In this document: positions 1 to 64,000 of the stretch, one piece after another | Position numbering within the stretch: position 1 is the first letter of the stretch | Layout: every line of letters starts with the position of its first letter | Source of the DNA: a virus | Taxonomy: Duplodnaviria; Heunggongvirae; Uroviricota; Caudoviricetes | Direction: 5' to 3' (one strand) | Length of the DNA stretch: 64,000 bases | Virus record (IMG/VR): IMGVR_UViG_2925897562_000001 | Program-made: the position numbers and the translations under genes | The notes under the pieces: model-generated | What the model was told of the DNA's origin: nothing | The model's input: only the letters and a program-made list of their open reading frames with translations | The model's database searches: none

Positions 1-17
1 ATCGTATATTGAAGAAA

Positions 18-41
18 TCCCGCCAATTGGCGGGATTTTTA
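18..41. terminator. hairpin aaatcccgcc-aatt-ggcgggattttt, bidirectional terminator downstream of the minus-strand gene ending at 44
   Basis: 8-bp GC-rich inverted repeat with flanking A/T runs read directly in sequence. Confidence 0.5.
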
Positions 42-43
42 CC

Positions 44-1138
44 TCACGAGAAACTCTTTTCTGATGTCAGCCAACAGTGCTCGTGCATATCTCTTGGTGG
101 TTTTTCGACAAATGCCTCTTCAGCCACATCCTGCCAGGGGATTTGTTTAGCCCATTCAGTTATAGCGTTATGGTTTGCCGAGAATAACGGTATTGTATAG
201 GCCTTCAGCCAGTCTAATGTGCTGGAGTTGTGTTTTTGAGCGTGATGTTTCGCATGGTGTTTGGCGATCACGATCGTAGGCACTACCCATTTACTACCGT
301 CAGTCATTGTGAAGTGCATATTACGGGGAACAGATGACTTTTCCATCAACTCCCGAATCCCGGGGAATTTCCCCAAGATCAATCGGCGATATTCATCGCT
401 ATTGCGCCCACCAAACTCTTTGGCTTTGAATTCAAGATATGCTTCAGAAACGAGAGGTGAATCCTCTGTGTTTAGAGTTATCGCCGTGAAAAAACCAGCA
501 GGATTGTTTTTACTATGGGCCAACCGGTGATGCGAATCATAAAAGTACCCTTTCTCGCGTTCCGATGGTTTCGACAGCAACAGCAGGCGCGAGTCATAAT
601 TGGTTAAATTGCCAGTTATCACTGCATGAGCGCGATCGCTGATTTCCGCCGAGTTAATAACGATGAAAAGATCGTGCGGTCCAGTAAAACCAGCCAGAGA
701 CTCTTCGTTATTCAGACAATAGGTTATATAGACGCATCCCCATGTTTCACTGATATGCACCAACCCTTTGTCAGGGTGTATTCTGAAATAATTGCCAAGA
801 AAAGGGTGTTTTTGGGTAACTCGCTCCCAATAACGGAACATATAGTCAATTATTGTTTTTCGACAATCGTTAATCGCAGGAGAAACAACCACTGTACGGG
901 AACACGAATACAGTATTGTTTGCAGGATGCTAATCACTGCCACAATAGAGGTTTCCCCAATACCATGTGGTGTGGTGGCAGTGATTTTGGCTCCGGTGTT
1001 CTTTATCGCGTTAATAATTTTTGCTTGATGAGGTGTTAACTCAATATCAAGCAACTCTTTTGCTGCCAGTTCCCAATTGTCTTTATACCGTTCTATCAGT
1101 GCTAACCAGGCAGATTCATTCTGTATACGATTAATCAC
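44..1138 (-). CDS. terminase large-subunit (PacB) N-terminal ATPase-domain paralog with degenerate Walker A/B; no nuclease domain
   Basis: 364 aa, GTG start with GAGGTG SD; aligns by eye to PacB of this window (HGIGETS vs GHGTGKSD; LFIVINSAE vs LYIIDEASG; LLLLSKPSEREKGYFYDSHHRLA vs [21 protein letters not shown]); start overlaps stop of upstream ORF. Confidence 0.6.
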   Translation of the reverse strand: MINRIQNESAWLALIERYKDNWELAAKELLDIELTPHQAKIINAIKNTGAKITATTPHGIGETSIVAVISILQTILYSCSRTVVVSPAINDCRKTIIDYMFRYWERVTQKHPFLGNYFRIHPDKGLVHISETWGCVYITYCLNNEESLAGFTGPHDLFIVINSAEISDRAHAVITGNLTNYDSRLLLLSKPSEREKGYFYDSHHRLAHSKNNPAGFFTAITLNTEDSPLVSEAYLEFKAKEFGGRNSDEYRRLILGKFPGIRELMEKSSVPRNMHFTMTDGSKWVVPTIVIAKHHAKHHAQKHNSSTLDWLKAYTIPLFSANHNAITEWAKQIPWQDVAEEAFVEKPPRDMHEHCWLTSEKSFS

Positions 1139-2033
1139 TTTCCACCTCTTCCGTGGTGTTTTCTTGCAGTTCTGTTAATGCAGCACGACATAGGTTCCGG
1201 GCATTGGCTATAGCCACACTTTTGACTTCATCCGTCATCGTGCAGGTAATGTACTGATCGAGTTCTTCAGCGCGGATGATGCTTTTGCCAATCAGAAACT
1301 GTATTTGCCATAGCAGATCGGCATCCATAATCAGAATTTCTGCCGGGCCTTCAGGGCCAGCCGGGAAGGAAACATAAGACTGTTTGCCCAGGCCGACAAC
1401 TCGACAACTTGCTTCAAGAATTGCGCGCTTGAGGTCTGACTTTATAACGGAAACAGGTTGATTTTCACCAGTGATTACGCCGTTGACATGGAAAGGCATG
1501 TAGCTTGAAATACGCTCTACTTTCCACACGCCAGCAAGCGATCCTTCATGCAGCACAATGGGGGTAACCGCGAGTTTCATCTCACCATATAACTGCTGGC
1601 AGATAGCTGGATTGCTGAATACATCTAAAGGCTCACATTCAAACAGCTGCGCAATCTGCATGAGGTCCATCATGGTCATCCCTGGGGTACGAGCAGTAAT
1701 GAATTTGCGCATACCAGTATCCATTGCGCTCCAGATTGCTACACCATGCTTTTTGCTCACTTCTTCAGTAAAGCCAAGGTGGCACATGATGGTTTTTTCG
1801 ATAGCCAGATCAGAGATAGAAACCTTTTCGCCAGGTACTCCATCATTATTGATGGTCACTTCGACACTCTGGCCATTACGTAGGCGGTATTGAATGGTTT
1901 TAGTATTTTGTGCTGTCATAGTCTTTTCTCTGCTTAAAAACTGATGTATTGCGTCTTCAGGTGGGTTAGGAATGTTTTCCCACCAGCGAAAGCAATATCT
2001 CGTGGTGTTCTGTTCGTTAAAAACGCGTGCCAT
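1131..2033 (-). CDS. hypothetical protein, translationally coupled to the PacB-like paralog
   Basis: long ORF between ssb and the PacB paralog; start uncertain (ATG 2033 or ATG 1919); no recognisable motif. Confidence 0.5.
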   Translation of the reverse strand: MARVFNEQNTTRYCFRWWENIPNPPEDAIHQFLSREKTMTAQNTKTIQYRLRNGQSVEVTINNDGVPGEKVSISDLAIEKTIMCHLGFTEEVSKKHGVAIWSAMDTGMRKFITARTPGMTMMDLMQIAQLFECEPLDVFSNPAICQQLYGEMKLAVTPIVLHEGSLAGVWKVERISSYMPFHVNGVITGENQPVSVIKSDLKRAILEASCRVVGLGKQSYVSFPAGPEGPAEILIMDADLLWQIQFLIGKSIIRAEELDQYITCTMTDEVKSVAIANARNLCRAALTELQENTTEEVESD

Positions 2034-2121
2034 TGCCAACTTTGGCGTTTTTTAGCGAGTTCGTGCTTTTGTTGGCGTTTGGACCACCGCTTTTCTTTCA
2101 GTCGTTTTTTACTCATAAACT

Positions 2122-2610
2122 CTAAAACGGAATATCGTCTTCAAAGTCCATTGGAGGTTCGTTATTGGCGCTGCTCTGAGGTTTGCCGCCACCGCTGTAT
2201 TGCTGGTGGTTTTGAGGTTGGTTTGACTGCCCCCAGCCATTTGAGGACTGTGAATCGTCGCGGCGAGTGTCGATCATTTGCATGGTGCCGCCCTGGCTGA
2301 CGATAATTTCCGTCGTGTAACGTTCTACACCGGCGTCATCAGTCCACTTACGGGTTTTAAGTTTCCCTTCGATGTAGACCTGAGAACCTTTTCGTAAATA
2401 CTCACTCGCAATTTCAGCAAGTTTTCCGAACAAAACGACTTTATGCCATTCTGTTTGCTCTTTCTGTTGGCCCGTTTGCTTATCGCGCCATGATTCATTC
2501 GTTGCGATGCTGAGTCTTCCGACTGCGCCGCCATTTGGTATATACCTGATCTCCGGGTCTTGCCCCAGGGTACCAATCAGGATGACTTTATTTACACCGC
2601 GTTGTGCCAC
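2122..2610 (-). CDS. ssb: single-stranded DNA-binding protein
   Basis: 162 aa; SSB-like OB-fold N-terminus, Gly/Gln-rich linker and acidic tail DFEDDIPF. Confidence 0.95.
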
Positions 2611-2629
2611 TTTTCTTACCTAATAAAAT

Positions 2630-2646
2630 AAATTAATTAGGGCAAT
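2630..2646 (-). promoter_or_regulatory. C1 repressor operator-like site (ATTGCCCTAATTAATTT, 2 mismatches to consensus) 20 bp upstream of ssb
   Basis: match to 17-bp asymmetric P1 C1 operator consensus ATTGCTCTAATAAATTT. Confidence 0.4.
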
Positions 2647-2670
2647 AATGTATATCTTTGAAACGTGGCT

Positions 2671-2692
2671 AACAAGTGATTTGCATTATCCT
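2671..2692 (+). promoter_or_regulatory. late-promoter-like element AACAAGTGATT-N5-TATCCT upstream of lyz
   Basis: same box-N5-TANNNT arrangement recurs upstream of prt, pacA, baseplate operon and gene 23. Confidence 0.5.
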
Positions 2693-2779
2693 GTGCCTTC
2701 TAAAGGGATCGAGTCAGTCGGTATTGGCTGTGAATGAGTGTTTGTCCTGGAGCGTAAAAAATTCGCTTATGAGGTCTTT

Positions 2780-3337
2780 ATGAAGGGAAAAACAGCCGCA
2801 GGAGGCGGTGCAATTTGCGCTATCGCGGTGATGATTACCATCGTGATGGGTAATGGCAATGTGCGAACCAACCAGGCGGGGCTTGAGCTGATTGGTAACG
2901 CTGAAGGTTGCCGACGTGATCCATACATGTGCCCGGCGGGGGTATGGACTGACGGGATCGGTAATACACACGGGGTAACGCCGGGTGTGCGAAAAACCGA
3001 CCAGCAAATCGCCGCTGATTGGGAAAAGAATATCCTGATCGCTGAACGCTGTATTAATCAGCACTTCCGGGGCAAAGACATGCCCGATAATGCCTTCAGT
3101 GCAATGACAAGCGCGGCATTCAATATGGGATGCAATAGCTTACGGACCTACTACAGCAAAGCGCGAGGCATGCGAGTAGAAACGTCCATCCACAAGTGGG
3201 CGCAGAAAGGGGAATGGGTGAATATGTGTAACCATCTCCCTGATTTCGTGAACAGTAACGGCGTGCCCCTGCGAGGTTTAAAGATTCGCCGTGAAAAAGA
3301 ACGCCAGCTTTGCCTGACGGGGCTTGTCAATGAATAA
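2780..3337 (+). CDS. lyz: endolysin (lysozyme) with N-terminal SAR-like hydrophobic segment
   Basis: 185 aa from ATG 2780 (ORF track opens at 2738); N-terminal GGGAICAIAVMITIVMG then lysozyme-like domain; matches recalled P1 Lyz. Confidence 0.9.
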   Translation: MKGKTAAGGGAICAIAVMITIVMGNGNVRTNQAGLELIGNAEGCRRDPYMCPAGVWTDGIGNTHGVTPGVRKTDQQIAADWEKNILIAERCINQHFRGKDMPDNAFSAMTSAAFNMGCNSLRTYYSKARGMRVETSIHKWAQKGEWVNMCNHLPDFVNSNGVPLRGLKIRREKERQLCLTGLVNE

Positions 3338-3584
3338 ACTCCGGCAGCTCCGCCGACTTTCGACAATGAAGTTATCGCTGGCGGCGATAGTTTTTGACTC
3401 GATTTTCATGGCGGTATATGTGCTCAATGAGACGTGGCCACTGGAACCGCTATTGTATGCCGGGCTTCGGCTGTGCCTGACATTTTTGAGCATGGCTGCG
3501 AGATTGATGCAGCAGAAAGAAACCGCTTCAGATTGTCCACGCCGCGCGGTGCGCAAATATATGGCACGCAGGCGAAGGCGATAA
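3330..3584 (+). CDS. small two-TM membrane protein with poly-Arg C-terminus (holin/pinholin-like), overlapping lyz stop
   Basis: 84 aa from ATG 3330; hydrophobic stretches LSLAAIVFDSIFMAVYVL and LLYAGLRLCLTFLSMAA; tail RRAVRKYMARRRRR; followed by terminator. Confidence 0.5.
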   Translation: MNKLRQLRRLSTMKLSLAAIVFDSIFMAVYVLNETWPLEPLLYAGLRLCLTFLSMAARLMQQKETASDCPRRAVRKYMARRRRR

Positions 3585-3597
3585 TAGTTAACGAGAA

Positions 3598-3624
3598 CCC
3601 CGGCAGCTGCCGGGGTTATTTTTG
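3598..3624. terminator. rho-independent terminator ccccggcagctgccgggg + T-run between lyz operon and pro
   Basis: perfect 18-bp palindrome followed by ttattttt. Confidence 0.6.
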
Positions 3625-3628
3625 GTGG

Positions 3629-6359
<2,731 letters not shown>

Positions 6360-6383
6360 TTAATTAGAATAATTCGCATCGTG

Positions 6384-6405
6384 TTTGAACGGAAATTTAA
6401 CACTA
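6384..6405 (-). promoter_or_regulatory. late-promoter-like element (minus strand AACAAGTGACT-N5-TAAATT) upstream of prt
   Basis: box on reverse strand 45 bp upstream of prt start in prt/darB divergent region. Confidence 0.5.
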
Positions 6406-6426
6406 GTCACTTGTTAAGGATTACCA

Positions 6427-9400
6427 ATGAACAAGCTATCTATGGGGGTGTTTCGCTGTTCAAGTGTCAGCGAAATATTGAAATACATTAGGGCAATAAC
6501 ATCTCACCGAGCGCCGATTAAATACGGCGTGGAAAAGGTGGAAGGCAAAAGCTATGACCGACTGCGCCGTGAGGCGAATCAGAAGGCGATAGATTTGCTT
6601 AATTCGCTGGTGGACGGCGCGACACTGACAGATGAACAGCGCCAGATCCTGGCTGGGTACACCGGTGAAGGCGGCATTGGCGGGTCCGTCTCCGAATATT
6701 ACACACCAAAGCCGATCGCTGAAGGTGTCTGGGAGATCATGAAGCTCTACGGCGCGGACGTAGGTAACACTCTGGAACCATCGGCGGGAACCGGCGTTTT
6801 TAATGAGACAAAACCGGTTGGTACGGTGATGACCGCGACTGAGATCAGCAGTGTTTCCGGTCGTATAAACCAGCTGTTGCACCCGGAAGACAGCGTACAG
6901 ATTTCTCCGTTCGAACAACTGGCTGTAAGCACGCCTAACGATTCATTCGACCATGTTGTGGGTAACGTTCCGTTCGGTGGTCGTGATAACACACGCAACA
7001 TCGATAAGCCTTACGCAGAAGAAACGGACATGGGTTCTTACTTCATGCTCCGCATGCTGGACAAGATAAAGCCAGGCGGATTCATGTGCGTGATTGTGCC
7101 GCCGTCCATTGTTTCAGGTTCAAACATGAAGCGGTTACGCCTGCGCCTATCACGGAAAGCTGAATTTCTTGGTGCCCACCGCTTGCCTACCGGTACTTTT
7201 GACGCAAACGGGACCAGTACAGTTGTTGATGTGGTGCTGATGCGCAAACATCCGGCAGAGATGGCTGAGAAAATCCCCCTGGTGGATGAAAGCACTCTCG
7301 AATCGGCAAATGTGCTTTGGCCAACGTTTATTTCTGGCAAGTGGTTTGAAAAGGACGGCCGCCGGTTTGTTCATGGCACCCAGGAAAAGGGCTTCCAGGG
7401 GCGTATTGAGGTTCGTGCCGACGGTCAGATTGATAACCAGGCTCTTAAAGCGAAGCTGATTCATCGTTTCGAAAGCCGTATCGACTGGTCTTTGCTCGAT
7501 ATGGCTGAACCGTCACCGACCGCAGACGTTGTTGGTGAAGGGGAAATGCGCCTGATTAATGGCGTATGGCAAAAATATGCTGGTGGTCGCTGGATTGAAG
7601 CTGATGCCGGGAAGGAACTTAAGATCGATGCTGCCAGTTATGGCGCGGATAGCTGGGAGGCTCTTCAGCGTAACCTGACTACAACAGAAGGCCGTCTCGG
7701 CATGACATTTACCCAGATGGCAAATGTCCGCGATAAGTACACCACATCAATCAGCGACGATATGGTGCAGCTGGTGGACTGGATTAACAGCCAGCCTGAA
7801 AAATACCGTGAACGCTTGTATCGCGGGGCGATGATTGGCCGGATGTTAATTGAATATCAGGACATGAAGGCCGCCGGGCATAGTGCTGAACAAATCGAAC
7901 AGCAGCGCCTTTCTCTGGTATCCCGTTTGCAGGCAGAGATTGACCGTTTTGGTAACCCCGGTCGCGGTCCGATAGCGAAATTGTCGGGGAGCGGTGCGCG
8001 CGCCTGGTTTGCTTTCCGTGGTGCAATTAAGCTGGATGGCACTATTTCTGACGAGCTGACAGGGAAGCTGGTTACGCATGATTCCAGCGCAAGTTATGAC
8101 TCCACCAGCTATCAGGACACCCTGCGTTATCTCTATAGCGATCTCACCCGCGATCCAATCCAGCTCGATGATTTCCGCCTTGCGTTTACCGGCGAACTGC
8201 CAGCCAGTGATGAAGAGTTGCTTAATTTATTGGCCAGCACCCCTGGTATTGCGGTTTCACCGTATGGCGGGATTGTTCCGTTCGCCCGCGCCACCAGCGG
8301 CGACATTAACGAGATAGTGGCTCCAAAACAGGAATTCCTCGCCACACTCCCCGACGGTCCAGTAAAGAACAACGTCCTTAATCAGCTGGCAGCTATCGAA
8401 GAGAAGCGCATCAAGACGCCAGCAGAGAATATCCGGTTTAAGCTCAATAGCCGTTGGTTCGACCGTTCCGTCATTCTGGAATTTTTGCAGGAAAACGGCT
8501 ATCCGGATCTGCGCTATGTGCAGTCAGTGCAGCTGGAAGGCGACGAAATGGTTTCTGACACCTATCACGGTGGTGATGGTCTGTTCGTCGGGCACCGATA
8601 CGGTGTCGTCCAGCGCAAGGATAAAGAAACAGGTGAGATTCGCTACGAGTGGGACCGTAAATCAGGTGAAAACGCGACCGGGTTCCCGGCACAGCTGGAA
8701 AAGTATCTCAATGGTGCGCGTATCGGTGGCAAAGATAGCGCGACGGCGAACGGCTACCGCGAGCAGATGGCACTGCTTGAGGACCAGTTCAATAAGTGGA
8801 TCAAGACGCACGATCGCTACGATGAGCTGGTTGCCAAATACAACGATGTGTTCAATAGCAATATCCCGTATGAACACTCTGGCGATCCGCTTGGGTTGAA
8901 GGGATTAAGCGGTAAGCGCCAGCCATTTGATTACCAGAATAGCGAGGTGCGCCGACTGTCCGAAGATGGGCGCGGCATCCTGGGCTTCGGCACCGGGCTG
9001 GGTAAAACCACGACCGCGCTGGCGCTTGAGGCGTTCAACTATGAGAACGGTCGCTCCACCCGTACTGCGTATGTAGTGCCTAAATCAGTGCTGGAAAACT
9101 GGTATTACGAAGCAAAAGAATTCCTGAGTGAAGAGGCATTCAGTAACTACCTGTTCGTCGGTCTTGATGTGCTGATGGATGGCGATCAGATTCGCCAGGT
9201 GCCGGTGCTCGATGAGAACGGTAAACCTGTTCTTGGTACTGATGGCACTCCAGTTATGCGCGATGCCTTAAAACTGGCAGATGAAGCCACTATCACGGCG
9301 CGGATGAACGCGATCCCGCACTCAAATTACCGTGCAGTCGTGTTTACCAAAGAACAATACGCCCGCATTCCGCTACGTGATGACACCGTAGATGAGCATG

Positions 9401-12400
9401 CACAGGATATGCTTTATGACTTCGTTGCCGCCGGACGCGTAGCCAGCGCAATGGACTCCGACTCCCACCGCAAAGAGGCCGCGCGTCGCCGGGTATTGTC
9501 GGAGTATTCAGATACCGGCACCGAAAAAGCAGAGAAGTATCCGTACTTTGAGGATATGGGCTTCGATAGTGTGATCGCTGACGAAGGTCACAACTACCGC
9601 AATAGCTATAAAAATGGTCGCGAAGCGTCACAACTGGCCTATCTGCCCACCAGCGCGGTGGCGCAATCGGCGCGAGATATGGCAATTAAAAACGCGTACC
9701 TGATGAAAAAGAATGGTGGGCGCGGGCCGGTTCTCCTGACTGCAACGCCAGTCGTTAACACCCCGATCGATGCATACAACATGCTTTCTCATGTTCTGCC
9801 GAAGGAATACTGGCAGAACATGGGGATCTACGGTCCTGATGACTTCGTTAAATTCTTCGGCAAGACCAGGCTGGAAACGGTACAGAAAATTAGCGGTGAA
9901 GTTGAAGAAAAAATGGCGCTGGTGGGCTTTGAAAACCTTGATGCGCTGCGCGGTATATTCCATCGCTGGGTAACGCTTAAAACGGCGGAAGACGTTAAGG
10001 ATACCGTGGAGATCCCGGAGCTGGACGAACACCAGCAGGATGCACCACTTACTGAAGAACAACTGGCGGCGTATGAAGAATTGCGTCAGCAGGCGGAAGC
10101 GGCGGCCAAAGCCAACAATGGCGTAACGACCTCGGTCAATGAAGACGGCGTGATTGAGCACGAGAAAGCCCGTCCGATCTTCTCAATAATCAGGGATATG
10201 GACCGCGTATGTACTGACATGGACCTGTACTATCGCCGGATCACCTATCGTTTCCTGCCGGAGTACGCCGATGCGGTGCAGCAGCTGGCGGACAGTTTGC
10301 CTAAACAAGCCACCAGCGAAGACGACGACAGTGATGATTCAATCACGCAGCAATCGCAATACTCCCTGATAGATAAGGGCGAGTTTATTCAGTTGCAGGT
10401 TCCGGAAGCGTTCGAGCAGGAAGTGAATAAGCGCCTGGCCAGGTTTGGCATTGACGAACAGACCGTAACTCACCCCGTTACGCCCAAATACGCGAAGCTG
10501 ATTGCCACGCTGAAGGAGTTTTTCCCGGAAGGTAAGCAAATCATCTTCACCGATGAAAAAACGCAGCACCAGAAGCTCAAGCGCATTATCTGCAATGCTC
10601 TTAACCTTGAACCTTCAAAGGTGGGGATACTGAATGCTCAGACGGTTGCCGAGGCAGGTAAAACCGGTAAGAAACTGAAAGCGGTTAAACCGCCGAAAGA
10701 GTTACCGGATGAACCAACAGATGCACAGATAGCGAAATACAACGAGCAAATGGCTCTGTATGACGCCTATATCGCGCAGCAAAATGAAATGTCGTTGGGC
10801 GGTCTGGAAAAGATTGCAGCCGACTTCCAGGAGGGCCGGACTCCGATCATCATCTGCAACAAAAAGGCAGAGGTGGGTATCAACCTGCATCGAGGAACGA
10901 CTGACATCCATCATCTGACGTTGCCATGGACTCCAGCCAGTATTGCGCAACGAAACGGTCGCGGTGCCCGAGTTGGCTCCAACCGTGCAAGCGTTCGCGT
11001 TCACTACTACTGCGGCAAGGGGTCTTTCGATGAATACCGACTGAAGACGCTGAAGCGTAAAGCAGGCTGGATCTCCGATATCCTCCGTTCAGATAAGTCA
11101 GAAATGGAGAACGCCGACGCCAACGATATGATCGAAATGCAGATGTATACCGCGAAGGATGACGGCGAACGTCTGGCAATGATGCAGGTTCAAATGGATA
11201 AGGCGAAAGCTGCGAAACGCGCTCGCCAGAAAGAACAGGCTACTATCGACCTTCAGAACTACATCAAGGCGCAGCACGCAGCTGGTGAGGATGTGGAGGT
11301 ACTTACCGCTGAATTGGAGCGAAGCAAAGCGGAACTTGAAAAGACCACCGCCGACGTCGCCAAATTCAAACAGGCGGTAATGGCCAAAGCAGCTGATAAC
11401 GCAGACTGGAAAGCCCGCTGGGGTAGCGTCCATCACACAGACCGTATGTTGTTAGCACAGTATCGCGCGTCGTTGAAAAGCGCCATTCAGCGCAAGGCTA
11501 ATATCTCTCAGGCCATCTCCCGCTATGAGAAATTATTGAACCGTACTCAGAAGGCCGCGACGGATATCAAACGCCTGCGCCCGCTGGTGGAGGATGCAAT
11601 AAATAAAGGCATTCTGGATGTTGATCCTGATCTGGTTAACCATGCGAATGAGTTCCTTGTTATCGGCGATCGCTCATGGCGTGTAGGCCAATACTATGAT
11701 TGTGCCGGTGATATCGTTCGCATTAAGTCGCTGGACTTCGACAGCCAGCGCGCAGACGTGGAGATCATCTTTACCTTCAAAGGCACCAAATCGGGTAACT
11801 GGGATGTGAAGACGCTGGATAAACAGGTTGATGTAACTCCCGATGAAGATGCTGTTATGCAGAAAATCAGTGGTGGCGTCTCCATCGCCGGGATTAACGA
11901 CATCGTTTCCTGTGACGATTTCTACCGTTTCCAGCAGCGCGGCATGATCAAAATCACTGACTCATACGGCGTTCAGACTACAGAGTCAGGCTATAGCATT
12001 GATTTTGTTGGTACCTATACGGACCCACTGAAGCATGCGGTTTACCCGGATCGCCGTGACAGCGCGCTGAAGTCGTCAATTGCAAAATGGGTGCTTGGTA
12101 TGATGTCGGAAGGGAATAACCGCCAGATCCGTTCGGCAGAAACATTCCTGGTTGAACTGTTTGGCTCCAATTATGGCGATGTAATCGCGTCATACGGAGA
12201 TACGCTATCCCCTGAAGCAATTCAGGAGAAAATAGCGGATGCGATCGCCAGAATGCCGGAAAAAACAAGCCAGGGGGCTACTCGTAACGGGGATTCTGAA
12301 CTTGAAGTCACCAATGCCATTTTCGGTACCAATGAGTTCCGGGCGTCAGATTATGAGATCACCACAGCACAGTTTGGCACCATTGGCATTTACAGCAATA

Positions 12401-13194
12401 AAGACGAGATCAAGCAGACAATGGACGCAGCAAGCGCGCGCATTGCAGCAGAACGGAAAGCCAATCTGAATCATGCAGTCGCCGCGCTGACTCAATCGTG
12501 GGTAACAGCAATCAGGAAGGCCGCCACCACAGGGAAAATCACACCGGCAATTGCGGATGTCGTAAACGACGGCTCTAAATTTATGGATGCCTATCAAATG
12601 GATGCGGTGCAGTTGCCATCAGCCTATGGGCAACTCAGCTATCGCATGACCTACAACCTGGTATCAATGTTTACCGACCTTGCCATCCTTGGGCTGGTGG
12701 ACCTTAACGAGGTTACGCCGGAATTGCTCAGCATGCGCAAGAATCATGTGGAGATATTGCACAGAATTAACACGGTACTTGCCGGGCGCACCGATGAAGA
12801 GAAACAGGCAGACGCTGATCGGATAAACCTGGCCCTTGGCAACATCACGGAGGAAGAAATTGCCGCCAGAAACGAGAAACAAGAAGAGTTATCATCAATA
12901 CAGGGTGATGCCACCAGCATAGCTCAGTCTCTTGGTCTGAATTATCGCGTATCCACCGCCGACCTGAAGATGATGTACGCACCAAAATTCGCCGCTGGCG
13001 AGGTATTTGGGCTTCAGGAAGCCTCCGGCATGAAAGGGGTTCTTTTCCGTGCGAAAGACGCAATCAAGGCGAAATTCGGCGCTCGCTGGTTGCCAGCGAA
13101 GGCGAAGAACAGCGACTTCCCAGGTAACTGGTGGATTATCGAGACAAAACACAACGTGGCGGACGTTCTGGCCGTCATCCAACAATACGCATAA
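6427..13194 (+). CDS. darB: DarB antirestriction protein (N-terminal methyltransferase-like plus SF2 helicase domains)
   Basis: 2255 aa, same length as recalled P1 DarB; motifs GNVPFGG, GFGTGLGKTT (Walker A), VIADEGHNYRN (DExH). Confidence 0.9.
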   Translation: MNKLSMGVFRCSSVSEILKYIRAITSHRAPIKYGVEKVEGKSYDRLRREANQKAIDLLNSLVDGATLTDEQRQILAGYTGEGGIGGSVSEYYTPKPIAEGVWEIMKLYGADVGNTLEPSAGTGVFNETKPVGTVMTATEISSVSGRINQLLHPEDSVQISPFEQLAVSTPNDSFDHVVGNVPFGGRDNTRNIDKPYAEETDMGSYFMLRMLDKIKPGGFMCVIVPPSIVSGSNMKRLRLRLSRKAEFLGAHRLPTGTFDANGTSTVVDVVLMRKHPAEMAEKIPLVDESTLESANVLWPTFISGKWFEKDGRRFVHGTQEKGFQGRIEVRADGQIDNQALKAKLIHRFESRIDWSLLDMAEPSPTADVVGEGEMRLINGVWQKYAGGRWIEADAGKELKIDAASYGADSWEALQRNLTTTEGRLGMTFTQMANVRDKYTTSISDDMVQLVDWINSQPEKYRERLYRGAMIGRMLIEYQDMKAAGHSAEQIEQQRLSLVSRLQAEIDRFGNPGRGPIAKLSGSGARAWFAFRGAIKLDGTISDELTGKLVTHDSSASYDSTSYQDTLRYLYSDLTRDPIQLDDFRLAFTGELPASDEELLNLLASTPGIAVSPYGGIVPFARATSGDINEIVAPKQEFLATLPDGPVKNNVLNQLAAIEEKRIKTPAENIRFKLNSRWFDRSVILEFLQENGYPDLRYVQSVQLEGDEMVSDTYHGGDGLFVGHRYGVVQRKDKETGEIRYEWDRKSGENATGFPAQLEKYLNGARIGGKDSATANGYREQMALLEDQFNKWIKTHDRYDELVAKYNDVFNSNIPYEHSGDPLGLKGLSGKRQPFDYQNSEVRRLSEDGRGILGFGTGLGKTTTALALEAFNYENGRSTRTAYVVPKSVLENWYYEAKEFLSEEAFSNYLFVGLDVLMDGDQIRQVPVLDENGKPVLGTDGTPVMRDALKLADEATITARMNAIPHSNYRAVVFTKEQYARIPLRDDTVDEHAQDMLYDFVAAGRVASAMDSDSHRKEAARRRVLSEYSDTGTEKAEKYPYFEDMGFDSVIADEGHNYRNSYKNGREASQLAYLPTSAVAQSARDMAIKNAYLMKKNGGRGPVLLTATPVVNTPIDAYNMLSHVLPKEYWQNMGIYGPDDFVKFFGKTRLETVQKISGEVEEKMALVGFENLDALRGIFHRWVTLKTAEDVKDTVEIPELDEHQQDAPLTEEQLAAYEELRQQAEAAAKANNGVTTSVNEDGVIEHEKARPIFSIIRDMDRVCTDMDLYYRRITYRFLPEYADAVQQLADSLPKQATSEDDDSDDSITQQSQYSLIDKGEFIQLQVPEAFEQEVNKRLARFGIDEQTVTHPVTPKYAKLIATLKEFFPEGKQIIFTDEKTQHQKLKRIICNALNLEPSKVGILNAQTVAEAGKTGKKLKAVKPPKELPDEPTDAQIAKYNEQMALYDAYIAQQNEMSLGGLEKIAADFQEGRTPIIICNKKAEVGINLHRGTTDIHHLTLPWTPASIAQRNGRGARVGSNRASVRVHYYCGKGSFDEYRLKTLKRKAGWISDILRSDKSEMENADANDMIEMQMYTAKDDGERLAMMQVQMDKAKAAKRARQKEQATIDLQNYIKAQHAAGEDVEVLTAELERSKAELEKTTADVAKFKQAVMAKAADNADWKARWGSVHHTDRMLLAQYRASLKSAIQRKANISQAISRYEKLLNRTQKAATDIKRLRPLVEDAINKGILDVDPDLVNHANEFLVIGDRSWRVGQYYDCAGDIVRIKSLDFDSQRADVEIIFTFKGTKSGNWDVKTLDKQVDVTPDEDAVMQKISGGVSIAGINDIVSCDDFYRFQQRGMIKITDSYGVQTTESGYSIDFVGTYTDPLKHAVYPDRRDSALKSSIAKWVLGMMSEGNNRQIRSAETFLVELFGSNYGDVIASYGDTLSPEAIQEKIADAIARMPEKTSQGATRNGDSELEVTNAIFGTNEFRASDYEITTAQFGTIGIYSNKDEIKQTMDAASARIAAERKANLNHAVAALTQSWVTAIRKAATTGKITPAIADVVNDGSKFMDAYQMDAVQLPSAYGQLSYRMTYNLVSMFTDLAILGLVDLNEVTPELLSMRKNHVEILHRINTVLAGRTDEEKQADADRINLALGNITEEEIAARNEKQEELSSIQGDATSIAQSLGLNYRVSTADLKMMYAPKFAAGEVFGLQEASGMKGVLFRAKDAIKAKFGARWLPAKAKNSDFPGNWWIIETKHNVADVLAVIQQYA

Positions 13195-13227
13195 CAGGAG
13201 CGCCCGGTTCGCCGGGCGTCGCATAAT

Positions 13228-13668
13228 ATGGCCACACTATCTGATACAATAAAACCGAATAAAACATATCTTGAGGCGGTACTCCGTACAGCGTTGTTAG
13301 GAAAGACAGAAGACGAATACGTTGATTTCTTCCTGTCAGGGCTACGCGGGCGATTACTGAAAAATCCCCGCCTGTACCGCAGCTATGGTCCATACTGGCC
13401 GGAAATTAAAAAATTATTACTGGAGCGCGGTTATGGTAATTTCGGTCGTCTCGTTGACCGTGACGTTCGCAAAATTTACCGTTATGACCGCCCGGCGCTA
13501 ACACTCATAGCCGCGACGCTCTACAGCCAGGAGCGTTTTGATAATGGTCAGATATACTCAGCCTGGCATTTACTGCCAGTGCCTGAAGAAGTTGACGACC
13601 AGGACTATGAGTTTGAGTCTTACGATTTGGAAGTTGAAGCCTTGGCACAGGCTGGAGAGAAAACTTGA
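13228..13668 (+). CDS. ulx: Ulx-like protein (upstream of lxc)
   Basis: 146 aa ORF immediately after darB, overlapping start of next ORF; P1 synteny. Confidence 0.6.
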   Translation: MATLSDTIKPNKTYLEAVLRTALLGKTEDEYVDFFLSGLRGRLLKNPRLYRSYGPYWPEIKKLLLERGYGNFGRLVDRDVRKIYRYDRPALTLIAATLYSQERFDNGQIYSAWHLLPVPEEVDDQDYEFESYDLEVEALAQAGEKT

Positions 13669-13913
13669 AAAAGCGATACTACACAGTAAAGCATGGGACG
13701 CTACGAGCATTACAAGAGTTTGCTGATAAGCATAACGTTGAGGTGCGCAGGGAAGGGGGAAGTAAAGCTCTGCGCATGTACCGCCCGGACGGGAAATGGC
13801 GGACGGTGGTCGATTTCAAAACTAACAGTGTTCCCCAGGGCGTCCGCGATCGGGCATTCGAAGAATGGGAGCAGATCATCATAGATAACGCATTGCTCCT
13901 GAATGCAGATTGA
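13665..13913 (+). CDS. lxc: Lxc/Bof-like C1 co-repressor
   Basis: 82 aa, size and position match recalled P1 lxc (bof). Confidence 0.6.
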   Translation: MKKRYYTVKHGTLRALQEFADKHNVEVRREGGSKALRMYRPDGKWRTVVDFKTNSVPQGVRDRAFEEWEQIIIDNALLLNAD

Positions 13914-13917
13914 CAAT

Positions 13918-13946
13918 TTTGCCCGGAATTACCGGGCAAAATTAAG
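13918..13946. terminator. bidirectional terminator ttttgcccgg-aatta-ccgggcaaaa between lxc and toxSAS gene
   Basis: 10-bp perfect inverted repeat flanked by A/T runs on both sides. Confidence 0.6.
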
Positions 13947-13949
13947 CAA

Positions 13950-15086
13950 CTATCCTTCGTTACGAAGATGCTTATCTAAGAATTTTGTAAACTGGTTTGT
14001 TGAGCCAAAATAGTTGGGGTAGGCTTTTTTTAGTGACTTAATGTTATCTGTAGCAACGAGAACAGATATCAATACATTAGGATTAGAATCGTCTTTATTT
14101 AAGGCCTCAAGGGCTTCATCTGCTTCTTTTGTTTTAAATGCGCGAACAGACACTAGGAACATTTTTTTGTTTTTTGTATTGGGCTTGTTTTCTGCATTTC
14201 TCATTGTTACTAAGTAATGCCCCTTATGATTTTTTGGCAACTTCTTAATCAAATTCGCGTCAGAAGTTAAATTTAAGGCGATGGTGTATGTGCTTAGTTT
14301 CCTCCGTACAGATAAAGTCCGTTCCAGCTCTTTAAGCTCGCCTTCATACTGAGATACAACTAGCTCATCAAGAGTGCAGGCTTTTTCGTCGTGCGCTACA
14401 AGACATCCGGCTAGATAGAAAAATCGTCTCCATTCTGGATGCCCTTCACTTGAAGTTTTCAGCTTGATACCTTCAAGGGTATCAATTATTTCAAGGCTGG
14501 TAGCCCAAGCATGCTGCAATTGAGTTCTTAACTGTATCTCAATCTTTGTTTTTCGCCACGGATATTGATCCTCTTTCTGATCGAAGCAACTGTATGCAAG
14601 GTGGATTCCACTATAGCCGCTGTCTTTGGGAGTAAGATAATCATACTCTTTAACAATCCTATGAACAGATTTGCTTTTTAAAAGACGTTCCTTTAGCTGT
14701 ATCAACTGGTCTAAGTTTCTGACAATGGCCCTACATCCGCCAACGTCCTGCATCCGTGTTAATTTAATTGCATTGCTAGTTCTGCCTCCATCAAGACTAG
14801 GACGCTCTAGTTTATCTATTATGGTAGAAAGTCGCTTAAGTCTTCTTGCAACGAGAATCTTTTTGTCCTTGTCAACCTTAGCAGCTGCTCTTGCTAAATG
14901 ATTTTTCATGAGCATTAATGGATAAAGATGCAGCTCACGGAAATTTTGTATCATTTCAATAGATTGCTGCCTTTCTTCGTCACTACACCCGTGCCTTATC
15001 AATTGAGCAGCCCTATCAATTTGAGATTTTGAATATTTCAACTTGCATTTTTGACTTTGATAAACTTCATTCCCCATTGCTTTCAT
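13950..15086 (-). CDS. RelA/SpoT-homolog small alarmone synthetase-type toxin with C-terminal extension (fused toxSAS, CapRel-like)
   Basis: 378 aa; RSH synthetase motifs RLKRLSTIIDKL (aa 81-92), GGCRAIV (116-122), YSGIHLAY (157-164), EIQLRTQLQHAWA (183-195); AT-rich versus flanks; occupies the res-mod position of P1. Confidence 0.85.
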   Translation of the reverse strand: MKAMGNEVYQSQKCKLKYSKSQIDRAAQLIRHGCSDEERQQSIEMIQNFRELHLYPLMLMKNHLARAAAKVDKDKKILVARRLKRLSTIIDKLERPSLDGGRTSNAIKLTRMQDVGGCRAIVRNLDQLIQLKERLLKSKSVHRIVKEYDYLTPKDSGYSGIHLAYSCFDQKEDQYPWRKTKIEIQLRTQLQHAWATSLEIIDTLEGIKLKTSSEGHPEWRRFFYLAGCLVAHDEKACTLDELVVSQYEGELKELERTLSVRRKLSTYTIALNLTSDANLIKKLPKNHKGHYLVTMRNAENKPNTKNKKMFLVSVRAFKTKEADEALEALNKDDSNPNVLISVLVATDNIKSLKKAYPNYFGSTNQFTKFLDKHLRNEG

Positions 15087-15179
15087 CCATTTTAAATGAT
15101 TTACATGCTGTTACATCTAATGATAAAGCGGTTAGAAAATCAATGGAGAATGTAACCACAAAATTACTGTATGTAATTG

Positions 15180-15821
15180 TTAAAAATAATTATGCTTGCC
15201 TGTTAATACCCCTTTCGGCACTTTTTTTTGTTCCAGTATCTGGGTGCCCAGAATTATGTTAATCAGTGGACTTAGTAACGATGGTTCTTGGCGGGCCTCA
15301 ACTTCTCCAGCCATTGCCCTGATGTAGTCGGCGCTGGCAACGTTGTTGTATTCCGTCGCAAAGCAACATAGTAACGTCAGAACATGCTCTGTCGTTATTT
15401 CGCTCCAGTTGATGTTGAAAAATTCATCGCCTTTTTTATCGTGTTCGGAATCGAAGATGCTTTGGTGGAGAATGTATTTGCCGGATTCCTTGCGCGGTAA
15501 CTTGATTGCTTTCTGGCGTTCCAGCTCCTTATAAATCTGCATTGCCTCAATTAGTACCGGCCTGCCGTTCATGAAGGGATCGCGCAACCTTACACGCTGG
15601 CCAACTCGACCAGTAATAAAGCTGTTTTCCTCTTCCACCAGCACGATAAAACCCTTTTCCTCTTTTTCTCGCAATTCGCGCAGCAGCTGGAGTTCCATAT
15701 CGCGGCGGCGTTCAGGGTAGCTGGTCCGCTCAGCCATTATCAGCTCGTTATTGATCCATGCAGCAGTCATTGACGCCGGTTTGCCGACGCTCATCGAAAC
15801 AACGCATATTTTCTTATCCAT
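15180..15821 (-). CDS. mat: particle maturation protein
   Basis: 213 aa from ATG 15821; position between ref and the res-mod slot as in P1. Confidence 0.6.
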   Translation of the reverse strand: MDKKICVVSMSVGKPASMTAAWINNELIMAERTSYPERRRDMELQLLRELREKEEKGFIVLVEEENSFITGRVGQRVRLRDPFMNGRPVLIEAMQIYKELERQKAIKLPRKESGKYILHQSIFDSEHDKKGDEFFNINWSEITTEHVLTLLCCFATEYNNVASADYIRAMAGEVEARQEPSLLSPLINIILGTQILEQKKVPKGVLTGKHNYF

Positions 15822-16010
15822 AGCGCCCCCTACAAAAAAGAAAAGCCACCAGCGGCGGCTTAGCAATACAACTGAAGGTAGCGCCCGGTACTCAGACTGT
15901 GCCGTCCATGGAATATTTGAAAAGGGATCCATCCGTACCGGGCATGTGATGATTCTGACTGAAGTCACTTGTCAGTTGTCAATCATTTATCATTAAAAAT
16001 AATATATTTA

Positions 16011-16571
16011 TTAGTGCATGATGTTTGCCATCTCATAGGCGTCAGCCAGTAACTCCATCTCTGACTTGTTCAGCAAGGTGAATTCTTTCTTGCCTCCAAC
16101 CACACCATCGGCATGAACAGGGACCAGCCAGGGGTATTTTGCTCTTACTTCAGCCGGTGCTGCATGCTGGTGGTGCCATCTGCAAAGGGGCAATTGCTTT
16201 TTGTGACAACCCGGCGCGGTACGACCGGAGATATGGTGCAGAGACACCTCTTCAGATATTACTCCATGCATGTAGCAGGCAATGCAGGGGAGAGTGCCAA
16301 GAGCATTGGCGATAGTCTGTTCCTCCTCCGTCGGTGTTCGCCCCTTCAAGCCACGAGATTTTATTTTTACCGCACTTTTCCGCGTTTTGCTGGCTGGTGG
16401 GCGCTCTTTCTGTTTAGCGATACGGCGGTCGATAGAATCCCGCATTTTCTGATATTGCGATTCTCGCCAGGCGGGGTCAGCCAACTTTTCCCGTTGCCGA
16501 GCGATCGCTCGTTCTCTGGCTGCCTTCTGCCACTCGCGGCGCTGTTCAAGTTTTTGTTCGATTGTTTTCAT
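16011..16571 (-). CDS. ref: Ref recombination enhancement HNH-family endonuclease
   Basis: 186 aa from ATG 16571 (MKTIEQKLEQ...); Cys/His cluster CIACYMHG...HHISG...CRWHH; matches recalled P1 Ref. Confidence 0.9.
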   Translation of the reverse strand: MKTIEQKLEQRREWQKAARERAIARQREKLADPAWRESQYQKMRDSIDRRIAKQKERPPASKTRKSAVKIKSRGLKGRTPTEEEQTIANALGTLPCIACYMHGVISEEVSLHHISGRTAPGCHKKQLPLCRWHHQHAAPAEVRAKYPWLVPVHADGVVGGKKEFTLLNKSEMELLADAYEMANIMH

Positions 16572-16669
16572 ATGGCAAAAAAAAGGCGGCCTAATGGCCG
16601 CCAATGATGTCAAGGAGTGAAGTAATGGCAACGTCTTCGTAGTTGACAAAAACTGCGGCCAAATTATAG

Positions 16670-16686
16670 CAATCAATTAGAGCAAT
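16670..16686 (-). promoter_or_regulatory. C1 operator (ATTGCTCTAAT core) upstream of ref
   Basis: core identical to C1 operator consensus; P1 ref is known to be C1-controlled. Confidence 0.5.
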
Positions 16687-16818
16687 GGTATATATTTTGT
16701 TTCTCGCGAATCACATTTTTTCACTTCAGTACCTGTGTGCTATACTCCTTCTTGATTGATTGGATGCGGAATACAAACCCGCTCTTTTGTGCAGCCTGGC
16801 TCCTTGCCAGGCTTTTTT

Positions 16819-17130
16819 TTATTTCATCATGGAAGCGGTTAACGCTTTGGACCTTGCTGAACTGATTGAAAGGGCATTGTTTACCTTACCCAGGAGTTCG
16901 CCAAATTCCCCCATCACTCTAGTAAGCCCGCGCCGCGCTTCCTCCTCCGTTGCATTCATCACAAAATGTTCAGCACTCCGCATGCTTTTAACGGGGAACG
17001 CAACAGATATCGAGTCGATATCAGGCATCCTATCGCTCAACTTTACGGTGACAATGACAGATGGCGACAGAATATTAGTGCTTACAGACAGCACTACATA
17101 TTTTCCGTCGATGTTGAAATCCTTTCTCAT
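16819..17130 (-). CDS. cra: Cra (cre-associated) protein
   Basis: 103 aa ORF between cre and ref, P1 synteny. Confidence 0.6.
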   Translation of the reverse strand: MRKDFNIDGKYVVLSVSTNILSPSVIVTVKLSDRMPDIDSISVAFPVKSMRSAEHFVMNATEEEARRGLTRVMGEFGELLGKVNNALSISSARSKALTASMMK

Positions 17131-17146
17131 ATGCCACCATAAATAT

Positions 17147-17163
17147 CAAAGAATTAGAGCAAT
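17147..17163 (-). promoter_or_regulatory. C1 operator-like site (core ATTGCTCTAAT, degenerate 3' half) upstream of cra
   Basis: 11-bp core match, 4 mismatches overall. Confidence 0.35.
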
Positions 17164-17180
17164 CATTTACGCGTTAATGG

Positions 17181-18212
17181 CTAATTGCCATCTTCCAGCA
17201 GGCGCACCATTGCCCCTGTTTCACTATCCAGGTTACGGATATAGTTCATGACAATATTTACATTGGTCCAGCCACCAGCTTGCATGATCTCCGGTATTGA
17301 AACTCCAGCGCGGGCCATATCTCGCGCTGCTCCGACACGGGCACTGTGTCCAGACCAGGCCAGGTATCTCTGACCAGAGTCATCCTTAGCGCCGTAAATC
17401 AATCGATGAGTTGCTTCAAAAATCCCTTCCAGGGCGCGAGTTGATAGCTGGCTGGTGGCAGATGGCGCGGCAACACCATTTTTTCTGACCCGGCAAAACA
17501 GGTAGTTATTCGGATCATCAGCTACACCAGAGACAGAAATCCATCGCTCGACCAGTTTAGTTACCCCCAGGCTAAGTGCCTTCTCTACACCTGCGGTGCT
17601 AACCAGCGTTTTCGTTCTGCCAATATGGATTAACATTCTCCCACCGTCAGTACGTGAGATATCTTTAACCCTGATCCTGGCAATTTCTGCTATACGTAGC
17701 AGGGTATTATAAGCAATCCCAAGAAATGCCAGATTACGTATATCCTGGCAGCGATCGCTATTTTCCATGAGTGAACGAACCTGGTCGAAATCAGTGCGTT
17801 CGAACGCCAATGCCTGTTTTGCACGTTCACCGGCATCAACGTTTTCTTTTCGAATCCGCCGCATGACCAGTGAAACAGCATTGCTGTCACTTGGTCGTGG
17901 CAGCCCGGACCGACGATGAAGCATGTTTAGCTGGCCCAAATGTTGCTGGATAGTTTTTACTGCCAGACCGCGCGCCTGAAGATATAGAAGATAATCGCGA
18001 ACATCTTCAGGTTCTGCGGGAAACCATTTCCGGTTATTCAACTTGCACCATGCCGCCCACGACCGGCAAACGGACAGAAGCATTTTCCAGGTATGCTCAG
18101 AAAACGCCTGGCGATCCCTGAACATGTCCATCAGGTTCTTGCGAACCTCATCACTCGTTGCATCGACCGGTAATGCAGGCAAATTTTGGTGTACGGTCAG
18201 TAAATTGGACAT
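17181..18212 (-). CDS. cre: Cre tyrosine site-specific recombinase
   Basis: 343 aa; recognised as Cre from recalled sequence (MSNLLTVHQNLPALPVDATSDEVRKNLMDMF...), consistent with the adjacent loxP. Confidence 0.97.
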   Translation of the reverse strand: MSNLLTVHQNLPALPVDATSDEVRKNLMDMFRDRQAFSEHTWKMLLSVCRSWAAWCKLNNRKWFPAEPEDVRDYLLYLQARGLAVKTIQQHLGQLNMLHRRSGLPRPSDSNAVSLVMRRIRKENVDAGERAKQALAFERTDFDQVRSLMENSDRCQDIRNLAFLGIAYNTLLRIAEIARIRVKDISRTDGGRMLIHIGRTKTLVSTAGVEKALSLGVTKLVERWISVSGVADDPNNYLFCRVRKNGVAAPSATSQLSTRALEGIFEATHRLIYGAKDDSGQRYLAWSGHSARVGAARDMARAGVSIPEIMQAGGWTNVNIVMNYIRNLDSETGAMVRLLEDGN

Positions 18213-18219
18213 TTAACAC

Positions 18220-18441
18220 TCAGATAATGGTTTTAAGTAAAGTGTACAGGATCGGCCCTGCCTTTACCTGTTTATGGTTCTCGTCATAGAAACGCCAGCG
18301 ACCGCGCGTGCGTTCTATTTTCTCTTCACCGCGCGATAATGACAGTTGGTAACTATCACGATCAAACCCTTTTGCCCGCCAGTAACCACGGTTTTTCTCA
18401 AGCTCAAGATGAGTGGACACTTTAGCAGCTGAATATCCCAT
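18220..18441 (-). CDS. hypothetical 73-aa protein between loxP and cre
   Basis: ATG with GAGGTGA SD 5 nt upstream; basic protein; not a recalled P1 gene. Confidence 0.3.
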   Translation of the reverse strand: MGYSAAKVSTHLELEKNRGYWRAKGFDRDSYQLSLSRGEEKIERTRGRWRFYDENHKQVKAGPILYTLLKTII

Positions 18442-18630
18442 TTTTCACCTCTGATTGATTGGTGGTGCTAAGTGCGCTACGCGAAATCTGGAGCACTAAC
18501 ACTGCCAACATTTCGCAGATTTTACGTAGCGCAACCTTGATCAAATGATCAAGTGATCACTATTTGACCTGATAAGGTATTGAACTGTATGGATTTACAG
18601 GTAAATTGATCATGTTCAATAACCCTTAAG

Positions 18631-18664
18631 ATAACTTCGTATAATGTATGCTATACGAAGTTAT
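18631..18664. other. loxP: loxP recombination site (13-bp inverted repeats around 8-bp spacer)
   Basis: exact ATAACTTCGTATA-ATGTATGC-TATACGAAGTTAT. Confidence 0.97.
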
Positions 18665-18707
18665 TAGGTCCGAAGAGGAGTTTACGTCCAGCTGCGCATA
18701 AAAATCA

Positions 18708-18724
18708 AGAATTATTAGAGCAAT
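18708..18724 (-). promoter_or_regulatory. C1 operator (ATTGCTCTAATAATTCT, 2 mismatches)
   Basis: match to C1 operator consensus; part of the operator cluster upstream of coi-c1. Confidence 0.55.
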
Positions 18725-18790
18725 AAATTTTGAGAGAAAAATCCCACTCCACCAGCCAAAAACTGGATTGTTTTTCATAGTTGTTTGACA

Positions 18791-18807
18791 ATTGCTCTAA
18801 TAAATTA
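18791..18807 (+). promoter_or_regulatory. C1 operator (ATTGCTCTAATAAATTA, 1 mismatch) overlapping sigma70-like promoter TTGACA-N15-TATAGT
   Basis: operator sits between -35 and -10 hexamers of a rightward promoter toward coi-c1. Confidence 0.7.
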
Positions 18808-19045
18808 TAGTTTTGCCGCCGTTTCGTAATACGACTTTGGATTCACTATTTAATGTGTCTTCAGCGTTGTAGAGCGGCTCAGAAGGAAATGAGCAAACAG
18901 GGAAACCTTATACAACGGCATTACAGCTATGCATTGCTCATCTTACACACAGCGCAATGTTGTTAGATTACCCCAGCATGGATCATGGGTGAAACAGTAG
19001 GTCAGAGCTTCAGGCTCTGTGTTGTCAATACAGTGAGGCATAATT

Positions 19046-19255
19046 ATGGCTTTCATTCCACCAACCATCGACGACGTTAGACATTGCTCTAACGCTTTAT
19101 CTGTAGACCCCGCCGAAACCGACGCTGCCCGCGCCATTGCTGAACACTACTCAAAGATATCCAATCAGGAGTACCGCATCACCCAAGACGACCTGGATGA
19201 TCTCACTGACACAATCGAATATCTCATGGCCACTAACCAGCCAGACTCACAATAA
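19046..19255 (+). CDS. coi: C1 inactivator
   Basis: 69 aa ORF immediately upstream of c1, size and position as P1 coi. Confidence 0.85.
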   Translation: MAFIPPTIDDVRHCSNALSVDPAETDAARAIAEHYSKISNQEYRITQDDLDDLTDTIEYLMATNQPDSQ

Positions 19256-19271
19256 ATGCACTAATAAATCT
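19255..19271 (+). promoter_or_regulatory. C1 operator-like site (AATGCACTAATAAATCT) followed by TATAAT at 19293-19298
   Basis: 3 mismatches to consensus; immediately after coi stop, upstream of c1. Confidence 0.45.
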
Positions 19272-19365
19272 ATTATTTTCGTTGGATCCTTCTATAATGG
19301 TGGCCAACAACTCCCAGTGTAATCCGCTGTGAGTTGTTGGCCATGTCAATTCTGGAGGAGGATCA

Positions 19366-20217
19366 ATGATAAATTATGTCTACGGCGAACAACTGTACCA
19401 GGAGTTCGTCAGCTTCAGGGATCTCTTTCTAAAAAAAGCTGTTGCACGCGCCCAACACGTTGATGCCGCCAGCGACGGTCGTCCTGTACGCCCGGTTGTC
19501 GTTCTGCCGTTCAAAGAAACTGACAGCATTCAGGCTGAAATTGATAAATGGACTTTAATGGCGCGGGAACTGGAACAGTACCCAGACCTCAATATCCCAA
19601 AGACTATTTTATATCCAGTACCTAACATCCTTCGCGGTGTGCGTAAGGTTACGACTTATCAGACAGAAGCTGTGAACAGCGTCAACATGACCGCTGGCCG
19701 CATTATTCATCTGATTGATAAGGACATTCGCATCCAGAAAAGCGCAGGGATCAATGAGCACAGTGCGAAATACATAGAGAACCTGGAAGCAACAAAAGAG
19801 CTAATGAAGCAGTACCCGGAGGATGAAAAATTCCGTATGCGCGTACACGGCTTTAGCGAAACAATGCTGCGCGTCCATTACATTTCTAGTAGCCCTAACT
19901 ACAATGATGGTAAATCAGTTAGTTACCATGTGCCGCTATGTGGTGTGTTTATCTGCGATGAAACTCTCCGTGATGGAATTATCATCAACGGTGAATTCGA
20001 GAAAGCAAAATTTAGCCTTTATGACTCTATAGAACCGATCATCTGCGACCGCTGGCCGCAGGCAAAAATATATCGCCTGGCAGATATTGAAAATGTAAAA
20101 AAACAAATTGCCATCACTCGCGAAGAGAAAAAGGTCAAATCAGCCGCATCAGTTACGCGCAGCCGTAAAACTAAGAAAGGGCAGCCAGTAAACGACAACC
20201 CCGAAAGCGCGCAATAG
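19366..20217 (+). CDS. c1: C1 repressor of lysis
   Basis: 283 aa; matches recalled P1 C1 (MINYVYGEQLYQEFVSFRDLFLKKAVARAQ...); GGAGGAGG SD. Confidence 0.97.
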   Translation: MINYVYGEQLYQEFVSFRDLFLKKAVARAQHVDAASDGRPVRPVVVLPFKETDSIQAEIDKWTLMARELEQYPDLNIPKTILYPVPNILRGVRKVTTYQTEAVNSVNMTAGRIIHLIDKDIRIQKSAGINEHSAKYIENLEATKELMKQYPEDEKFRMRVHGFSETMLRVHYISSSPNYNDGKSVSYHVPLCGVFICDETLRDGIIINGEFEKAKFSLYDSIEPIICDRWPQAKIYRLADIENVKKQIAITREEKKVKSAASVTRSRKTKKGQPVNDNPESAQ

Positions 20218-20241
20218 TTTCCATCCGGCATGGTCAATGAG

Positions 20242-21726
20242 TTATTCATTAAGCCATGCCAGAGCTTCATCAACCTGCGCTTCGTCTTCGACGCTAAGCA
20301 CTTCATCCTGGGGAACATAATCCGCCAGCATAGCGAAACAATATGTATCCCAATGGTCTGGTGAGTGCAGGTTGAGTTTTTTCTTCATATCCTCCTTACT
20401 CATCACCTTCCATTGACCTGCGGAGTTAATCCCTACAGGGATTTTCGACGCTTCCTCAATAGTTTCATTACCCTTATCCAGTCTCATACGACCAGATTTT
20501 ACGGCCTCTGCGGCTTGAACGTTGGCATAAGCACGTTTATCAAAGTACAGGCTCTTATCTTCACGGCTATGCATCTTTTTACCCCAGCGTATACGCTGTA
20601 CGGTAATACCATAATACTCGTACATCAGATCCGCCGTTGCTTTACCCAGCCCATCGCCGTCTATCGCTATGGTGATATTTGGGAATCGCTCAGGATTACA
20701 TTCTGCGAAAATTTTGGCGGCAAGCTGCGTTTCTGTAACGTCTGTGTATTCCAGCATTCGATAGTTGATTACACGGCGTTTATTTCTCTGGCCGGACACC
20801 ATCATGATATTGATAACGGACTTATCCCGTCCCGTACCACCAGCAACGTCCACACATGCAAGCCAGCCCCATCCTTTGGCAATCTTGACTTTCCGCCGCG
20901 TCGCACGTTCAACCTCATCACGTCCAAGAAGGAAGCCATCCTGTGATTTAGGGAATAGTCCGCGTACCTTAATCATGTACATAGGGTTATCACGCCCGCC
21001 GTACTCCGCCAGCTTCATTTTGATAAATGCTGGCGTTACCAGCGGTGATTCCTCACTGTTAAGCGTGATCGCCGTATAAACGCCATCAGGGTTACCAGGA
21101 CGCTTGGCCAGTTTATGGTGAGTATCGTAGAAATAGCCGCTTGGGCGTGTAGGCTGTGACAGTAATAAGATGCGGTTATCCTGTCCGGTAAGAGCACCGG
21201 TGATGATACCGAAAGCTCTATCACTGACACCGGAGGCTTCATCGATAATATACAGAAGATGATCTGCGTGTTCACCGGCGAGAGCTTCTTCACTTCCCAG
21301 ACGAAAGCCCTTCGGTACTACAGTCCATACACCTTTACCAGTAACCTCATAGAAAGCGGTTTCTGTCAGAACAAAATAATCAGCAAGCCATGGAAAACGG
21401 CTGGTGGCAGTAGCCCAGTTTATCTTGATGTACTTGAATATACCGGTCATTACCTGCTGAATTTTGTTCGCAACGATAATGGCGCGGGCACCGGGATACA
21501 TGATTATGAACAACATGATCATGATAGAAGTCATGTCTGATTTCCCGGTACCGTGACCAGACGAAACAGATGTCTTGCTACCCTGTTCCTGCACAGACTC
21601 AATAATCAGATCCTGCTGCCAGGTAGGTGTTTTGCCGAACAAAACATCAGCGGCAGCAATCCAGTCATAACGATATAGCGCCACCAGCTCGCGCCAACGT
21701 GGATCCGTTACGCAACTTCTGGCCAT
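20242..21726 (-). CDS. pacB: terminase large subunit (pacase B)
   Basis: 494 aa; Walker A GHGTGKSD, Walker [11 protein letters not shown]; start overlaps pacA stop. Confidence 0.95.
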
Positions 21727-22919
21727 TAATCATCATCCCCGTATAGCTTGCGGGTAACTTCTTCGTCTTCCTCCTCGTCTTCGTCCAGGTCTTGTTCCAG
21801 CCATGGGTCGTTTGATACACCTTCAGTATCAACATCTCCATAACCGCCTGTATCAACGATATCGGCGATTTCTTCCCTACGCTGCTCAATCCACAATGCG
21901 GCATCGGCGCGGCGGTTGGCGGCCCGTTCTCGCGCAACTTTGTCCAGATCTTCAAGAGAAGGGCCACCGACGGCTGTTTGCCTTTCCTCATCATCGGTAT
22001 TGGTCTTAGGAGCACGCAGATCGGCTTTGATTTGCTCCAGCATCAGGGGCGGCACTTTTCCGCCATGCGCCTCGATGAATTCAGCTGCTTCCAGCACTGA
22101 CCAGTTATTTTCACGCTTTCGTTCGTATGCCAGCTTAACAATGCCAGCTTGCCCCATAGATAAAGCGTGCTTTTCCGCCTCCCGGCTTTCTTTTCGATAG
22201 TTATTCCGGATGCTGTAAATGGTGTTGATCAGGCTGCTTATCTGCGCGGAACAGCTGTTTAGCATGCTCGCGATACGATATTCAGGCGGAGTCCCTTCAT
22301 CATCGTCTTTTTGCTGATCGCGCATTTCCTGCACCAGACGAATACACGTATCCCTGGCGTTCTCCAGCATAAGGAGATGAGAAAGTGACTTTTCCAGAAG
22401 AGTGGTTTCCAGAACATCGGCCCCGGACCGACGCAACATAGCGCGCGCGGCCTTCCGCGCTTCAACGTTATCTATCAGGTAATCGCCAGCTTCGAATTCA
22501 AAGCGTTCACCATCATCATCCAGGGTGTCGCGTTCCAGGCGATCACGTAAGGTCCGGTGGGCGCGGGTGATCACGTCATGATCATCAGAACGATCATTTA
22601 TGCGCTTATTTTGGCGCTTCGCATTCTCGACTGCGGCACTGACAACGGCATTAACCCTTTGTTTTTCCGCTATTTCAGCCGCAATGTGATCACCTGCATG
22701 TTGATCATTAGAGTGATCAATGATCATGCTTTTTAGTGGCTTCCTGACTGGCTTATTTGGCTTGCGGCTGTCCGCTGTCCTGGTGTCTTCTTTGAAGGCA
22801 CGGAGATAACGACGTGCAGTATTAGGGTTAAGATTAAACTCGGCGGCATACTGTGCGATGGTGTAACCACCATCTCGCGCCAGGCGAGCAAAATTCTTCT
22901 TGTGATCGTCCCAGGTCAC
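21726..22919 (-). CDS. pacA: terminase small subunit (pacase A)
   Basis: 397 aa, GTG start with AGGAAG SD; acidic C-terminus; contains the pac site. Confidence 0.95.
22565..22727. other. pac: pac packaging site: two clusters of TGATCA/G hexamers (Dam sites) inside pacA
   Basis: hexamers at 22567, 22579, 22591 and 22686, 22701, 22714, 22720 read directly. Confidence 0.7.
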
Positions 22920-22954
22920 TTATGCTTCCTTTCGTAAAAACTCTTTTTGACGCG

Positions 22955-22976
22955 AGGGTAACGAAAGTCACATGTC
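22955..22976 (-). promoter_or_regulatory. late-promoter-like element (minus strand GACATGTGACT-N5-TACCCT) upstream of pacA
   Basis: box-N5-TANNNT arrangement about 35 bp upstream of pacA start. Confidence 0.45.
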
Positions 22977-23004
22977 AAAAGGCCCGGAACGGGCAAGCAA
23001 TCAA

Positions 23005-23427
23005 TCAGATACGTGCGGATGTGGCATTACCGTAATGACGGTGCTGACGGGCCACCTTATTGAAAAGTTGACGCGCCATTACCCAAGGCTGGTGCTCCCG
23101 GCGTTCCTTTTCGTCCTGCGTCATATAGAGTTCGTTCTGGAGTTTTTCATCAAACCGGCGCGGAGCGCGGCTACGGCGAAAGAATTCAGGATTCAGAGAG
23201 TGGATCTGAAATCTACGTGGGCGTGTACTGTCATCAATCAAAACAGACGAATACTTAGACACAGCGATAGCCTTTAAGCGCAGATAAACATCGCGCTTAT
23301 CGACATCCAGATGCGGGTATTCCTTTTCAAGAATTGCTGCGAGTTCTTTCGCTGATAGAAGAGATTTAGTGCGGATCATGTAATCCGCAATCTCGTACGA
23401 TGTTATTCGTGAGTGATTTATTTCCAT
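23005..23427 (-). CDS. lpa: late promoter activator
   Basis: 140 aa from ATG 23427; position upstream of pacA as in P1. Confidence 0.8.
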   Translation of the reverse strand: MEINHSRITSYEIADYMIRTKSLLSAKELAAILEKEYPHLDVDKRDVYLRLKAIAVSKYSSVLIDDSTRPRRFQIHSLNPEFFRRSRAPRRFDEKLQNELYMTQDEKERREHQPWVMARQLFNKVARQHRHYGNATSARI

Positions 23428-23527
23428 GAAGTGGCGTCCCTGCCAGTTAAGTAACATCCTGTCACCTACTGATTAGCCCATGTCAACTAATCAACGTGGA
23501 ATATAATACCCTCGATTAAAGAAATAG

Positions 23528-23544
23528 CAATACATTAGAGCAAT
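23528..23544 (-). promoter_or_regulatory. C1 operator (ATTGCTCTAAT core) upstream of lpa
   Basis: core match to consensus; lpa is C1-controlled in P1. Confidence 0.5.
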
Positions 23545-23545
23545 T

Positions 23546-24589
23546 TTATCTAACGCTCGACGAGTGACTTGTGATAGCGCCGACTCCAAGCGCGTAATCA
23601 AAGAACAATCGTTGATGCATCGCCAGCCTACCGTGCGTCTTCTCCCAATTATCGCGGTCACGCTCAATATCACGCTGGCATGACTGGCACAGAGGAATTG
23701 CGTAAATGTCATGCGCGCATAATCGACTATGACGAACGATATAAGGCGTAATGTGAGCGCCAGCTCCCGCCGCTCCACACCCACAGCATGGACGGGAAGC
23801 AACAAAGTCCATGTACTCAGGTAATTTTAGCGATTGCAGTTTTGGTATTTTGAAATGCGCCATGCCAGGGTCGGAGTCAACATCCACAGGGCATACTTTT
23901 GCACGCATCGGCGCGGCGCGTTCTTCCATCATCTGAACATATGCTGTAGCGCGATCGTCATACGGGCGAATATCCGCCTCTTTCAGAGGTCCGCTATCCT
24001 GCGTTGCGGCTTTCATCTTATTTATTGATATACGGCAAACTTCTTCCGGCATCAGGTGCATCATGTTGCGCATGAAAGCCCACCAGCACAGTTCCTGAAT
24101 ACTTAAATCATGGCCATCTGAAAGCCCCATTTCCTGACGGGCGACATCCAGTATCCAGTTAACGCGATTATTATGCAGCGTTTCTTTCAGCTCATTAAAA
24201 CCACGCATCCGGTAATGGTTATCGTGATGCCAGCACAACAACACCGCGCTATTGTCTCGTTCTGCGTGGACAATATGGTTGTCACACCAGCTACGATCTG
24301 CGGCCTGGCATTGCCCCTCTTTCCTGCGCAACCACGCCACCAGCGCGTCAATTCCACCAATACGGCGAAACAGTTCATCGCTGTTAAAAAACGGCTGCAA
24401 CGCCTCATTTGTTGCCATAGTTTGCTCGGAAACAACGAGGCCGTCGTCCATGTGCTCGATTAACTCACGCGGCACCGGCTCCATAATAAATTTACGGCCA
24501 GCCTCCACCAGCTTTCTGACTTCCTGATCCACTTTGAATGTGGCGACGCCAAGCTCTTTTTGTACAAAGGGAGTAATTACGGCTTTCAC
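23546..24589 (-). CDS. hypothetical Cys-rich protein downstream of doc (post-doc region)
   Basis: 347 aa; CxxC/CxxC cluster (CCGCG...CQSCQ); P1 synteny suggests pdc-region gene. Confidence 0.6.
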
Positions 24590-24616
24590 ATCACACCTTT
24601 CATCACTGATTGGGCT

Positions 24617-24796
24617 TTATCTGCTGCCCGGCATTCTCTGTTTAAGCACAACCATTTCCTGACGGCATAACACAGCAATAGCAGTCCTGGCTCCAATTTG
24701 CTTACCAACCAGGTATTGCTTTACCTTGCGGCGACTCACGCCATCAAGAAGCATCTTTAACGCTTCACGGGACAATTTGTTGTATTTGCGTGCCAT
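24617..24796 (-). CDS. small basic protein downstream of doc
   Basis: 59 aa from ATG 24796, 4 nt after doc stop. Confidence 0.45.
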   Translation of the reverse strand: MARKYNKLSREALKMLLDGVSRRKVKQYLVGKQIGARTAIAVLCRQEMVVLKQRMPGSR

Positions 24797-24800
24797 TAAT

Positions 24801-25181
24801 CTACTCCGCAGAACCATACAATCTACGTAACGTGTCGGCGACAGAAGATACAGATATCTCGCCAGTCGCAGCGCCTACAGTAAGGTCTGCCAGTTCAGGT
24901 GAATCAAATACCTGCACCCCGTTACGGCGTAGAAATAGCAGCGCACTGTTTAGCGCGGTACGCTTATTGGCATCATTGAATATATGCCCTCTCGCTGTAG
25001 CCACCAGGTAGGTGGCGGAGACTTCGAAAAGGTCGGTGATCTCTTCGTAGGCAACTCTGGCCTGAACTCTCCCGATAATGGCCTCTGCCCTACCCGGATC
25101 TGACATTCCCGGCAGGCCGCCGTAGCGGCTTATATTCGCATCATGAAGCGCAATAAGTTCTTCCGGTGATATATGCCTCAT
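24801..25181 (-). CDS. doc: Doc toxin (Fic-family kinase) of phd-doc addiction module
   Basis: 126 aa; matches recalled P1 Doc ([22 protein letters not shown]...). Confidence 0.97.
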
Positions 25182-25402
25182 TATCGGTTAACCAGTTCCT
25201 TGTTGGTGGAGTCCAGGGTGTCAAACAGGGATGCAAATTCAGCATCCAGCGCCGCTTTTTTGTAGGCTTCGAAAGTAGCCTTGCTGACAATTACTGCTGG
25301 CTCACGGCCTCTGCGGGTGATTTCAACCTCTTCCCCGGCTTCAACATTGTTGAGCACTTCAGAAAGGTTGCCACGCGCGGTACGGAAGTTAATGGATTGC
25401 AT
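25181..25402 (-). CDS. phd: Phd antitoxin
   Basis: 73 aa from ATG 25402 ([32 protein letters not shown]...); stop overlaps doc start. Confidence 0.95.
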
Positions 25403-25474
25403 AAACACCTCGTGTACTCGTTATGTGTACACAATTATAAACTTCACAGGCATAAAGCACCAGCACTTTGCAGC

Positions 25475-25864
25475 TTAAATAACCGGACAATCATCAAATT
25501 CCCCACTTCGGGCATCATTGATGACATGAGTGATCACACCAAAAACAGCATTACTGCCCGTGTATCCATCGTCATCTACTGGTAACGCCTCTTTCTTCCC
25601 GGTGCTTAAATCCTCCAGGTGCTGGCGCGGATACTTCCTGTATCTCTTTATGCGATATTCACCCTCCATAGCGCACACAAGCAGAGAACCATCAACCGGA
25701 GTAAGCGAGGAATCAACCACCAGCAAAGCACCCTGCAATATTCCCTCACGGTGATGGCTATCAGCTGCCCGCATGAAGTAGGTCGCTGAAGGATGTCTAA
25801 TTATCTGCTGATCAAGAGAAATTCGGCTTTCAACATAATCCGCCGCAGGAGAAGGGAAGCCCAT
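25475..25864 (-). CDS. humD: UmuD'-like SOS mutagenesis protein homolog
   Basis: 129 aa, S24-peptidase/UmuD-like C-terminal domain without the N-terminal cleavable arm. Confidence 0.9.
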   Translation of the reverse strand: MGFPSPAADYVESRISLDQQIIRHPSATYFMRAADSHHREGILQGALLVVDSSLTPVDGSLLVCAMEGEYRIKRYRKYPRQHLEDLSTGKKEALPVDDDGYTGSNAVFGVITHVINDARSGEFDDCPVI

Positions 25865-25882
25865 AGCGTTTTACCTCAATGA

Positions 25883-25902
25883 TACTGTTTATTCATACAG
25901 TA
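25883..25902. promoter_or_regulatory. LexA box TACTGTTTATTCATACAGTA upstream of humD
   Basis: perfect CTGT-N8-ACAG palindrome. Confidence 0.75.
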
Positions 25903-25987
25903 TACATTGAAAAGGCATAGTTTGTGAAAGCGGGGTTTGTAGGCGCGCCACGCTGGGGGCTAATCACATTTCTCCCCCATCTTGCCG

Positions 25988-26239
25988 TTATTTTTTTGGT
26001 GCATCCTCGTTCTGATACACCGGATCGCTCCCTTTTGGCAACTGGAGGCTTAACTGCCGGTAGTGCCGTAGCCGTTCCATGAAATAGGCGCGCAGGTTTT
26101 CCGGTTGCTCACGGGCCACCTGCTCTGCAATCACAGGTATATTCAGCCGTTCTTTGTAAGCAACGCCGCTGGCGGCAAGGTCTACGTTCACCTTGTCTCG
26201 CTCTTCCTGGCTTTTAGCTGCTATATTTCGATCTGACAC
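25988..26239 (-). CDS. hot: homolog of DNA polymerase III theta subunit
   Basis: 83 aa; [43 protein letters not shown] closely resembles recalled E. coli HolE; GTG start with GGAGG SD. Confidence 0.85.
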
Positions 26240-26271
26240 AAGAAACCTCCAGGAGTTAGTGGATCAGGCAC

Positions 26272-26622
26272 ATGCACAATAACGTTCTCAATGTTAGCCG
26301 TTCAATTCAGACAATCAGAGACTGGACCAGTGTGGTGGCATCAATCCCATTGCGGAACAGCATAGACGAACTGCAAATTCGTGTATTGAATCCGAATCAG
26401 GCTAATAAGCAATTGCGCTTTATTTTGACGCTGAAAAGTGAAACAGAGGGGATAAAGCACAGCGTAAAAGTGTTTTCTGAGGCCATTCTGCTTAATGGGA
26501 AGCTCCGGCATCTGGTAAGGCCAGAACGTCAATATCCTGACGTCCTGGCGCGTGAAAAAGACCTTCTTTCTGAAGTTCAGGATAGGGTGATCGATTTCGT
26601 CAAATGCTATCCCCTGCATTGA
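26272..26622 (+). CDS. hypothetical protein (only plus-strand ORF in a minus-strand cluster)
   Basis: 116 aa ORF, weak RBS. Confidence 0.3.
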   Translation: MHNNVLNVSRSIQTIRDWTSVVASIPLRNSIDELQIRVLNPNQANKQLRFILTLKSETEGIKHSVKVFSEAILLNGKLRHLVRPERQYPDVLAREKDLLSEVQDRVIDFVKCYPLH

Positions 26623-26891
26623 GGGCAGGTGTTCCCTTCCGCAAAGTAGGGAAAATTGCTATCAAGTTCATCACACCATCTGCGTTGGTCGTAGCACCAA
26701 AACGCCTCCCACGGTGCACGGAAATACTTCATCCACCAGGACACTCGATCAGGTATATCTGCTGGTGGCAGTTCTTCTGGCAATAATTTGCCTGATAATT
26801 CCCTTTCCGCCCGCGACAGCATTTTTTTGAGGCTCGCGTTCTCTTTTTCAAGCTCATCTACGCGCACCTGTAATTCAGCTTTCGTTGGCAT
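26607..26891 (-). CDS. hypothetical coiled-coil protein with C-terminal CxxC
   Basis: 94 aa from ATG 26891; overlaps upstream ORF end. Confidence 0.45.
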   Translation of the reverse strand: MPTKAELQVRVDELEKENASLKKMLSRAERELSGKLLPEELPPADIPDRVSWWMKYFRAPWEAFWCYDQRRWCDELDSNFPYFAEGNTCPQCRG

Positions 26892-27813
26892 GGTCCACCT
26901 CATGCTTTTCAGCCACCAGCGGCAATAAAGCCCTGGCCATCTTATGAACCAATAGTGCATCAATAATGCCAAGCGTATGCCCCGGCTTAATGTTTAATGC
27001 CGCCTCAAGGTGACACCTTTCCAGGTCACTTTTCTCGGCTTGTTTATGATGATCTGGTGTAATAACGTCGCCCAAAACACGGCTAATTCTTTCTCGTAAT
27101 TGCTGGGTGCCAGCACACTTGATCGCTGTATCGTGGAGACGGTTAACCAGTTCGCGATAAACATGCGGCTTAATGCGGATACGTTCACCGGTGACGCCCT
27201 TTCCTGGCGCTGGCACCGAACTATCCGGAATATCCGGATAGTTGCCAGCCTCGTAAGCTACCCACAGCCAGTGCATGAATGTTTCAGTGGACACACAACC
27301 ACAGTCCACATCGATTTTCCCGCGTTGCTGTTCCAGCCATTGCCCAAAATCCAACCTGTAAGTCTTACTTTCAAGTTCATCACCATTGAACTCGACTTTC
27401 TGCGACGCTATGAGAGCTGATTCGTATTGTTCGCGAGTGACAACTGACTGGTATTCATCGCTATCAAGGCCACCAATTGGAAGCTCAATCTCACAACAAA
27501 AATTGCGCCCAAAGAAAGTGTCTTTTTTGTGGTCTGAGCCAAAAGCAAAAGTCGCGCATGGTGCCATTAAATTGACACTGGGTAGGTAACAATAACTCAT
27601 TCCATCAGGCCACCCGCCGCACTTAGGCAGCTCCTTCACTAACAAGTCGATAAGCTTCATTTTTTTATCATCTTTGCAAGCCGCCAAAGCCATTTGGGCA
27701 AGTGCCAATACTTCATCTGCCGTATATCCAGCACCGTGACCATACATTTCGATACGGGAAATAATCTCTGATATACGCTCTTCAGTGATTCTGGTCATTT
27801 CTTTTTGCGCCAT
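26875..27813 (-). CDS. hypothetical protein
   Basis: 312 aa ORF, ATG start. Confidence 0.6.
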   Translation of the reverse strand: MAQKEMTRITEERISEIISRIEMYGHGAGYTADEVLALAQMALAACKDDKKMKLIDLLVKELPKCGGWPDGMSYCYLPSVNLMAPCATFAFGSDHKKDTFFGRNFCCEIELPIGGLDSDEYQSVVTREQYESALIASQKVEFNGDELESKTYRLDFGQWLEQQRGKIDVDCGCVSTETFMHWLWVAYEAGNYPDIPDSSVPAPGKGVTGERIRIKPHVYRELVNRLHDTAIKCAGTQQLRERISRVLGDVITPDHHKQAEKSDLERCHLEAALNIKPGHTLGIIDALLVHKMARALLPLVAEKHEVDHANES

Positions 27814-28169
27814 TTCTTTTCACATTCCTTAGTCCATTTTTCAATGTTCATTTTGGCAATATCGGTCATTCCATCACCTAAGAAATACTTTCTCCGGTAT
27901 GTCTTGCACTTAAACCACACTACAACAGCCACCAGCCAGAAAATAAAAGGCCATACAGCAATACCAACGACTGCCGCGATAAAGCTCAATATCCATAAAT
28001 GAAGCTCTCCAACTTCTGTTTCCGGCAATATTCTTAAAGAATTAAACAGTAGGCTGAACGCATGGTCGTATGCATTGGCAGTATAAGACATGCAATCCAT
28101 ATAATTAAAGTCATAGCCTGCGGCTGCCGCCCATAATGGGCGGTCAAGAAAATGTTTTAGTGTCATCAT
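27795..28169 (-). CDS. hypothetical membrane protein (2 predicted TM helices, basic C-terminus)
   Basis: 124 aa; LWILSFIAAVVGIAVWPFIFWLVAVVVWF; AT-rich. Confidence 0.55.
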   Translation of the reverse strand: MMTLKHFLDRPLWAAAAGYDFNYMDCMSYTANAYDHAFSLLFNSLRILPETEVGELHLWILSFIAAVVGIAVWPFIFWLVAVVVWFKCKTYRRKYFLGDGMTDIAKMNIEKWTKECEKKWRKKK

Positions 28170-28175
28170 ATAAAT

Positions 28176-28469
28176 TTAAGGTTCAGACCAGTTATCTTCA
28201 ATAGCAATGCTTAATCTTTGTAGCCATTCTGCTAATTTCAGCATTGCTTCTCTTTCGCTTAAACCACGAGGAAAATCATCAAGCGAAATTGTTGGCTTGA
28301 AGCCCCCGTAATTATCCATTTCAACTGTCAGATTTTGCTCCAGCACGGTATTCCTTACGCGGCTATTGTGCCGAAGCAAATATACTGAACGTGATTTATT
28401 GGTTTTATGGTCAAACTGATATTCGGTAAGTATCATCTGGCTTTTGCCATGACTATTACCTCTCCACAT
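28176..28469 (-). CDS. hypothetical protein
   Basis: 97 aa from ATG 28469 (ORF track opens at TTG 28565); AT-rich. Confidence 0.45.
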   Translation of the reverse strand: MWRGNSHGKSQMILTEYQFDHKTNKSRSVYLLRHNSRVRNTVLEQNLTVEMDNYGGFKPTISLDDFPRGLSEREAMLKLAEWLQRLSIAIEDNWSEP

Positions 28470-28647
28470 ACTTACCTCACTTAATAAAACAACTCCATGC
28501 GTAGTTGATGATTTTTTCCCACGTAATATAAATCTGCACTCCGGCAGTAAAACCAAAGCCAACAATTGCTGAAAAAATCAAAACATTTACTTTTGACATT
28601 ATAAATTTTCTCTCGGTGTCGTAGGTGATAGCACCATAATTGATAAT

Positions 28648-28881
28648 TTAGTGAGTTAGCAGTTCCATTTTTTGGATGATTTCCGCATGAGCATCATCGT
28701 TATCAACACTTAACTCGTTTAATGCCTCTCGCACTACATCAACTTCTTCAGGCTGAAAGAAGTCGTCGCGGTAATCACCAAATAGAACCGAAACCAGCCT
28801 GCCACCAGCAACATCAAGATTGGCGCTAACAGGTGGCTCTTTGCCATCCTCAAATTCGACAACAAAAGTTAATTTTCCCAT
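28648..28881 (-). CDS. hypothetical acidic protein
   Basis: 77 aa ORF, AT-rich. Confidence 0.5.
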   Translation of the reverse strand: MGKLTFVVEFEDGKEPPVSANLDVAGGRLVSVLFGDYRDDFFQPEEVDVVREALNELSVDNDDAHAEIIQKMELLTH

Positions 28882-28957
28882 CGTTACCCCCAGAAGATAA
28901 AAATAGCGGCAATCGCCATAGCTACGCCTACAATCGCAAATGCTTCAGGCCAGCTCA

Positions 28958-29218
28958 TTACCGCACCTCAAGTCTCCATGCCGCCTGACCAATCCGGCTG
29001 GCATGGGTATCTTTGGATACTGTTCCGTCTTTAGCCAGCTCCATAAGAATTTTGCGCAAATCTGCCGAGCGCCATTCTTCATCAGGAAATTCCTTCTCCA
29101 TTGCCAACCGCAGATTCCAAGTTGCTATCGTGAATGGATATTCACCGCCGAGAGCTTTCTCTTGTAGGGCAGCACGGGAACGCATCACCTGCAAAACCTT
29201 CTCTTTTACATCCATCAT
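28958..29218 (-). CDS. hypothetical protein
   Basis: 86 aa from ATG 29218, ATGA overlap with upstream gene stop. Confidence 0.5.
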   Translation of the reverse strand: MMDVKEKVLQVMRSRAALQEKALGGEYPFTIATWNLRLAMEKEFPDEEWRSADLRKILMELAKDGTVSKDTHASRIGQAAWRLEVR

Positions 29219-30096
29219 TTCGCCTCCTGCGGCGGTTCTGGTAGCGGCATCCAGTGTGATGGAATCCACGACGCACCAGGAATTATCCAACCATCATTAG
29301 CGTCAGGATGTCCCGGTATGTAAGTCGCCCACTTCATTCGCCAGTCACCTTTCCCGTCAAACTCCCTGGCAACAAGAACAGCTGTTTTGCTATCCGGCAT
29401 TCGCTCACTACAGCTTATCCAATCATCCAGAGTTACCGGAGAATTGCCATTTACCAAGTCAGCTCGAACATATAGCGTGTCATCATGGTGCTGATTGTGG
29501 CTGCACCACGTTAATTCGCTTAACTCGCCATCTTCTGGCCATACTCCAGCCGTTTGCAGCCAGATATGGGCTGGCGCATCTTTGCAAGGTGTATTAACTG
29601 GCAACTTGTAAGTTTGGCTTACAGGTTCGGCACCATGAAGCATGGCGTCGCTCCGCTCTATGCCATCCAGCGCGATTCGCAGTGCATGAATTGTGGTAGA
29701 GCTATCGTTTGGGGCTATTCCATATCGCTCGAATACAGCTAAATGGTTGCGCATAATCTCAGGCGTAAGCTCTTTGTAAGCATAAGCAAGAGGCTCTGAT
29801 GCATTATCCGGCACAACCGACGCAGGCGCGGCAGCATAAACAGGAATAACGTCCGCTTGCTCTTTATTGCTTTCATCCGTTAAAGCCCAGAATAATTTCC
29901 CGGCCGGATGTTTGAAAATATAAGCAACTGGCTCTGCTTCCAGCGATGCCAGCGTAATTTCAGCCAGCTTGAGGTGAATAACCGCCGCATCATAAGCGCC
30001 TGGGACTCTTCCCACCGCAACGCGAAGAACCTCAATATTCTTCTTAGCCTGCTCAATCAACTGCTCTTTGGTGAACTCTTTGGTAATCGTGATCAT
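29215..30096 (-). CDS. hypothetical protein with DUF551-like C-terminus
   Basis: 293 aa; C-terminal WISCSERMPD...WMPLPEPP resembles the phage DUF551 pattern. Confidence 0.6.
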   Translation of the reverse strand: MITITKEFTKEQLIEQAKKNIEVLRVAVGRVPGAYDAAVIHLKLAEITLASLEAEPVAYIFKHPAGKLFWALTDESNKEQADVIPVYAAAPASVVPDNASEPLAYAYKELTPEIMRNHLAVFERYGIAPNDSSTTIHALRIALDGIERSDAMLHGAEPVSQTYKLPVNTPCKDAPAHIWLQTAGVWPEDGELSELTWCSHNQHHDDTLYVRADLVNGNSPVTLDDWISCSERMPDSKTAVLVAREFDGKGDWRMKWATYIPGHPDANDGWIIPGASWIPSHWMPLPEPPQEAK

Positions 30097-39496: not shown

Positions 39497-40714
39497 ATGC
39501 CAACTGAATATGCTCGCGACAACCTTGGTCGCTATCAGACTGATGGATTAAGTGCAAAAGACTTTAACAAGGTCTTCGATCTTATCCGTAAACAGCAGCG
39601 TCAGAATCGGCGAAACGCGCGACGTACACTCACCCCAAGGATTATGGGGATGCGTAACCGCGAACTTGAGGCATTCCTCAGCCTTGGGAAAAAGAAAGAT
39701 GGCACCTACTTTACGCCCGAAGATATACGCAGTTTCAACACCTCAAGGCAGGCTCATAAAACCAAATTCAAGAGCACGGTACCCGGCATTACCTATGCTC
39801 AGCTGGTGGCGCAGTCCACCAGCATTGATATAAAACGCGCTAACAACAAAGTTTCTGATGGCACAGGGATCAAAGCCGCGACATTCCTCGGGCTAAAACA
39901 CAACCTTGCATTGATATCTGTTAATGCCTCGGATGAGTCGGTCCACCAGCATCACCGTGTCAGAATTCGATTTGAGGAATGGGATAAAGCCGTTGAGGAA
40001 ATTGCTGAAGACGGTGCGAAAAAAGCCCGAATCGCTGCCGATCTCTGCAAGGGCCGGGTATCTTTCGACTGTGATTGTGGACGCCATCAATACTGGTATC
40101 GTTATATGGCCACGGCTGGTAACTATGCTGTCGCGCCGCCAAAAGAGTATGCATTCCCCAAGATCCGCAACCCTGATCTGACTGGTGTGGCCTGCAAACA
40201 TGTGTTGCACGCTATGGCGCGTTTTCAGTCTCCCACATGGCACAAGGCCATCATTATTGCCCTGGAAAAAGCAGCTGAACAGGTAGCCTTCGGCGATGAC
40301 AAGCGGAAGACAACAACCTATTTCAAAGGCGAACTGGCTAAATCGCTCGCGCGCAACCGGACAACAACGACGGATCAGGCTAAAGCTGCGCGTGAGTATG
40401 AGCTGTATCTGAAATCTCAGGATGCATTAGGCAAAAAACTACGCGCAAAAGATAGCGCCACGGACAACGTTCGCCGGTTGTTAAAAAAAGCTCGCACCAC
40501 GGCAAACAGGAAGAATGCCGAACTAAAAGCATCGCGGGTGAGGGAAGCCCAGGCTCGCGCTGAAGCCGACGCTCTCAAAAAAGCCCTGCAAACGCAGGCG
40601 AACAACCTCATAAAGTTTTTCATGAGTCAGGGAATGGACAAGGCCGCTGCCACTGCGCAGGCGCGAAGCATTCTTGAGACACAAATTAACGAAGCCCGTA
40701 AACGGAAAGGATAA
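39497..40714 (+). CDS. structural/late protein with SWIM-like zinc finger and Lys/Ala-rich C-terminus
   Basis: 405 aa; CDCGRH...CKH motif. Confidence 0.65.
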   Translation: MPTEYARDNLGRYQTDGLSAKDFNKVFDLIRKQQRQNRRNARRTLTPRIMGMRNRELEAFLSLGKKKDGTYFTPEDIRSFNTSRQAHKTKFKSTVPGITYAQLVAQSTSIDIKRANNKVSDGTGIKAATFLGLKHNLALISVNASDESVHQHHRVRIRFEEWDKAVEEIAEDGAKKARIAADLCKGRVSFDCDCGRHQYWYRYMATAGNYAVAPPKEYAFPKIRNPDLTGVACKHVLHAMARFQSPTWHKAIIIALEKAAEQVAFGDDKRKTTTYFKGELAKSLARNRTTTTDQAKAAREYELYLKSQDALGKKLRAKDSATDNVRRLLKKARTTANRKNAELKASRVREAQARAEADALKKALQTQANNLIKFFMSQGMDKAAATAQARSILETQINEARKRKG

Positions 40715-43861
<3,147 letters not shown>

Positions 43862-43890
43862 GAAAAGCCCGGCGATCGGGCTTTTCTTTT
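43862..43890. terminator. bidirectional rho-independent terminator gcccg-gcgat-cgggc + ttttctttt
   Basis: hairpin flanked by A-run and T-run between convergent genes. Confidence 0.65.
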
Positions 43891-43906
43891 ATAATGGGTT
43901 CAATTT

Positions 43907-44881
43907 TTATCCGTTACCGCACGACGGTTTCTGCGTGATAAACGTCTCAAGCATCTTTTCCGCAATTGCCGACCAGGTGTGACACTGGACCTTTTCAGCA
44001 TTTTTCACGCGATCAACGCGAGCAATAACCTCATCCCAATCAATCCGCGACTTGATAACCATATGGTTCACCAAAGCCAGGCGATCTGGCGGAAGGCAAT
44101 CGGGAGGCGTTAATACCAACGCCCCGCACATTGCCGCCTCAAGAACAGTTAATCCAAGGCTTTCGGGATGCGTAACGATAAAAACGTCACTCTTACGCAA
44201 TTCAGCTGCAAATTCGGTTGCTGGCACCGGCGTCCGTCTGTATGGAATTACCGAAATATTCCCCGGATCAATGGTAACCAATCCGTCATCAGTCAACGTT
44301 CTGGCCTCATACGGAACGGTCAGACGCTGAAGGTTCATAAGGATACTTAAGGAGTGATCAAACCCACTAACATCAAATGCAGCGTGGTCTACAAAAATAC
44401 GCAGAACATCGTCTGTTTTGGTTTCCAGATGGAACAGATCCTGATTCGCTGCCCATCCAACATGTTTGTTAAAGCGATTATGACGCTCTAACCTGCCGGG
44501 ATTATCCAGGTACCGCCAGGTATCATCGCGGACAGTAAAAGTAATATCGACTGGTGCCGAATCCAGCATAGAACCGTCATATACCTGGGCTACCCATCCA
44601 GAGAATCGGCGACACAGTTGCATGCCTATTTCCCTGGGTACCGTAGTAAAATACCTCAATCCTGGTGCCAAAATGGCCTTCGCAGAACATGCGGTCGCAG
44701 CAGTCAACACAGCTTCAACATAATCCTCCGGGCTTTCGACGCCGGGGGAATATGGACGATGGTATTGCAATGTAACCCCTGCCTCACTAAAGGCGCAGGC
44801 CAGGTTATAAGCCCACATTTCCGTATATGTTTTCACATCACTGATAGCTTCAAATTTTCGCCCAATGATCAGGATGTTCAT
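43907..44881 (-). CDS. GT-B-type glycosyltransferase-like protein, last gene of ban operon
   Basis: 324 aa; C-terminal SLGLTVLEAAMCGALVLTP resembles the GT-B donor-binding region; ATGA overlap with upstream ORF. Confidence 0.65.
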   Translation of the reverse strand: MNILIIGRKFEAISDVKTYTEMWAYNLACAFSEAGVTLQYHRPYSPGVESPEDYVEAVLTAATACSAKAILAPGLRYFTTVPREIGMQLCRRFSGWVAQVYDGSMLDSAPVDITFTVRDDTWRYLDNPGRLERHNRFNKHVGWAANQDLFHLETKTDDVLRIFVDHAAFDVSGFDHSLSILMNLQRLTVPYEARTLTDDGLVTIDPGNISVIPYRRTPVPATEFAAELRKSDVFIVTHPESLGLTVLEAAMCGALVLTPPDCLPPDRLALVNHMVIKSRIDWDEVIARVDRVKNAEKVQCHTWSAIAEKMLETFITQKPSCGNG

Positions 44882-45180
44882 TGCGTCTCCTTTTCCCTGA
44901 CTAAAAGCTCATCCAGCTTGCTTTTATGTTTGAGCACATAGCCACATATTTTTCCTTTGGAGCTAATTTGCGGAATGGAATAATATTCCGAAAATACTAA
45001 TTCAGCCTTTTCTAAGACAAGTGAAACACCATAGCGCGCAACATGTCTGTCGGTCATTTTTGCATCACTGAGATTACCTTTAATTGATAACCAGTCGTTG
45101 AGGTACATATGGTTGCGATTGGCTTTTTTCAGCATGTTGCTCAACCAATTTTTATTACGCTTAGTTAGTTTCCGTTGCAT
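44878..45180 (-). CDS. hypothetical basic protein (AT-rich), coupled between ban and the glycosyltransferase-like gene
   Basis: 100 aa; start overlaps ban stop; markedly lower GC than flanks. Confidence 0.55.
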   Translation of the reverse strand: MQRKLTKRNKNWLSNMLKKANRNHMYLNDWLSIKGNLSDAKMTDRHVARYGVSLVLEKAELVFSEYYSIPQISSKGKICGYVLKHKSKLDELLVREKETQ

Positions 45181-46544
45181 TAATAATCCTCTTGCCAGTC
45201 AGCACCGGCATAGTTATCAAACCGTGAGTATTGGCCGTTAAAAGCCAATCTCACCGTGCCAATTGGGCCATTTCGTTGCTTACCGATAATTACCTCGGCA
45301 ATGCCCTTCATTTCGCTATCCGGGTGATAAACTTCGTCACGATACAGAAACATGATCAGGTCTGCGTCCTGCTCAATTGCTCCTGATTCACGTAAATCTG
45401 AATTTACCGGTCGTTTGTCCGCACGCTGTTCAAGCGATCGATTAAGTTGTGACAATGCCACCACCGGTACTTGTAATTCCTTCGCCAAAGCCTTCAGTGA
45501 GCGAGAAATCTCGGCAATTTCCAGCGTTCGGTTATCTTGCAGCTCGGGGACGCGCATAAGTTGCAGGTAGTCGATCATAATCATGCTCAAACCACCATTT
45601 TCTTTATAAACACGACGAGCGCGGGAACGAAGCTCTGTAGGTGTCAGGGCGCTTGAGTCATCAATAAAAATATTCTGCTTGTCCAACAGAATCCCCATTG
45701 CGCCAGAAACCCGCGCCCAATCCTCGTCGTTAAGTTGCCCTGTTCGAATACGAGTCTGATCAACGCGTGCAAGAGAAGCCAGTGAGCGCATCATCAGCTG
45801 GTGGCTCGGCATCTCAAGGCTAAAAACCAATACGGGCTTATCGTTACGGACTGCGGCATTTTCGACGAGATTCATCGCAAACGTAGTCTTCCCCATCGAT
45901 GGGCGGGCGGCGACAATAATGAGATCGGACGCCTGAAGTCCTGCCGTCTTCTTATTGAGATCGGTAAATCCGGTATCAAGCCCTGTTACACCATCATGCG
46001 GTCGCTGAAACAACTCTTCTATGCGAGATACCGTTGCATCGAGAATGCTGGCGATATCTTTTGGACCACTACCGCTCTTTTGTCGTTTTTCAGCTATTTC
46101 AAAAACGCGGCGCTCGGCCATATCCAGCAATTCATTGCTGCCCCTGCCATCCTGCGCATATCCAGCTTCAGCTATTTCATTTGCGACGGAAATCATTTCA
46201 CGAACAACCGCGCGTTCACGAACGATATCCGCATAAGCACAAATATTTGCCGCGCTGGGCGTGTTCTTTGACATCTCCGCAAGGTACGCAAAACCACCGG
46301 CGCGTTCTAATTTACCGTTCTGTTCAAGTGCTTCAGCAAGTGTTATCAAATCAATCGGTTTGCCATGACTTAATAACCTCTCCATCTCACTGAAAATTTC
46401 ACGATGAGCACTGGTATAAAAATCATCAGCAACTATACGATCTACAACTTCATCCCAGCGGCAGTTATCAAGCATTAAGCCACCAAGTACAGCTTGTTCT
46501 GCACTAAGGGAATTTGGCATGGATTCAAGAGGGGATGCAGACAT
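45180..46544 (-). CDS. ban: DnaB-like replicative helicase
   Basis: 454 aa from ATG 46544; Walker A ARPSMGKTTFAMN; DnaB-family C-terminal domain. Confidence 0.9.
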   Translation of the reverse strand: MSASPLESMPNSLSAEQAVLGGLMLDNCRWDEVVDRIVADDFYTSAHREIFSEMERLLSHGKPIDLITLAEALEQNGKLERAGGFAYLAEMSKNTPSAANICAYADIVRERAVVREMISVANEIAEAGYAQDGRGSNELLDMAERRVFEIAEKRQKSGSGPKDIASILDATVSRIEELFQRPHDGVTGLDTGFTDLNKKTAGLQASDLIIVAARPSMGKTTFAMNLVENAAVRNDKPVLVFSLEMPSHQLMMRSLASLARVDQTRIRTGQLNDEDWARVSGAMGILLDKQNIFIDDSSALTPTELRSRARRVYKENGGLSMIMIDYLQLMRVPELQDNRTLEIAEISRSLKALAKELQVPVVALSQLNRSLEQRADKRPVNSDLRESGAIEQDADLIMFLYRDEVYHPDSEMKGIAEVIIGKQRNGPIGTVRLAFNGQYSRFDNYAGADWQEDY

Positions 46545-46829
46545 TAGCACTCCACCCAGGCGTGCTGAATGTCAGATATAATCGGCATACTCAAATCACT
46601 CCTAACGATATGAGTCATCACCAGAAAATCAGGATTAATGCGCCGGACTCTTCCCGGCTGTCACACCAAATCGCCAGGATGGTGAGTCCCTGTATCCGCT
46701 ATCCCTCCAACGGTGACTTGCACATTCCGGCTACCTGGTTTGTTGCCTGAGCTAGGGGAAAAGGTAACCCCTTTAACGTCACCAGACCGCTAACGACGCA
46801 TGTGCCAGACGCCGTGTTACAACCAAATA

Positions 46830-46905
46830 TGGTGGCCCCTACCGGACTTGAACCGGTGACCGTGCGATTATGAGTCGCCAGCTCTAACCACTGAGCTAAA
46901 GGGCC
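46830..46905 (-). tRNA. tRNA-Ile2 (anticodon CAU, lysidine type)
   Basis: 76 nt cloverleaf; near-identical to recalled E. coli ileX; acceptor GGCCCTT, T-loop GGTTCAAGTCC, 3' CCA. Confidence 0.85.
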
Positions 46906-46932
46906 GGATTACTGCCAATTTTGCTTACGCTT

Positions 46933-47760
46933 TTATTTCACCGGAACAAACGGAACAGCGGTATTACTGGTCATATACTGCGGTAATGTACCGTTCCATT
47001 TGTTGATCGCTTCCAACTCCATAACACCGGGGTTCTGGCGCAGAGCTTCACCACGTAAACGAATGGCATCAGCTTCGGCCTGGGCTTTTGTGCGAATAGC
47101 ATCAGCCTGTCCGGCAGCTTCCGCGCGCAGCATGTTGGCCTCTGCTTCACGTTGTTTGACCTCTTGCTCGCGTTGCAGGGTTTTTTGGTTTGCCGTGACT
47201 TTGGCGTTAATACTGTCAATAACTGTTGGCGGGTATTCTGGCTTACCTACATAAGAGAGGCTCATCACCTGAATGCCGATTGGCGTCATTTCTTCCTGAA
47301 TGTCTTTAAGGGCTGCATCAAGCAATTCGGATTTGCCACCGTCGATAAATTTGTCGGTTGTCATTTTGCTGGCTAACCGGTTCAGAGCATCTGCAACCTT
47401 CTGGCGTAGATCGGTATCAGTAATATCATCTACACCTTTGCGATAGGTCTGAAATACCGTTGTGACTTTTGCTGGATCAACCTTGTAGGCTACGCCGATG
47501 TGGTAACCAATGGTTGTTCCGTCGCTCATCTGGAAGCTGAACGGCTCATCGTATGTCTTCATTTGCTTAAAGGTCGGGAAGATATAAACTTCAGTATTCA
47601 AGCCTGTCCAGTAGCGACCAACGCCAACTACTTCACCGATACCTTTATCATCCCCCAGCTTATTTACTTTGATCCCTACGTTACCTGGCTCTACCCGATC
47701 GCATCCGGTCAGACATAAAGAACCCAAAATAATCGCTGCACTAATCAACGTTTTTTTCAT
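46933..47760 (-). CDS. plp: SPFH/band-7 domain lipoprotein
   Basis: 275 aa; lipobox LCLTGC; C-terminal Ala/Glu-rich coiled coil. Confidence 0.8.
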   Translation of the reverse strand: MKKTLISAAIILGSLCLTGCDRVEPGNVGIKVNKLGDDKGIGEVVGVGRYWTGLNTEVYIFPTFKQMKTYDEPFSFQMSDGTTIGYHIGVAYKVDPAKVTTVFQTYRKGVDDITDTDLRQKVADALNRLASKMTTDKFIDGGKSELLDAALKDIQEEMTPIGIQVMSLSYVGKPEYPPTVIDSINAKVTANQKTLQREQEVKQREAEANMLRAEAAGQADAIRTKAQAEADAIRLRGEALRQNPGVMELEAINKWNGTLPQYMTSNTAVPFVPVK

Positions 47761-47977
47761 TAATTAATTTCCTGGTTTTTTCACGAAAAAAGACTACTGC
47801 GAAAGCTGGGTAAATGAGCGCGAGAAGGACTCCCAACAATACAAGTATTGTGCTGTTAGATGAGATCATATTTGGCAAAAGCCAAACATACAGAACCAGT
47901 GACACAATCAAACAGAGGACGGCATAAATATATAACCGCACCCATAGCGTTCGACATTTGTTCGGATTGTTCTGCAT
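47741..47977 (-). CDS. upl: small two-TM membrane protein upstream of plp
   Basis: 78 aa hydrophobic ORF overlapping plp start. Confidence 0.55.
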   Translation of the reverse strand: MQNNPNKCRTLWVRLYIYAVLCLIVSLVLYVWLLPNMISSNSTILVLLGVLLALIYPAFAVVFFREKTRKLINEKNVD

Positions 47978-48240
47978 CCTCTCACTCCATTATTTAACGA
48001 ATAAAAAAGCTGCGGTGCCGGGTGCCTCCCGGTGTCCTTTGGCTGGTTATCCACCGTGGACGGGGAAACAAGGAGAAATGAATGGACTGATATAACCATT
48101 TCCCCGCGTGCGCTTAGCCGCATTCACCGCAATGGTAAGAGCACTTGGCTGGCTGGGCGGCGATGACGCCTGTACGCATTTGTTGATCCGGTTCTGCTTC
48201 CGGCATTCGCTTAATTAGCCAAATACTCTTAACGTTGCGC

Positions 48241-48327
48241 TGGCGGAGAGTAATGGAATCGAACCATCATCGCTTGCGCTATGGGACGGTTTTCAAGACC
48301 GCTTGAGCACCATGCTCCCTACTCTCC
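48241..48327 (-). tRNA. tRNA-like element, long variable arm, anticodon loop CTTGAAA (UGA, Ser-like), non-canonical D-arm
   Basis: 7-8 bp acceptor GGAGAGT/ACTCTCC, T-arm GATGG-TTCGATT-CCATT, 3' GCCA; hand-folded only. Confidence 0.35.
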
Positions 48328-48748
48328 AGTGATTGTGGTGGTCGGTGCTGAACTCCGACACAGGGTTGTAGCAAGCCCCGCAAAGCGCGCACTACTGTAG
48401 TTGCGGCACATCAGCCTGTGCATTCACCACAATGTTGAGAACACTGGTTGTCACGCGGCAACGCAACATTTATTCATAGATTGGGATATGACCCCGTTAC
48501 GCCAATGTTCTCAACGTTGTAGTGCCGGTTACGGTTCCGGCCAGGCCTCTTCCTCAACGGGGTGTTCTCCATACGGACTACCGTTTATTGGTCGTTCCTG
48601 CGGTTTATGTTGTGAAGCCAGATGCTTATCTTCTGGTTGCTTCTAAGAGCTGCACTTCATCACAACGGTAAGGGTACTTCGTAGGGATTCGAACCCTCTG
48701 CCAAGCTCGGCGATCTCCGACGTCGCAAAATACCCTTACCTGTTGTGC

Positions 48749-48824
48749 TGGTGCCGATTAACGGACTCGAACCGCTGACATCCTGCTTACAAGGCAGGCG
48801 CTCTACCAACTGAGCTAAACCGGC
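48749..48824 (-). tRNA. tRNA-Thr (anticodon UGU)
   Basis: 76 nt; GCCGGTT...GCTCAGTTGGTAGAGC...loop CTTGTAA...GGTTCGAGTCC...CCA. Confidence 0.85.
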
Positions 48825-48826
48825 AT

Positions 48827-48902
48827 TGGCGATGGTGGATGGATTTGAACCATCGACCCGTTGATTAACAGTCAACCGCTCTAACCGCTGAGCTACACCA
48901 TC
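48827..48902 (-). tRNA. tRNA-Asn (anticodon GUU)
   Basis: 76 nt; loop CTGTTAA; T-loop GGTTCAAATCC; 3' GCCA. Confidence 0.85.
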
Positions 48903-49367
48903 ACTTGCCGGGTACGTCTCCGGCGAGGGCTTCCACCTCCGTATGCTTTTCGGCGCACCGCGCCCTGGCTGCAATTCGGTAACAGGGGATGCATAACCCT
49001 GGCTTCCAGCGTGATTAGCGCTTTCAGCATGACGGGATATACCCGTAAATTCGTGGAACTGTACCCAAAGTGCTGTTAAGCACCGCTGTTACGCTGAAAA
49101 GAAGACGCAACAGGAAAGGACGCTGACCAACAGATGGCCCCTTCTCGTTCATCTGGTTAATCACACCAGCGCCCTTACCTGTTGTGCCTCCCCGTTCCCT
49201 AATACACAGACGGGGACACTCTGCGGTCGATTTTTTGACGGGGGACGACTCATACCCCGTGGCGTCTGGCTTCTTAGGCCGCTACCATCATCAGATCATC
49301 GTTTGCATTTACTTTAATGGTCAGTTTCTAAAACGCCGCAAAGTCGCTAACCATGACGAAAACCCTG

Positions 49368-49393
49368 AAAAAAACGCCCACCCGAAGATGGGC
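49368..49393 (-). terminator. rho-independent terminator on minus strand (GCCCAUC-UUCG-GGUGGGC + U7)
   Basis: 7-bp stem, UUCG tetraloop, T7 run; about 180 nt downstream of the perfect C1 operator. Confidence 0.5.
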
Positions 49394-49570
49394 AAACTGG
49401 AAGCTCGTAACGCACTTCGGTGTTGCCACTTAGGCGTATGGTCAACCTGGCAACTCGGCGTCATGAGGGGGAAGGAGTCACTACCCCGCCATACTTGCCG
49501 CCGCGCCTGTCGCGGCTAACAGCTAAATCGCTCTATAAATCACGATTCATTGAGGCGATATTACACTAAT

Positions 49571-49587
49571 AAATTTATTAGAGCAAT
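49571..49587 (-). promoter_or_regulatory. C1 operator, perfect consensus ATTGCTCTAATAAATTT
   Basis: 17/17 match, leftward orientation toward tRNAs-upl-plp-ban. Confidence 0.75.
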
Positions 49588-52166
49588 ATAGCCATAACGT
49601 CATGAGCAACACCACGAGTGTCTCCCTTACAAGACACAGAACGTCTGGCAAAGAGAGGTTCCACTCTGAAGCCTCTGTCCTGATAAAGTTCTCTGACGTT
49701 TGGCGCGCCACTGTTAGTAATGAGTACCTTTGCACCTCGGCGATGAGCATCCGTCAACAGAGACACCAGGCGTTTTTGCTCTTCAAACTTAAAGTCATGA
49801 CCGGAATAGTTCGTGAACCCCTCTGTATTGGGGAGCGGTTCATACGGCGGATCGCAAAAGATGACATCTCCTTCTCCGGCAGCTTCAATCACTGCTGCAA
49901 AATCACCGCATACAAACTCAGACCGCCCTTCCGCACCGAGGAAGGCTTCCATCTCCTGTAATGGGAAATACGGAGTTTTATACTTCCCATAACCGACATT
50001 GAACTCACCGGCCTGGTTGTAGCGCGTCAATCCGTTAAAACAATGACGGTTCAGGAACAAAAACGCCGCTGCGCGATGTAAATCATCATAGACTTGTTTG
50101 TTAAACGCATTCCGTACTGCCAAGTATCCCTCCTGGGTGTTGTAGTCCAGGAAAAAACGATGTGCCAGAGTGATAAGTGAATGCTCCTCGCGTTGCAGAG
50201 TCTTGTAAAAGTTAATCAGGTCAGCATTCACATCATTTAGCAGATTTTCCTGGTATCCGGCATTCATGAAGACAGCTCCGCCACCGACGAAAGGTTCAAT
50301 CAGGCGCTTCCCTTCTGGCAAATAGCGAAAGATTTGTTCCAGAACACCAAATTTTCCACCGGCCCATTTGAATATGGACCGTTCGAATTCTGCCGCTGGT
50401 TTAACTTTTCGCTCTTTTGTTTCACTTCCTTCTTTCTGCCGACATACGGCCTTAGTAATCCGATCGCCAATCCAGCGCATTACTGGTATTGCCATACTAT
50501 TGCCGATCGCTTTGTAACGCGGTCCGTCAGCTGCAAGCATCGCGGCCTCTTCTTCGCTTAAATCTGGATAGTGATTGCGAAGATATGCCAGTTCATCTGA
50601 ATTAACTTTTTTACGCTTTTCCGTCGGGATCAACGTATGCCCATCAGGAAAACCTTGAAGTCTCTCACATTCGACAGGGGTAAGACGGCGAACACTCATC
50701 ATATGAGGTAAGTAACCATTCTCACCTAATTCGCCTTTTTCAATACTTTTCTGCCCCCCAAAAGATAACGCAACGGCGTCAGCTGTAGCGCGGGAATCAA
50801 GAGTAAAACTTATCTCTTTTTGCCACCCTTTACCTTGCGGTCCAGCATCATCTTTTCGCCCAATTTGTGCATGTTGTAGCGAATACGCAACAGCTGGTGG
50901 GCAGCCTGCATTTGGATTGCTATTAACAGAATTACCTGATCGTAAAGTCGGAGAACATTCAATAGAAACATCTTGTCCATAATCTTTGCAGGAAAAAGCT
51001 ACAACTGCATTTTCTTGACCATGGTTACGACCAATAGTATGTGCCAATTCACAATTAACATCAGGATCTTGTGTTCCATGAATAGCCATCACCGCCAGAT
51101 GTTCGTGACTTTCTTGTGATCTGGCACGAAGAGTGCCTGCACCTTCACGCCAACTACCAGCACCAGTACTACTGAAAACAGCTAAATCGGTTGCATCTTT
51201 AAAATCTCTGGCCTTGACAGTAGAAGCAGTCTCATCATCAGCATATTCGCCAAATGCAACCATTCGATAAGCACCAACAAGCCCACTTCCGCGCTGCGCA
51301 AAAATCTCTTGGTTACTTGCACCGATTCCGCCAGTATTGTGTGACTGGTTAAGTGTCGGGTGAGGATTTACAGGGTTATCCCAATGGCTCCCGCTTTTAA
51401 TGCCATTTCCAACATTTCCGGCAACTTCCTTCCCCTCGCCTCTGCTCGGCGCAATATTCCGGCGCACGCCTTCGAACTCAAAAAGTACCGTTGCGGGATC
51501 GAGGTCTGTTCGAGCACTTGCGACAACAAACACGCGTCGGCGTCGTTGTGCCACTCCGAAGTATTGGGCATCAAGGATTCTCCAGGCCACCTTTCGCTGC
51601 GGTCCATAAATACAACCACACTGCGGCCACTTTGGAACATGGCAACCGGTTTTGCCATCCCACCGCCAGAACGCGTTGCTTTTTCCTGATTCAGGTCGAT
51701 CACCTGGTTCAAATGGCACATCTTCTCCAGCCAATCCAGCAAGGAAACATCCGAAGGCGTTATCTGCCGATGACAAGACTCCTGGGACATTTTCCCAGAC
51801 GATAACGGCTGGTTTGAGAAATGACTCAGCCCGTTTGTCGTCAATTGCATTTGCAAGCTCCACATACTTTAAAGTTAGCGCGCCACGCTCATCATCAAGC
51901 CCACCACGTAATCCCGCGATACTGAATGCCTGACAAGGTGTTCCCCCGACGAGCACATCAGGGGATTCGATTTCCCCAGCCAGGACTTTTTTGGCAAGTT
52001 TTGTCATGTCGCCAAGGTTGGCGACATGGGGCCAGCGGTGCGCAAGAACGGCAGATGGAAAAGACTCGATTTCAGCAAACCACACCGGACGCATACCCAA
52101 CGGTTCCCAGGCAATACTCGCGGCTTCAATTCCACTGCAAACAGATCCATAGCACAGCTCTTTCAC
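49578..52166 (-). CDS. dmt: bifunctional DNA methyltransferase (C5-cytosine MTase N-terminal domain plus Dam-like N6-adenine MTase C-terminal domain)
   Basis: 862 aa; GTG start overlapping hrdC stop; motifs [12 protein letters not shown] (PCQ) and FKWAGGK...DPPY. Confidence 0.9.
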
Positions 52167-53068
52167 TGCTTAGCCTCTCCACCAAGGGCATTTACCAGAG
52201 CATCAACCAGGCACGAAATTTCACTGGTCAACAGGAAGAAATCTGCGTCCAGTCGCTGCGCAACATCTTCACTATCAATATCAGAGTTCTGCTCAAGCAA
52301 TTCATCCGCAAATTTGACGCTGGTAAGGCTGAAGTTATGGTCCAGTGTAAATTTAATGCGGTTCTGCCAGTCGAGTGCCAACTTAGTGACGAGCTTGCCA
52401 GCTTCCAGGTGTGTGGATATTTCATCACTTCCCAAGTCCTGCTTTTTCACTCGGGCAATACCGCCATCCTCAAGCACTGCCTTAAGTTCTGCCGCATCCC
52501 CCATTTGAAATCCCTGTGGAGCACTACCATCACGTACCCAGTCGGTCAGCGTTAATTCAATGGGATTTTCAACACTCAGGGGAACAACAGGAAGAGAACC
52601 CAGAGACTTACGCATAAGCGCGAGCATATCCTCTGCCTGCCGCGCGCTGGCATTGATATAGATACGTTTAGTTGAACCGTCGTAGATCGCCTGGATAACA
52701 GAAAACTTTGAAAAAGCCCGTGGCAGAAGAGAATGCAGAACTTCGTCTTTCAGGGAGTCCTTCTCTGTTTTCTTCAGTTTACGCGCTTGTTCTTGCTCAA
52801 GTTTTTCAATTTTTTCTTGAATAGCTCGCTGGATAACCGGCGGGGGAAGAATTTTTGTTTCGCGCTTTGCTTCAACAAGGATAAAACCATTTCCATGCAT
52901 AGCGATAACTTCGGAATTATCACCAAATGGAGATACAAAACCGAACTTGGCCATATCCTGACTACCGCATGGCGTGAAAAGGATCATTTTCTTTTTATCT
53001 TCTAAGTCGGTCAGATCCGCCTCACGAGAAAGTTTATAAATAGTAATGTTTTTCCAGTGCTTAAACAT
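52163..53068 (-). CDS. hrdC: RdgC-like recombination-associated protein
   Basis: 301 aa from ATG 53068 ([16 protein letters not shown]... resembles recalled RdgC N-terminus). Confidence 0.85.
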
Positions 53069-62324: not shown

Positions 62325-63914
62325 ATGTCTCAATATTCAATTCAACAGTCATTAGGTAATGCATCCGGCGTCGCGGTTAGCCCGATCAATGCCGATGCGA
62401 CGTTATCTACCGGTGTTGCATTAAATAGCAGCTTATGGGCTGGTATTGGCGTATTTGCGCGTGGCAAGCCGTTTACTGTTCTTGCGGTTACTGAGTCCAA
62501 TTACGAAGATGTTCTCGGCGAACCGCTGAAGCCGTCTTCCGGCTCACAGTTCGAACCAATTCGCCATGTATACGAAGCTATTCAGCAAACGTCTGGTTAT
62601 GTTGTTCGCGCTGTTCCGGATGATGCGAAGTTCCCGATTATTATGTTCGATGAATCAGGCGAACCGGCTTACAGTGCGTTGCCATACGGTTCTGAAATTG
62701 AACTTGATAGTGGCGAAGCCTTTGCTATCTACGTTGATGATGGTGATCCGTGTATTTCACCTACCCGTGAGTTAACCATCGAAACGGCAACAGCGGACAG
62801 CGCGGGTAATGAACGCTTCCTCTTAAAACTGACCCAGACGACTTCGCTCGGCGTGGTAACGACCCTGGAGACACACACTGTGTCTTTGGCGGAAGAAGCG
62901 AAAGATGACATGGGCCGCTTGTGTTATCTGCCTACGGCTCTGGAAGCCCGTTCTAAATATCTGCGCGCGGTTGTTAATGAAGAGCTGATTTCGACAGCGA
63001 AAGTAACAAACAAAAAATCGTTGGCGTTCACTGGCGGTACCAACGGCGATCAGTCGAAAATCTCAACCGCTGCGTACCTGCGTGCGGTTAAAGTGCTGAA
63101 TAATGCGCCGTACATGTACACCGCTGTTCTTGGCTTGGGCTGCTATGACAATGCGGCTATCACCGCATTAGGTAAAATCTGTGCAGATCGCCTGATTGAT
63201 GGCTTCTTTGATGTCAAACCGACATTGACGTACACGGAAGCGATCTCTGCTGTTGAAGATACCGGTTTACTTGGTACCGATTATGTAAGCTGTGCTGTCT
63301 ATCACTACCCGTTCTCCTGCAAAGACAAATGGACCCAATCCCGTGTGGTCTTTGGTCTGTCTGGCGTGGCGTATGCGGCGAAAGCTCGTGGCGTCAAGAA
63401 AAACTCTGATGTCGGCGGTTGGCATTACTCACCGGCTGGTGAAGAACGTGCCGTCATTGCTCGTGCGTCAATTCAACCGCTGTATCCGGAAGATACCCCG
63501 GACGAAGAAGCAATGGTCAAGGGCCGTCTCAATAAAGTATCTGTTGGCACCTCTGGCCAGATGATCATCGACGATGCTTTAACTTGCTGCACGCAGGATA
63601 ACTATCTGCACTTCCAGCACGTCCCATCCCTGATGAATGCAATCAGCCGTTTCTTTGTCCAGTTAGCCCGACAGATGAAGCATAGCCCGGACGGTATTAC
63701 TGCGGCTGGCCTGACTAAAGGGATGACCAAACTTTTAGATCGCTTTGTCGCCTCCGGCGCTCTGGTGGCTCCTCGTGATCCTGATGCTGACGGTACAGAA
63801 CCGTATGTGCTGAAAGTTACGCAGGCGGAATTCGATAAATGGGAAGTAGTCTGGGCCTGCTGCCCGACTGGCGTAGCCCGTCGTATCCAGGGCGTACCGC
63901 TGCTTATTAAGTAA
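62325..63914 (+). CDS. 22: tail sheath protein
   Basis: 529 aa; position after head gene as in P1. Confidence 0.8.
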   Translation: MSQYSIQQSLGNASGVAVSPINADATLSTGVALNSSLWAGIGVFARGKPFTVLAVTESNYEDVLGEPLKPSSGSQFEPIRHVYEAIQQTSGYVVRAVPDDAKFPIIMFDESGEPAYSALPYGSEIELDSGEAFAIYVDDGDPCISPTRELTIETATADSAGNERFLLKLTQTTSLGVVTTLETHTVSLAEEAKDDMGRLCYLPTALEARSKYLRAVVNEELISTAKVTNKKSLAFTGGTNGDQSKISTAAYLRAVKVLNNAPYMYTAVLGLGCYDNAAITALGKICADRLIDGFFDVKPTLTYTEAISAVEDTGLLGTDYVSCAVYHYPFSCKDKWTQSRVVFGLSGVAYAAKARGVKKNSDVGGWHYSPAGEERAVIARASIQPLYPEDTPDEEAMVKGRLNKVSVGTSGQMIIDDALTCCTQDNYLHFQHVPSLMNAISRFFVQLARQMKHSPDGITAAGLTKGMTKLLDRFVASGALVAPRDPDADGTEPYVLKVTQAEFDKWEVVWACCPTGVARRIQGVPLLIK

Positions 63915-63923
63915 GGGAATACA

Positions 63924-64000
63924 ATGAGCAAAAACTTTTTTCAATCCGGGGCATTTTTGGGGAATGGACTGTCTCGTTTCGCTTTGAACTCTGATCCTGT
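63924..64000 (+). CDS. N-terminal fragment of next late gene (probable tail tube), truncated by window end
   Basis: ATG 63924, MSKNFFQSGAFLGNGLSRFALNSDP...; partial. Confidence 0.4.
   Translation, partial: MSKNFFQSGAFLGNGLSRFALNSDP

Follow-up and report, generated by a model that had tools for sequence, protein, structure and literature searches.

A PacB-type terminase ATPase domain with degenerate catalytic motifs in P1-like phage-plasmids

Introduction

Few phage proteins are as conserved as the large terminases (TerL), which also set off several of the immune sensors of bacteria. The locus described here, at one end of a 64,000-nt stretch of DNA (the window), raises the question of what a P1-like phage-plasmid does with a second terminase-type ATPase domain that is encoded away from its packaging genes and whose catalytic motifs have degenerated. 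A search of the literature on inactive terminase paralogs or terminase decoys turned up no description of this gene.

Results

The 364-aa protein is homologous to the ATPase domain of PacB

44–1138, minus strand: pseudo-terminase coding sequence, 364 aa, GTG start at 1138–1136, TGA stop at 46–44 (ORF list, PHROG, BLASTP, AF2)
353–1138, minus strand: TerL/PacB-type ATPase-fold domain, catalytically degenerate, residues 1–262 (Foldseek and PacB alignment)
20242–21726, minus strand: PacB of the window, 494 aa

The initial annotation of this DNA had aligned the N-terminal ~250 aa of the protein, hereafter pseudo-terminase, with PacB, and had named pairwise alignment and structure prediction as the check. 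In BLASTP, residues 11–272 matched residues 11–274 of the window PacB with 35% identity over 266 aa (E 5e-55), confirming the homology. The profile of phrog_5902, a family of unknown function, aligned its positions 1–359 with residues 1–364 (E 2.6e-187), and the TerL profile phrog_2 also matched (E 4.3e-9); a Pfam search with pseudo-terminase gave no match. The AF2 model (pLDDT 89, pTM 0.82) resembled solved TerL ATPase domains, its best Foldseek matches being those of Sf6 gp2, P74-26, D6E and T4 gp17 (E 4e-10 to 1e-6), with Sf6 gp2 (4ife) at the top of the list (E 4e-10). As modelled, the protein possesses the ASCE P-loop ATPase-domain fold of the TerL family, and its sequence homology with PacB-type terminases is significant. 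A full HMMER scan returned 749 matches at E ≤ 1e-3, and the long ones (~470–570 aa) that were aligned have intact Walker motifs.

The similarity to PacB, the pacase B subunit of P1 and its relatives, extends over ~260 aa of fold and sequence and includes the N-terminal helices, the “EExLAG” loop, the motif III strand and the lid region (FYDSHH, EDSPLV, YGGR..YR..LG.FP); both proteins occur in P1-like phage-plasmids. Unlike PacB, pseudo-terminase lacks the Walker A Lys, the Walker B Asp-Glu and the nuclease, its other ATP-site residues are unconstrained, and it is optional, located in an accessory region and fused to an unrelated C-terminal domain. Its gene also lies away from pacA: the pacA-pacB pair occupies 20242–22919, whereas pseudo-terminase is adjoined by isaA. 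The C-terminal half of PacB (family profile positions 255–455) matched the solved Sf6 gp2 nuclease domain. Pseudo-terminase has no counterpart to this RNase H-like half, in accordance with the earlier statement that it contains no nuclease domain, and ends after an unrelated domain of ~95 aa.

The protein had also been called a paralog of the large terminase of the same element, which is true in the sense that it is a dead homolog of the PacB ATPase domain and misleading as to its age. It is not a recent duplicate of the element's own PacB: its identity to PacB was about the same (32–38%) in each of three P1-like lineages, whose PacBs share 57–60% identity with one another. Pseudo-terminase has diverged faster than PacB. 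Taken together, these results make it close to certain that pseudo-terminase is a pseudoenzyme derived from the ATPase domain of a PacB-type TerL and devoid of the nuclease.

The ATP-site residues are lost as a network

947–967, minus strand: degenerate Walker A, residues 58–64, HGIGETS (PacB HGTGKSD; Lys62 to Glu)
644–670, minus strand: degenerate Walker B, residues 157–165, LFIVINSAE (IIDEASG region of PacB; Asp-Glu to Asn-Ser)

Both motif losses initially read from the sequence were borne out by the alignment, in which HGTGKSD of PacB stood opposite HGIGETS, with the Walker A Lys replaced by Glu, and IIDEASG stood opposite VINSAEI, with the acidic Asp-Glu pair of Walker B replaced by Asn-Ser. 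At least 11 diverged relatives of 230–444 aa likewise lacked the Walker A Lys and the Asp-Glu pair. The Walker A Lys was present in 48/48 live PacB-type homologs compared and in 0/11 dead ones, and the Walker B Glu was kept in all 48 live homologs. Among the dead members the Lys position was occupied by E, R, H, T, M, I or C, and the Glu position by S, N, D, H or Q, with no substitute conserved at either.

Comparison of the positions conserved at ≥85% in the 48 live TerLs with the same positions in the 11 dead proteins revealed that S56, G57, H58, K62, A86, Q91, H152, D161, E162, S164, G165 and T192 of the ATP site were all unconstrained in the latter. The dead proteins retained the fold glycines together with Q38, G59, G61, G150, F199 and F258, and gained two constraints of their own, W22 and R251, each at 100%. 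This alignment showed that the dead proteins have lost the residues of the ATP site coherently, as an entire network, and ATP hydrolysis by pseudo-terminase is predicted to be lost. The arginine-finger position could not discriminate between live and dead members, since R139 of P74-26 aligned with the Ala of an invariant “LAG” throughout the PacB family.

A neighbor-joining tree built from all columns placed the dead proteins in one clade, but removal of the catalytic columns split them into three groups, with a bootstrap of 25–38% for one clade. Dead PacB ATPase domains may thus have had one origin or several, and some of them may have acquired adaptor domains by fusion. For P0007, a scan of IMG/VR for close relatives found none.

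The C-terminus is a separate conserved domain

83–331, minus strand: small alpha/beta domain, residues ~270–352, of an uncharacterised, mostly stand-alone (~100 aa) phage protein family

The earlier description required correction at the C-terminus, where the last ~95 residues make up a distinct conserved domain and not a simple truncation. Residues 272–361 matched the C-terminal part of phrog_17928 (E 1.6e-13), and a profile search with the small domain collected 718 proteins, in whose family alignment M13, D15, S17, W19, F54, W64 and W91 were invariant. The family signature MPDGSxW...PLF...DWA..W is present in pseudo-terminase. The small domain gave no convincing match among solved structures and no DNA-binding motif or fold match, and it is missing altogether from many dead relatives. 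Its stand-alone form was found directly after dnaB and near rdgC in other phage-plasmids, and in Xanthomonas CP2-like phages it constitutes the C-terminus of a 471-aa protein within a recombinase-exonuclease-SSB module.

Pseudo-terminase is coupled to isaA in a probable early operon

1131–1919, minus strand: isaA homolog, 262 aa, probable ATG at 1919 (the listed ORF has 302 aa from TTG 2039)
1131–1148, minus strand: coupling junction, read directly from the sequence: Shine-Dalgarno-like GAGGTGG at 1148–1142, GTG at 1138–1136, isaA TAA at 1133–1131, 8-nt overlap
2122–2610, minus strand: ssb, first gene of the inferred ssb-isaA-pseudo-terminase operon (ORF list)
2630–2646, minus strand: P1 C1 repressor operator match, ATTGCCCTAATTAATTT, 2 mismatches, immediately 5′ of ssb (pattern search)
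15–38, no strand assigned: palindromic hairpin AAATCCCGCC-AATT-GGCGGGATTT, 5 nt past the pseudo-terminase stop codon

The upstream ORF had been described as an unknown gene next to ssb. It does lie next to ssb (2122–2610), but the gene already has a name, P1 isaA, to which it is 95% identical in nucleotides. The phrog_2326 match begins at residue 44 of the listed ORF, and the true start is probably ATG 1919. The reported 8-nt overlap with pseudo-terminase was found as described (TAA 1133–1131, GTG 1138–1136), and isaA lay directly upstream of, and overlapped, the pseudo-terminase gene in 16/16 further IMG/VR loci checked. By its junction sequence, pseudo-terminase is translationally coupled to isaA. 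The two genes are paired in the same way in a D6-like lineage, where they reside elsewhere in the genome, between a Tad2-like gene and doc/phd.

IsaA had no match in Pfam, NCBIfam, PADLOC or PDB, and its dN/dS was ~0.1–0.15 in unsaturated pairs. The idea that IsaA arose by duplication of the small terminase, or from a nuclease domain that had become detached, was discarded, as it bears no similarity to PacA or PacB. A CRISPRi screen found P1 isaA to be non-essential (PMC10695390).

A consensus scan of the minus strand from ssb to position 44 detected no promoter-like or terminator-like site. The C1 operator pattern matched 14 times in the window versus 0.3 expected, and in the P1 annotation the C1-controlled operator Ossb/Op21 occupies the same position as the match upstream of ssb. 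Since the operon lies behind this match, pseudo-terminase and IsaA are probably produced together, early on following induction or infection, as judged from the P1 annotation and the consensus scans. At the other end, the hairpin had a predicted RNA folding energy of −21.2 kcal/mol (z −4.1), and hxr is convergent with the pseudo-terminase gene, as read in MH422554. The hairpin is a probable bidirectional terminator common to both genes.

The gene is a selected accessory cassette of P1-like elements

41–1130, no strand assigned: presence/absence cassette, 1.09 kb; SJ46 joins window 1–40 straight to window 1131

The limits of the cassette were set by local blastn of window 1–1200 against the SJ46 and P1 loci. 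The gene was carried by 99/598 PacB-positive complete E. coli genomes (~17%) and was absent from P1, P7 and SJ46. Its natural carriers include vB_EcoM-813R1 (ON470617) and plasmid NZ_CP026725. Interruption by IS1 in P1 and P7 had been put forward as a lead, which did not hold: the P1 slot contains IS1 and an unrelated isaB, with no trace of the pseudo-terminase gene by blastn or tblastn, and P7 matched ssb only. P1 IsaB as a remnant of the gene was likewise rejected for lack of similarity. PADLOC-DB models returned nothing at E ≤ 0.1 for pseudo-terminase, IsaA, P1 IsaB or an SJ46 281-aa protein. Hypervariability of this accessory slot is already on record (PMC9603915, PMC6906374). The slot adjoins hxr and ddrB, with which the genes listed as antirestriction begin (PMC10695390), and a Tad2-like (anti-Thoeris family) gene adjoins isaA in SJ46 and D6-like elements.

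Pairwise dN/dS of pseudo-terminase was 0.17–0.38, the full-length ORF was kept at 47–53% aa identity across lineages, and the degenerate motifs were fixed within subfamilies (VINSAE/VINAAE in 7 IMG/VR copies). The cassette matched over at least 80% of its length in all 100 E. coli records. By these measures the gene is under purifying selection, which contradicts the suggestion that it is a domesticated relic; of the other initial suggestions, a packaging regulator and a decoy are each possible.

Every relative with readable context was located in a P1-like element having a PacA/PacB terminase. The neighbours of L012, L018 and L022 included the C1-repressor Pfam family, a cre-like integrase and pacA/pacB, and L016 and L103 had P1-type accessory genes nearby. 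The immediate neighbours varied widely (radical SAM, LysM, IsaA, Ref); the L018 relative overlaps the gene for a P1 Ref-type RecA-dependent nuclease, and the L103 relative is near a Ref gene.

Discussion

We tentatively favour a reading in which pseudo-terminase is a non-catalytic mimic of PacB that engages a terminase partner. Since the loss of catalysis has left the fold, N-terminal helices and lid region in place, the protein would act by binding and not by ATP turnover. Because the relatives with readable context all belong to PacA/PacB-bearing P1-like elements, its most likely target would be a partner of the PacB ATPase domain, namely PacA, the PacB ring or the portal. As an inactive subunit or competitor, it would restrain or poison packaging of the PacAB type, which might delay pac cutting of the element's own DNA early in the lytic cycle or, alternatively, sabotage a co-resident or co-infecting P1-like rival. 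Several points speak against mimicry directed at a PacB partner. The dead proteins resemble foreign PacBs as much as the PacB of their own element, and thus give no sign of co-evolution with the cognate terminase; inhibiting the element's own motor would carry a cost unless the effect were specific or transient; the small domain and the neighbours (ssb, Ref, DnaB, recombination modules) suggest DNA metabolism over packaging; and the restriction of the dead proteins to P1-like elements could reflect ancestry instead of a P1-specific partner.

Known systems offer partial parallels to the proposed PacB mimic. SaPI Ppi, a satellite packaging-interference protein, binds the small terminase of the helper, and the likeness lies in the proposed action, non-enzymatic binding of a terminase component that blocks or redirects packaging between mobile elements; Ppi-type proteins differ in being satellite-encoded, targeting TerS and having no homology to terminases. 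The delta-prime subunit of the clamp loader is an inactive paralogous subunit of an ASCE/AAA+ assembly that, like pseudo-terminase, keeps the P-loop fold with degenerate nucleotide-site motifs, for structural or regulatory use. Delta-prime-type subunits are, however, stoichiometric parts of an essential machine, and the pseudo-terminase gene is an accessory of a minority of elements. T4 vs.8, a stand-alone terminase-ATPase-like protein of unknown function whose Walker motifs are described as conserved (PMC13601566), is likewise a second, nuclease-less TerL ATPase fold beside the real terminase of the phage; it differs, compared by description only, from pseudo-terminase, which lacks both Walker motifs.

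It is possible, though we consider it unlikely, that the early-made dead ATPase domain instead serves in counter-defence, binding host immune sensors of the terminase ATPase fold (Avs1-3, Upx) and occupying or mis-assembling them before the real PacB appears. The TerL ATPase domain alone activates EcAvs2 and Upx, and several systems of the E. coli group sense TerL (PMC13601566). The hypervariable slot beside the antirestriction genes, the Tad2-like neighbour of isaA in SJ46 and D6-like elements, the probable early expression, the faster divergence than that of PacB and the occurrence in ~17% of PacB-positive genomes are all consistent with such a role. However, Avs2 and Avs3 contact the active-site residues of the terminase and its bound ATP (PMC13601566), exactly what pseudo-terminase lost, which makes tight binding doubtful, and a TerL-fold protein would be expected to trigger Upx, not to block it. 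In addition, the family was seen in P1-like elements only, and genes for anti-defence are usually shared among phages of different types.

An accessory role in DNA metabolism appears quite unlikely. Here the dead fold and the small domain would bind DNA or SSB, RecA or a helicase in early lytic replication, independently of packaging. The inferred co-transcription with ssb, the Ref-type genes beside the L018 and L103 relatives, and the association of the small domain with dnaB, rdgC and the Xanthomonas recombination module point in this direction. The neighbours are nonetheless diverse, these early regions being mixtures of accessory genes, the small domain returned no DNA-binding motif or fold match, and many dead relatives do without it.

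A functionless, decaying remnant of a duplicated terminase gene is very improbable and already contradicted. Loss of the catalytic residues and the nuclease domain, absence of the gene from P1, P7 and SJ46 and the dispensability of P1 isaA would all fit decay, but the low dN/dS, the full-length ORF in diverged lineages, motifs identical in every copy of each subfamily, the well-preserved cassette, the new family-specific invariant residues and the conserved translational coupling would not. An ATPase still active through non-canonical residues is extremely improbable: the P-loop glycines G59 and G61 and the adenine-contacting Q-motif Gln Q38 persist in all dead members and may permit nucleotide binding, yet the Walker A Lys and Walker B Glu positions have no conserved substitute and the remaining ATP-site positions are likewise released.

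The present identification corrects public records in which the pseudo-terminase gene is labelled “terminase large subunit”. A catalytically dead copy maintained by selection in a common phage-plasmid family of E. coli and Salmonella would represent a new type of terminase derivative, and isaA together with pseudo-terminase forms a defined two-gene module amenable to deletion or expression in trans. These proteins may constitute a new family of terminase-derived pseudoenzymes in P1-like phage-plasmids, elements that drive generalised transduction and spread resistance genes; that they are conflict mimics, poisoning rival packaging motors or blinding terminase-sensing immune receptors, is a proposal we advance with caution. 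If true, no virus before this one would have been shown to convert its own packaging ATPase into a weapon or shield that works without catalysis.

A degenerate homolog of the PacB ATPase domain

The 364-aa product of the ORF at 44–1138 (−), referred to here as the pseudo-terminase, aligned with the window's own PacB at 35% identity over 266 aa (E 5e-55), bearing out the N-terminal homology proposed in the initial annotation. The terminase genes of the element are located as follows:

21726–22919, minus strand: pacA (small terminase)
20242–21726, minus strand: pacB (large terminase)

The pairwise alignment placed HGIGETS of the pseudo-terminase opposite HGTGKSD of PacB at Walker A, and VINSAEI opposite IIDEASG at Walker B, confirming the suspected replacement of the Walker A lysine and loss of the Walker B acidic pair. 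The proposed absence of a nuclease domain also held, the 364-aa protein having no counterpart to the C-terminal half of the PacB-family profile, which matched the solved nuclease domain of Sf6 gp2. Structure prediction, suggested earlier as a check, gave a confident terminase ATPase fold: the AlphaFold model built from a 54-sequence alignment (pLDDT 89, pTM 0.82) best matched the large-terminase ATPase domains of Sf6 gp2 (E 4e-10), followed by P74-26, D6E and T4 gp17.

Residues ~270–350 of the pseudo-terminase (~95 residues, window 83–331 (−)) formed a separate domain, and a profile search retrieved at least 718 proteins carrying it. Among 120 of these 718, nearly all were stand-alone proteins of ~100 aa and none contained a Pfam domain, identifying the small domain, by profile similarity, as a member of a large uncharacterised phage protein family. 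In other phage-plasmids of ~90 kb the stand-alone gene followed dnaB and had rdgC and a methylase gene nearby (L008:7971–8291; L010:6001–6297), and in Xanthomonas CP2-like phages the domain ended a 471-aa protein encoded in a recombinase-exonuclease-SSB module (L102:1891–3306). In one relative, P0025, it preceded the dead ATPase; in other dead relatives the extra domain was absent or of another kind. The ATPase of P0025 (L103:8001–10500) was cut off after ~125 residues by GC-rich foreign DNA, and genes for a Ref-type nuclease and AbiH were situated close by.

Conservation of the catalytically dead family

When 1.84 billion representatives were scanned in full with HMMER, 749 matches were returned; of the first 70, the 69 with a length of 200 aa or more were aligned to compare their motifs. 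Every long protein (~470–570 aa) among these 69 kept both GxGK[ST] and D/E-E-A/G-S ("live"), while the short set (230–444 aa) was missing both the lysine and the Asp-Glu pair ("dead"). Comparison of 11 dead with 48 live sequences, at positions conserved in at least 85% of the latter, showed that all such nucleotide-site positions (S56, G57, H58, K62, A86, Q91, H152, D161, E162, S164, G165 and T192) lost constraint together in the dead set. Fold-defining residues were retained, and W22 and R251 appeared as new family-specific invariants. A cryptic active ATPase is contradicted by the missing Walker lysine and Asp-Glu pair and by this joint release, and catalysis by the pseudo-terminase is excluded as judged from sequence.

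The dN/dS ratio was 0.32 for the closest pair of pseudo-terminases, 0.38 (dS 0.75) for the D6-like pair, and ~0.17 for distant pairs, for which dS was saturated. In IMG/VR, all seven P1-type copies carried HGIGETS with VINSAE or VINAAE, and all nine D6-like copies carried (Y/H)GIGRPQ with IIVDSAH. The cassette at window 41–1130 was covered over at least 80% of its length in 100 of 100 matching records from complete E. coli genomes. The dN/dS values, fixed motifs, cassette coverage and new invariants all contradict a decaying, functionless relic, so that the "domesticated relic" option of the initial annotation was not borne out; these patterns point instead to a maintained pseudoenzyme, not a wreck.

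Four live PacB-type terminases (P0051, P0070, P0030 and P0038) contained a long insertion exactly within the Walker A loop (SSGHG-C...HN-TGKS), which looks like a P-loop intein. A very weak second terminase-like match (L089:1890–2441; 23% identity to residues 1–188), without Walker motifs, lay 3.5 kb upstream of the live PacB of that element.

The PacBs of three P1-like lineages were 57–60% identical pairwise, and their dead proteins 32–53%. No dead protein favoured its own PacB over the others, identity being 32–38% in every such comparison, so the pseudo-terminase did not arise by recent duplication of the resident pacB. A neighbour-joining tree of all columns grouped the dead proteins together; after removal of the catalytic columns they fell into three groups, with only 25–38% bootstrap support for one clade, and the dead proteins may have had one origin or several.

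A cassette coupled to isaA

The first 2.7 kb of the window matched P1-like phage-plasmids at 95–99%, and the P1 C1 operator had 14 matches in the window versus 0.3 expected. The pseudo-terminase gene lay between ssb and the convergent hxr, a slot described as highly variable in P1-like phage-plasmids ("region 2, isaA-IS1-isaB", PMC9603915; variable region "RD-2", PMC6906374). In phage SJ46, window position 1–40 was joined straight to 1131, making the gene a clean cassette. The check for IS1 interruption in P1, suggested in the initial annotation, showed the P1 slot to be occupied by IS1 and the unrelated isaB, with no remnant of the pseudo-terminase gene.

The upstream ORF was confirmed to overlap the pseudo-terminase gene by 8 nt, with GAGGTGG just ahead of the GTG start; the upstream gene, previously considered unknown, is already named isaA in the P1 annotation after the adjacent IS1, with no function assigned. 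P1 isaA was non-essential in a CRISPRi screen (PMC10695390). IsaA is 320 aa in the P1 annotation (L001:3502–4464) and 302 aa as the mechanical ORF in the window (1131–2039 (−)); its true start is probably ATG 1919 (about 262 aa), a position in keeping with the PHROG match, with the homologs in D6-like elements and with other records. IsaA resembled neither PacA nor PacB, and searches of Pfam, NCBIfam, PADLOC and PDB gave no match for it.

At further loci encoding a dead protein, the IsaA homolog stopped inside the start of the dead-protein gene in 16 of 16. The D6-like pair (46% identical to the window pair for IsaA, 53% for the dead protein) was located elsewhere in the genome. Upstream of the pair came a cre-like recombinase gene, two hypothetical genes, dut and a DUF2829/Tad2-like gene, and doc/phd followed it. 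Among 5426 complete E. coli genomes, 598 of which carried pacB, IsaA occurred without the dead protein in 334 versus with it in 99, and the reverse case was not seen. The directly adjoining gene was a different one in more distant relatives: it encoded a Ref-type nuclease, and then overlapped, or a radical-SAM or LysM protein. One such element encoded a distant homolog of IsaA at a distance of 3 kb.

One C1-operator match lay ahead of these genes:

2630–2646: C1-operator match just upstream of ssb, at the same place as the C1-controlled operator Ossb in the P1 annotation

A consensus scan of the minus strand from ssb to the end of the pseudo-terminase gene found no promoter-like or terminator-like sites, and a strong palindromic hairpin followed the pseudo-terminase stop codon. 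The simplest reading is that ssb, isaA and the pseudo-terminase gene would form a single early operon repressed in the lysogen. Between window 44–1919 and MH422554, the pseudo-terminase gene was 98.6% identical and the adjoining isaA only 93.8% at the nucleotide level, indicating a recombination break within the operon.

Genes for Tad2-like proteins (Thoeris anti-defence 2, PF11195/DUF2829) adjoined isaA in SJ46 (L003:4290–5135, between ssb and isaA; domain match E 2.6e-22) and in D6-like plasmids (L004:3521–4222; L005:3503–4165), so that counter-defence genes may tend to accumulate around isaA.

Possible function

The pseudo-terminase kept the terminase-ATPase shape, the conserved N-terminal helices and the lid. 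Every relative with readable surroundings belonged to an element that had either PacA/PacB together with a P1/P7-type C1 repressor and a cre-like integrase, or accessory genes typical of P1, and we therefore favour, by inference from this context, a mimic of the PacB ATPase domain. Such a protein would bind a PacB partner and restrain or poison PacAB-type packaging, the target being either a rival P1-like element or, early in the cycle, packaging of the element itself. We remain cautious because the dead protein did not co-vary with its cognate PacB.

Two alternatives are serious. The TerL ATPase domain by itself activates the immune sensors EcAvs2 and Upx (PMC13601566). An immune mimic would fit the accessory slot, which adjoins hxr and ddrB, first of the genes listed as antirestriction (PMC10695390), and the Tad2-like genes adjacent in relatives; however, Avs2 and Avs3 read active-site residues and bound ATP, both missing here. 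A role in DNA metabolism is suggested by the ssb, Ref and dnaB contexts and by the occurrence of the small domain in recombination modules.

The pseudo-terminase belongs to phrog_5902, a family without assigned function, and is labelled hypothetical in RefSeq; our literature search found no description of it. Two public records name the dead, nuclease-less protein "terminase large subunit" (MH422554.1 16006–17100; MH445380.1 116879–117970). This label should not be used, for the protein shares the fold and ancestry of large terminases but fails four of their defining features: the Walker A lysine, the Walker B Asp-Glu pair, the nuclease domain and an adjacent gene for the small terminase. Together with isaA, the pseudo-terminase constitutes a well-defined, testable two-gene module.

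Follow-up and report, generated by a model that had tools for sequence, protein, structure and literature searches.

A CapRel-family gene encoding a fused toxin-antitoxin was recognized between lxc and mat in the window, a 64,000-nucleotide stretch of DNA from a P1-like phage-plasmid, where it very likely forms exchangeable cargo of the hot-spot RD-1 and defends the lysogen against other phages. Its family membership, domain architecture, conservation of tested residues, genomic position and exchange as a cassette are directly observed. The CapRel family, the slot of its type example and the hot-spot (twice published) are already known, as is the allele, which stands in hundreds of database records. 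The sole fresh point is the recognition that relAP1, a gene of the P1-like phage in E. coli M114 (Lai & Cooper, mBio 2024, PMC10865808), is a CapRel, an identity apparently missed in the earlier study.

The original prediction had described an AT-rich minus-strand ORF of 378 aa at 13950..15086, and the ORF list and translation of the window bear this out. The frame is intact, its GC content is 0.34-0.41 along capRel versus 0.47-0.54 in the flanks, and the four motifs read as signs of a (p)ppGpp-synthetase fold (RLKRLSTIIDKL, GGCRAIV, YSGIHLAY and EIQLRTQLQHAWA) are all found in the 378-aa translation. That length requires the in-frame ATG at 15086; the true start is probably Met4, an ATG at 15077 giving 375 aa, because CapRel-SJ46 and the NCBI cluster P0001 (375 aa, 313 members, 100% identical to the window protein) both begin there. 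The second in-frame ATG, 9 nt upstream of the Met4 codon, occurs in the window and SJ46 alleles alike, and inspection of both alleles revealed no strong Shine-Dalgarno sequence at either candidate start. The gene and its parts, all on the minus strand, are laid out as follows:

13950..15077, minus strand: coding sequence of capRel (= relAP1), which encodes 375 aa when read from Met4 and has its stop codon at 13950-13952
14361..15077, minus strand: toxSYNTH domain, a toxic nucleotidyltransferase of RelA/SpoT type, residues 1-239, supported by Pfam, residue mapping and 79.5% identity to SJ46
14613-14615, minus strand: G-loop Y155, in the toxSYNTH domain
14538-14543, minus strand: I179/E180, in the toxSYNTH domain
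13953..14360, minus strand: fused antitoxin/sensor region, residues 240-375, supported by the colinear 7ZTB alignment and AF2 secondary structure
14046-14231, minus strand: pseudo-ZFD, residues ~283-344, in the sensor region
14010-14021, minus strand: autoinhibitory YXXY motif, Y353-Y356, in the C-terminal anchor

The window protein matches Pfam PF04607 (RelA_SpoT) at 3e-12, exceeding the gathering score, and the PADLOC profile PDC-S33 over its full length at 6.7e-86 (no literature on 'PDC-S33' was found). Its match to the PDB entries of CapRel-SJ46 (7ZTB/9ERV) reaches an E value of 5e-185 across residues 4-374, and alignment to the corresponding gene product, J46_0058 of Salmonella phage SJ46 (Zhang et al. 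Nature 2022 and 2024), gives 74% identity over the full length, colinear and with a single 1-residue gap; family, length and domain order are the same. Small alarmone synthetases in the PDB are matched at 1e-5 to 1e-8, spanning residues ~78-198. With an AF2 model of the protein (pLDDT 85.2, pTM 0.82), the best Foldseek matches were 9ERV and 7ZTB (4e-41, TM 0.70/0.77), the small alarmone synthetases (RelP/RelQ) ranked after the CapRel structures, and 8PU3 was also among the matches. The Pfam and Foldseek results substantiate the RelA/SpoT fold that had been proposed. Whether the protein was a CapRel ortholog or a diverged relative had been left undecided; on these alignments it is assigned as a full-length ortholog of CapRel-SJ46 with a diverged sensor half.

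The toxSYNTH domain, modeled by AF2 mostly at pLDDT >85, holds the ATP-binding residues R79 and R116, and the sensor region consists of anchor helices alpha7-alpha9, the pseudo-ZFD and then the C-terminal anchor with the YXXY motif. Strands predicted by AF2 at residues 286-294, 307-315 and 335-343, together with a helix at 316-331, form a three-stranded sheet plus helix that reproduces the pseudo-zinc-finger sensor fold, an antiparallel sheet in which the helix stands between beta7 and beta8, with the flanking anchor helices placed by the 7ZTB alignment. Inspection of residues 281-344 found no Cys, so the pseudo-ZFD has no zinc-binding cysteines. The ~180-aa C-terminal extension described earlier does lie beyond the Pfam domain, but by the CapRel structure the enzyme runs to residue ~239 and the antitoxin/sensor measures ~135 aa.

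All catalytic, autoinhibitory and hinge residues tested in CapRel-SJ46, whose roles were established in the 2022 CapRel paper (PMC9712102), are identical in the window protein: A77, R79, R116, Y155, L280, L307, V338, L339, A341, A351, Y352 and Y355 (SJ46 numbering). This set includes the docking interface of the YXXY motif (A77, V338, L339, A341 and A351), and the ExQ motif (E180/Q182) is present at the aligned positions. In a 76-sequence family alignment Y155, R79, R116, E180 and Q182 are invariant, as are A352, Y353, P354 and N355 (window numbering), with Y356 nearly so; the window copy retains every family-invariant residue. No credible ORF occurs in the 93-bp gap upstream of the gene, of the size originally given, or in the 36-bp gap between capRel and lxc downstream; all that the former contains is a 30-aa ORF starting with GTG, which runs across the capRel start in a different frame. 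Together with the structural matches, the retained catalytic and autoinhibitory residues and the missing separate antitoxin uphold the proposal of a CapRel-type fused toxSAS.

Judged from its homologue CapRel-SJ46, the protein would have a tRNA pyrophosphokinase in its N-terminal toxSYNTH domain, which would use ATP to pyrophosphorylate tRNA at the 3' CCA end and stop translation, an activity suggested by the 80% identity of the enzyme domain to that of its characterized ortholog. In the uninfected cell the C-terminal pseudo-ZFD would fold back, wedging the YXXY motif between R79 and R116 and blocking the ATP site. A phage protein binding the pseudo-ZFD and anchor helices would keep CapRel open, and the opened enzyme would halt translation and abort infection. 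CapRel-SJ46 is triggered by a major capsid protein or by a small protein resembling Gp54, and by analogy with this ortholog the window CapRel is expected to confer phage defense.

Several related systems provide points of comparison. CapRel-Ebc of Enterobacter chengduensis, by its published description, is likewise a fused toxSAS in which the pseudo-ZFD sets phage specificity; its triggers differ from those of SJ46, being T7 Gp0.4 together with FtsZ (PMC13423816). CapRel-Kp is also named in PMC9712102. The two-gene toxSAS systems PhRel/ATphRel (from mycobacteriophage Phrann) and FaRel2/ATfaRel2 share the toxSYNTH fold, with 8PU3 among the Foldseek matches, and pyrophosphorylation of the tRNA CCA end, but their antitoxin is a separate gene, whereas it is fused in the window CapRel.

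The flanking genes lxc and mat are as first described, and the surroundings of the gene are organized as follows:

6427-13194, plus strand: darB
13228-13668, plus strand: ulx
13665..13913, plus strand: lxc, conserved as the left flank, whose stop codon is the point where homology to all P1-like genomes breaks off
13915..13943, no strand assigned: inverted repeat AATTTTGCCCGG / CCGGGCAAAATT, lying where the stop codons of lxc and capRel face each other; its arms pair perfectly over 12 bp around a loop of 5 nt
15078..15179, minus strand: untranslated DNA upstream of capRel, of which 15087-15179 is the 93-bp gap that ends at mat
15180..15270, minus strand: last ~30 codons of mat, diverged along with the cassette; here the exchanged block has its right-hand edge
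15180..15821, minus strand: mat, the conserved right flank, in a 213-aa reading; a P1-style start at 15932 would give 250 aa
beyond mat, minus strand: ref and c8
17181-18212, minus strand: cre

P1 and P7 carry res and mod between mat and lxc, the slot in which the original prediction had placed the gene. Homology to P1 stops at window positions 13911-13917, at the lxc stop, and resumes at 15179, at the mat stop codon (P1 3469), and the replaced segment corresponds exactly to P1 3469-9749. A check of the P1 and P7 slots found no RelA/SpoT gene between mat and lxc in either. The EcoP1I/EcoP7 type III restriction-modification system (res, mod) is also a defense but differs from capRel in its unrelated proteins and mechanism, its two genes and its opposite strand, as well as in size (6.3 kb of slot content, including IS5 in P1, versus 1.27 kb in the window). 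At least six states of slot occupancy were found among the phages sampled, with alternative occupants in seven other phage genomes, which bears out the notion of a defense-swap hot-spot, a locus already published as RD-1 (Venturini et al., Sci Rep 2019, PMC6906374; Lai & Cooper 2024, PMC10865808). PLSDB contains ~700 P1-like plasmids, over half of them with slot cargo outside this sample. In the Venturini study a 'putative phosphokinase' is already listed at RD-1 in pTZ20_1P, without assignment to a defense family. As for further defense cargo, PADLOC returned no matches for the ORFs at 1-1129 and 25.9-32.4 kb, two blocks that match none of the compared references.

CapRel-SJ46 occupies the same lxc-mat slot on the same strand of a P1-like genome. 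Nucleotide identity between that genome and the window is 97-100% in the flanks and falls to 50-80% from ~13905 to 15270. The 3' hairpin and upstream region of the SJ46 gene also differ from those of the window. At the protein level the enzyme half is 80% identical to CapRel-SJ46, the sensor half 57-63% and the pseudo-ZFD 56-63%, and the sensor differences fall at family-variable columns. The beta6-beta7 loop reads NAENKPNTKNKKM in the window versus NAITK-NGKDTGK in SJ46, with 7 of 15 positions differing plus a 1-residue insertion. Helix alpha9, which contacts Gp54, is conserved at 8 of 10 positions, and the substitutions K269N, K277I and S279K lie in or near it. Given the divergence of the pseudo-ZFD and the beta6-beta7 loop, the SJ46 triggers cannot be assumed for the window CapRel, and its trigger range may differ, the diverged loop being the one that contacts the capsid. 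No evidence was found for a domain mosaic with a sensor borrowed from another homologue, as pseudo-ZFD identity does not exceed 73% for any cluster representative.

Synonymous sites are saturated between the window and SJ46 alleles (pS 0.81-0.93), while dN is 0.15 in the enzyme half and 0.27 in the sensor half, a combination that indicates purifying selection. With synonymous sites saturated, dN/dS cannot be computed to look for positive selection in the sensor, and the dN ratio alone is reportable. The same saturation points to an allele that separated long ago and arrived by cassette exchange rather than to a variant of recent origin. With its sensor only ~60% identical to that of the characterized CapRel, this allele offers a natural variant for mapping sensor sequence against trigger range.

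Alleles at least 99% identical to that of the window are present in 51 PLSDB plasmids and in 82 of 5,426 complete E. coli genomes (1.5%). The window allele is about twice as common in PLSDB as the SJ46 allele (51 versus 22); of the two P1-borne alleles of CapRel it is the more frequent, and it is one hitherto unstudied as CapRel. The occurrence of CapRel in E. coli P1-like plasmids was reported by a 2025 survey. The published 90-nt oligonucleotide for ancestral relAP1 matches the window at 89 of 90 positions, with one synonymous difference, and SJ46 at 63 of 90. Furthermore, pTZ20_1P, which carries relAP1 according to Lai & Cooper (PMC10865808), is 99.9% identical to the window cassette, and relAP1 of the M114 phage has the same mat/lxc flanks. 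From the oligonucleotide and pTZ20_1P comparisons, the window gene and relAP1 are judged to be the same allele. The relAP1 study differs in interpretation alone, describing a ppGpp synthetase that lacks a regulatory domain and leaving CapRel unmentioned (PMC10865808).

In that work, relAP1 had no fitness effect by itself but made blaTEM-116* costly in a strain-specific way, and this conditional cost vanished with either a null allele or the I179S substitution (PMC10865808). I179 adjoins the invariant E180, and the genetics fit a latent, catalytically competent toxin. If relAP1 is CapRel, the cost of blaTEM-116* may reflect immune mis-triggering rather than ppGpp synthesis. We tentatively propose, as a possibility that we would not yet bet on, low-level misfiring of the anti-phage sensor: the pseudo-ZFD would be partly opened, with or without a host factor as intermediary, by TEM-116* or by the cytoplasmic precursor of this protein, and toxSYNTH would then pyrophosphorylate tRNA. 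A literature search found nothing linking CapRel or toxSAS to relAP1 or TEM. Recognition of relAP1 as CapRel offers a concrete, testable mechanism for how a prophage gene and a beta-lactamase gene interact, which has been published but not explained. Were this mechanism to hold, a bacterial immune receptor would be set off by something other than a phage, namely a resistance protein encoded on a plasmid, and a defense gene of a prophage would control which resistance genes come at little cost to a strain.

The reading published for relAP1 by Lai & Cooper (PMC10865808), a stand-alone small alarmone synthetase without a regulatory domain that raises basal (p)ppGpp and sensitizes the host stringent response, draws on the same Pfam RelA_SpoT domain and on the RelP/RelQ matches at 1e-5 to 1e-8 among PDB and Foldseek results. 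We consider it very unlikely for the window gene: the CapRel match is full length and ~175 orders of magnitude better than that of any alarmone synthetase, and the YjbM equivalog model for GTP diphosphokinases (NCBIfam NF053588) gives 35.5 bits against a cutoff of 320. The conserved sensor domain with its YXXY motif contradicts the statement that the protein 'lacks any regulatory domain', and a constitutive synthetase would account less well than an autoinhibited toxin for the absence of cost from relAP1 alone.

The window gene might instead be mainly a plasmid-addiction module, acting by post-segregational killing and inheriting the stabilizing role of res-mod rather than serving phage defense. 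Such a role would suit a toxin-antitoxin carried on a low-copy plasmid prophage in place of EcoP1I res-mod, itself counted as one of the P1 addiction systems in Venturini 2019 (PMC6906374). With toxin and antitoxin in one polypeptide, however, there is no differential decay to kill after plasmid loss; loss is in fact tolerated, as 6 of 9 evolved lines in the relAP1 study shed the entire P1-like element and became fitter (PMC10865808), and the ortholog CapRel-SJ46 is a demonstrated phage-triggered defense. We therefore allow addiction a slim chance. That the gene is a decaying, AT-rich remnant without current function could be read from its low GC relative to the backbone and from the phage record ON470615.2, where it is annotated as two split CDSs. 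This reading is effectively refuted by the intact ORF, with all family-invariant residues kept, and by the published phenotype of the allele, which depends on the catalytic region (PMC10865808); identity of at least 99% over 51 plasmids and 82 genomes and a dN far under the saturated dS argue likewise against decay, and the split coincides with splits in darB and mat and likely stems from assembly indels. Phage defense by a CapRel remains the preferred reading.

Two intergenic elements accompany the gene. The lxc and capRel transcripts probably both end in the hairpin at 13915-13943 (dG -18.4 kcal/mol on the plus strand and -21.8 on the minus strand; z -4.4/-4.2). This element had been described as a bidirectional terminator at 13918-13946; the hairpin is real, but its position is shifted, and on both strands the GC core has the T-run on its 5' side and the A-run on its 3' side, leaving no U-tract after the stem in either direction. 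With the terminator scan also negative at this hairpin, a canonical bidirectional intrinsic terminator is ruled out. Every other cargo in the slot has its own, different hairpin right behind the lxc stop.

The upstream region presumably holds capRel's own promoter, judging from published constructs: relAP1 with 134 bp of upstream DNA (PMC10865808) and SJ46 CapRel with 100-200 bp (PMC9712102) are functional. A promoter scan found no consensus sigma-70 site in the 93-bp gap, where weak candidates can be seen by eye, and its sole minus-strand match (15262-15235) lies within mat. A few blocks of the upstream region (CCATTGATTT, ATGTAACA) are partly conserved with SJ46.

The genes around the predicted RelA/SpoT-like gene form a P1-like phage-plasmid set, and P1 and one P1-like genome can be aligned to the entire 64-kb window, a few blocks excepted. 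The features of the locus are as follows.

6427-13194, plus strand: darB
13228-13668, plus strand: ulx
13665-13913, plus strand: lxc
13915-13943, both strands: perfect 12-bp hairpin (dG -18 to -22 kcal/mol, z about -4.3)
13950-15086, minus strand: capRel ORF, 378 aa, intact (375 aa from the ATG at 15077, Met4)
15180-15821, or to 15932 with a P1-style start, minus strand: mat
among the mat-to-cre genes, minus strand: ref and c8
17181-18212, minus strand: cre

The capRel ORF contains all four motifs quoted in the original prediction, and its GC content is 0.34-0.41 versus 0.47-0.54 on both sides. Homology to P1 ends at the lxc stop codon and restarts at window position 15179 (P1 3469), so 13914-15179 is exactly the replaced segment, as had been proposed from the window itself. 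The mat-lxc interval of P1 and P7 indeed holds res and mod, with no RelA/SpoT-like gene there, and the gaps flanking capRel contain no ORF of antitoxin size, in keeping with the claim that a separate antitoxin is absent. Met4 is the probable start because CapRel-SJ46, the characterised fused toxin-antitoxin of phage SJ46, and the NCBI protein cluster start there. In both the window and SJ46 alleles, a second in-frame ATG lies 9 nt upstream of Met4, and neither candidate start has a good Shine-Dalgarno sequence.

Membership of the CapRel family, which the original prediction had left between an ortholog and a diverged relative, is borne out at full length. The protein matches Pfam RelA_SpoT (3e-12) and, over its whole length, the PADLOC candidate family PDC-S33 (6.7e-86). 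BLASTP against the SJ46 gene product covers 371 residues at 74% identity with one gap of 1 residue. When all PDB sequences were searched, the best matches were the CapRel-SJ46 structures 7ZTB and 9ERV (E 5e-185, residues 4-374); matches to small alarmone synthetases (1e-5 to 1e-8) are confined to the catalytic core. NCBIfam has no dedicated model, its sole match being the YjbM equivalog at 35.5 bits versus a cutoff of 320, which accounts for its unspecific name in RefSeq, "RelA/SpoT domain-containing protein".

Functional residues of CapRel-SJ46 have been published (PMC9712102, PMC11578894): R79 and R116, which coordinate the ATP adenine; Y155 in the G-loop; the autoinhibitory interface, made up of the YXXY tyrosines Y352 and Y355 with A77, V338, L339, A341 and A351; and L280 and L307, required for capsid sensing. 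All 12 are identical in the window protein, which also possesses every invariant residue of a 76-sequence family alignment. From that alignment AlphaFold2 gave a confident model (mean pLDDT 85.2, pTM 0.82) with C-terminal strands at 286-294, 307-315 and 335-343, the last two separated by a helix (316-331); this predicted topology is that described for the pseudo-zinc-finger sensor domain (pseudo-ZFD). Foldseek against the PDB placed 9ERV and 7ZTB on top (E 4e-41, TM 0.70/0.77), followed by RelP/RelQ, in line with the RelA/SpoT fold first proposed. The model deviates from the CapRel crystals by an rmsd of 9-10 Å despite about 70% sequence identity, which suggests a closed model and open crystals, as reported for SJ46.

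Divergence from CapRel-SJ46 is uneven (SJ46 numbering): identity is 79.5% in the toxSYNTH domain (1-239), 57% in the anchor helices (240-269), 63% in the pseudo-ZFD (270-339) and 71% in the C-terminal anchor (340-373). The β6-β7 loop (292-306), tied in the CapRel-SJ46 paper to contact with the A-domain of the capsid protein, is 53% identical with a 1-residue insertion. Differences fall at family-variable columns (mean entropy 2.44 bits versus 0.99 at identical columns); only six conserved columns differ, conservatively in all but K138V. Helix α9 (270-279), the binding site of the second SJ46 trigger, Gp54 of Bas11 (PMC11578894), is the family's most variable segment (2.66 bits). The two P1-borne alleles are alike at 8/10 of its positions, and the core LTSDANL is common only to them among the sequences sampled. 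Pseudo-ZFD identity to the window protein does not exceed 73% in any cluster representative. Synonymous sites are saturated between the alleles (pS 0.81-0.93), and dN is 0.27 in the sensor half and 0.15 in the enzyme half; by these measures, the alleles are old and under purifying selection, with the sensor evolving faster. Of the two CapRel alleles borne by P1-like elements, the window's is the commoner, and its sensor may differ in trigger range.

Comparison of the lxc-mat slot across P1-like phages agrees with the predicted defence-swap hotspot in that its cargo is variable.

Occupants of the lxc-mat slot, with PLSDB records counted by gene match, not by confirmed slot position in every record
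P1, P7 and 813R1: type III R-M (P1-type res in at most 108 records, 48 at ≥99%; some possibly not P1-like)
673R5: same capRel allele as the window (51 records, all from Escherichia and ≥99% identical)
SJ46: CapRel-SJ46 (allele in 22 records)
JL22 (L005 2876-3826): PIN-domain protein, weak PADLOC PDC-S34 match (23 records)
MH422554 (L006 2867-3907): DUF2971 protein, PADLOC PDC-S31 (89 records)
Ro157c2YLVW: AraC-type regulator and EAL protein
RCS47: empty, 39 bp (junction type in 31 records)

The ulx-lxc backbone occurs in 698 PLSDB plasmids, more than half of which must carry cargo outside the sampled types. Among 5,426 complete E. coli genomes, 82 have the window allele, nearly always on a plasmid. 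PADLOC candidate families match three alternative single-gene occupants (PDC-S34 weakly, PDC-S31 and PDC-S33); the DUF2971 gene, uncharacterised as far as we have seen, is the commonest cargo counted.

Between the window and SJ46, identity is 97-100% over ulx-lxc and most of mat and only 50-80% between about 13905 and 15270; the exchanged block therefore comprises the hairpin, capRel with its upstream gap, and the final ~30 codons of mat. Both alleles came in through exchange of cassettes and did not diverge in situ. Each cargo carries its own hairpin directly 3' of the lxc stop (compared at window 13915-43, L002, L004, L005 and L006), which places the recombination boundary exactly at the lxc end, and each cassette brings its own 3'-end structure. 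A different strong hairpin begins only a few bases from the lxc stop in every cargo variant, even at the empty RCS47 junction. Regarding the "bidirectional terminator" originally proposed here, the hairpin stands and the canonical terminator does not: TTTT-GCCCGG-loop-CCGGGC-AAAA reads with TTTT 5' and AAAA 3' of the core on either strand, so the stem lacks a following U-tract in either direction, and a terminator scan of the window did not call it.

Some copies are recorded as split or partial. In NZ_CP050045.1 (13288-15329, H49), the match to the cassette (gene with its two intergenic gaps) is broken in two, with an IS1A-family element annotated under it, and 3 of the 51 PLSDB matches span <80% of the query; such split or partial matches could be natural capRel knock-outs. 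In 673R5 (vB_EcoM-673R5, ON470615.2, L001 4377-5476), the annotation divides a 99.8%-identical copy into CDSs of 543 and 549 nt and likewise breaks darB and mat into several CDSs each, and the matched stretch falls 3 bases short of the window's (1798 versus 1801), a pattern that points to assembly indel errors, not a true pseudogene.

At every level, from family and slot to hot-spot and the allele itself, the feature is already known. P1 3469-9749 was named RD-1, one of five hot-spots of P1-like plasmids, and a "putative phosphokinase" was listed in RD-1 of pTZ20_1P (Venturini et al. 2019); this plasmid (NZ_MN510447.1) shares 99.9% identity with the window cassette. A 2025 preprint based on DefenseFinder reported CapRel or dGTPase as common in E. 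coli P1-like phage-plasmids and type III R-M in those of Salmonella. Lai & Cooper (2024) described relAP1, carried by a P1-like phage of E. coli M114; the gene lies in low-GC RD-1, whose content they show to vary, and always has mat and lxc as its neighbours. Their 90-nt ancestral oligonucleotide matches window 14497-14586 at 89/90 bases, the sole difference being synonymous, versus only 63/90 in the SJ46 allele; relAP1 is therefore the window capRel allele. The gene was necessary and sufficient for the 9-16% fitness cost of blaTEM-116* and costless alone, and the cost was compensated by phage loss, a null allele or I179S (Lai & Cooper 2024). I179 directly precedes the invariant catalytic-motif E180. 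Our literature search found no paper tying relAP1 to CapRel, or CapRel/toxSAS to TEM.

By homology, the window protein is very probably a CapRel-type tRNA pyrophosphokinase that would rest in an autoinhibited form, open when a phage protein binds its sensor half, and then halt translation and so abort infection. A gene that is latent alone and harmful only in a specific condition needing the catalytic region fits this autoinhibited-toxin model. Lai & Cooper (2024), who never mention CapRel, took relAP1 for a ppGpp synthetase "lacking any recognised regulatory domain"; three results contradict that reading: the protein matches a tRNA pyrophosphokinase over its full length, its regulatory domain is conserved, and it scores below the YjbM equivalog cutoff. 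A plasmid-addiction module is unlikely, as toxin and antitoxin are parts of one polypeptide and lines in evolution experiments readily lose the element, while the intact ORF, strong conservation and existing phenotype exclude a pseudogene. With relAP1 recognised as CapRel, an unexplained resistance-gene cost becomes a testable case of immune mis-triggering.

Other variable blocks occur in the window. A tRNA-Ser gene (anticodon UGA; 48241-48327, minus strand) sits in a short block (48149-48333) matching none of the references compared; its neighbours are tRNA-Thr and tRNA-Asn (48749-48902) and a tRNA with a CAT anticodon (46830-46905). P1 itself is not known to carry more than three tRNA genes. 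That an element with a tRNA-targeting toxin should have an extra tRNA may be coincidence. Positions 1-1129, adjoining isaA, have no match to P1-like references and occupy the IS1 site of P1 (Venturini's RD-2); the ORF there (44..1138, minus strand, 364 aa) has no Pfam or PADLOC match. A patchy ~6.4-kb block with several orphan ORFs (25918-32354), probably equivalent to Venturini's RD-5, encodes proteins without PADLOC matches, including a DUF551 protein (29215-30096) and an Ead/Ea22-like protein (31144-31869). Finally, an 862-aa Dmt-like double DNA methyltransferase (49578-52166, minus strand) combines C5-cytosine and Dam-type N6-adenine domains; its ~735-bp centre (50691-51425) matches none of the references and would fit a swapped target-recognition segment.

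Follow-up and report, generated by a model that had tools for sequence, protein, structure and literature searches.

The locus lies on the minus strand of the window (the whole 64-kb stretch of DNA analyzed) and consists of three genes whose stop and start codons overlap in series: ban (45180-46544), orf100 (44878-45180), and dbn (43907-44881). It is the distal end of a C1-repressed, P1-type ban operon, and most of what it contains is known biology. The features of the operon, listed leftward from the operator, are the following:

49560-49587, no strand: Oban (formerly Op72ab), bivalent C1 operator with overlapping ban promoters; start of the operon, leftward transcription
48749-48902, minus: tRNA-Asn and tRNA-Thr (P1 trnA and trnT), found by ARAGORN, by Rfam (74.5 and 72.9 bits), and in the P1 annotation
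48241-48327, minus: tRNA-Ser(tga), found by ARAGORN
46933-47977, minus: variable cargo, a 78-aa membrane ORF and a 275-aa SPFH/Band-7 lipoprotein (Pfam Band_7, E = 1e-30)
46830-46905, minus: P1 trnI (tRNA-Ile2), a tRNA with anticodon CAT shortly upstream of ban, found by ARAGORN and Rfam; 100% identical to P1 trnI
45180-46544, minus: ban, DnaB-family replicative helicase, 454 aa, by Pfam and identity to P1 Ban
45790-45817, minus: promoter-like site within ban, TTGAGA-16-GATGAT, the sole minus-strand match of the promoter scan; a prediction only
44878-45180, minus: orf100, 100-aa basic protein of phrog_12809 (PHROG match), polymorphic among P1-like elements
44882-45169, minus: gapped stretch of the alignment to P1 and P7, within which 275 window bases have no P1 counterpart
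43907-44881, minus: dbn (glt in P7), 324-aa soluble GT-B glycosyltransferase of GT4 type by sequence and fold, EX7E at E240-E248
43860-43888, no strand: GC-rich hairpin between an A-run and a T-run, likely a bidirectional terminator (RNA fold -18.2 kcal/mol, z = -4.0)
43229-43861, plus: gene 5 (baseplate), convergent with dbn and marking the end of the ban operon, from the ORF list and the syntenic P1 gene annotation

The start of ban was taken as the ATG at 46544, which gives the P1 length of 454 aa; an in-frame GTG further upstream, at 46550, was listed mechanically. The TAA of ban and the ATG of orf100 share one base (ATTAATG, base 45180), the TGA of orf100 and the ATG of dbn overlap by four (ATGA, 44878-44881), and each downstream gene has a Shine-Dalgarno sequence of its own, AGAGGA for orf100 and AAGGAG for dbn. 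Every reading frame and overlap of the coupled arrangement described in the initial annotation was confirmed. Its placement of these genes under C1 repression also holds: Oban comprises a pair of overlapping sites that differ from ATTGCTCTAATAAATTT by 0 and 2 mismatches, at a position and in an arrangement that agree with the P1 annotation, and the window contains 14 matches to the C1 consensus versus 0.3 expected by chance.

Ban carries an N-terminal DnaB domain (PF00772, E = 5e-35) and a C-terminal DnaB_C domain (PF03796, E = 1e-107), both far over the gathering scores, is identical to P1 Ban at 451 of 454 residues (99%), and is the DnaB-type helicase of the phage. Transcription is predicted to proceed leftward from the operator and promoter near 49.58 kb through the tRNAs, the cargo slot, trnI, ban, orf100, and dbn and to end at the hairpin at 43860-43888, with orf100 and dbn presumably translated in tandem with ban by way of the 1-base and 4-base overlaps as well as from their own ribosome-binding sites. 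The promoter-like site within ban coincides with the predicted P2dbn of the P1 annotation and, if active, could give C1-independent expression of orf100 and dbn. Rfam and promoter scans within the orf100 insert found no structured RNA and no promoter.

The P1 ban operon (Oban/C1, tRNAs, tciABC, trnI, ban, dbn) resembles that of the window in its operator, tRNA-Asn and tRNA-Thr, trnI, ban, dbn, and the convergent gene 5. The window differs in an SPFH lipoprotein module in place of tciABC, an additional tRNA-Ser, and orf100 between ban and dbn. The tRNA-Ser(tga) has a 99% blastn match in the P7 locus (L002) and none in the P1 stretch examined (L001). The SPFH module, standing in place of P1 tciA, tciB, and tciC, is also present in MH422554 and in 5 of the 18 orf100-positive loci. 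Nothing found for ban, orf100, and dbn overturns the current understanding of the P1 ban operon, of which orf100 is the only unusual part. The operon had initially been described as extended by two genes; this is right for the 100-aa gene, which lies outside canonical P1 and P7, but the glycosyltransferase gene is P1's own dbn.

In the case of dbn ("downstream of ban"), the window and P1 share the gene, its orientation, its position between ban and gene 5, and the terminator region, and the product is identical to P1 Dbn (P1_gp078) at 319 of 324 residues (98%). The gene occupies the same place in P1, P7, RCS47, SJ46, and others, where it is already annotated as a possible glycosyltransferase; its neighbors, ban and gene 5, are unchanged in 18 P1-like phage records, and conservation of Dbn extends to thousands of E. 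coli plasmids of P1 type. By CRISPRi, dbn is nonessential in P1 (PMC10695390), and our literature search returned no paper reporting a function for its product.

Judged by motif and fold, Dbn is a soluble GT-B glycosyltransferase, GT4-like and presumably retaining, with its EX7E donor site intact. The donor-binding signature singled out in the initial annotation, SLGLTVLEAAMCGA, is present and corresponds to the EX7E region, which reads E240-SLGLTVL-E248 and in which E240, S241, G243, and E248 do not vary among 50 homologs. The GT-B fold proposed along with it was recovered as two facing Rossmann-like beta/alpha/beta domains. Pfam Glycos_transf_1 (PF00534) matches the C-terminal domain only, at 25.1 bits versus a gathering score of 26.4 (E = 1.5e-5), and the same family appears in the precomputed Pfam list for a cluster (P0022) that is 98% identical to Dbn. 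Members of CAZy GT4 such as PimA, PimB, BshA, MshA, WaaG, and sucrose-phosphate synthase have 350 to 450 aa versus 324 for Dbn, which is only 9 to 15% identical to any solved enzyme and whose N-terminal acceptor domain has no sequence match.

What Dbn modifies is suggested by the company its homologs keep. One bacterial homolog (P0047, 40% identical) has KpsF, KdsA, and KdsB on its flanks, each scoring over the curated cutoff, and a short way upstream, separated by one small ORF, a WaaZ-like protein, with a GT1 further upstream; another (P0055, 34% identical) comes after a Wza-type exporter and a WaaZ-like protein. This Kdo/capsule context comes from two bacterial loci whose homologs are only 34 to 40% identical to Dbn. 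Phage homologs are grouped with GT8, GT47, polysaccharide pyruvyl transferase, and sugar nucleotidyltransferase. By analogy with these surroundings, Dbn may draw on a host nucleotide sugar to modify a glycan of the envelope (the LPS core or a Kdo-containing polysaccharide) and not DNA. It might thereby alter the LPS receptor of induced or lysogenic cells, possibly the receptor of P1 itself; because the dbn operon is repressed in lysogens, such masking would depend on activity of the predicted internal promoters.

The initial annotation had named DNA and a cell-surface structure as candidate targets, and the structural ranking and the polysaccharide contexts make DNA the less likely of the two. 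Glycosylation of newly made phage DNA by an enzyme coexpressed with the replicative helicase, as a means of evading restriction, would fit the transcript that dbn shares with ban, and distant homologs do occur in large phage contigs near RecA/UvsX-like and DEAD helicase genes. We nonetheless consider it very unlikely. The T4 alpha-glucosyltransferase and the phage HY126 glycosyltransferase have the GT-B fold and a phage origin in common with Dbn but rank only 30th to 35th as structural matches, about 30 non-DNA GT4/GT5 enzymes outscoring both, and these DNA enzymes are not the closest structural relatives of Dbn. Both act on 5-hmC or 5-hoC supplied by dedicated phage enzymes, none of which was found among the window ORFs; a phmmer search with phage ThyA against all 270 of these returned no ThyA-like dNMP hydroxymethylase at E <= 10, with about 30 kb of the element lying outside the window. 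To our knowledge, the P1 genome encodes no such enzyme either, P1 DNA carries methylation only, and all known DNA sugar transferases require a hydroxylated base. Dbn is also acidic (pI 5.5), and its homologs sit in Kdo and polysaccharide clusters in bacteria and beside glycan enzymes (polysaccharide pyruvyl transferase, GT8, GT47) in phages.

The gene between ban and dbn is a real gene rather than a chance ORF, judging from its PHROG match, the length-conserved but diverged homologs, and dN/dS. The protein matches phrog_12809 with E = 8.8e-46, its residues 1 to 100 aligning with positions 1 to 104 of the 106-position profile, and the reciprocal family alignment agrees. A phmmer search over 1.84 billion representatives retrieved only six proteins, all of this family. 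Members such as Av-05 gp060, SBVP3_0061 of Vibrio phage phi3, and gene_34 of Cronobacter phage JK004 resemble orf100 in length, in the N-terminal MKRKLxxRNK, and in predicted fold. Identity to members beyond P1-type plasmids is 28 to 43%, about equally low for all branches of the family, and the orf100 branch itself is limited to E. coli, Salmonella, and related P1-type plasmids. At similar dS, dN/dS is 0.26 to 0.38 for orf100 versus 0.03 to 0.14 for DnaB, some three to four times the value for its neighbors and still indicative of purifying selection.

The protein is basic, as originally noted (pI 9.87; 20 K+R versus 10 D+E). Its AF2 model (pLDDT 84.9, pTM only 0.52) consists of a helical hairpin, then a three-stranded sheet, then a C-terminal helix. 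Its invariant basic positions (K4, R8, K10, R45, and R49) map to the start of helix 1 and the end of helix 2 and should therefore cluster at the open end of the hairpin. Searches by sequence and by fold found no relative of known function. The best structural matches were the ribbon-helix-helix antitoxins MazE7 and TacA, but the match covers less than half of orf100, which has no N-terminal beta-strand (the DNA-reading ribbon), no toxin partner, and no sequence similarity to these proteins.

The comparison with the P1 ban-dbn region proposed in the initial annotation separates the two genes: the 324-aa protein has the glycosyltransferase fold, and orf100 is not in all P1-like genomes. It is missing from P1, P7, and all 18 of the P1-like phage records. 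Among P1-type plasmids, 51 of 439 carry it (12%, about 1 in 8), with 95 to 100% identity between copies, as do 79 of 5,426 complete E. coli genomes, in single copy and always after ban; all 18 IMG/VR copies are intact. At least three different upstream haplotypes accompany it: one with SPFH, one with P1-type tciABC, and one with tciB and tciC but no tciA match. A specific linkage of orf100 to SPFH was rejected, since orf100 occurs on several cargo haplotypes and SPFH also occurs without orf100. Further afield, JK004 and the P1 relatives from Salmonella and Cronobacter have a family member whose start overlaps the stop of the DnaB gene directly before it; no helicase adjoins the family member in Avunavirus, in T5-like Vibrio phages, or in two temperate-like contigs (L037 and L038). 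An all-against-all BLASTP of family neighbors found no partner gene conserved across lineages.

Two histories could explain this distribution, and the P1 junction helps to decide between them. P1 retains ATGCAAtGGAA, the orf100 start codon together with 10 of the first 11 bases, covering codons 1 to 4, which encode the family-conserved N terminus M[KQ][RK]K. Such a remnant favors a loss in P1 over a gain in the window. The site probably had orf100 ancestrally, and the junction of P1 and P7 is probably the product of a deletion. A deletion of 275 nt, which leaves a remainder of 2 on division by 3, would have fused the orf100 start codon in frame with dbn, whence the P1 Dbn annotation that is 8 residues longer. 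In the window, dbn starts at an internal ATG (MNILIIG) because orf100 occupies the ban-overlapping ATG from which, 8 codons earlier, the P1 annotation starts. Since Dbn homologs align from the internal start, the 332 aa annotated for P1 Dbn probably include, at the N terminus, 8 residues that are a relic of orf100, a small annotation correction.

The opposite history, recent insertion from an AT-rich phage, follows the original suggestion that low GC marks orf100 as acquired. Its GC is indeed low (0.386, versus 0.481 for ban, 0.487 for dbn, and 0.482 for the window) and resembles Avunavirus copies (0.36 to 0.37) and the Vibrio phage copy (0.39), unlike copies in P1 relatives (0.49 to 0.56). 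But GC3 is ordinary (0.426, near the 0.44 of ban and within about 1.2 standard deviations of long window ORFs, 0.487 +/- 0.053); the deficit falls at codon positions 1 and 2 and therefore reflects a Lys/Asn-rich composition. Insertion would also suit a minority allele of low internal diversity that is not nearest to the JK004-clade homologs, and an identity of 28 to 43% to all branches, set beside the 82% of Ban with the JK004 helicase, would be compatible with xenologous replacement or gain. Against a recent arrival are the multiple upstream haplotypes, the family member at the same site in the sister clade, and the family start at the P1 empty site, whose overlap with the ban stop is just that seen in distant relatives. 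No divergent recombination tract borders orf100, and single-nucleotide differences from P1 are evenly spread rather than clustered at the insert edges. We regard insertion as possible but doubtful.

With respect to function, orf100 is an accessory gene, carried optionally, that belongs to a small orphan phage family; its product, given the modeled basic patch, could bind a polyanion such as nucleic acid and act early in lytic growth, modulating replication or countering host defence. One possibility, tentative and on balance rather improbable, is that it is a counter-defence or host-takeover early protein, kept only where the host immunity factor that it targets is common. Patchy spread over unrelated phage groups, presence and absence within P1-like elements, an elevated omega at similar dS, and an operon with a known variable cargo slot would all suit this, as would neighbors elsewhere that form typical anti-defence surroundings (Dam, N6/N4 and C5 methylases, an RlaP-type nucleotidyltransferase, and a dGTP_diPhyd_N protein). 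Yet orf100 resembles no known anti-defence protein and has no PADLOC match, it assorts independently of the other cargo, and a dN/dS everywhere below 1 offers no proof of diversifying selection.

It is unlikely that orf100 is a dedicated Ban/DnaB partner (a minimal loader, ring-opener, or regulator) with coupling serving to coproduce the two, even though the gene starts at the DnaB stop codon in every P1-superfamily carrier examined (the window, JK004, L025, L029-L032, and L039), its dS is close to that of DnaB, indicating long coinheritance, and its conserved charged patch is what would be expected at ssDNA or a helicase. The gene is missing from P1, P7, and some 88% of P1-type plasmids, whose Ban is 99% identical, and because P1 does without orf100, Ban function is independent of it. 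The family's separation from helicases in Avunavirus, T5-like Vibrio phages, and the L037 and L038 contigs also argues against a partnership, as does the lack of any resemblance, in fold or in sequence, to DnaC, lambda P, DciA, DnaA domain I, or gp59, and evolution three to four times faster than that of DnaB would be odd in an obligate partner. In a more far-reaching form, to which we likewise assign a low probability, phrog_12809 would be a new class of small basic DnaB-helicase partner, coupled throughout the P1 superfamily, with K4, R8, K10, R45, and R49 bridging ssDNA and the ring. If this were true, orf100 would be a minimal loader or loading modulator, and P1, after losing it, would have fallen back on host DnaC. 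A selfish mobile gene, such as a homing endonuclease gene, or a spurious ORF is the least credible of these proposals: free-standing homing endonuclease genes are often small and placed exactly between two conserved genes, but orf100 has no HNH, GIY-YIG, or LAGLIDADG match in sequence or fold, never exceeds one copy or leaves its one site in the 79 genomes, and combines purifying selection and a confident fold with intact reading frames in all copies examined.

Taken jointly, an operon end of P1 type, a Dbn directed at envelope glycans, an optional orf100, and a deletion in the history of P1 make up the explanation that we prefer, and we judge the combination slightly better than an even bet. 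The association of bacterial Dbn homologs with Kdo and polysaccharide-export clusters turns a conserved gene into a concrete hypothesis of LPS or envelope-glycan modification. As for orf100, nature supplies a clean polymorphism, the gene being present or absent at one fixed site beside a helicase gene; its fast-evolving orphan family is common to unrelated virulent phages, and because isogenic pairs with and without it exist in nature, its phenotype should be easy to test.

Within 43907-46550, the ORF list places three genes in a row on the minus strand: ban, encoding the DnaB-type helicase of P1; a 100-amino-acid ORF, here called orf100; and dbn, a 324-amino-acid ORF whose product has the GT-B glycosyltransferase fold. 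These and the other elements of the operon are as follows.

Elements of the ban operon in the window
43860-43888: strong hairpin, common to the end of dbn and the convergent baseplate gene 5
43907-44881, minus strand: dbn, 324-amino-acid ORF
44878-45180, minus strand: orf100, 100 amino acids
45180-46544, minus strand: ban, DnaB-type helicase
45817-45790, minus strand: predicted internal promoter, P2dbn of the P1 annotation, retained
46933-47977, minus strand: variable cargo slot with a 78-amino-acid membrane ORF and a 275-amino-acid SPFH/Band-7 lipoprotein (Pfam E = 1e-30)
48241-48327, minus strand: extra tRNA-Ser(tga)
49560-49587: bivalent C1 operator, like P1 Oban

Reading the sequence, we found that the TAA of ban shares one base with the ATG of orf100 (ATTAATG), that the orf100 stop overlaps the dbn start as ATGA, and that both downstream genes have Shine-Dalgarno sequences of their own (AGAGGA for orf100, AAGGAG for dbn). 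A GTG at 46550, upstream of ban, was listed mechanically, and the P1 start differs. GC content dips to 0.377-0.39 across 44800-45199; by gene it is 0.481 (ban), 0.386 (orf100), and 0.487 (dbn), and the orf100 protein is basic (pI 9.87). The ORF list, sequence, and composition thus bear out the three overlapping minus-strand ORFs of the initial annotation, with a low-GC, basic 100-amino-acid ORF among them. Its interpretation was only partly right: orf100 is a variable feature, not described before, of an operon that is itself known, but the glycosyltransferase taken as an extension of that operon is the dbn of P1. The region shares 97-98.5% identity with P1, P7, RCS47, SJ46, and other punaviruses, with 451 of 454 Ban residues and 319 of 324 Dbn residues identical to those of P1. 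Since this gene is already annotated in P1 as dbn ("function unknown, possible glycosyltransferase") and in P7 as glt, it is a canonical operon member. A genome-wide CRISPRi screen found both ban and dbn to be nonessential in P1 (PMC10695390).

The control region of the operon is intact, and downstream of the operator come tRNA-Asn, tRNA-Thr, the extra tRNA-Ser, the cargo slot, trnI, ban, orf100, dbn, and the hairpin. In P1 the cargo slot holds tciA, tciB, and tciC, whereas here it holds the SPFH/Band-7 module, which had no PADLOC match and which also occurs in MH422554 and in 5 of the 18 IMG/VR loci that carry orf100. The extra tRNA-Ser(tga), without a match in the stretch of P1 examined, is 99% identical to a stretch of the P7 locus and in Rfam is tRNA-Sec-like, scoring below the gathering score. 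Between this tRNA and the SPFH module, 48011-48131 on the minus strand weakly matches the gammaproteobacterial small RNA STnc100 (37.8 bits; gathering score, 47).

Every P1-like phage record aligned to the window in two pieces, lacking about 275 nt. At the P1/P7 junction, where ban and dbn meet without orf100, TTAATGCAATGGAA is followed by TGAGGAAAAGCCG and then ATGAAC, while in the window TTAATGCAACGGAA is followed by ACTAAC, the body of orf100, GGAGACGCA, and then ATGAAC. The insert was present in 0 of 18 P1-like phage records, in 51 of the 439 PLSDB plasmids with the P1 ban-dbn junction, and in 79 of 5,426 complete Escherichia coli genomes, each time as a single copy after ban and in 78 of the 79 on a plasmid. 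All 18 IMG/VR contigs with orf100 keep the ORF and both overlaps intact. This is a real indel polymorphism. It assorts independently of other cargo: the upstream cargo haplotypes that accompany orf100 number at least three, and in MH422554 the SPFH haplotype occurs with no orf100.

The orf100 protein matches the uncharacterized family phrog_12809 (E = 9e-46). A word-index search and exhaustive phmmer over 1.84 billion representatives returned only a handful of relatives, and a profile search widened the family to about 20 proteins, 28-43% identical and 93-113 amino acids long, with invariant M1, K4, L5, R8, N9, K10, L17, M42, R45, and R49. Cronobacter phage JK004 and Salmonella and Cronobacter elements of about 93-97 kb (L005, L025, L029-L032, and L039), whose DnaB is 82% identical to Ban, are a sister clade of the P1-like elements. 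In every one of them the DnaB stop codon overlaps the start of a family member (TGATG or ATGATG); dbn is missing, and three or four small conserved ORFs lie between the orf100 homolog and the convergent baseplate genes. One of these elements, L039, has a gene with a dGTP_diPhyd_N domain immediately upstream of DnaB. Elsewhere, in Avunavirus phages (Av-05 and relatives) the family gene comes after an RlaP-type nucleotidyltransferase and an ORF of 72 amino acids, in T5-like Vibrio phages it comes after thyA, a gene for DHFR, and small ORFs, and in two phage-like contigs it lies in arrays where small coupled ORFs occur alongside Dam and other methylases. No partner gene is common to these lineages; this is an orphan phage family whose link to DnaB is interesting and nonuniversal.

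Comparisons within the JK004-like clade reveal how the gene evolves. The orf100 homolog changes fastest: between elements its identity is 49-84%, whereas DnaB keeps 86-95% and another small neighbor 83-95%. Its dN/dS is 0.26-0.38 (0.10 in one pair), against 0.03-0.14 for DnaB and the small neighbor, and dS is similar for all three genes. A dN/dS below 1 and a dS like that of DnaB mark the homolog as a genuine gene that is subject to purifying selection and coinherited with DnaB, at an ω 3-4 times higher.

Low GC had been read as a sign that orf100 was acquired, but this is weak evidence. Homologs have the GC of their surroundings in JK004-type relatives (0.49-0.56) and 0.36-0.39 in AT-rich phages. 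By codon position, GC is 0.426/0.307/0.426 in orf100 versus 0.604/0.398/0.44 in ban, and GC3 in long ORFs of the window is 0.487 +/- 0.053. The deficit lies in positions 1 and 2 and thus reflects a Lys/Asn-rich protein, poor evidence for recent foreign origin. The P1 junction itself keeps an ATG overlapping the ban stop and matches 10 of the 11 5' bases of orf100, bases that encode the family-conserved N terminus M-[KQ]-[RK]-K. As the missing 275 nt leave a remainder of 2 when divided by 3, the relic ATG falls in frame with dbn, which explains the eight extra residues of P1's annotated 332-amino-acid Dbn. These first eight codons, MQWNEEKP (72659-72682 of NC_005856; 4122-4145 of our P1 locus, L001), seem to be a remnant of the orf100 start that became fused to dbn, not genuine Dbn sequence, as alignments of 50 Dbn homologs begin at the internal MNILIIG, a start that is served by a GAGG ribosome-binding site of its own. 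No divergent tract was seen at the insert edges, and in the sister clade a family member occupies the same site. The relic start, its frame, the edges, and the sister-clade occupancy therefore favor ancestral presence, and we consider it probable that orf100 was deleted in the P1/P7 type. There is room for gain or allele replacement at the site, as the window orf100, a minority allele, lies at roughly the same distance from every family branch.

An AlphaFold2 model of orf100 from a 17-sequence alignment (pLDDT, 84.9; pTM, 0.52) has helices at 2-22 and 27-50, strands at 60-63, 66-72, and 78-85, and a helix at 86-99. A BFVD search returned family members only, and a member-by-member Pfam scan and a profile-to-PDB search were empty. 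The invariant basic residues fall where helix 1 of the model begins and where helix 2 ends; an antiparallel hairpin would bring them together, and we infer a conserved cationic patch that would bind a polyanion. The protein may be a helicase partner, a counterdefense factor, or a generic nucleic-acid binder.

No function for Dbn was reported in the literature searched, and the initial annotation had suggested modification of DNA or a cell-surface target. The genomic neighborhoods of Dbn homologs favor glycans. In one bacterial locus, a homolog with 40% identity is surrounded by KpsF, KdsA, and KdsB (each scoring above its curated cutoff), a GT1, and a WaaZ-like protein; in another, a homolog with 34% identity comes after a Wza-type exporter and a WaaZ-like protein. 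Large phage-like contigs of 97-281 kb (L034-L036) encode homologs 31-33% identical in glycan clusters with a sugar nucleotidyltransferase bearing a cupin domain, GT8, GT47, a polysaccharide pyruvyl transferase, and methyltransferases, adjoining RecA/UvsX-like and DEAD helicase genes. DNA is a highly improbable acceptor: same-fold DNA-modifying enzymes ranked only 30th and 35th by structure, a ThyA-like hydroxymethylase was not found in the window, and Dbn is acidic. Given these contexts, that absence, and the acidity, we tentatively prefer an envelope glycan, LPS core or Kdo-containing polysaccharide, as the leading candidate, with a virion protein or other acceptor unlikely. Because P1 adsorbs to LPS core, receptor modification is an attractive putative purpose for Dbn, and the predicted P2dbn promoter could give expression in lysogens.

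Other parts of the window also differ from P1. A non-P1 segment of low GC (0.38) at 13912-15178 lies downstream of ulx- and lxc-size ORFs, which come after a darB-size ORF (6427-13194), at about the position of the res-mod genes in P1. It contains a gene (13950-15086, minus strand) whose 378-amino-acid product has a RelA/SpoT nucleotidyltransferase domain (Pfam E = 3e-12), matches the PADLOC candidate defense family PDC-S33 (E = 7e-86), and resembles the CapRel-type fused toxin-antitoxin defense genes known from the P1-like phage SJ46. In the dmt-like ORF (49578-52166, 862 amino acids), an internal 735-nt segment at 50691-51425 had no match of at least 75% identity in the P1 and MH422554 stretches compared; a specificity or domain segment of this DNA methyltransferase gene may thus have been swapped. 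Finally, 25918-32354 is a patchwork of short segments (141-995 nt) unmatched in those stretches and is probably the hypervariable pmgT-humD region known in P1-like plasmids (PMC9603915).

Follow-up and report, generated by a model that had tools for sequence, protein, structure and literature searches.

The region analysed here, positions 47,978 to 49,587 of a 64,000-nucleotide stretch of phage DNA (the whole stretch being the window), is probably the leader of the ban operon, a C1-repressed operon for a DnaB-like helicase, in a P1-family phage-plasmid; this leader is long and for the most part non-coding. A probability of roughly 0.7 is assigned to this reading together with the following mechanism. 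When C1 leaves its bivalent operator Op72ab, the promoter Pban would fire, and the first ~183 nt of the transcript would comprise a structured module followed by a small-RNA-like segment and a strong terminator, a layout corresponding to that of the lambdoid DicF locus. A P1-specific small RNA would be set free by termination, perhaps with later trimming of its 5' end, and read-through would lead to transcription of tRNA-Asn, tRNA-Thr, tRNA-Ser(UGA), a membrane protein, an SPFH lipoprotein, tRNA-Ile2 and ban. Four copies of a long hairpin are positioned between these cargo units. At the RNA level, the hairpins are predicted to act as double-stranded processing or insulating stems, most likely as substrates of RNase III, that would part tRNA and small-RNA precursors from the mRNA downstream. 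At the DNA level, the shared hairpin arms may provide short homologies for the gain, loss and exchange of cargo, and a 16-nt direct repeat in the region is simply the 5' arm of two of the long hairpins.

Much of this is a re-derivation of known P1 biology, as Op72/Pban, the 'dicF-like' leader and the phage tRNAs are already in the P1 record. The locus is colinear with that record, where Op72ab, P1ban/P2ban, the 'dicF-like region', trnA, trnT, trnI and ban are annotated; the leader island is 100% identical to the E. fergusonii plasmid NZ_CP057563.1, and RefSeq gives the same gene order (Dam methyltransferase, tRNA-Asn, tRNA-Thr, tRNA-Ser, SPFH protein, tRNA-Ile, dnaB). The island is ordinary for P1/P7-type phage-plasmids, among which the P7-type layout is common. 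An earlier note on this DNA listed features that were all found where it had placed them, with the exception of its "upl-plp" ORF names, but its description of the island as "remodelled" was overstated: the arrangement is the common P7-type one, and the fourth tRNA, tRNA-Ser, is routinely annotated and already known from D6-like prophages, for which a set of four tRNAs (Asn, Thr, Ser, Met/Ile2) has been reported (PMC6799933).

The control region of the leader consists of the following elements.

49571..49587, minus strand: C1 operator Op72a (Oban a), a perfect 17-mer ATTGCTCTAATAAATTT, assigned by positional identity with the P1 annotation
49560..49576, plus strand: C1 operator Op72b, an overlapping inverted half-site ATTACACTAATAAATTT with 2 mismatches, assigned from the P1 annotation (inverted repeat I2)
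49558..49563, minus strand: putative -10 hexamer of Pban, TAATAT, placed by alignment to the P1ban -35/-10 annotated in NC_005856

Operators were scored against the 17-bp asymmetric consensus ATTGCTCTAATAAATTT, which occurs exactly at 49587->49571 on the minus strand, so that the perfect, leftward-pointing operator of the earlier note is upheld. Eight operator-like sites with two or fewer mismatches are present in the window, where 0.02 would be expected by chance. Op72a and Op72b together are the known bivalent operator Op72ab of P1; the Op72b half-site had been overlooked in the earlier note. The Pban -35 element, TTGCTC, sits within Op72a and is separated by 17 nt from the -10 hexamer, which alignment to P1 places within Op72b. 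This overlap of operator and promoter fits a block of Pban initiation by C1, and transcription would be predicted to start near 49551.

Immediately downstream of the predicted start site, two adjoining segments make up the first part of the leader.

49422..49515, minus strand: conserved structured leader module, shared at ~82% identity with lambdoid phages, in which DicF comes directly after it
49368..49421, minus strand: P1-type small-RNA-like segment in the DicF slot, equivalent to the 'dicF-like region' of the P1 GenBank record

Homology to lambdoid phages extends from 49515 to 49418 and covers a structured module of roughly 95 nt, in which three hairpins (CCGCG/CGCGG, GGGG/CCCC and GUUGCC/GGCAAC) are accompanied by a long-range helix (GUAUGG/CCAUAC). 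Among 48 distinct sequences of the module, 97.3% of the pair cells are paired, versus 32-50% when the partners are slid, and compensatory changes are seen at four pairs, a covariation that is phylogenetically shallow because much of it stems from one split between the P1 and lambdoid lineages. A search of Rfam matched the module to no family. The P1-type segment that follows opens with a single-stranded stretch, CCGAAGUGCGUUACGAGCUUCCAGUUU, and ends in a stem at 49394-49375 (7-8 bp, 5 of them G-C, with a 4-nt UUCG loop) and seven Ts at 49374-49368. This G+C-rich stem-loop with a U-run directly behind it has the make-up of an intrinsic terminator, in agreement with the strong terminator that had been proposed at 49368-49393. 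The related proposal of a C1-controlled untranslated RNA ending at this terminator is also supported, with a predicted length of ~183 nt and, by homology, the position of DicF.

In the case of DicF RNA itself (RF00039), the covariance model gave no match at E <= 10 in 47700-49900; the threshold of the model is 48 bits, and the same search scores the DicF of phage mEp460 at 76.7 bits. In mEp460, the module adjoins this genuine DicF, upstream of dicB. A survey of over 100 loci found the slot that follows the module occupied by canonical DicF, by the P1-type segment, or by one of several other terminated small-RNA-like segments, with roughly nine or ten classes distinguished by eye. Alignment and slot survey agree that the terminated RNA takes the genomic position of DicF, immediately following the conserved dicBF UTR module on its 3' side. 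For the dicBF operon, internal termination yields the small RNA and read-through expresses the genes downstream, with the biogenesis of DicF involving internal termination and processing by RNase E and RNase III (PMC5069750). Members of the P1 family probably express, from the DicF slot, a small RNA under repressor control whose sequence differs from that of DicF. A search for targets of this putative RNA within the window returned no convincing candidate: self-antisense matches aside, the sole complementarity is 12 nt at ~4447-4458, well away from the start of the ORF in which it lies, and could be due to chance. A P1-family small RNA in the DicF slot is a testable prediction of modest value, and the picture of P1 regulation is unchanged unless transcript mapping confirms the RNA species.

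Beyond the leader terminator, four tRNA genes are found on the same strand.

48827..48902, minus strand: tRNA-Asn (GUU), called by ARAGORN; Rfam 74.5 bits
48749..48824, minus strand: tRNA-Thr (UGU), called by ARAGORN; Rfam 72.9 bits
48241..48327, minus strand: type II tRNA-Ser (UGA), ARAGORN Ser(tga), with a RefSeq tRNA-Ser on the identical sequence
46830..46905, minus strand: tRNA with a CAU anticodon (P1 trnI, tRNA-Ile2; ARAGORN Met/Ile2(cat)), upstream of ban (45180-46550)

ARAGORN and Rfam agree on the tRNA-Asn and tRNA-Thr that the earlier note had recognised. The gathering score of the Rfam tRNA model is passed by Asn, Thr and Ile2 only, so that the check it had suggested with Infernal and Rfam bore out Asn and Thr and left the Ser element below threshold (within the clan it scores highest against tRNA-Sec, with 42.9 bits where 47 are needed). 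The shortfall is due to a compact D-arm, with a 4-bp stem and a 5-nt loop. A broad pattern scan of viral contigs for tRNA-Ser returned mostly canonical genes and was used solely as a comparison set for D-arm length; the anticodon begins at position 33 in the window copy and at 35-37 in the majority of the 117 tRNAs with a UGA anticodon that were compared.

In all other respects the type II element with a UGA anticodon, which ARAGORN calls tRNA-Ser(tga), is intact, and its designation as a pseudo-tRNA has to be dropped. It has a 7-bp acceptor stem, U33, a purine at 37, a long variable arm with a GNRA cap, the T-arm GGUUCGAUUCC, G73 and an encoded CCA. The cloverleaf is near-complete: the window copy forms 25 of 26 pairs, with A48xG57 of the variable stem unpaired, and P7 and Cyrano form all 26. 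Serine tRNA identity elements comprise G73, G1-C72, G2-C71, A3-U70 and a long variable arm, all of which are present in the sequence, and the tRNA may be charged with serine. The element is conserved in P7, D6, Cyrano, CMS-2020a and rV5-like lytic phages, occurs in 329 of 5,426 complete E. coli genomes, and is annotated by NCBI as tRNA-Ser in RefSeq records that carry an identical 121-nt sequence.

These results bear on the view that the region is a recently remodelled tRNA island, holding a decayed tRNA fragment, a pseudo-tRNA and an Asn/Thr cassette between 16-bp target-like repeats, which is unlikely. The absence of the Ser element from P1, which has another 150-nt filler at that site, would agree with recent remodelling, as would a repeat that is exact and non-random, a relative (contig L101) that lacks Asn and Thr and has one repeat copy at the junction, and a canonical T-loop sequence, possibly a tRNA relic, inside one of the hairpins (hairpin B, below). 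Against this, the Ser element is intact, broadly conserved and already annotated as tRNA-Ser, the P7-type layout is a common one and no recent oddity, and the repeat forms the 5' arm of hairpins whose family has three to four copies per island and is also found in unrelated phages. Four members of this family are present in the ban leader.

49099..49193, minus strand: long hairpin A, the most divergent member (fold -48.8 kcal/mol, z = -5.4), with repeat copy 1 (49172-49187) in its 5' arm
48658..48750, minus strand: long hairpin B, with repeat copy 2 (48733-48748) as its 5' arm, 1 nt after tRNA-Thr
48424..48524, minus strand: long hairpin C, followed by GGUGAAUGC (inverted repeat I1; fold z = -5.1)
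48128..48239, minus strand: long hairpin D, with the 3' arm AGUGCUCUUACCAUUGCG, beginning 2 nt after the CCA of tRNA-Ser (fold z = -2.1)

In general, the stem is ~20 bp, the interior is variable and GGUGAAUGC usually comes next. The 16-nt direct repeat was confirmed, with exactly two copies in the window (two copies were obtained in none of 100 shuffles). The "tRNA-like fragment" described at 48662-48745 does contain a T-arm-bearing stem (-42.3 kcal/mol, z = -4.8), but it is a member of the long-hairpin family, hairpin B, whose arms at 48667-48679 and 48728-48740 are 92% complementary. The interior of hairpin B, a D-arm-like hairpin and a T-loop-like AGGG-UUCGAAU-CCCU, is called a tRNA by neither ARAGORN nor Rfam, and recurs in an unrelated phage contig (L254). 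The inverted repeats noted at about 48428-48520 proved to be the 23-nt arms of hairpin C (48425-48447 and 48502-48524, 87% complementary); this hairpin and the segment after it are homologous to the CUS-3 leader between Q and the holin gene. Hairpin D is only weakly better than shuffled sequence, and in rV5-like phages its 5' part is conserved along with the tRNA-Ser. Copies of the hairpin are found right after tR' in P22-like late leaders and also across Enterobacterales genomes; for the context of one further contig (L314), no annotated relative was found.

Two other identities were considered for the hairpins and rejected. Integron attC sites have the core sequences RYYYAAC ... GTTRRRY flanking an imperfect hairpin; the arms here end in GCACAAC ... 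GTTGTGG/GTTGTGA, each off the consensus at one or two positions. Weak Rfam matches to mir-465, mir-1271, YrlA, permuted tmRNA, RefB11, CcsR1 and ALIL were far below the gathering scores, and were set aside because they reflect the long hairpins or the tRNAs themselves.

The endpoints of rearrangements in the island lie in the hairpin arms. For instance, L101 has cleanly lost everything between the first repeat copy and a later one, with Asn and Thr gone and a single copy at the junction. The window is a mosaic, P7-like up to ~48104 and RCS47-like from 48148 onward, and this junction (48104-48148) falls in a hairpin arm; RCS47 and 813R1 have an extra hairpin, with a 23-nt overlap at the junction. 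Many tRNA/hairpin layouts, in about ten classes of tRNA content, are seen among P1-like contigs. Since gains and losses in relatives end in hairpin arms, recombination by short homology at these arms is supported. The earlier proposal of an Asn/Thr cassette inserted by short homology is supported with respect to recombination at the repeat (L101 and the window junction), and fails in that the repeat is not the footprint of a single insertion, being a conserved 5' arm of a multi-copy hairpin family that extends to unrelated phages. Ro157-type relatives, which carry Asn-Tyr-Thr, have only one copy within 2 mismatches owing to divergence of the second arm, a pattern that argues against remodelling.

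Such endpoints would also be expected if the hairpins were purely DNA-level 'boundary sequences', that is, recombination linkers between phage modules without a function as RNA, a view that appears rather doubtful. The boundary-sequence concept is established for lambdoid phages, from the HK620 comparison (cited in PMC3029335), and homologous late-leader segments of CUS-3 are annotated as bsq3 and bsq4. Like boundary sequences, the hairpins are short conserved sequences at the junctions of modules exchanged in different phages, and both indel and mosaic junctions are located in their arms. A recombination linker needs identity between genomes rather than intramolecular complementarity, whereas the hairpin arms co-vary: in 30 distinct arm pairs, 17-20 of 20 positions are paired, with several Watson-Crick types at many positions. 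In addition, mismatches lean to G·U on the transcribed strand (55 G·U pairs in the sense strand of the 30 arm pairs), and in 25 of the 30 hairpins folding of the sense strand gives greater stability than folding of the antisense strand (-24.3 versus -19.8 kcal/mol). Elements formerly taken as DNA 'boundary sequences' thus show base-pair covariation and strand bias, an RNA-level signature that leads to the hypothesis that punctuation by RNase III matures long, tRNA-bearing non-coding phage leaders. The analogy with RNase III processing of DicF is indirect, because the fold of the mEp460 DicF region has no obvious stem enclosing DicF; no clear stem of this kind was seen in the slot-region folds of either mEp460 or cdtI.

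An RNA-level function could alternatively be that of cis antitermination signals, with the module, the hairpins or both acting as put-like RNA or boxA-type Nus sites by which polymerase passes the leader terminator and escapes Rho in the 2.7-kb untranslated leader. The elements do occur in long untranslated leaders that need read-through (ban, dicBF and the Q-dependent late leader after tR'). BoxA is UGCUCUUUAACAA in rrn and CGCUCUUA in lambda, and the 3' hairpin arms hold a boxA-resembling UGCUCUU(U/A)CC that is conserved even at the cost of a base pair, but this stretch is sequestered in a stem of ~20 bp. No sequence similarity was found to the HK022 immunity region with putL and putR, as a blastn-short comparison of HK022 20000-32000 with the leader, the island and the mEp460 module returned only chance matches of <=14 nt. 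Moreover, a module that suppresses termination would oppose a terminated small RNA placed immediately after it, and a role in antitermination is considered improbable for either element.

Between tRNA-Ser and tRNA-Ile2, the leader closes with one more structured element, followed by two ORFs.

48011..48131, minus strand: STnc100-like structured element, opening with GGUGAAUGCGGCUAAGCGCACGCGG (Rfam STnc100 37.8 bits, E = 4e-6)
47741..47977, minus strand: 78-aa predicted membrane protein, not Upl ('membrane protein' in Ro157c2YLVW)
46933..47760, minus strand: 275-aa SPFH/Band_7 lipoprotein, not Plp (Pfam PF01145 E = 1e-30; RefSeq 'SPFH domain-containing protein')

The STnc100-like element is closed by UGCGGUG/CACCGCA with a U-run behind it, shortly before the membrane-protein ORF; its score misses the STnc100 (RF02076) gathering score (37.8 versus 47 bits). 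The opening motif GGUGAAUGCGGCUAAGCGCACGCGG is also present after DicF in mEp460, and STnc100 marks phage regions (bioRxiv 10.64898/2026.05.13.724894).

The two ORFs stand where P1 has tciABC, and the label "upl-plp" that had been given to them is incorrect, as plp and upl of P1 are on the opposite strand, over the hairpins. That the interval between tRNA-Thr and the SPFH operon encodes these opposite-strand proteins (the Plp lipoprotein and Upl), as annotated in P1, is very improbable. Both genes are annotated here in the P1 and RCS47 records, and the window retains 98% amino-acid identity to Plp, but plp has an in-frame stop in the window and in Ro157c2YLVW and is broken or truncated in P7, RCS47 and SJ46, and the window, P7 and D6 have no upl. 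Neither protein matches a Pfam family, the C-terminal end of Plp is read from the antisense of tRNA-Thr, and RefSeq annotates no gene there. The reference genes plp and upl of P1 are probably not genes.

Returning to the ban leader as a regulated non-coding transcript, a broader and more tentative possibility is that the module and the hairpins are two undescribed structured-RNA families (both are absent from Rfam) that jointly make up a non-coding cassette system common to enterobacterial temperate phages. In this system the module would serve as a constant 5' structure with an exchangeable slot for terminated small RNAs, filled by DicF, by the P1-type segment or by some eight further variants; the hairpins would act as strand-specific stems for processing, placed on either side of exchangeable tRNA and small-RNA cargo. 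One kit would then be reused in three types of operon, namely lambdoid dicBF, lambdoid late leaders and P1 ban. If so, P1 would make a C1-controlled regulatory RNA upon induction.

Among known systems, P1 (NC_005856) is the closest point of reference. It is 97% identical and colinear from dmt to window position 48334, and again from tRNA-Ile2 through ban, with the operator, promoter, leader terminator, Asn/Thr pair and hairpins A-C as in the window. The differences are that P1 is without tRNA-Ser, its own version of hairpin D being carried by the 150-nt filler, and that tciABC takes the place of the membrane protein and SPFH lipoprotein. The leader module of the window is ~90% identical to that of P1, versus 99.5% for P7. 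Both P7 and D6 have tRNA-Ser(UGA) followed by hairpin D, as in the window, where U48 of the variable stem is replaced by A; downstream they have terB/tciA-type genes and are without the SPFH pair. D6 has nothing matching the operator and leader module of the window (49560-49397), with similarity beginning at ~49396, at the terminator.

In rV5-like lytic phages (for instance phita32), 83% identity extends over tRNA-Ser and ~90 nt downstream, and the compact Sec-like D-arm, anticodon loop and T-arm are shared, whereas the D-loop is 1 nt longer and the variable arm is a different one, still with a 7-bp stem. With respect to the DicF locus (dicBF of Qin and lambdoid prophages), the likeness is in the module lying immediately 5' of a short terminated RNA, in distal genes that need read-through, and in a GGUGAAUGCGGCU(R)AGCGCACGCGG motif common to both further downstream. 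The small-RNA segment of the window is unrelated in sequence, the terminators differ (GCCCAUC-UUCG-GGUGGGC in the window versus GGCGG...CCGCC in DicF), and in P1-like phages ~1.25 kb of tRNAs and hairpins lie between the two motifs shared with the DicF locus.

STnc100/PasD resembles the element at 48011-48131, which aligns to STnc100 positions 31-147, including the closing helix and the GGGAGGCACCCGG hairpin; the score is below threshold, and the window element belongs to the leader of the ban operon and precedes an ORF. Lastly, CUS-3 shares the hairpin sequence GCACAACAGGTAAGAGCA...CTCTTATCGTTGTGGTGAATAC directly after tR'; the hairpin at this site opens with the 16-nt repeat and is located between the bsq4 and bsq3 features, and the segment after hairpin C of the window is homologous to its Q-holin leader up to the start of bsq3. 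SPN9CC carries tRNA-Asn and tRNA-Thr at the CUS-3-type hairpin site after tR'. The lambdoid boundary sequences belong to a Q-dependent late operon, in contrast to the repressor-controlled early operon of the window, whose hairpins add strand-biased compensatory pairing that the concept of a DNA linker does not predict.

The island is a known locus that is commonly annotated. Matches to the 2.2 kb around it are P1-family phages, and positions 47990-49600 are 100% identical to Escherichia fergusonii plasmid NZ_CP057563.1 and match 801 plasmids in PLSDB, 462 of them with at least 80% query coverage. In the P1 reference, the aligned region extends from where dmt ends as far as ban, and the counterparts annotated there, all on the minus strand of the window, include Op72ab (the bivalent C1 operator), P1ban, P2ban, a 'dicF-like region', trnA (Asn), trnT (Thr), trnI (Ile2), and ban. 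The earlier note described this region accurately and interpreted it partly correctly. What is possibly new is only that the structured leader module (49422-49515) and a set of long hairpins represent conserved, structured, unnamed RNA families common to lambdoid and P1-type phages. The features are:

49587-49571, minus strand: C1 operator, perfect 17-mer consensus, by sequence match
49560-49576: overlapping inverted half-site with two mismatches
49394-49375, minus strand: stem of an intrinsic terminator, with a UUCG loop, then seven T
~49193-49099, minus strand: long hairpin A
48750-48658, minus strand: long hairpin B
48524-48424, minus strand: long hairpin C
48239-48128, minus strand: long hairpin D
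48011-48131, minus strand: STnc100-like structured RNA (37.8 bits; gathering score, 47)
47977-46933, minus strand: ORFs for a small membrane protein and an SPFH/Band_7 lipoprotein

The perfect operator and the strong terminator (49368-49393) that the earlier note picked out are both present, the former as an exact consensus at 49571-49587. Eight operator-like sites are seen in the window, as opposed to 0.02 by chance. Six of these, 17-mers with 1-2 mismatches outside the island (2630, 18708, 18791, 33256, 39021, and 53417), are what a P1-family genome would be expected to carry.

The four hairpins have related stem bases, with a 5' arm of CACAAC(A)GGUAAGRG... and a 3' arm of ...CUCUUWCCRUUGYG that is usually followed by GUGAAUGC; the window has no copies of the family outside the island. 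The T-arm hairpin, 23-nt inverted repeat, and exact two-copy 16-mer of the earlier note are all present and non-random, but the 'tRNA-like fragment', inverted repeats and direct repeat are not separate elements, as all belong to this one family. For instance, the 16-nt repeat is the 5' arm of hairpins A and B. Among 30 distinct arm pairs from P1-like and unrelated phage contigs, 17-20 of 20 positions are still paired, with two to four standard pair types at many positions and 55 G·U pairs on the sense strand, and in 25 of the 30 the sense strand folds more stably than its antisense (-24.3 versus -19.8 kcal/mol). The pairing and G·U pattern indicates, on comparative grounds, selection that acts on a strand-specific structure, and not only on DNA identity.

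The same hairpin is found directly after the tR' terminator in P22-like late leaders, among them those of CUS-3 (L365, 1186-1270) and SPN9CC (L366, 1175-1328). At this site SPN9CC carries tRNA-Asn and tRNA-Thr, and thus the P1 island and lambdoid late leaders share building blocks. The window sequence extending from hairpin C as far as the Ser tRNA is also homologous to the CUS-3 late leader. The CUS-3 annotation at the hairpin site reads 'boundary sequences' (bsq3 and bsq4), and the hairpins could be regarded as boundaries that function in DNA only, a reading against which both the arm covariation and the G·U strand bias argue.

The 3' arms (for example, 48128-48145) retain UGCUCUU(U/A)CC, a sequence similar to the Nus-factor boxA, despite the cost of a U·U mismatch or G·U pair, suggesting that sequence as well as pairing is under selection. 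Such a stretch could be taken for a put-like or boxA-like antitermination signal, but there is no sequence similarity to the HK022 immunity region, and the boxA-like stretch is buried within the hairpin stem. The 3'-arm motif occurs in species-representative genomes throughout Enterobacterales (L368-L386; Serratia, Pantoea, Klebsiella, Kluyvera, Citrobacter, Rouxiella, Erwinia, Raoultella, Kosakonia, and others). It is also present in three unlikely hosts, Martelella and metagenome-assembled genomes of Geobacteraceae and Clostridia, where it may represent contamination. The interior of hairpin B (48683-48698) holds a canonical, T-loop-like GTTCGAnTC motif in a short stem, and so do two other types of hairpin cargo (hairpin interiors in contigs L253, L258, and L131). 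This motif may be a tRNA relic or a mimic of the tRNA elbow; neither ARAGORN nor Rfam calls hairpin B as a tRNA.

With regard to the tRNAs themselves, ARAGORN calls Asn, Thr, Ser(tga), and one tRNA with a CAU anticodon, and the Rfam tRNA model passes the Asn, Thr, and CAU tRNAs, in agreement with the Asn and Thr genes proposed earlier. The Ser element reaches 42.9 bits on the tRNA-Sec model, below the gathering score of 47, and fails the tRNA model because its D-arm is compact (a 4-bp stem and a 5-nt loop, GG kept). Its fold is a 26-pair cloverleaf with a 7-bp acceptor stem, a CUUGAAA anticodon loop, a variable arm with a GCAA cap, the T-arm GGUUCGAUUCC, G73, and an encoded CCA. All 26 pairs form in P7 and Cyrano, and 25 in the window copy (A48xG57 is broken). 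The element is carried by P7 (where it has no annotation), D6, Cyrano, and CMS-2020a, and rV5-like lytic phages have a diverged version, whose variable arm differs but can still pair into a stem. The sequence is in 329 of 5,426 complete E. coli genomes, nearly all copies being on plasmids. Given this conservation across phages, the RefSeq label of tRNA-Ser on the identical sequence, and the four tRNAs described for D6-like prophages (PMC6799933), the element is apparently a non-canonical but genuine tRNA-Ser(UGA), and not a pseudo-tRNA as had been supposed. A tRNA-Ser(UGA) with a short, Sec-like D-arm is also seen in rV5-like phages and some viral contigs longer than 350 kb (L132, 1501-1591; L198; L207), with the anticodon at position 33-34 as opposed to 35-37; the compact tRNA-Ser would appear to be a phage-typical form.

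The one outright error of the earlier note was to label the ORFs downstream of the tRNAs upl-plp. The membrane protein and SPFH pair there stands in place of P1 tciABC, as it does in RCS47, 813R1, and RefSeq plasmids. In P1, plp and upl are annotated on the opposite strand, across the hairpin region (window 48400-48778, plus strand; 3619-4188 in record L001). Were these genes real, they would provide a coding explanation for the region, but an in-frame stop interrupts plp in the window and Ro157c2YLVW, P7, RCS47, and SJ46 have it only in broken or truncated form, and upl is missing from the window, P7, and D6. Moreover, the C-terminus of Plp is the antisense of tRNA-Thr, neither protein matches a Pfam family, and RefSeq annotates no gene at the site. 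By these comparisons, plp and upl look spurious. The STnc100-like element ends in a closing helix and U-run just upstream of the membrane-protein ORF, and its opening motif, GGUGAAUGCGGCURAGCGCACGCGG, also occurs 3' of DicF in the lambdoid phage mEp460; it may serve as a second internal terminator, or be a small RNA.

The island differs in layout among relatives. Features were surveyed in 128 contigs that carry the 16-mer, ~100 of them P1-like and the other 29 with the 16-mer in unrelated contexts, and many layouts were seen, some ten of them distinct in tRNA content. They comprise Asn-Thr (in some cases with one more hairpin), Asn-Tyr-Thr, Asn-Thr-Ser (as in the window and P7), Arg-Tyr-Thr (to which Ser may be added), Asn alone, and layouts that lack tRNAs. 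Contigs L101 and L302 are natural deletion variants. In L101 (1424-1500), hairpin A, Asn, Thr, and hairpin B have been cleanly deleted between the first copy of the arm and a later one; in L302 (2755-3100), Asn and Thr are fused into one hybrid tRNA at a shared CAGCGGTT. RCS47 and 813R1 have an additional hairpin, and the junction there shows an overlap of 23 nt. The window is itself a mosaic that switches within 48104-48148, inside the 3' arm of hairpin D and the GGUGAAUGCGG motif, from P7-like sequence upstream (94.5% overall, 99.5% in the leader) to RCS47-like sequence downstream (99.6%). From these breakpoints, short-homology recombination, as the earlier note had proposed for a repeat-bounded cassette, is well supported at the hairpin arms, but the 16-nt repeat is a recurrent module boundary, and not the footprint of one insertion.

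Positions 49515-49418 are ~82% identical to sequences in many lambdoid phages, and in mEp460 the homologue lies directly 5' of a genuine DicF (76.7 bits), upstream of dicB. A pattern scan returned >100 module loci, in all of which the module is followed by a short RNA-like segment with an intrinsic terminator, the segment itself differing. Canonical DicF occupies this slot in most loci and the remainder fall, by eye, into about nine other classes, the P1 type being CCGAAGUGCGUUACGAGCUUCCAGUUU with its own terminator. In lambdoid contigs (L008-L129; for instance, L008 2001-2173 and L009 2001-2170) the slot is exchangeable, holding DicF or about eight other terminated small-RNA-like sequences (cdtI, L117/L123, L028, L017/L062, L039, and L054 types, and others), which suggests an uncharacterised family of DicF-slot small RNAs in lambdoid phages. 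The module folds into three local hairpins and a long-range GUAUGG/CCAUAC helix; in 48 distinct sequences, standard pairs fill 97.3% of pair cells, versus 32-50% with slid partners, with compensatory changes at four pairs, although the variation stems largely from a single P1/lambdoid lineage split. No Rfam family covers the module. The Rfam DicF model does not match the P1 leader, and thus the leader RNA is not a member of the DicF family.

The comparisons above establish what the parts are, their homologies, the covariation, and where the rearrangements end; the start of transcription, its termination, RNA processing, small-RNA targets, and tRNA charging are inferred. The likely order of events is as follows. 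C1 bound at Op72ab would keep the operon silent, and derepression would allow the Pban promoter to transcribe the module and small-RNA segment. Some polymerases would terminate, releasing a P1-specific small RNA, and others would continue past the terminator to transcribe the tRNAs, the SPFH pair, tRNA-Ile2, and ban. The most plausible role of the hairpins is as double-stranded stems for processing or insulation, probably as substrates of RNase III, punctuating the long untranslated transcript. In the dicBF operon, RNase E generates the 5' end of DicF, the 3' end comes from termination inside the operon or from RNase III, and dicB lies downstream (PMC5069750). The P1 leader has the same architecture, and thus the C1-repressed small RNA or attenuated leader proposed in the earlier note, at a site where the P1 record already says 'dicF-like region', is by this analogy the best reading.
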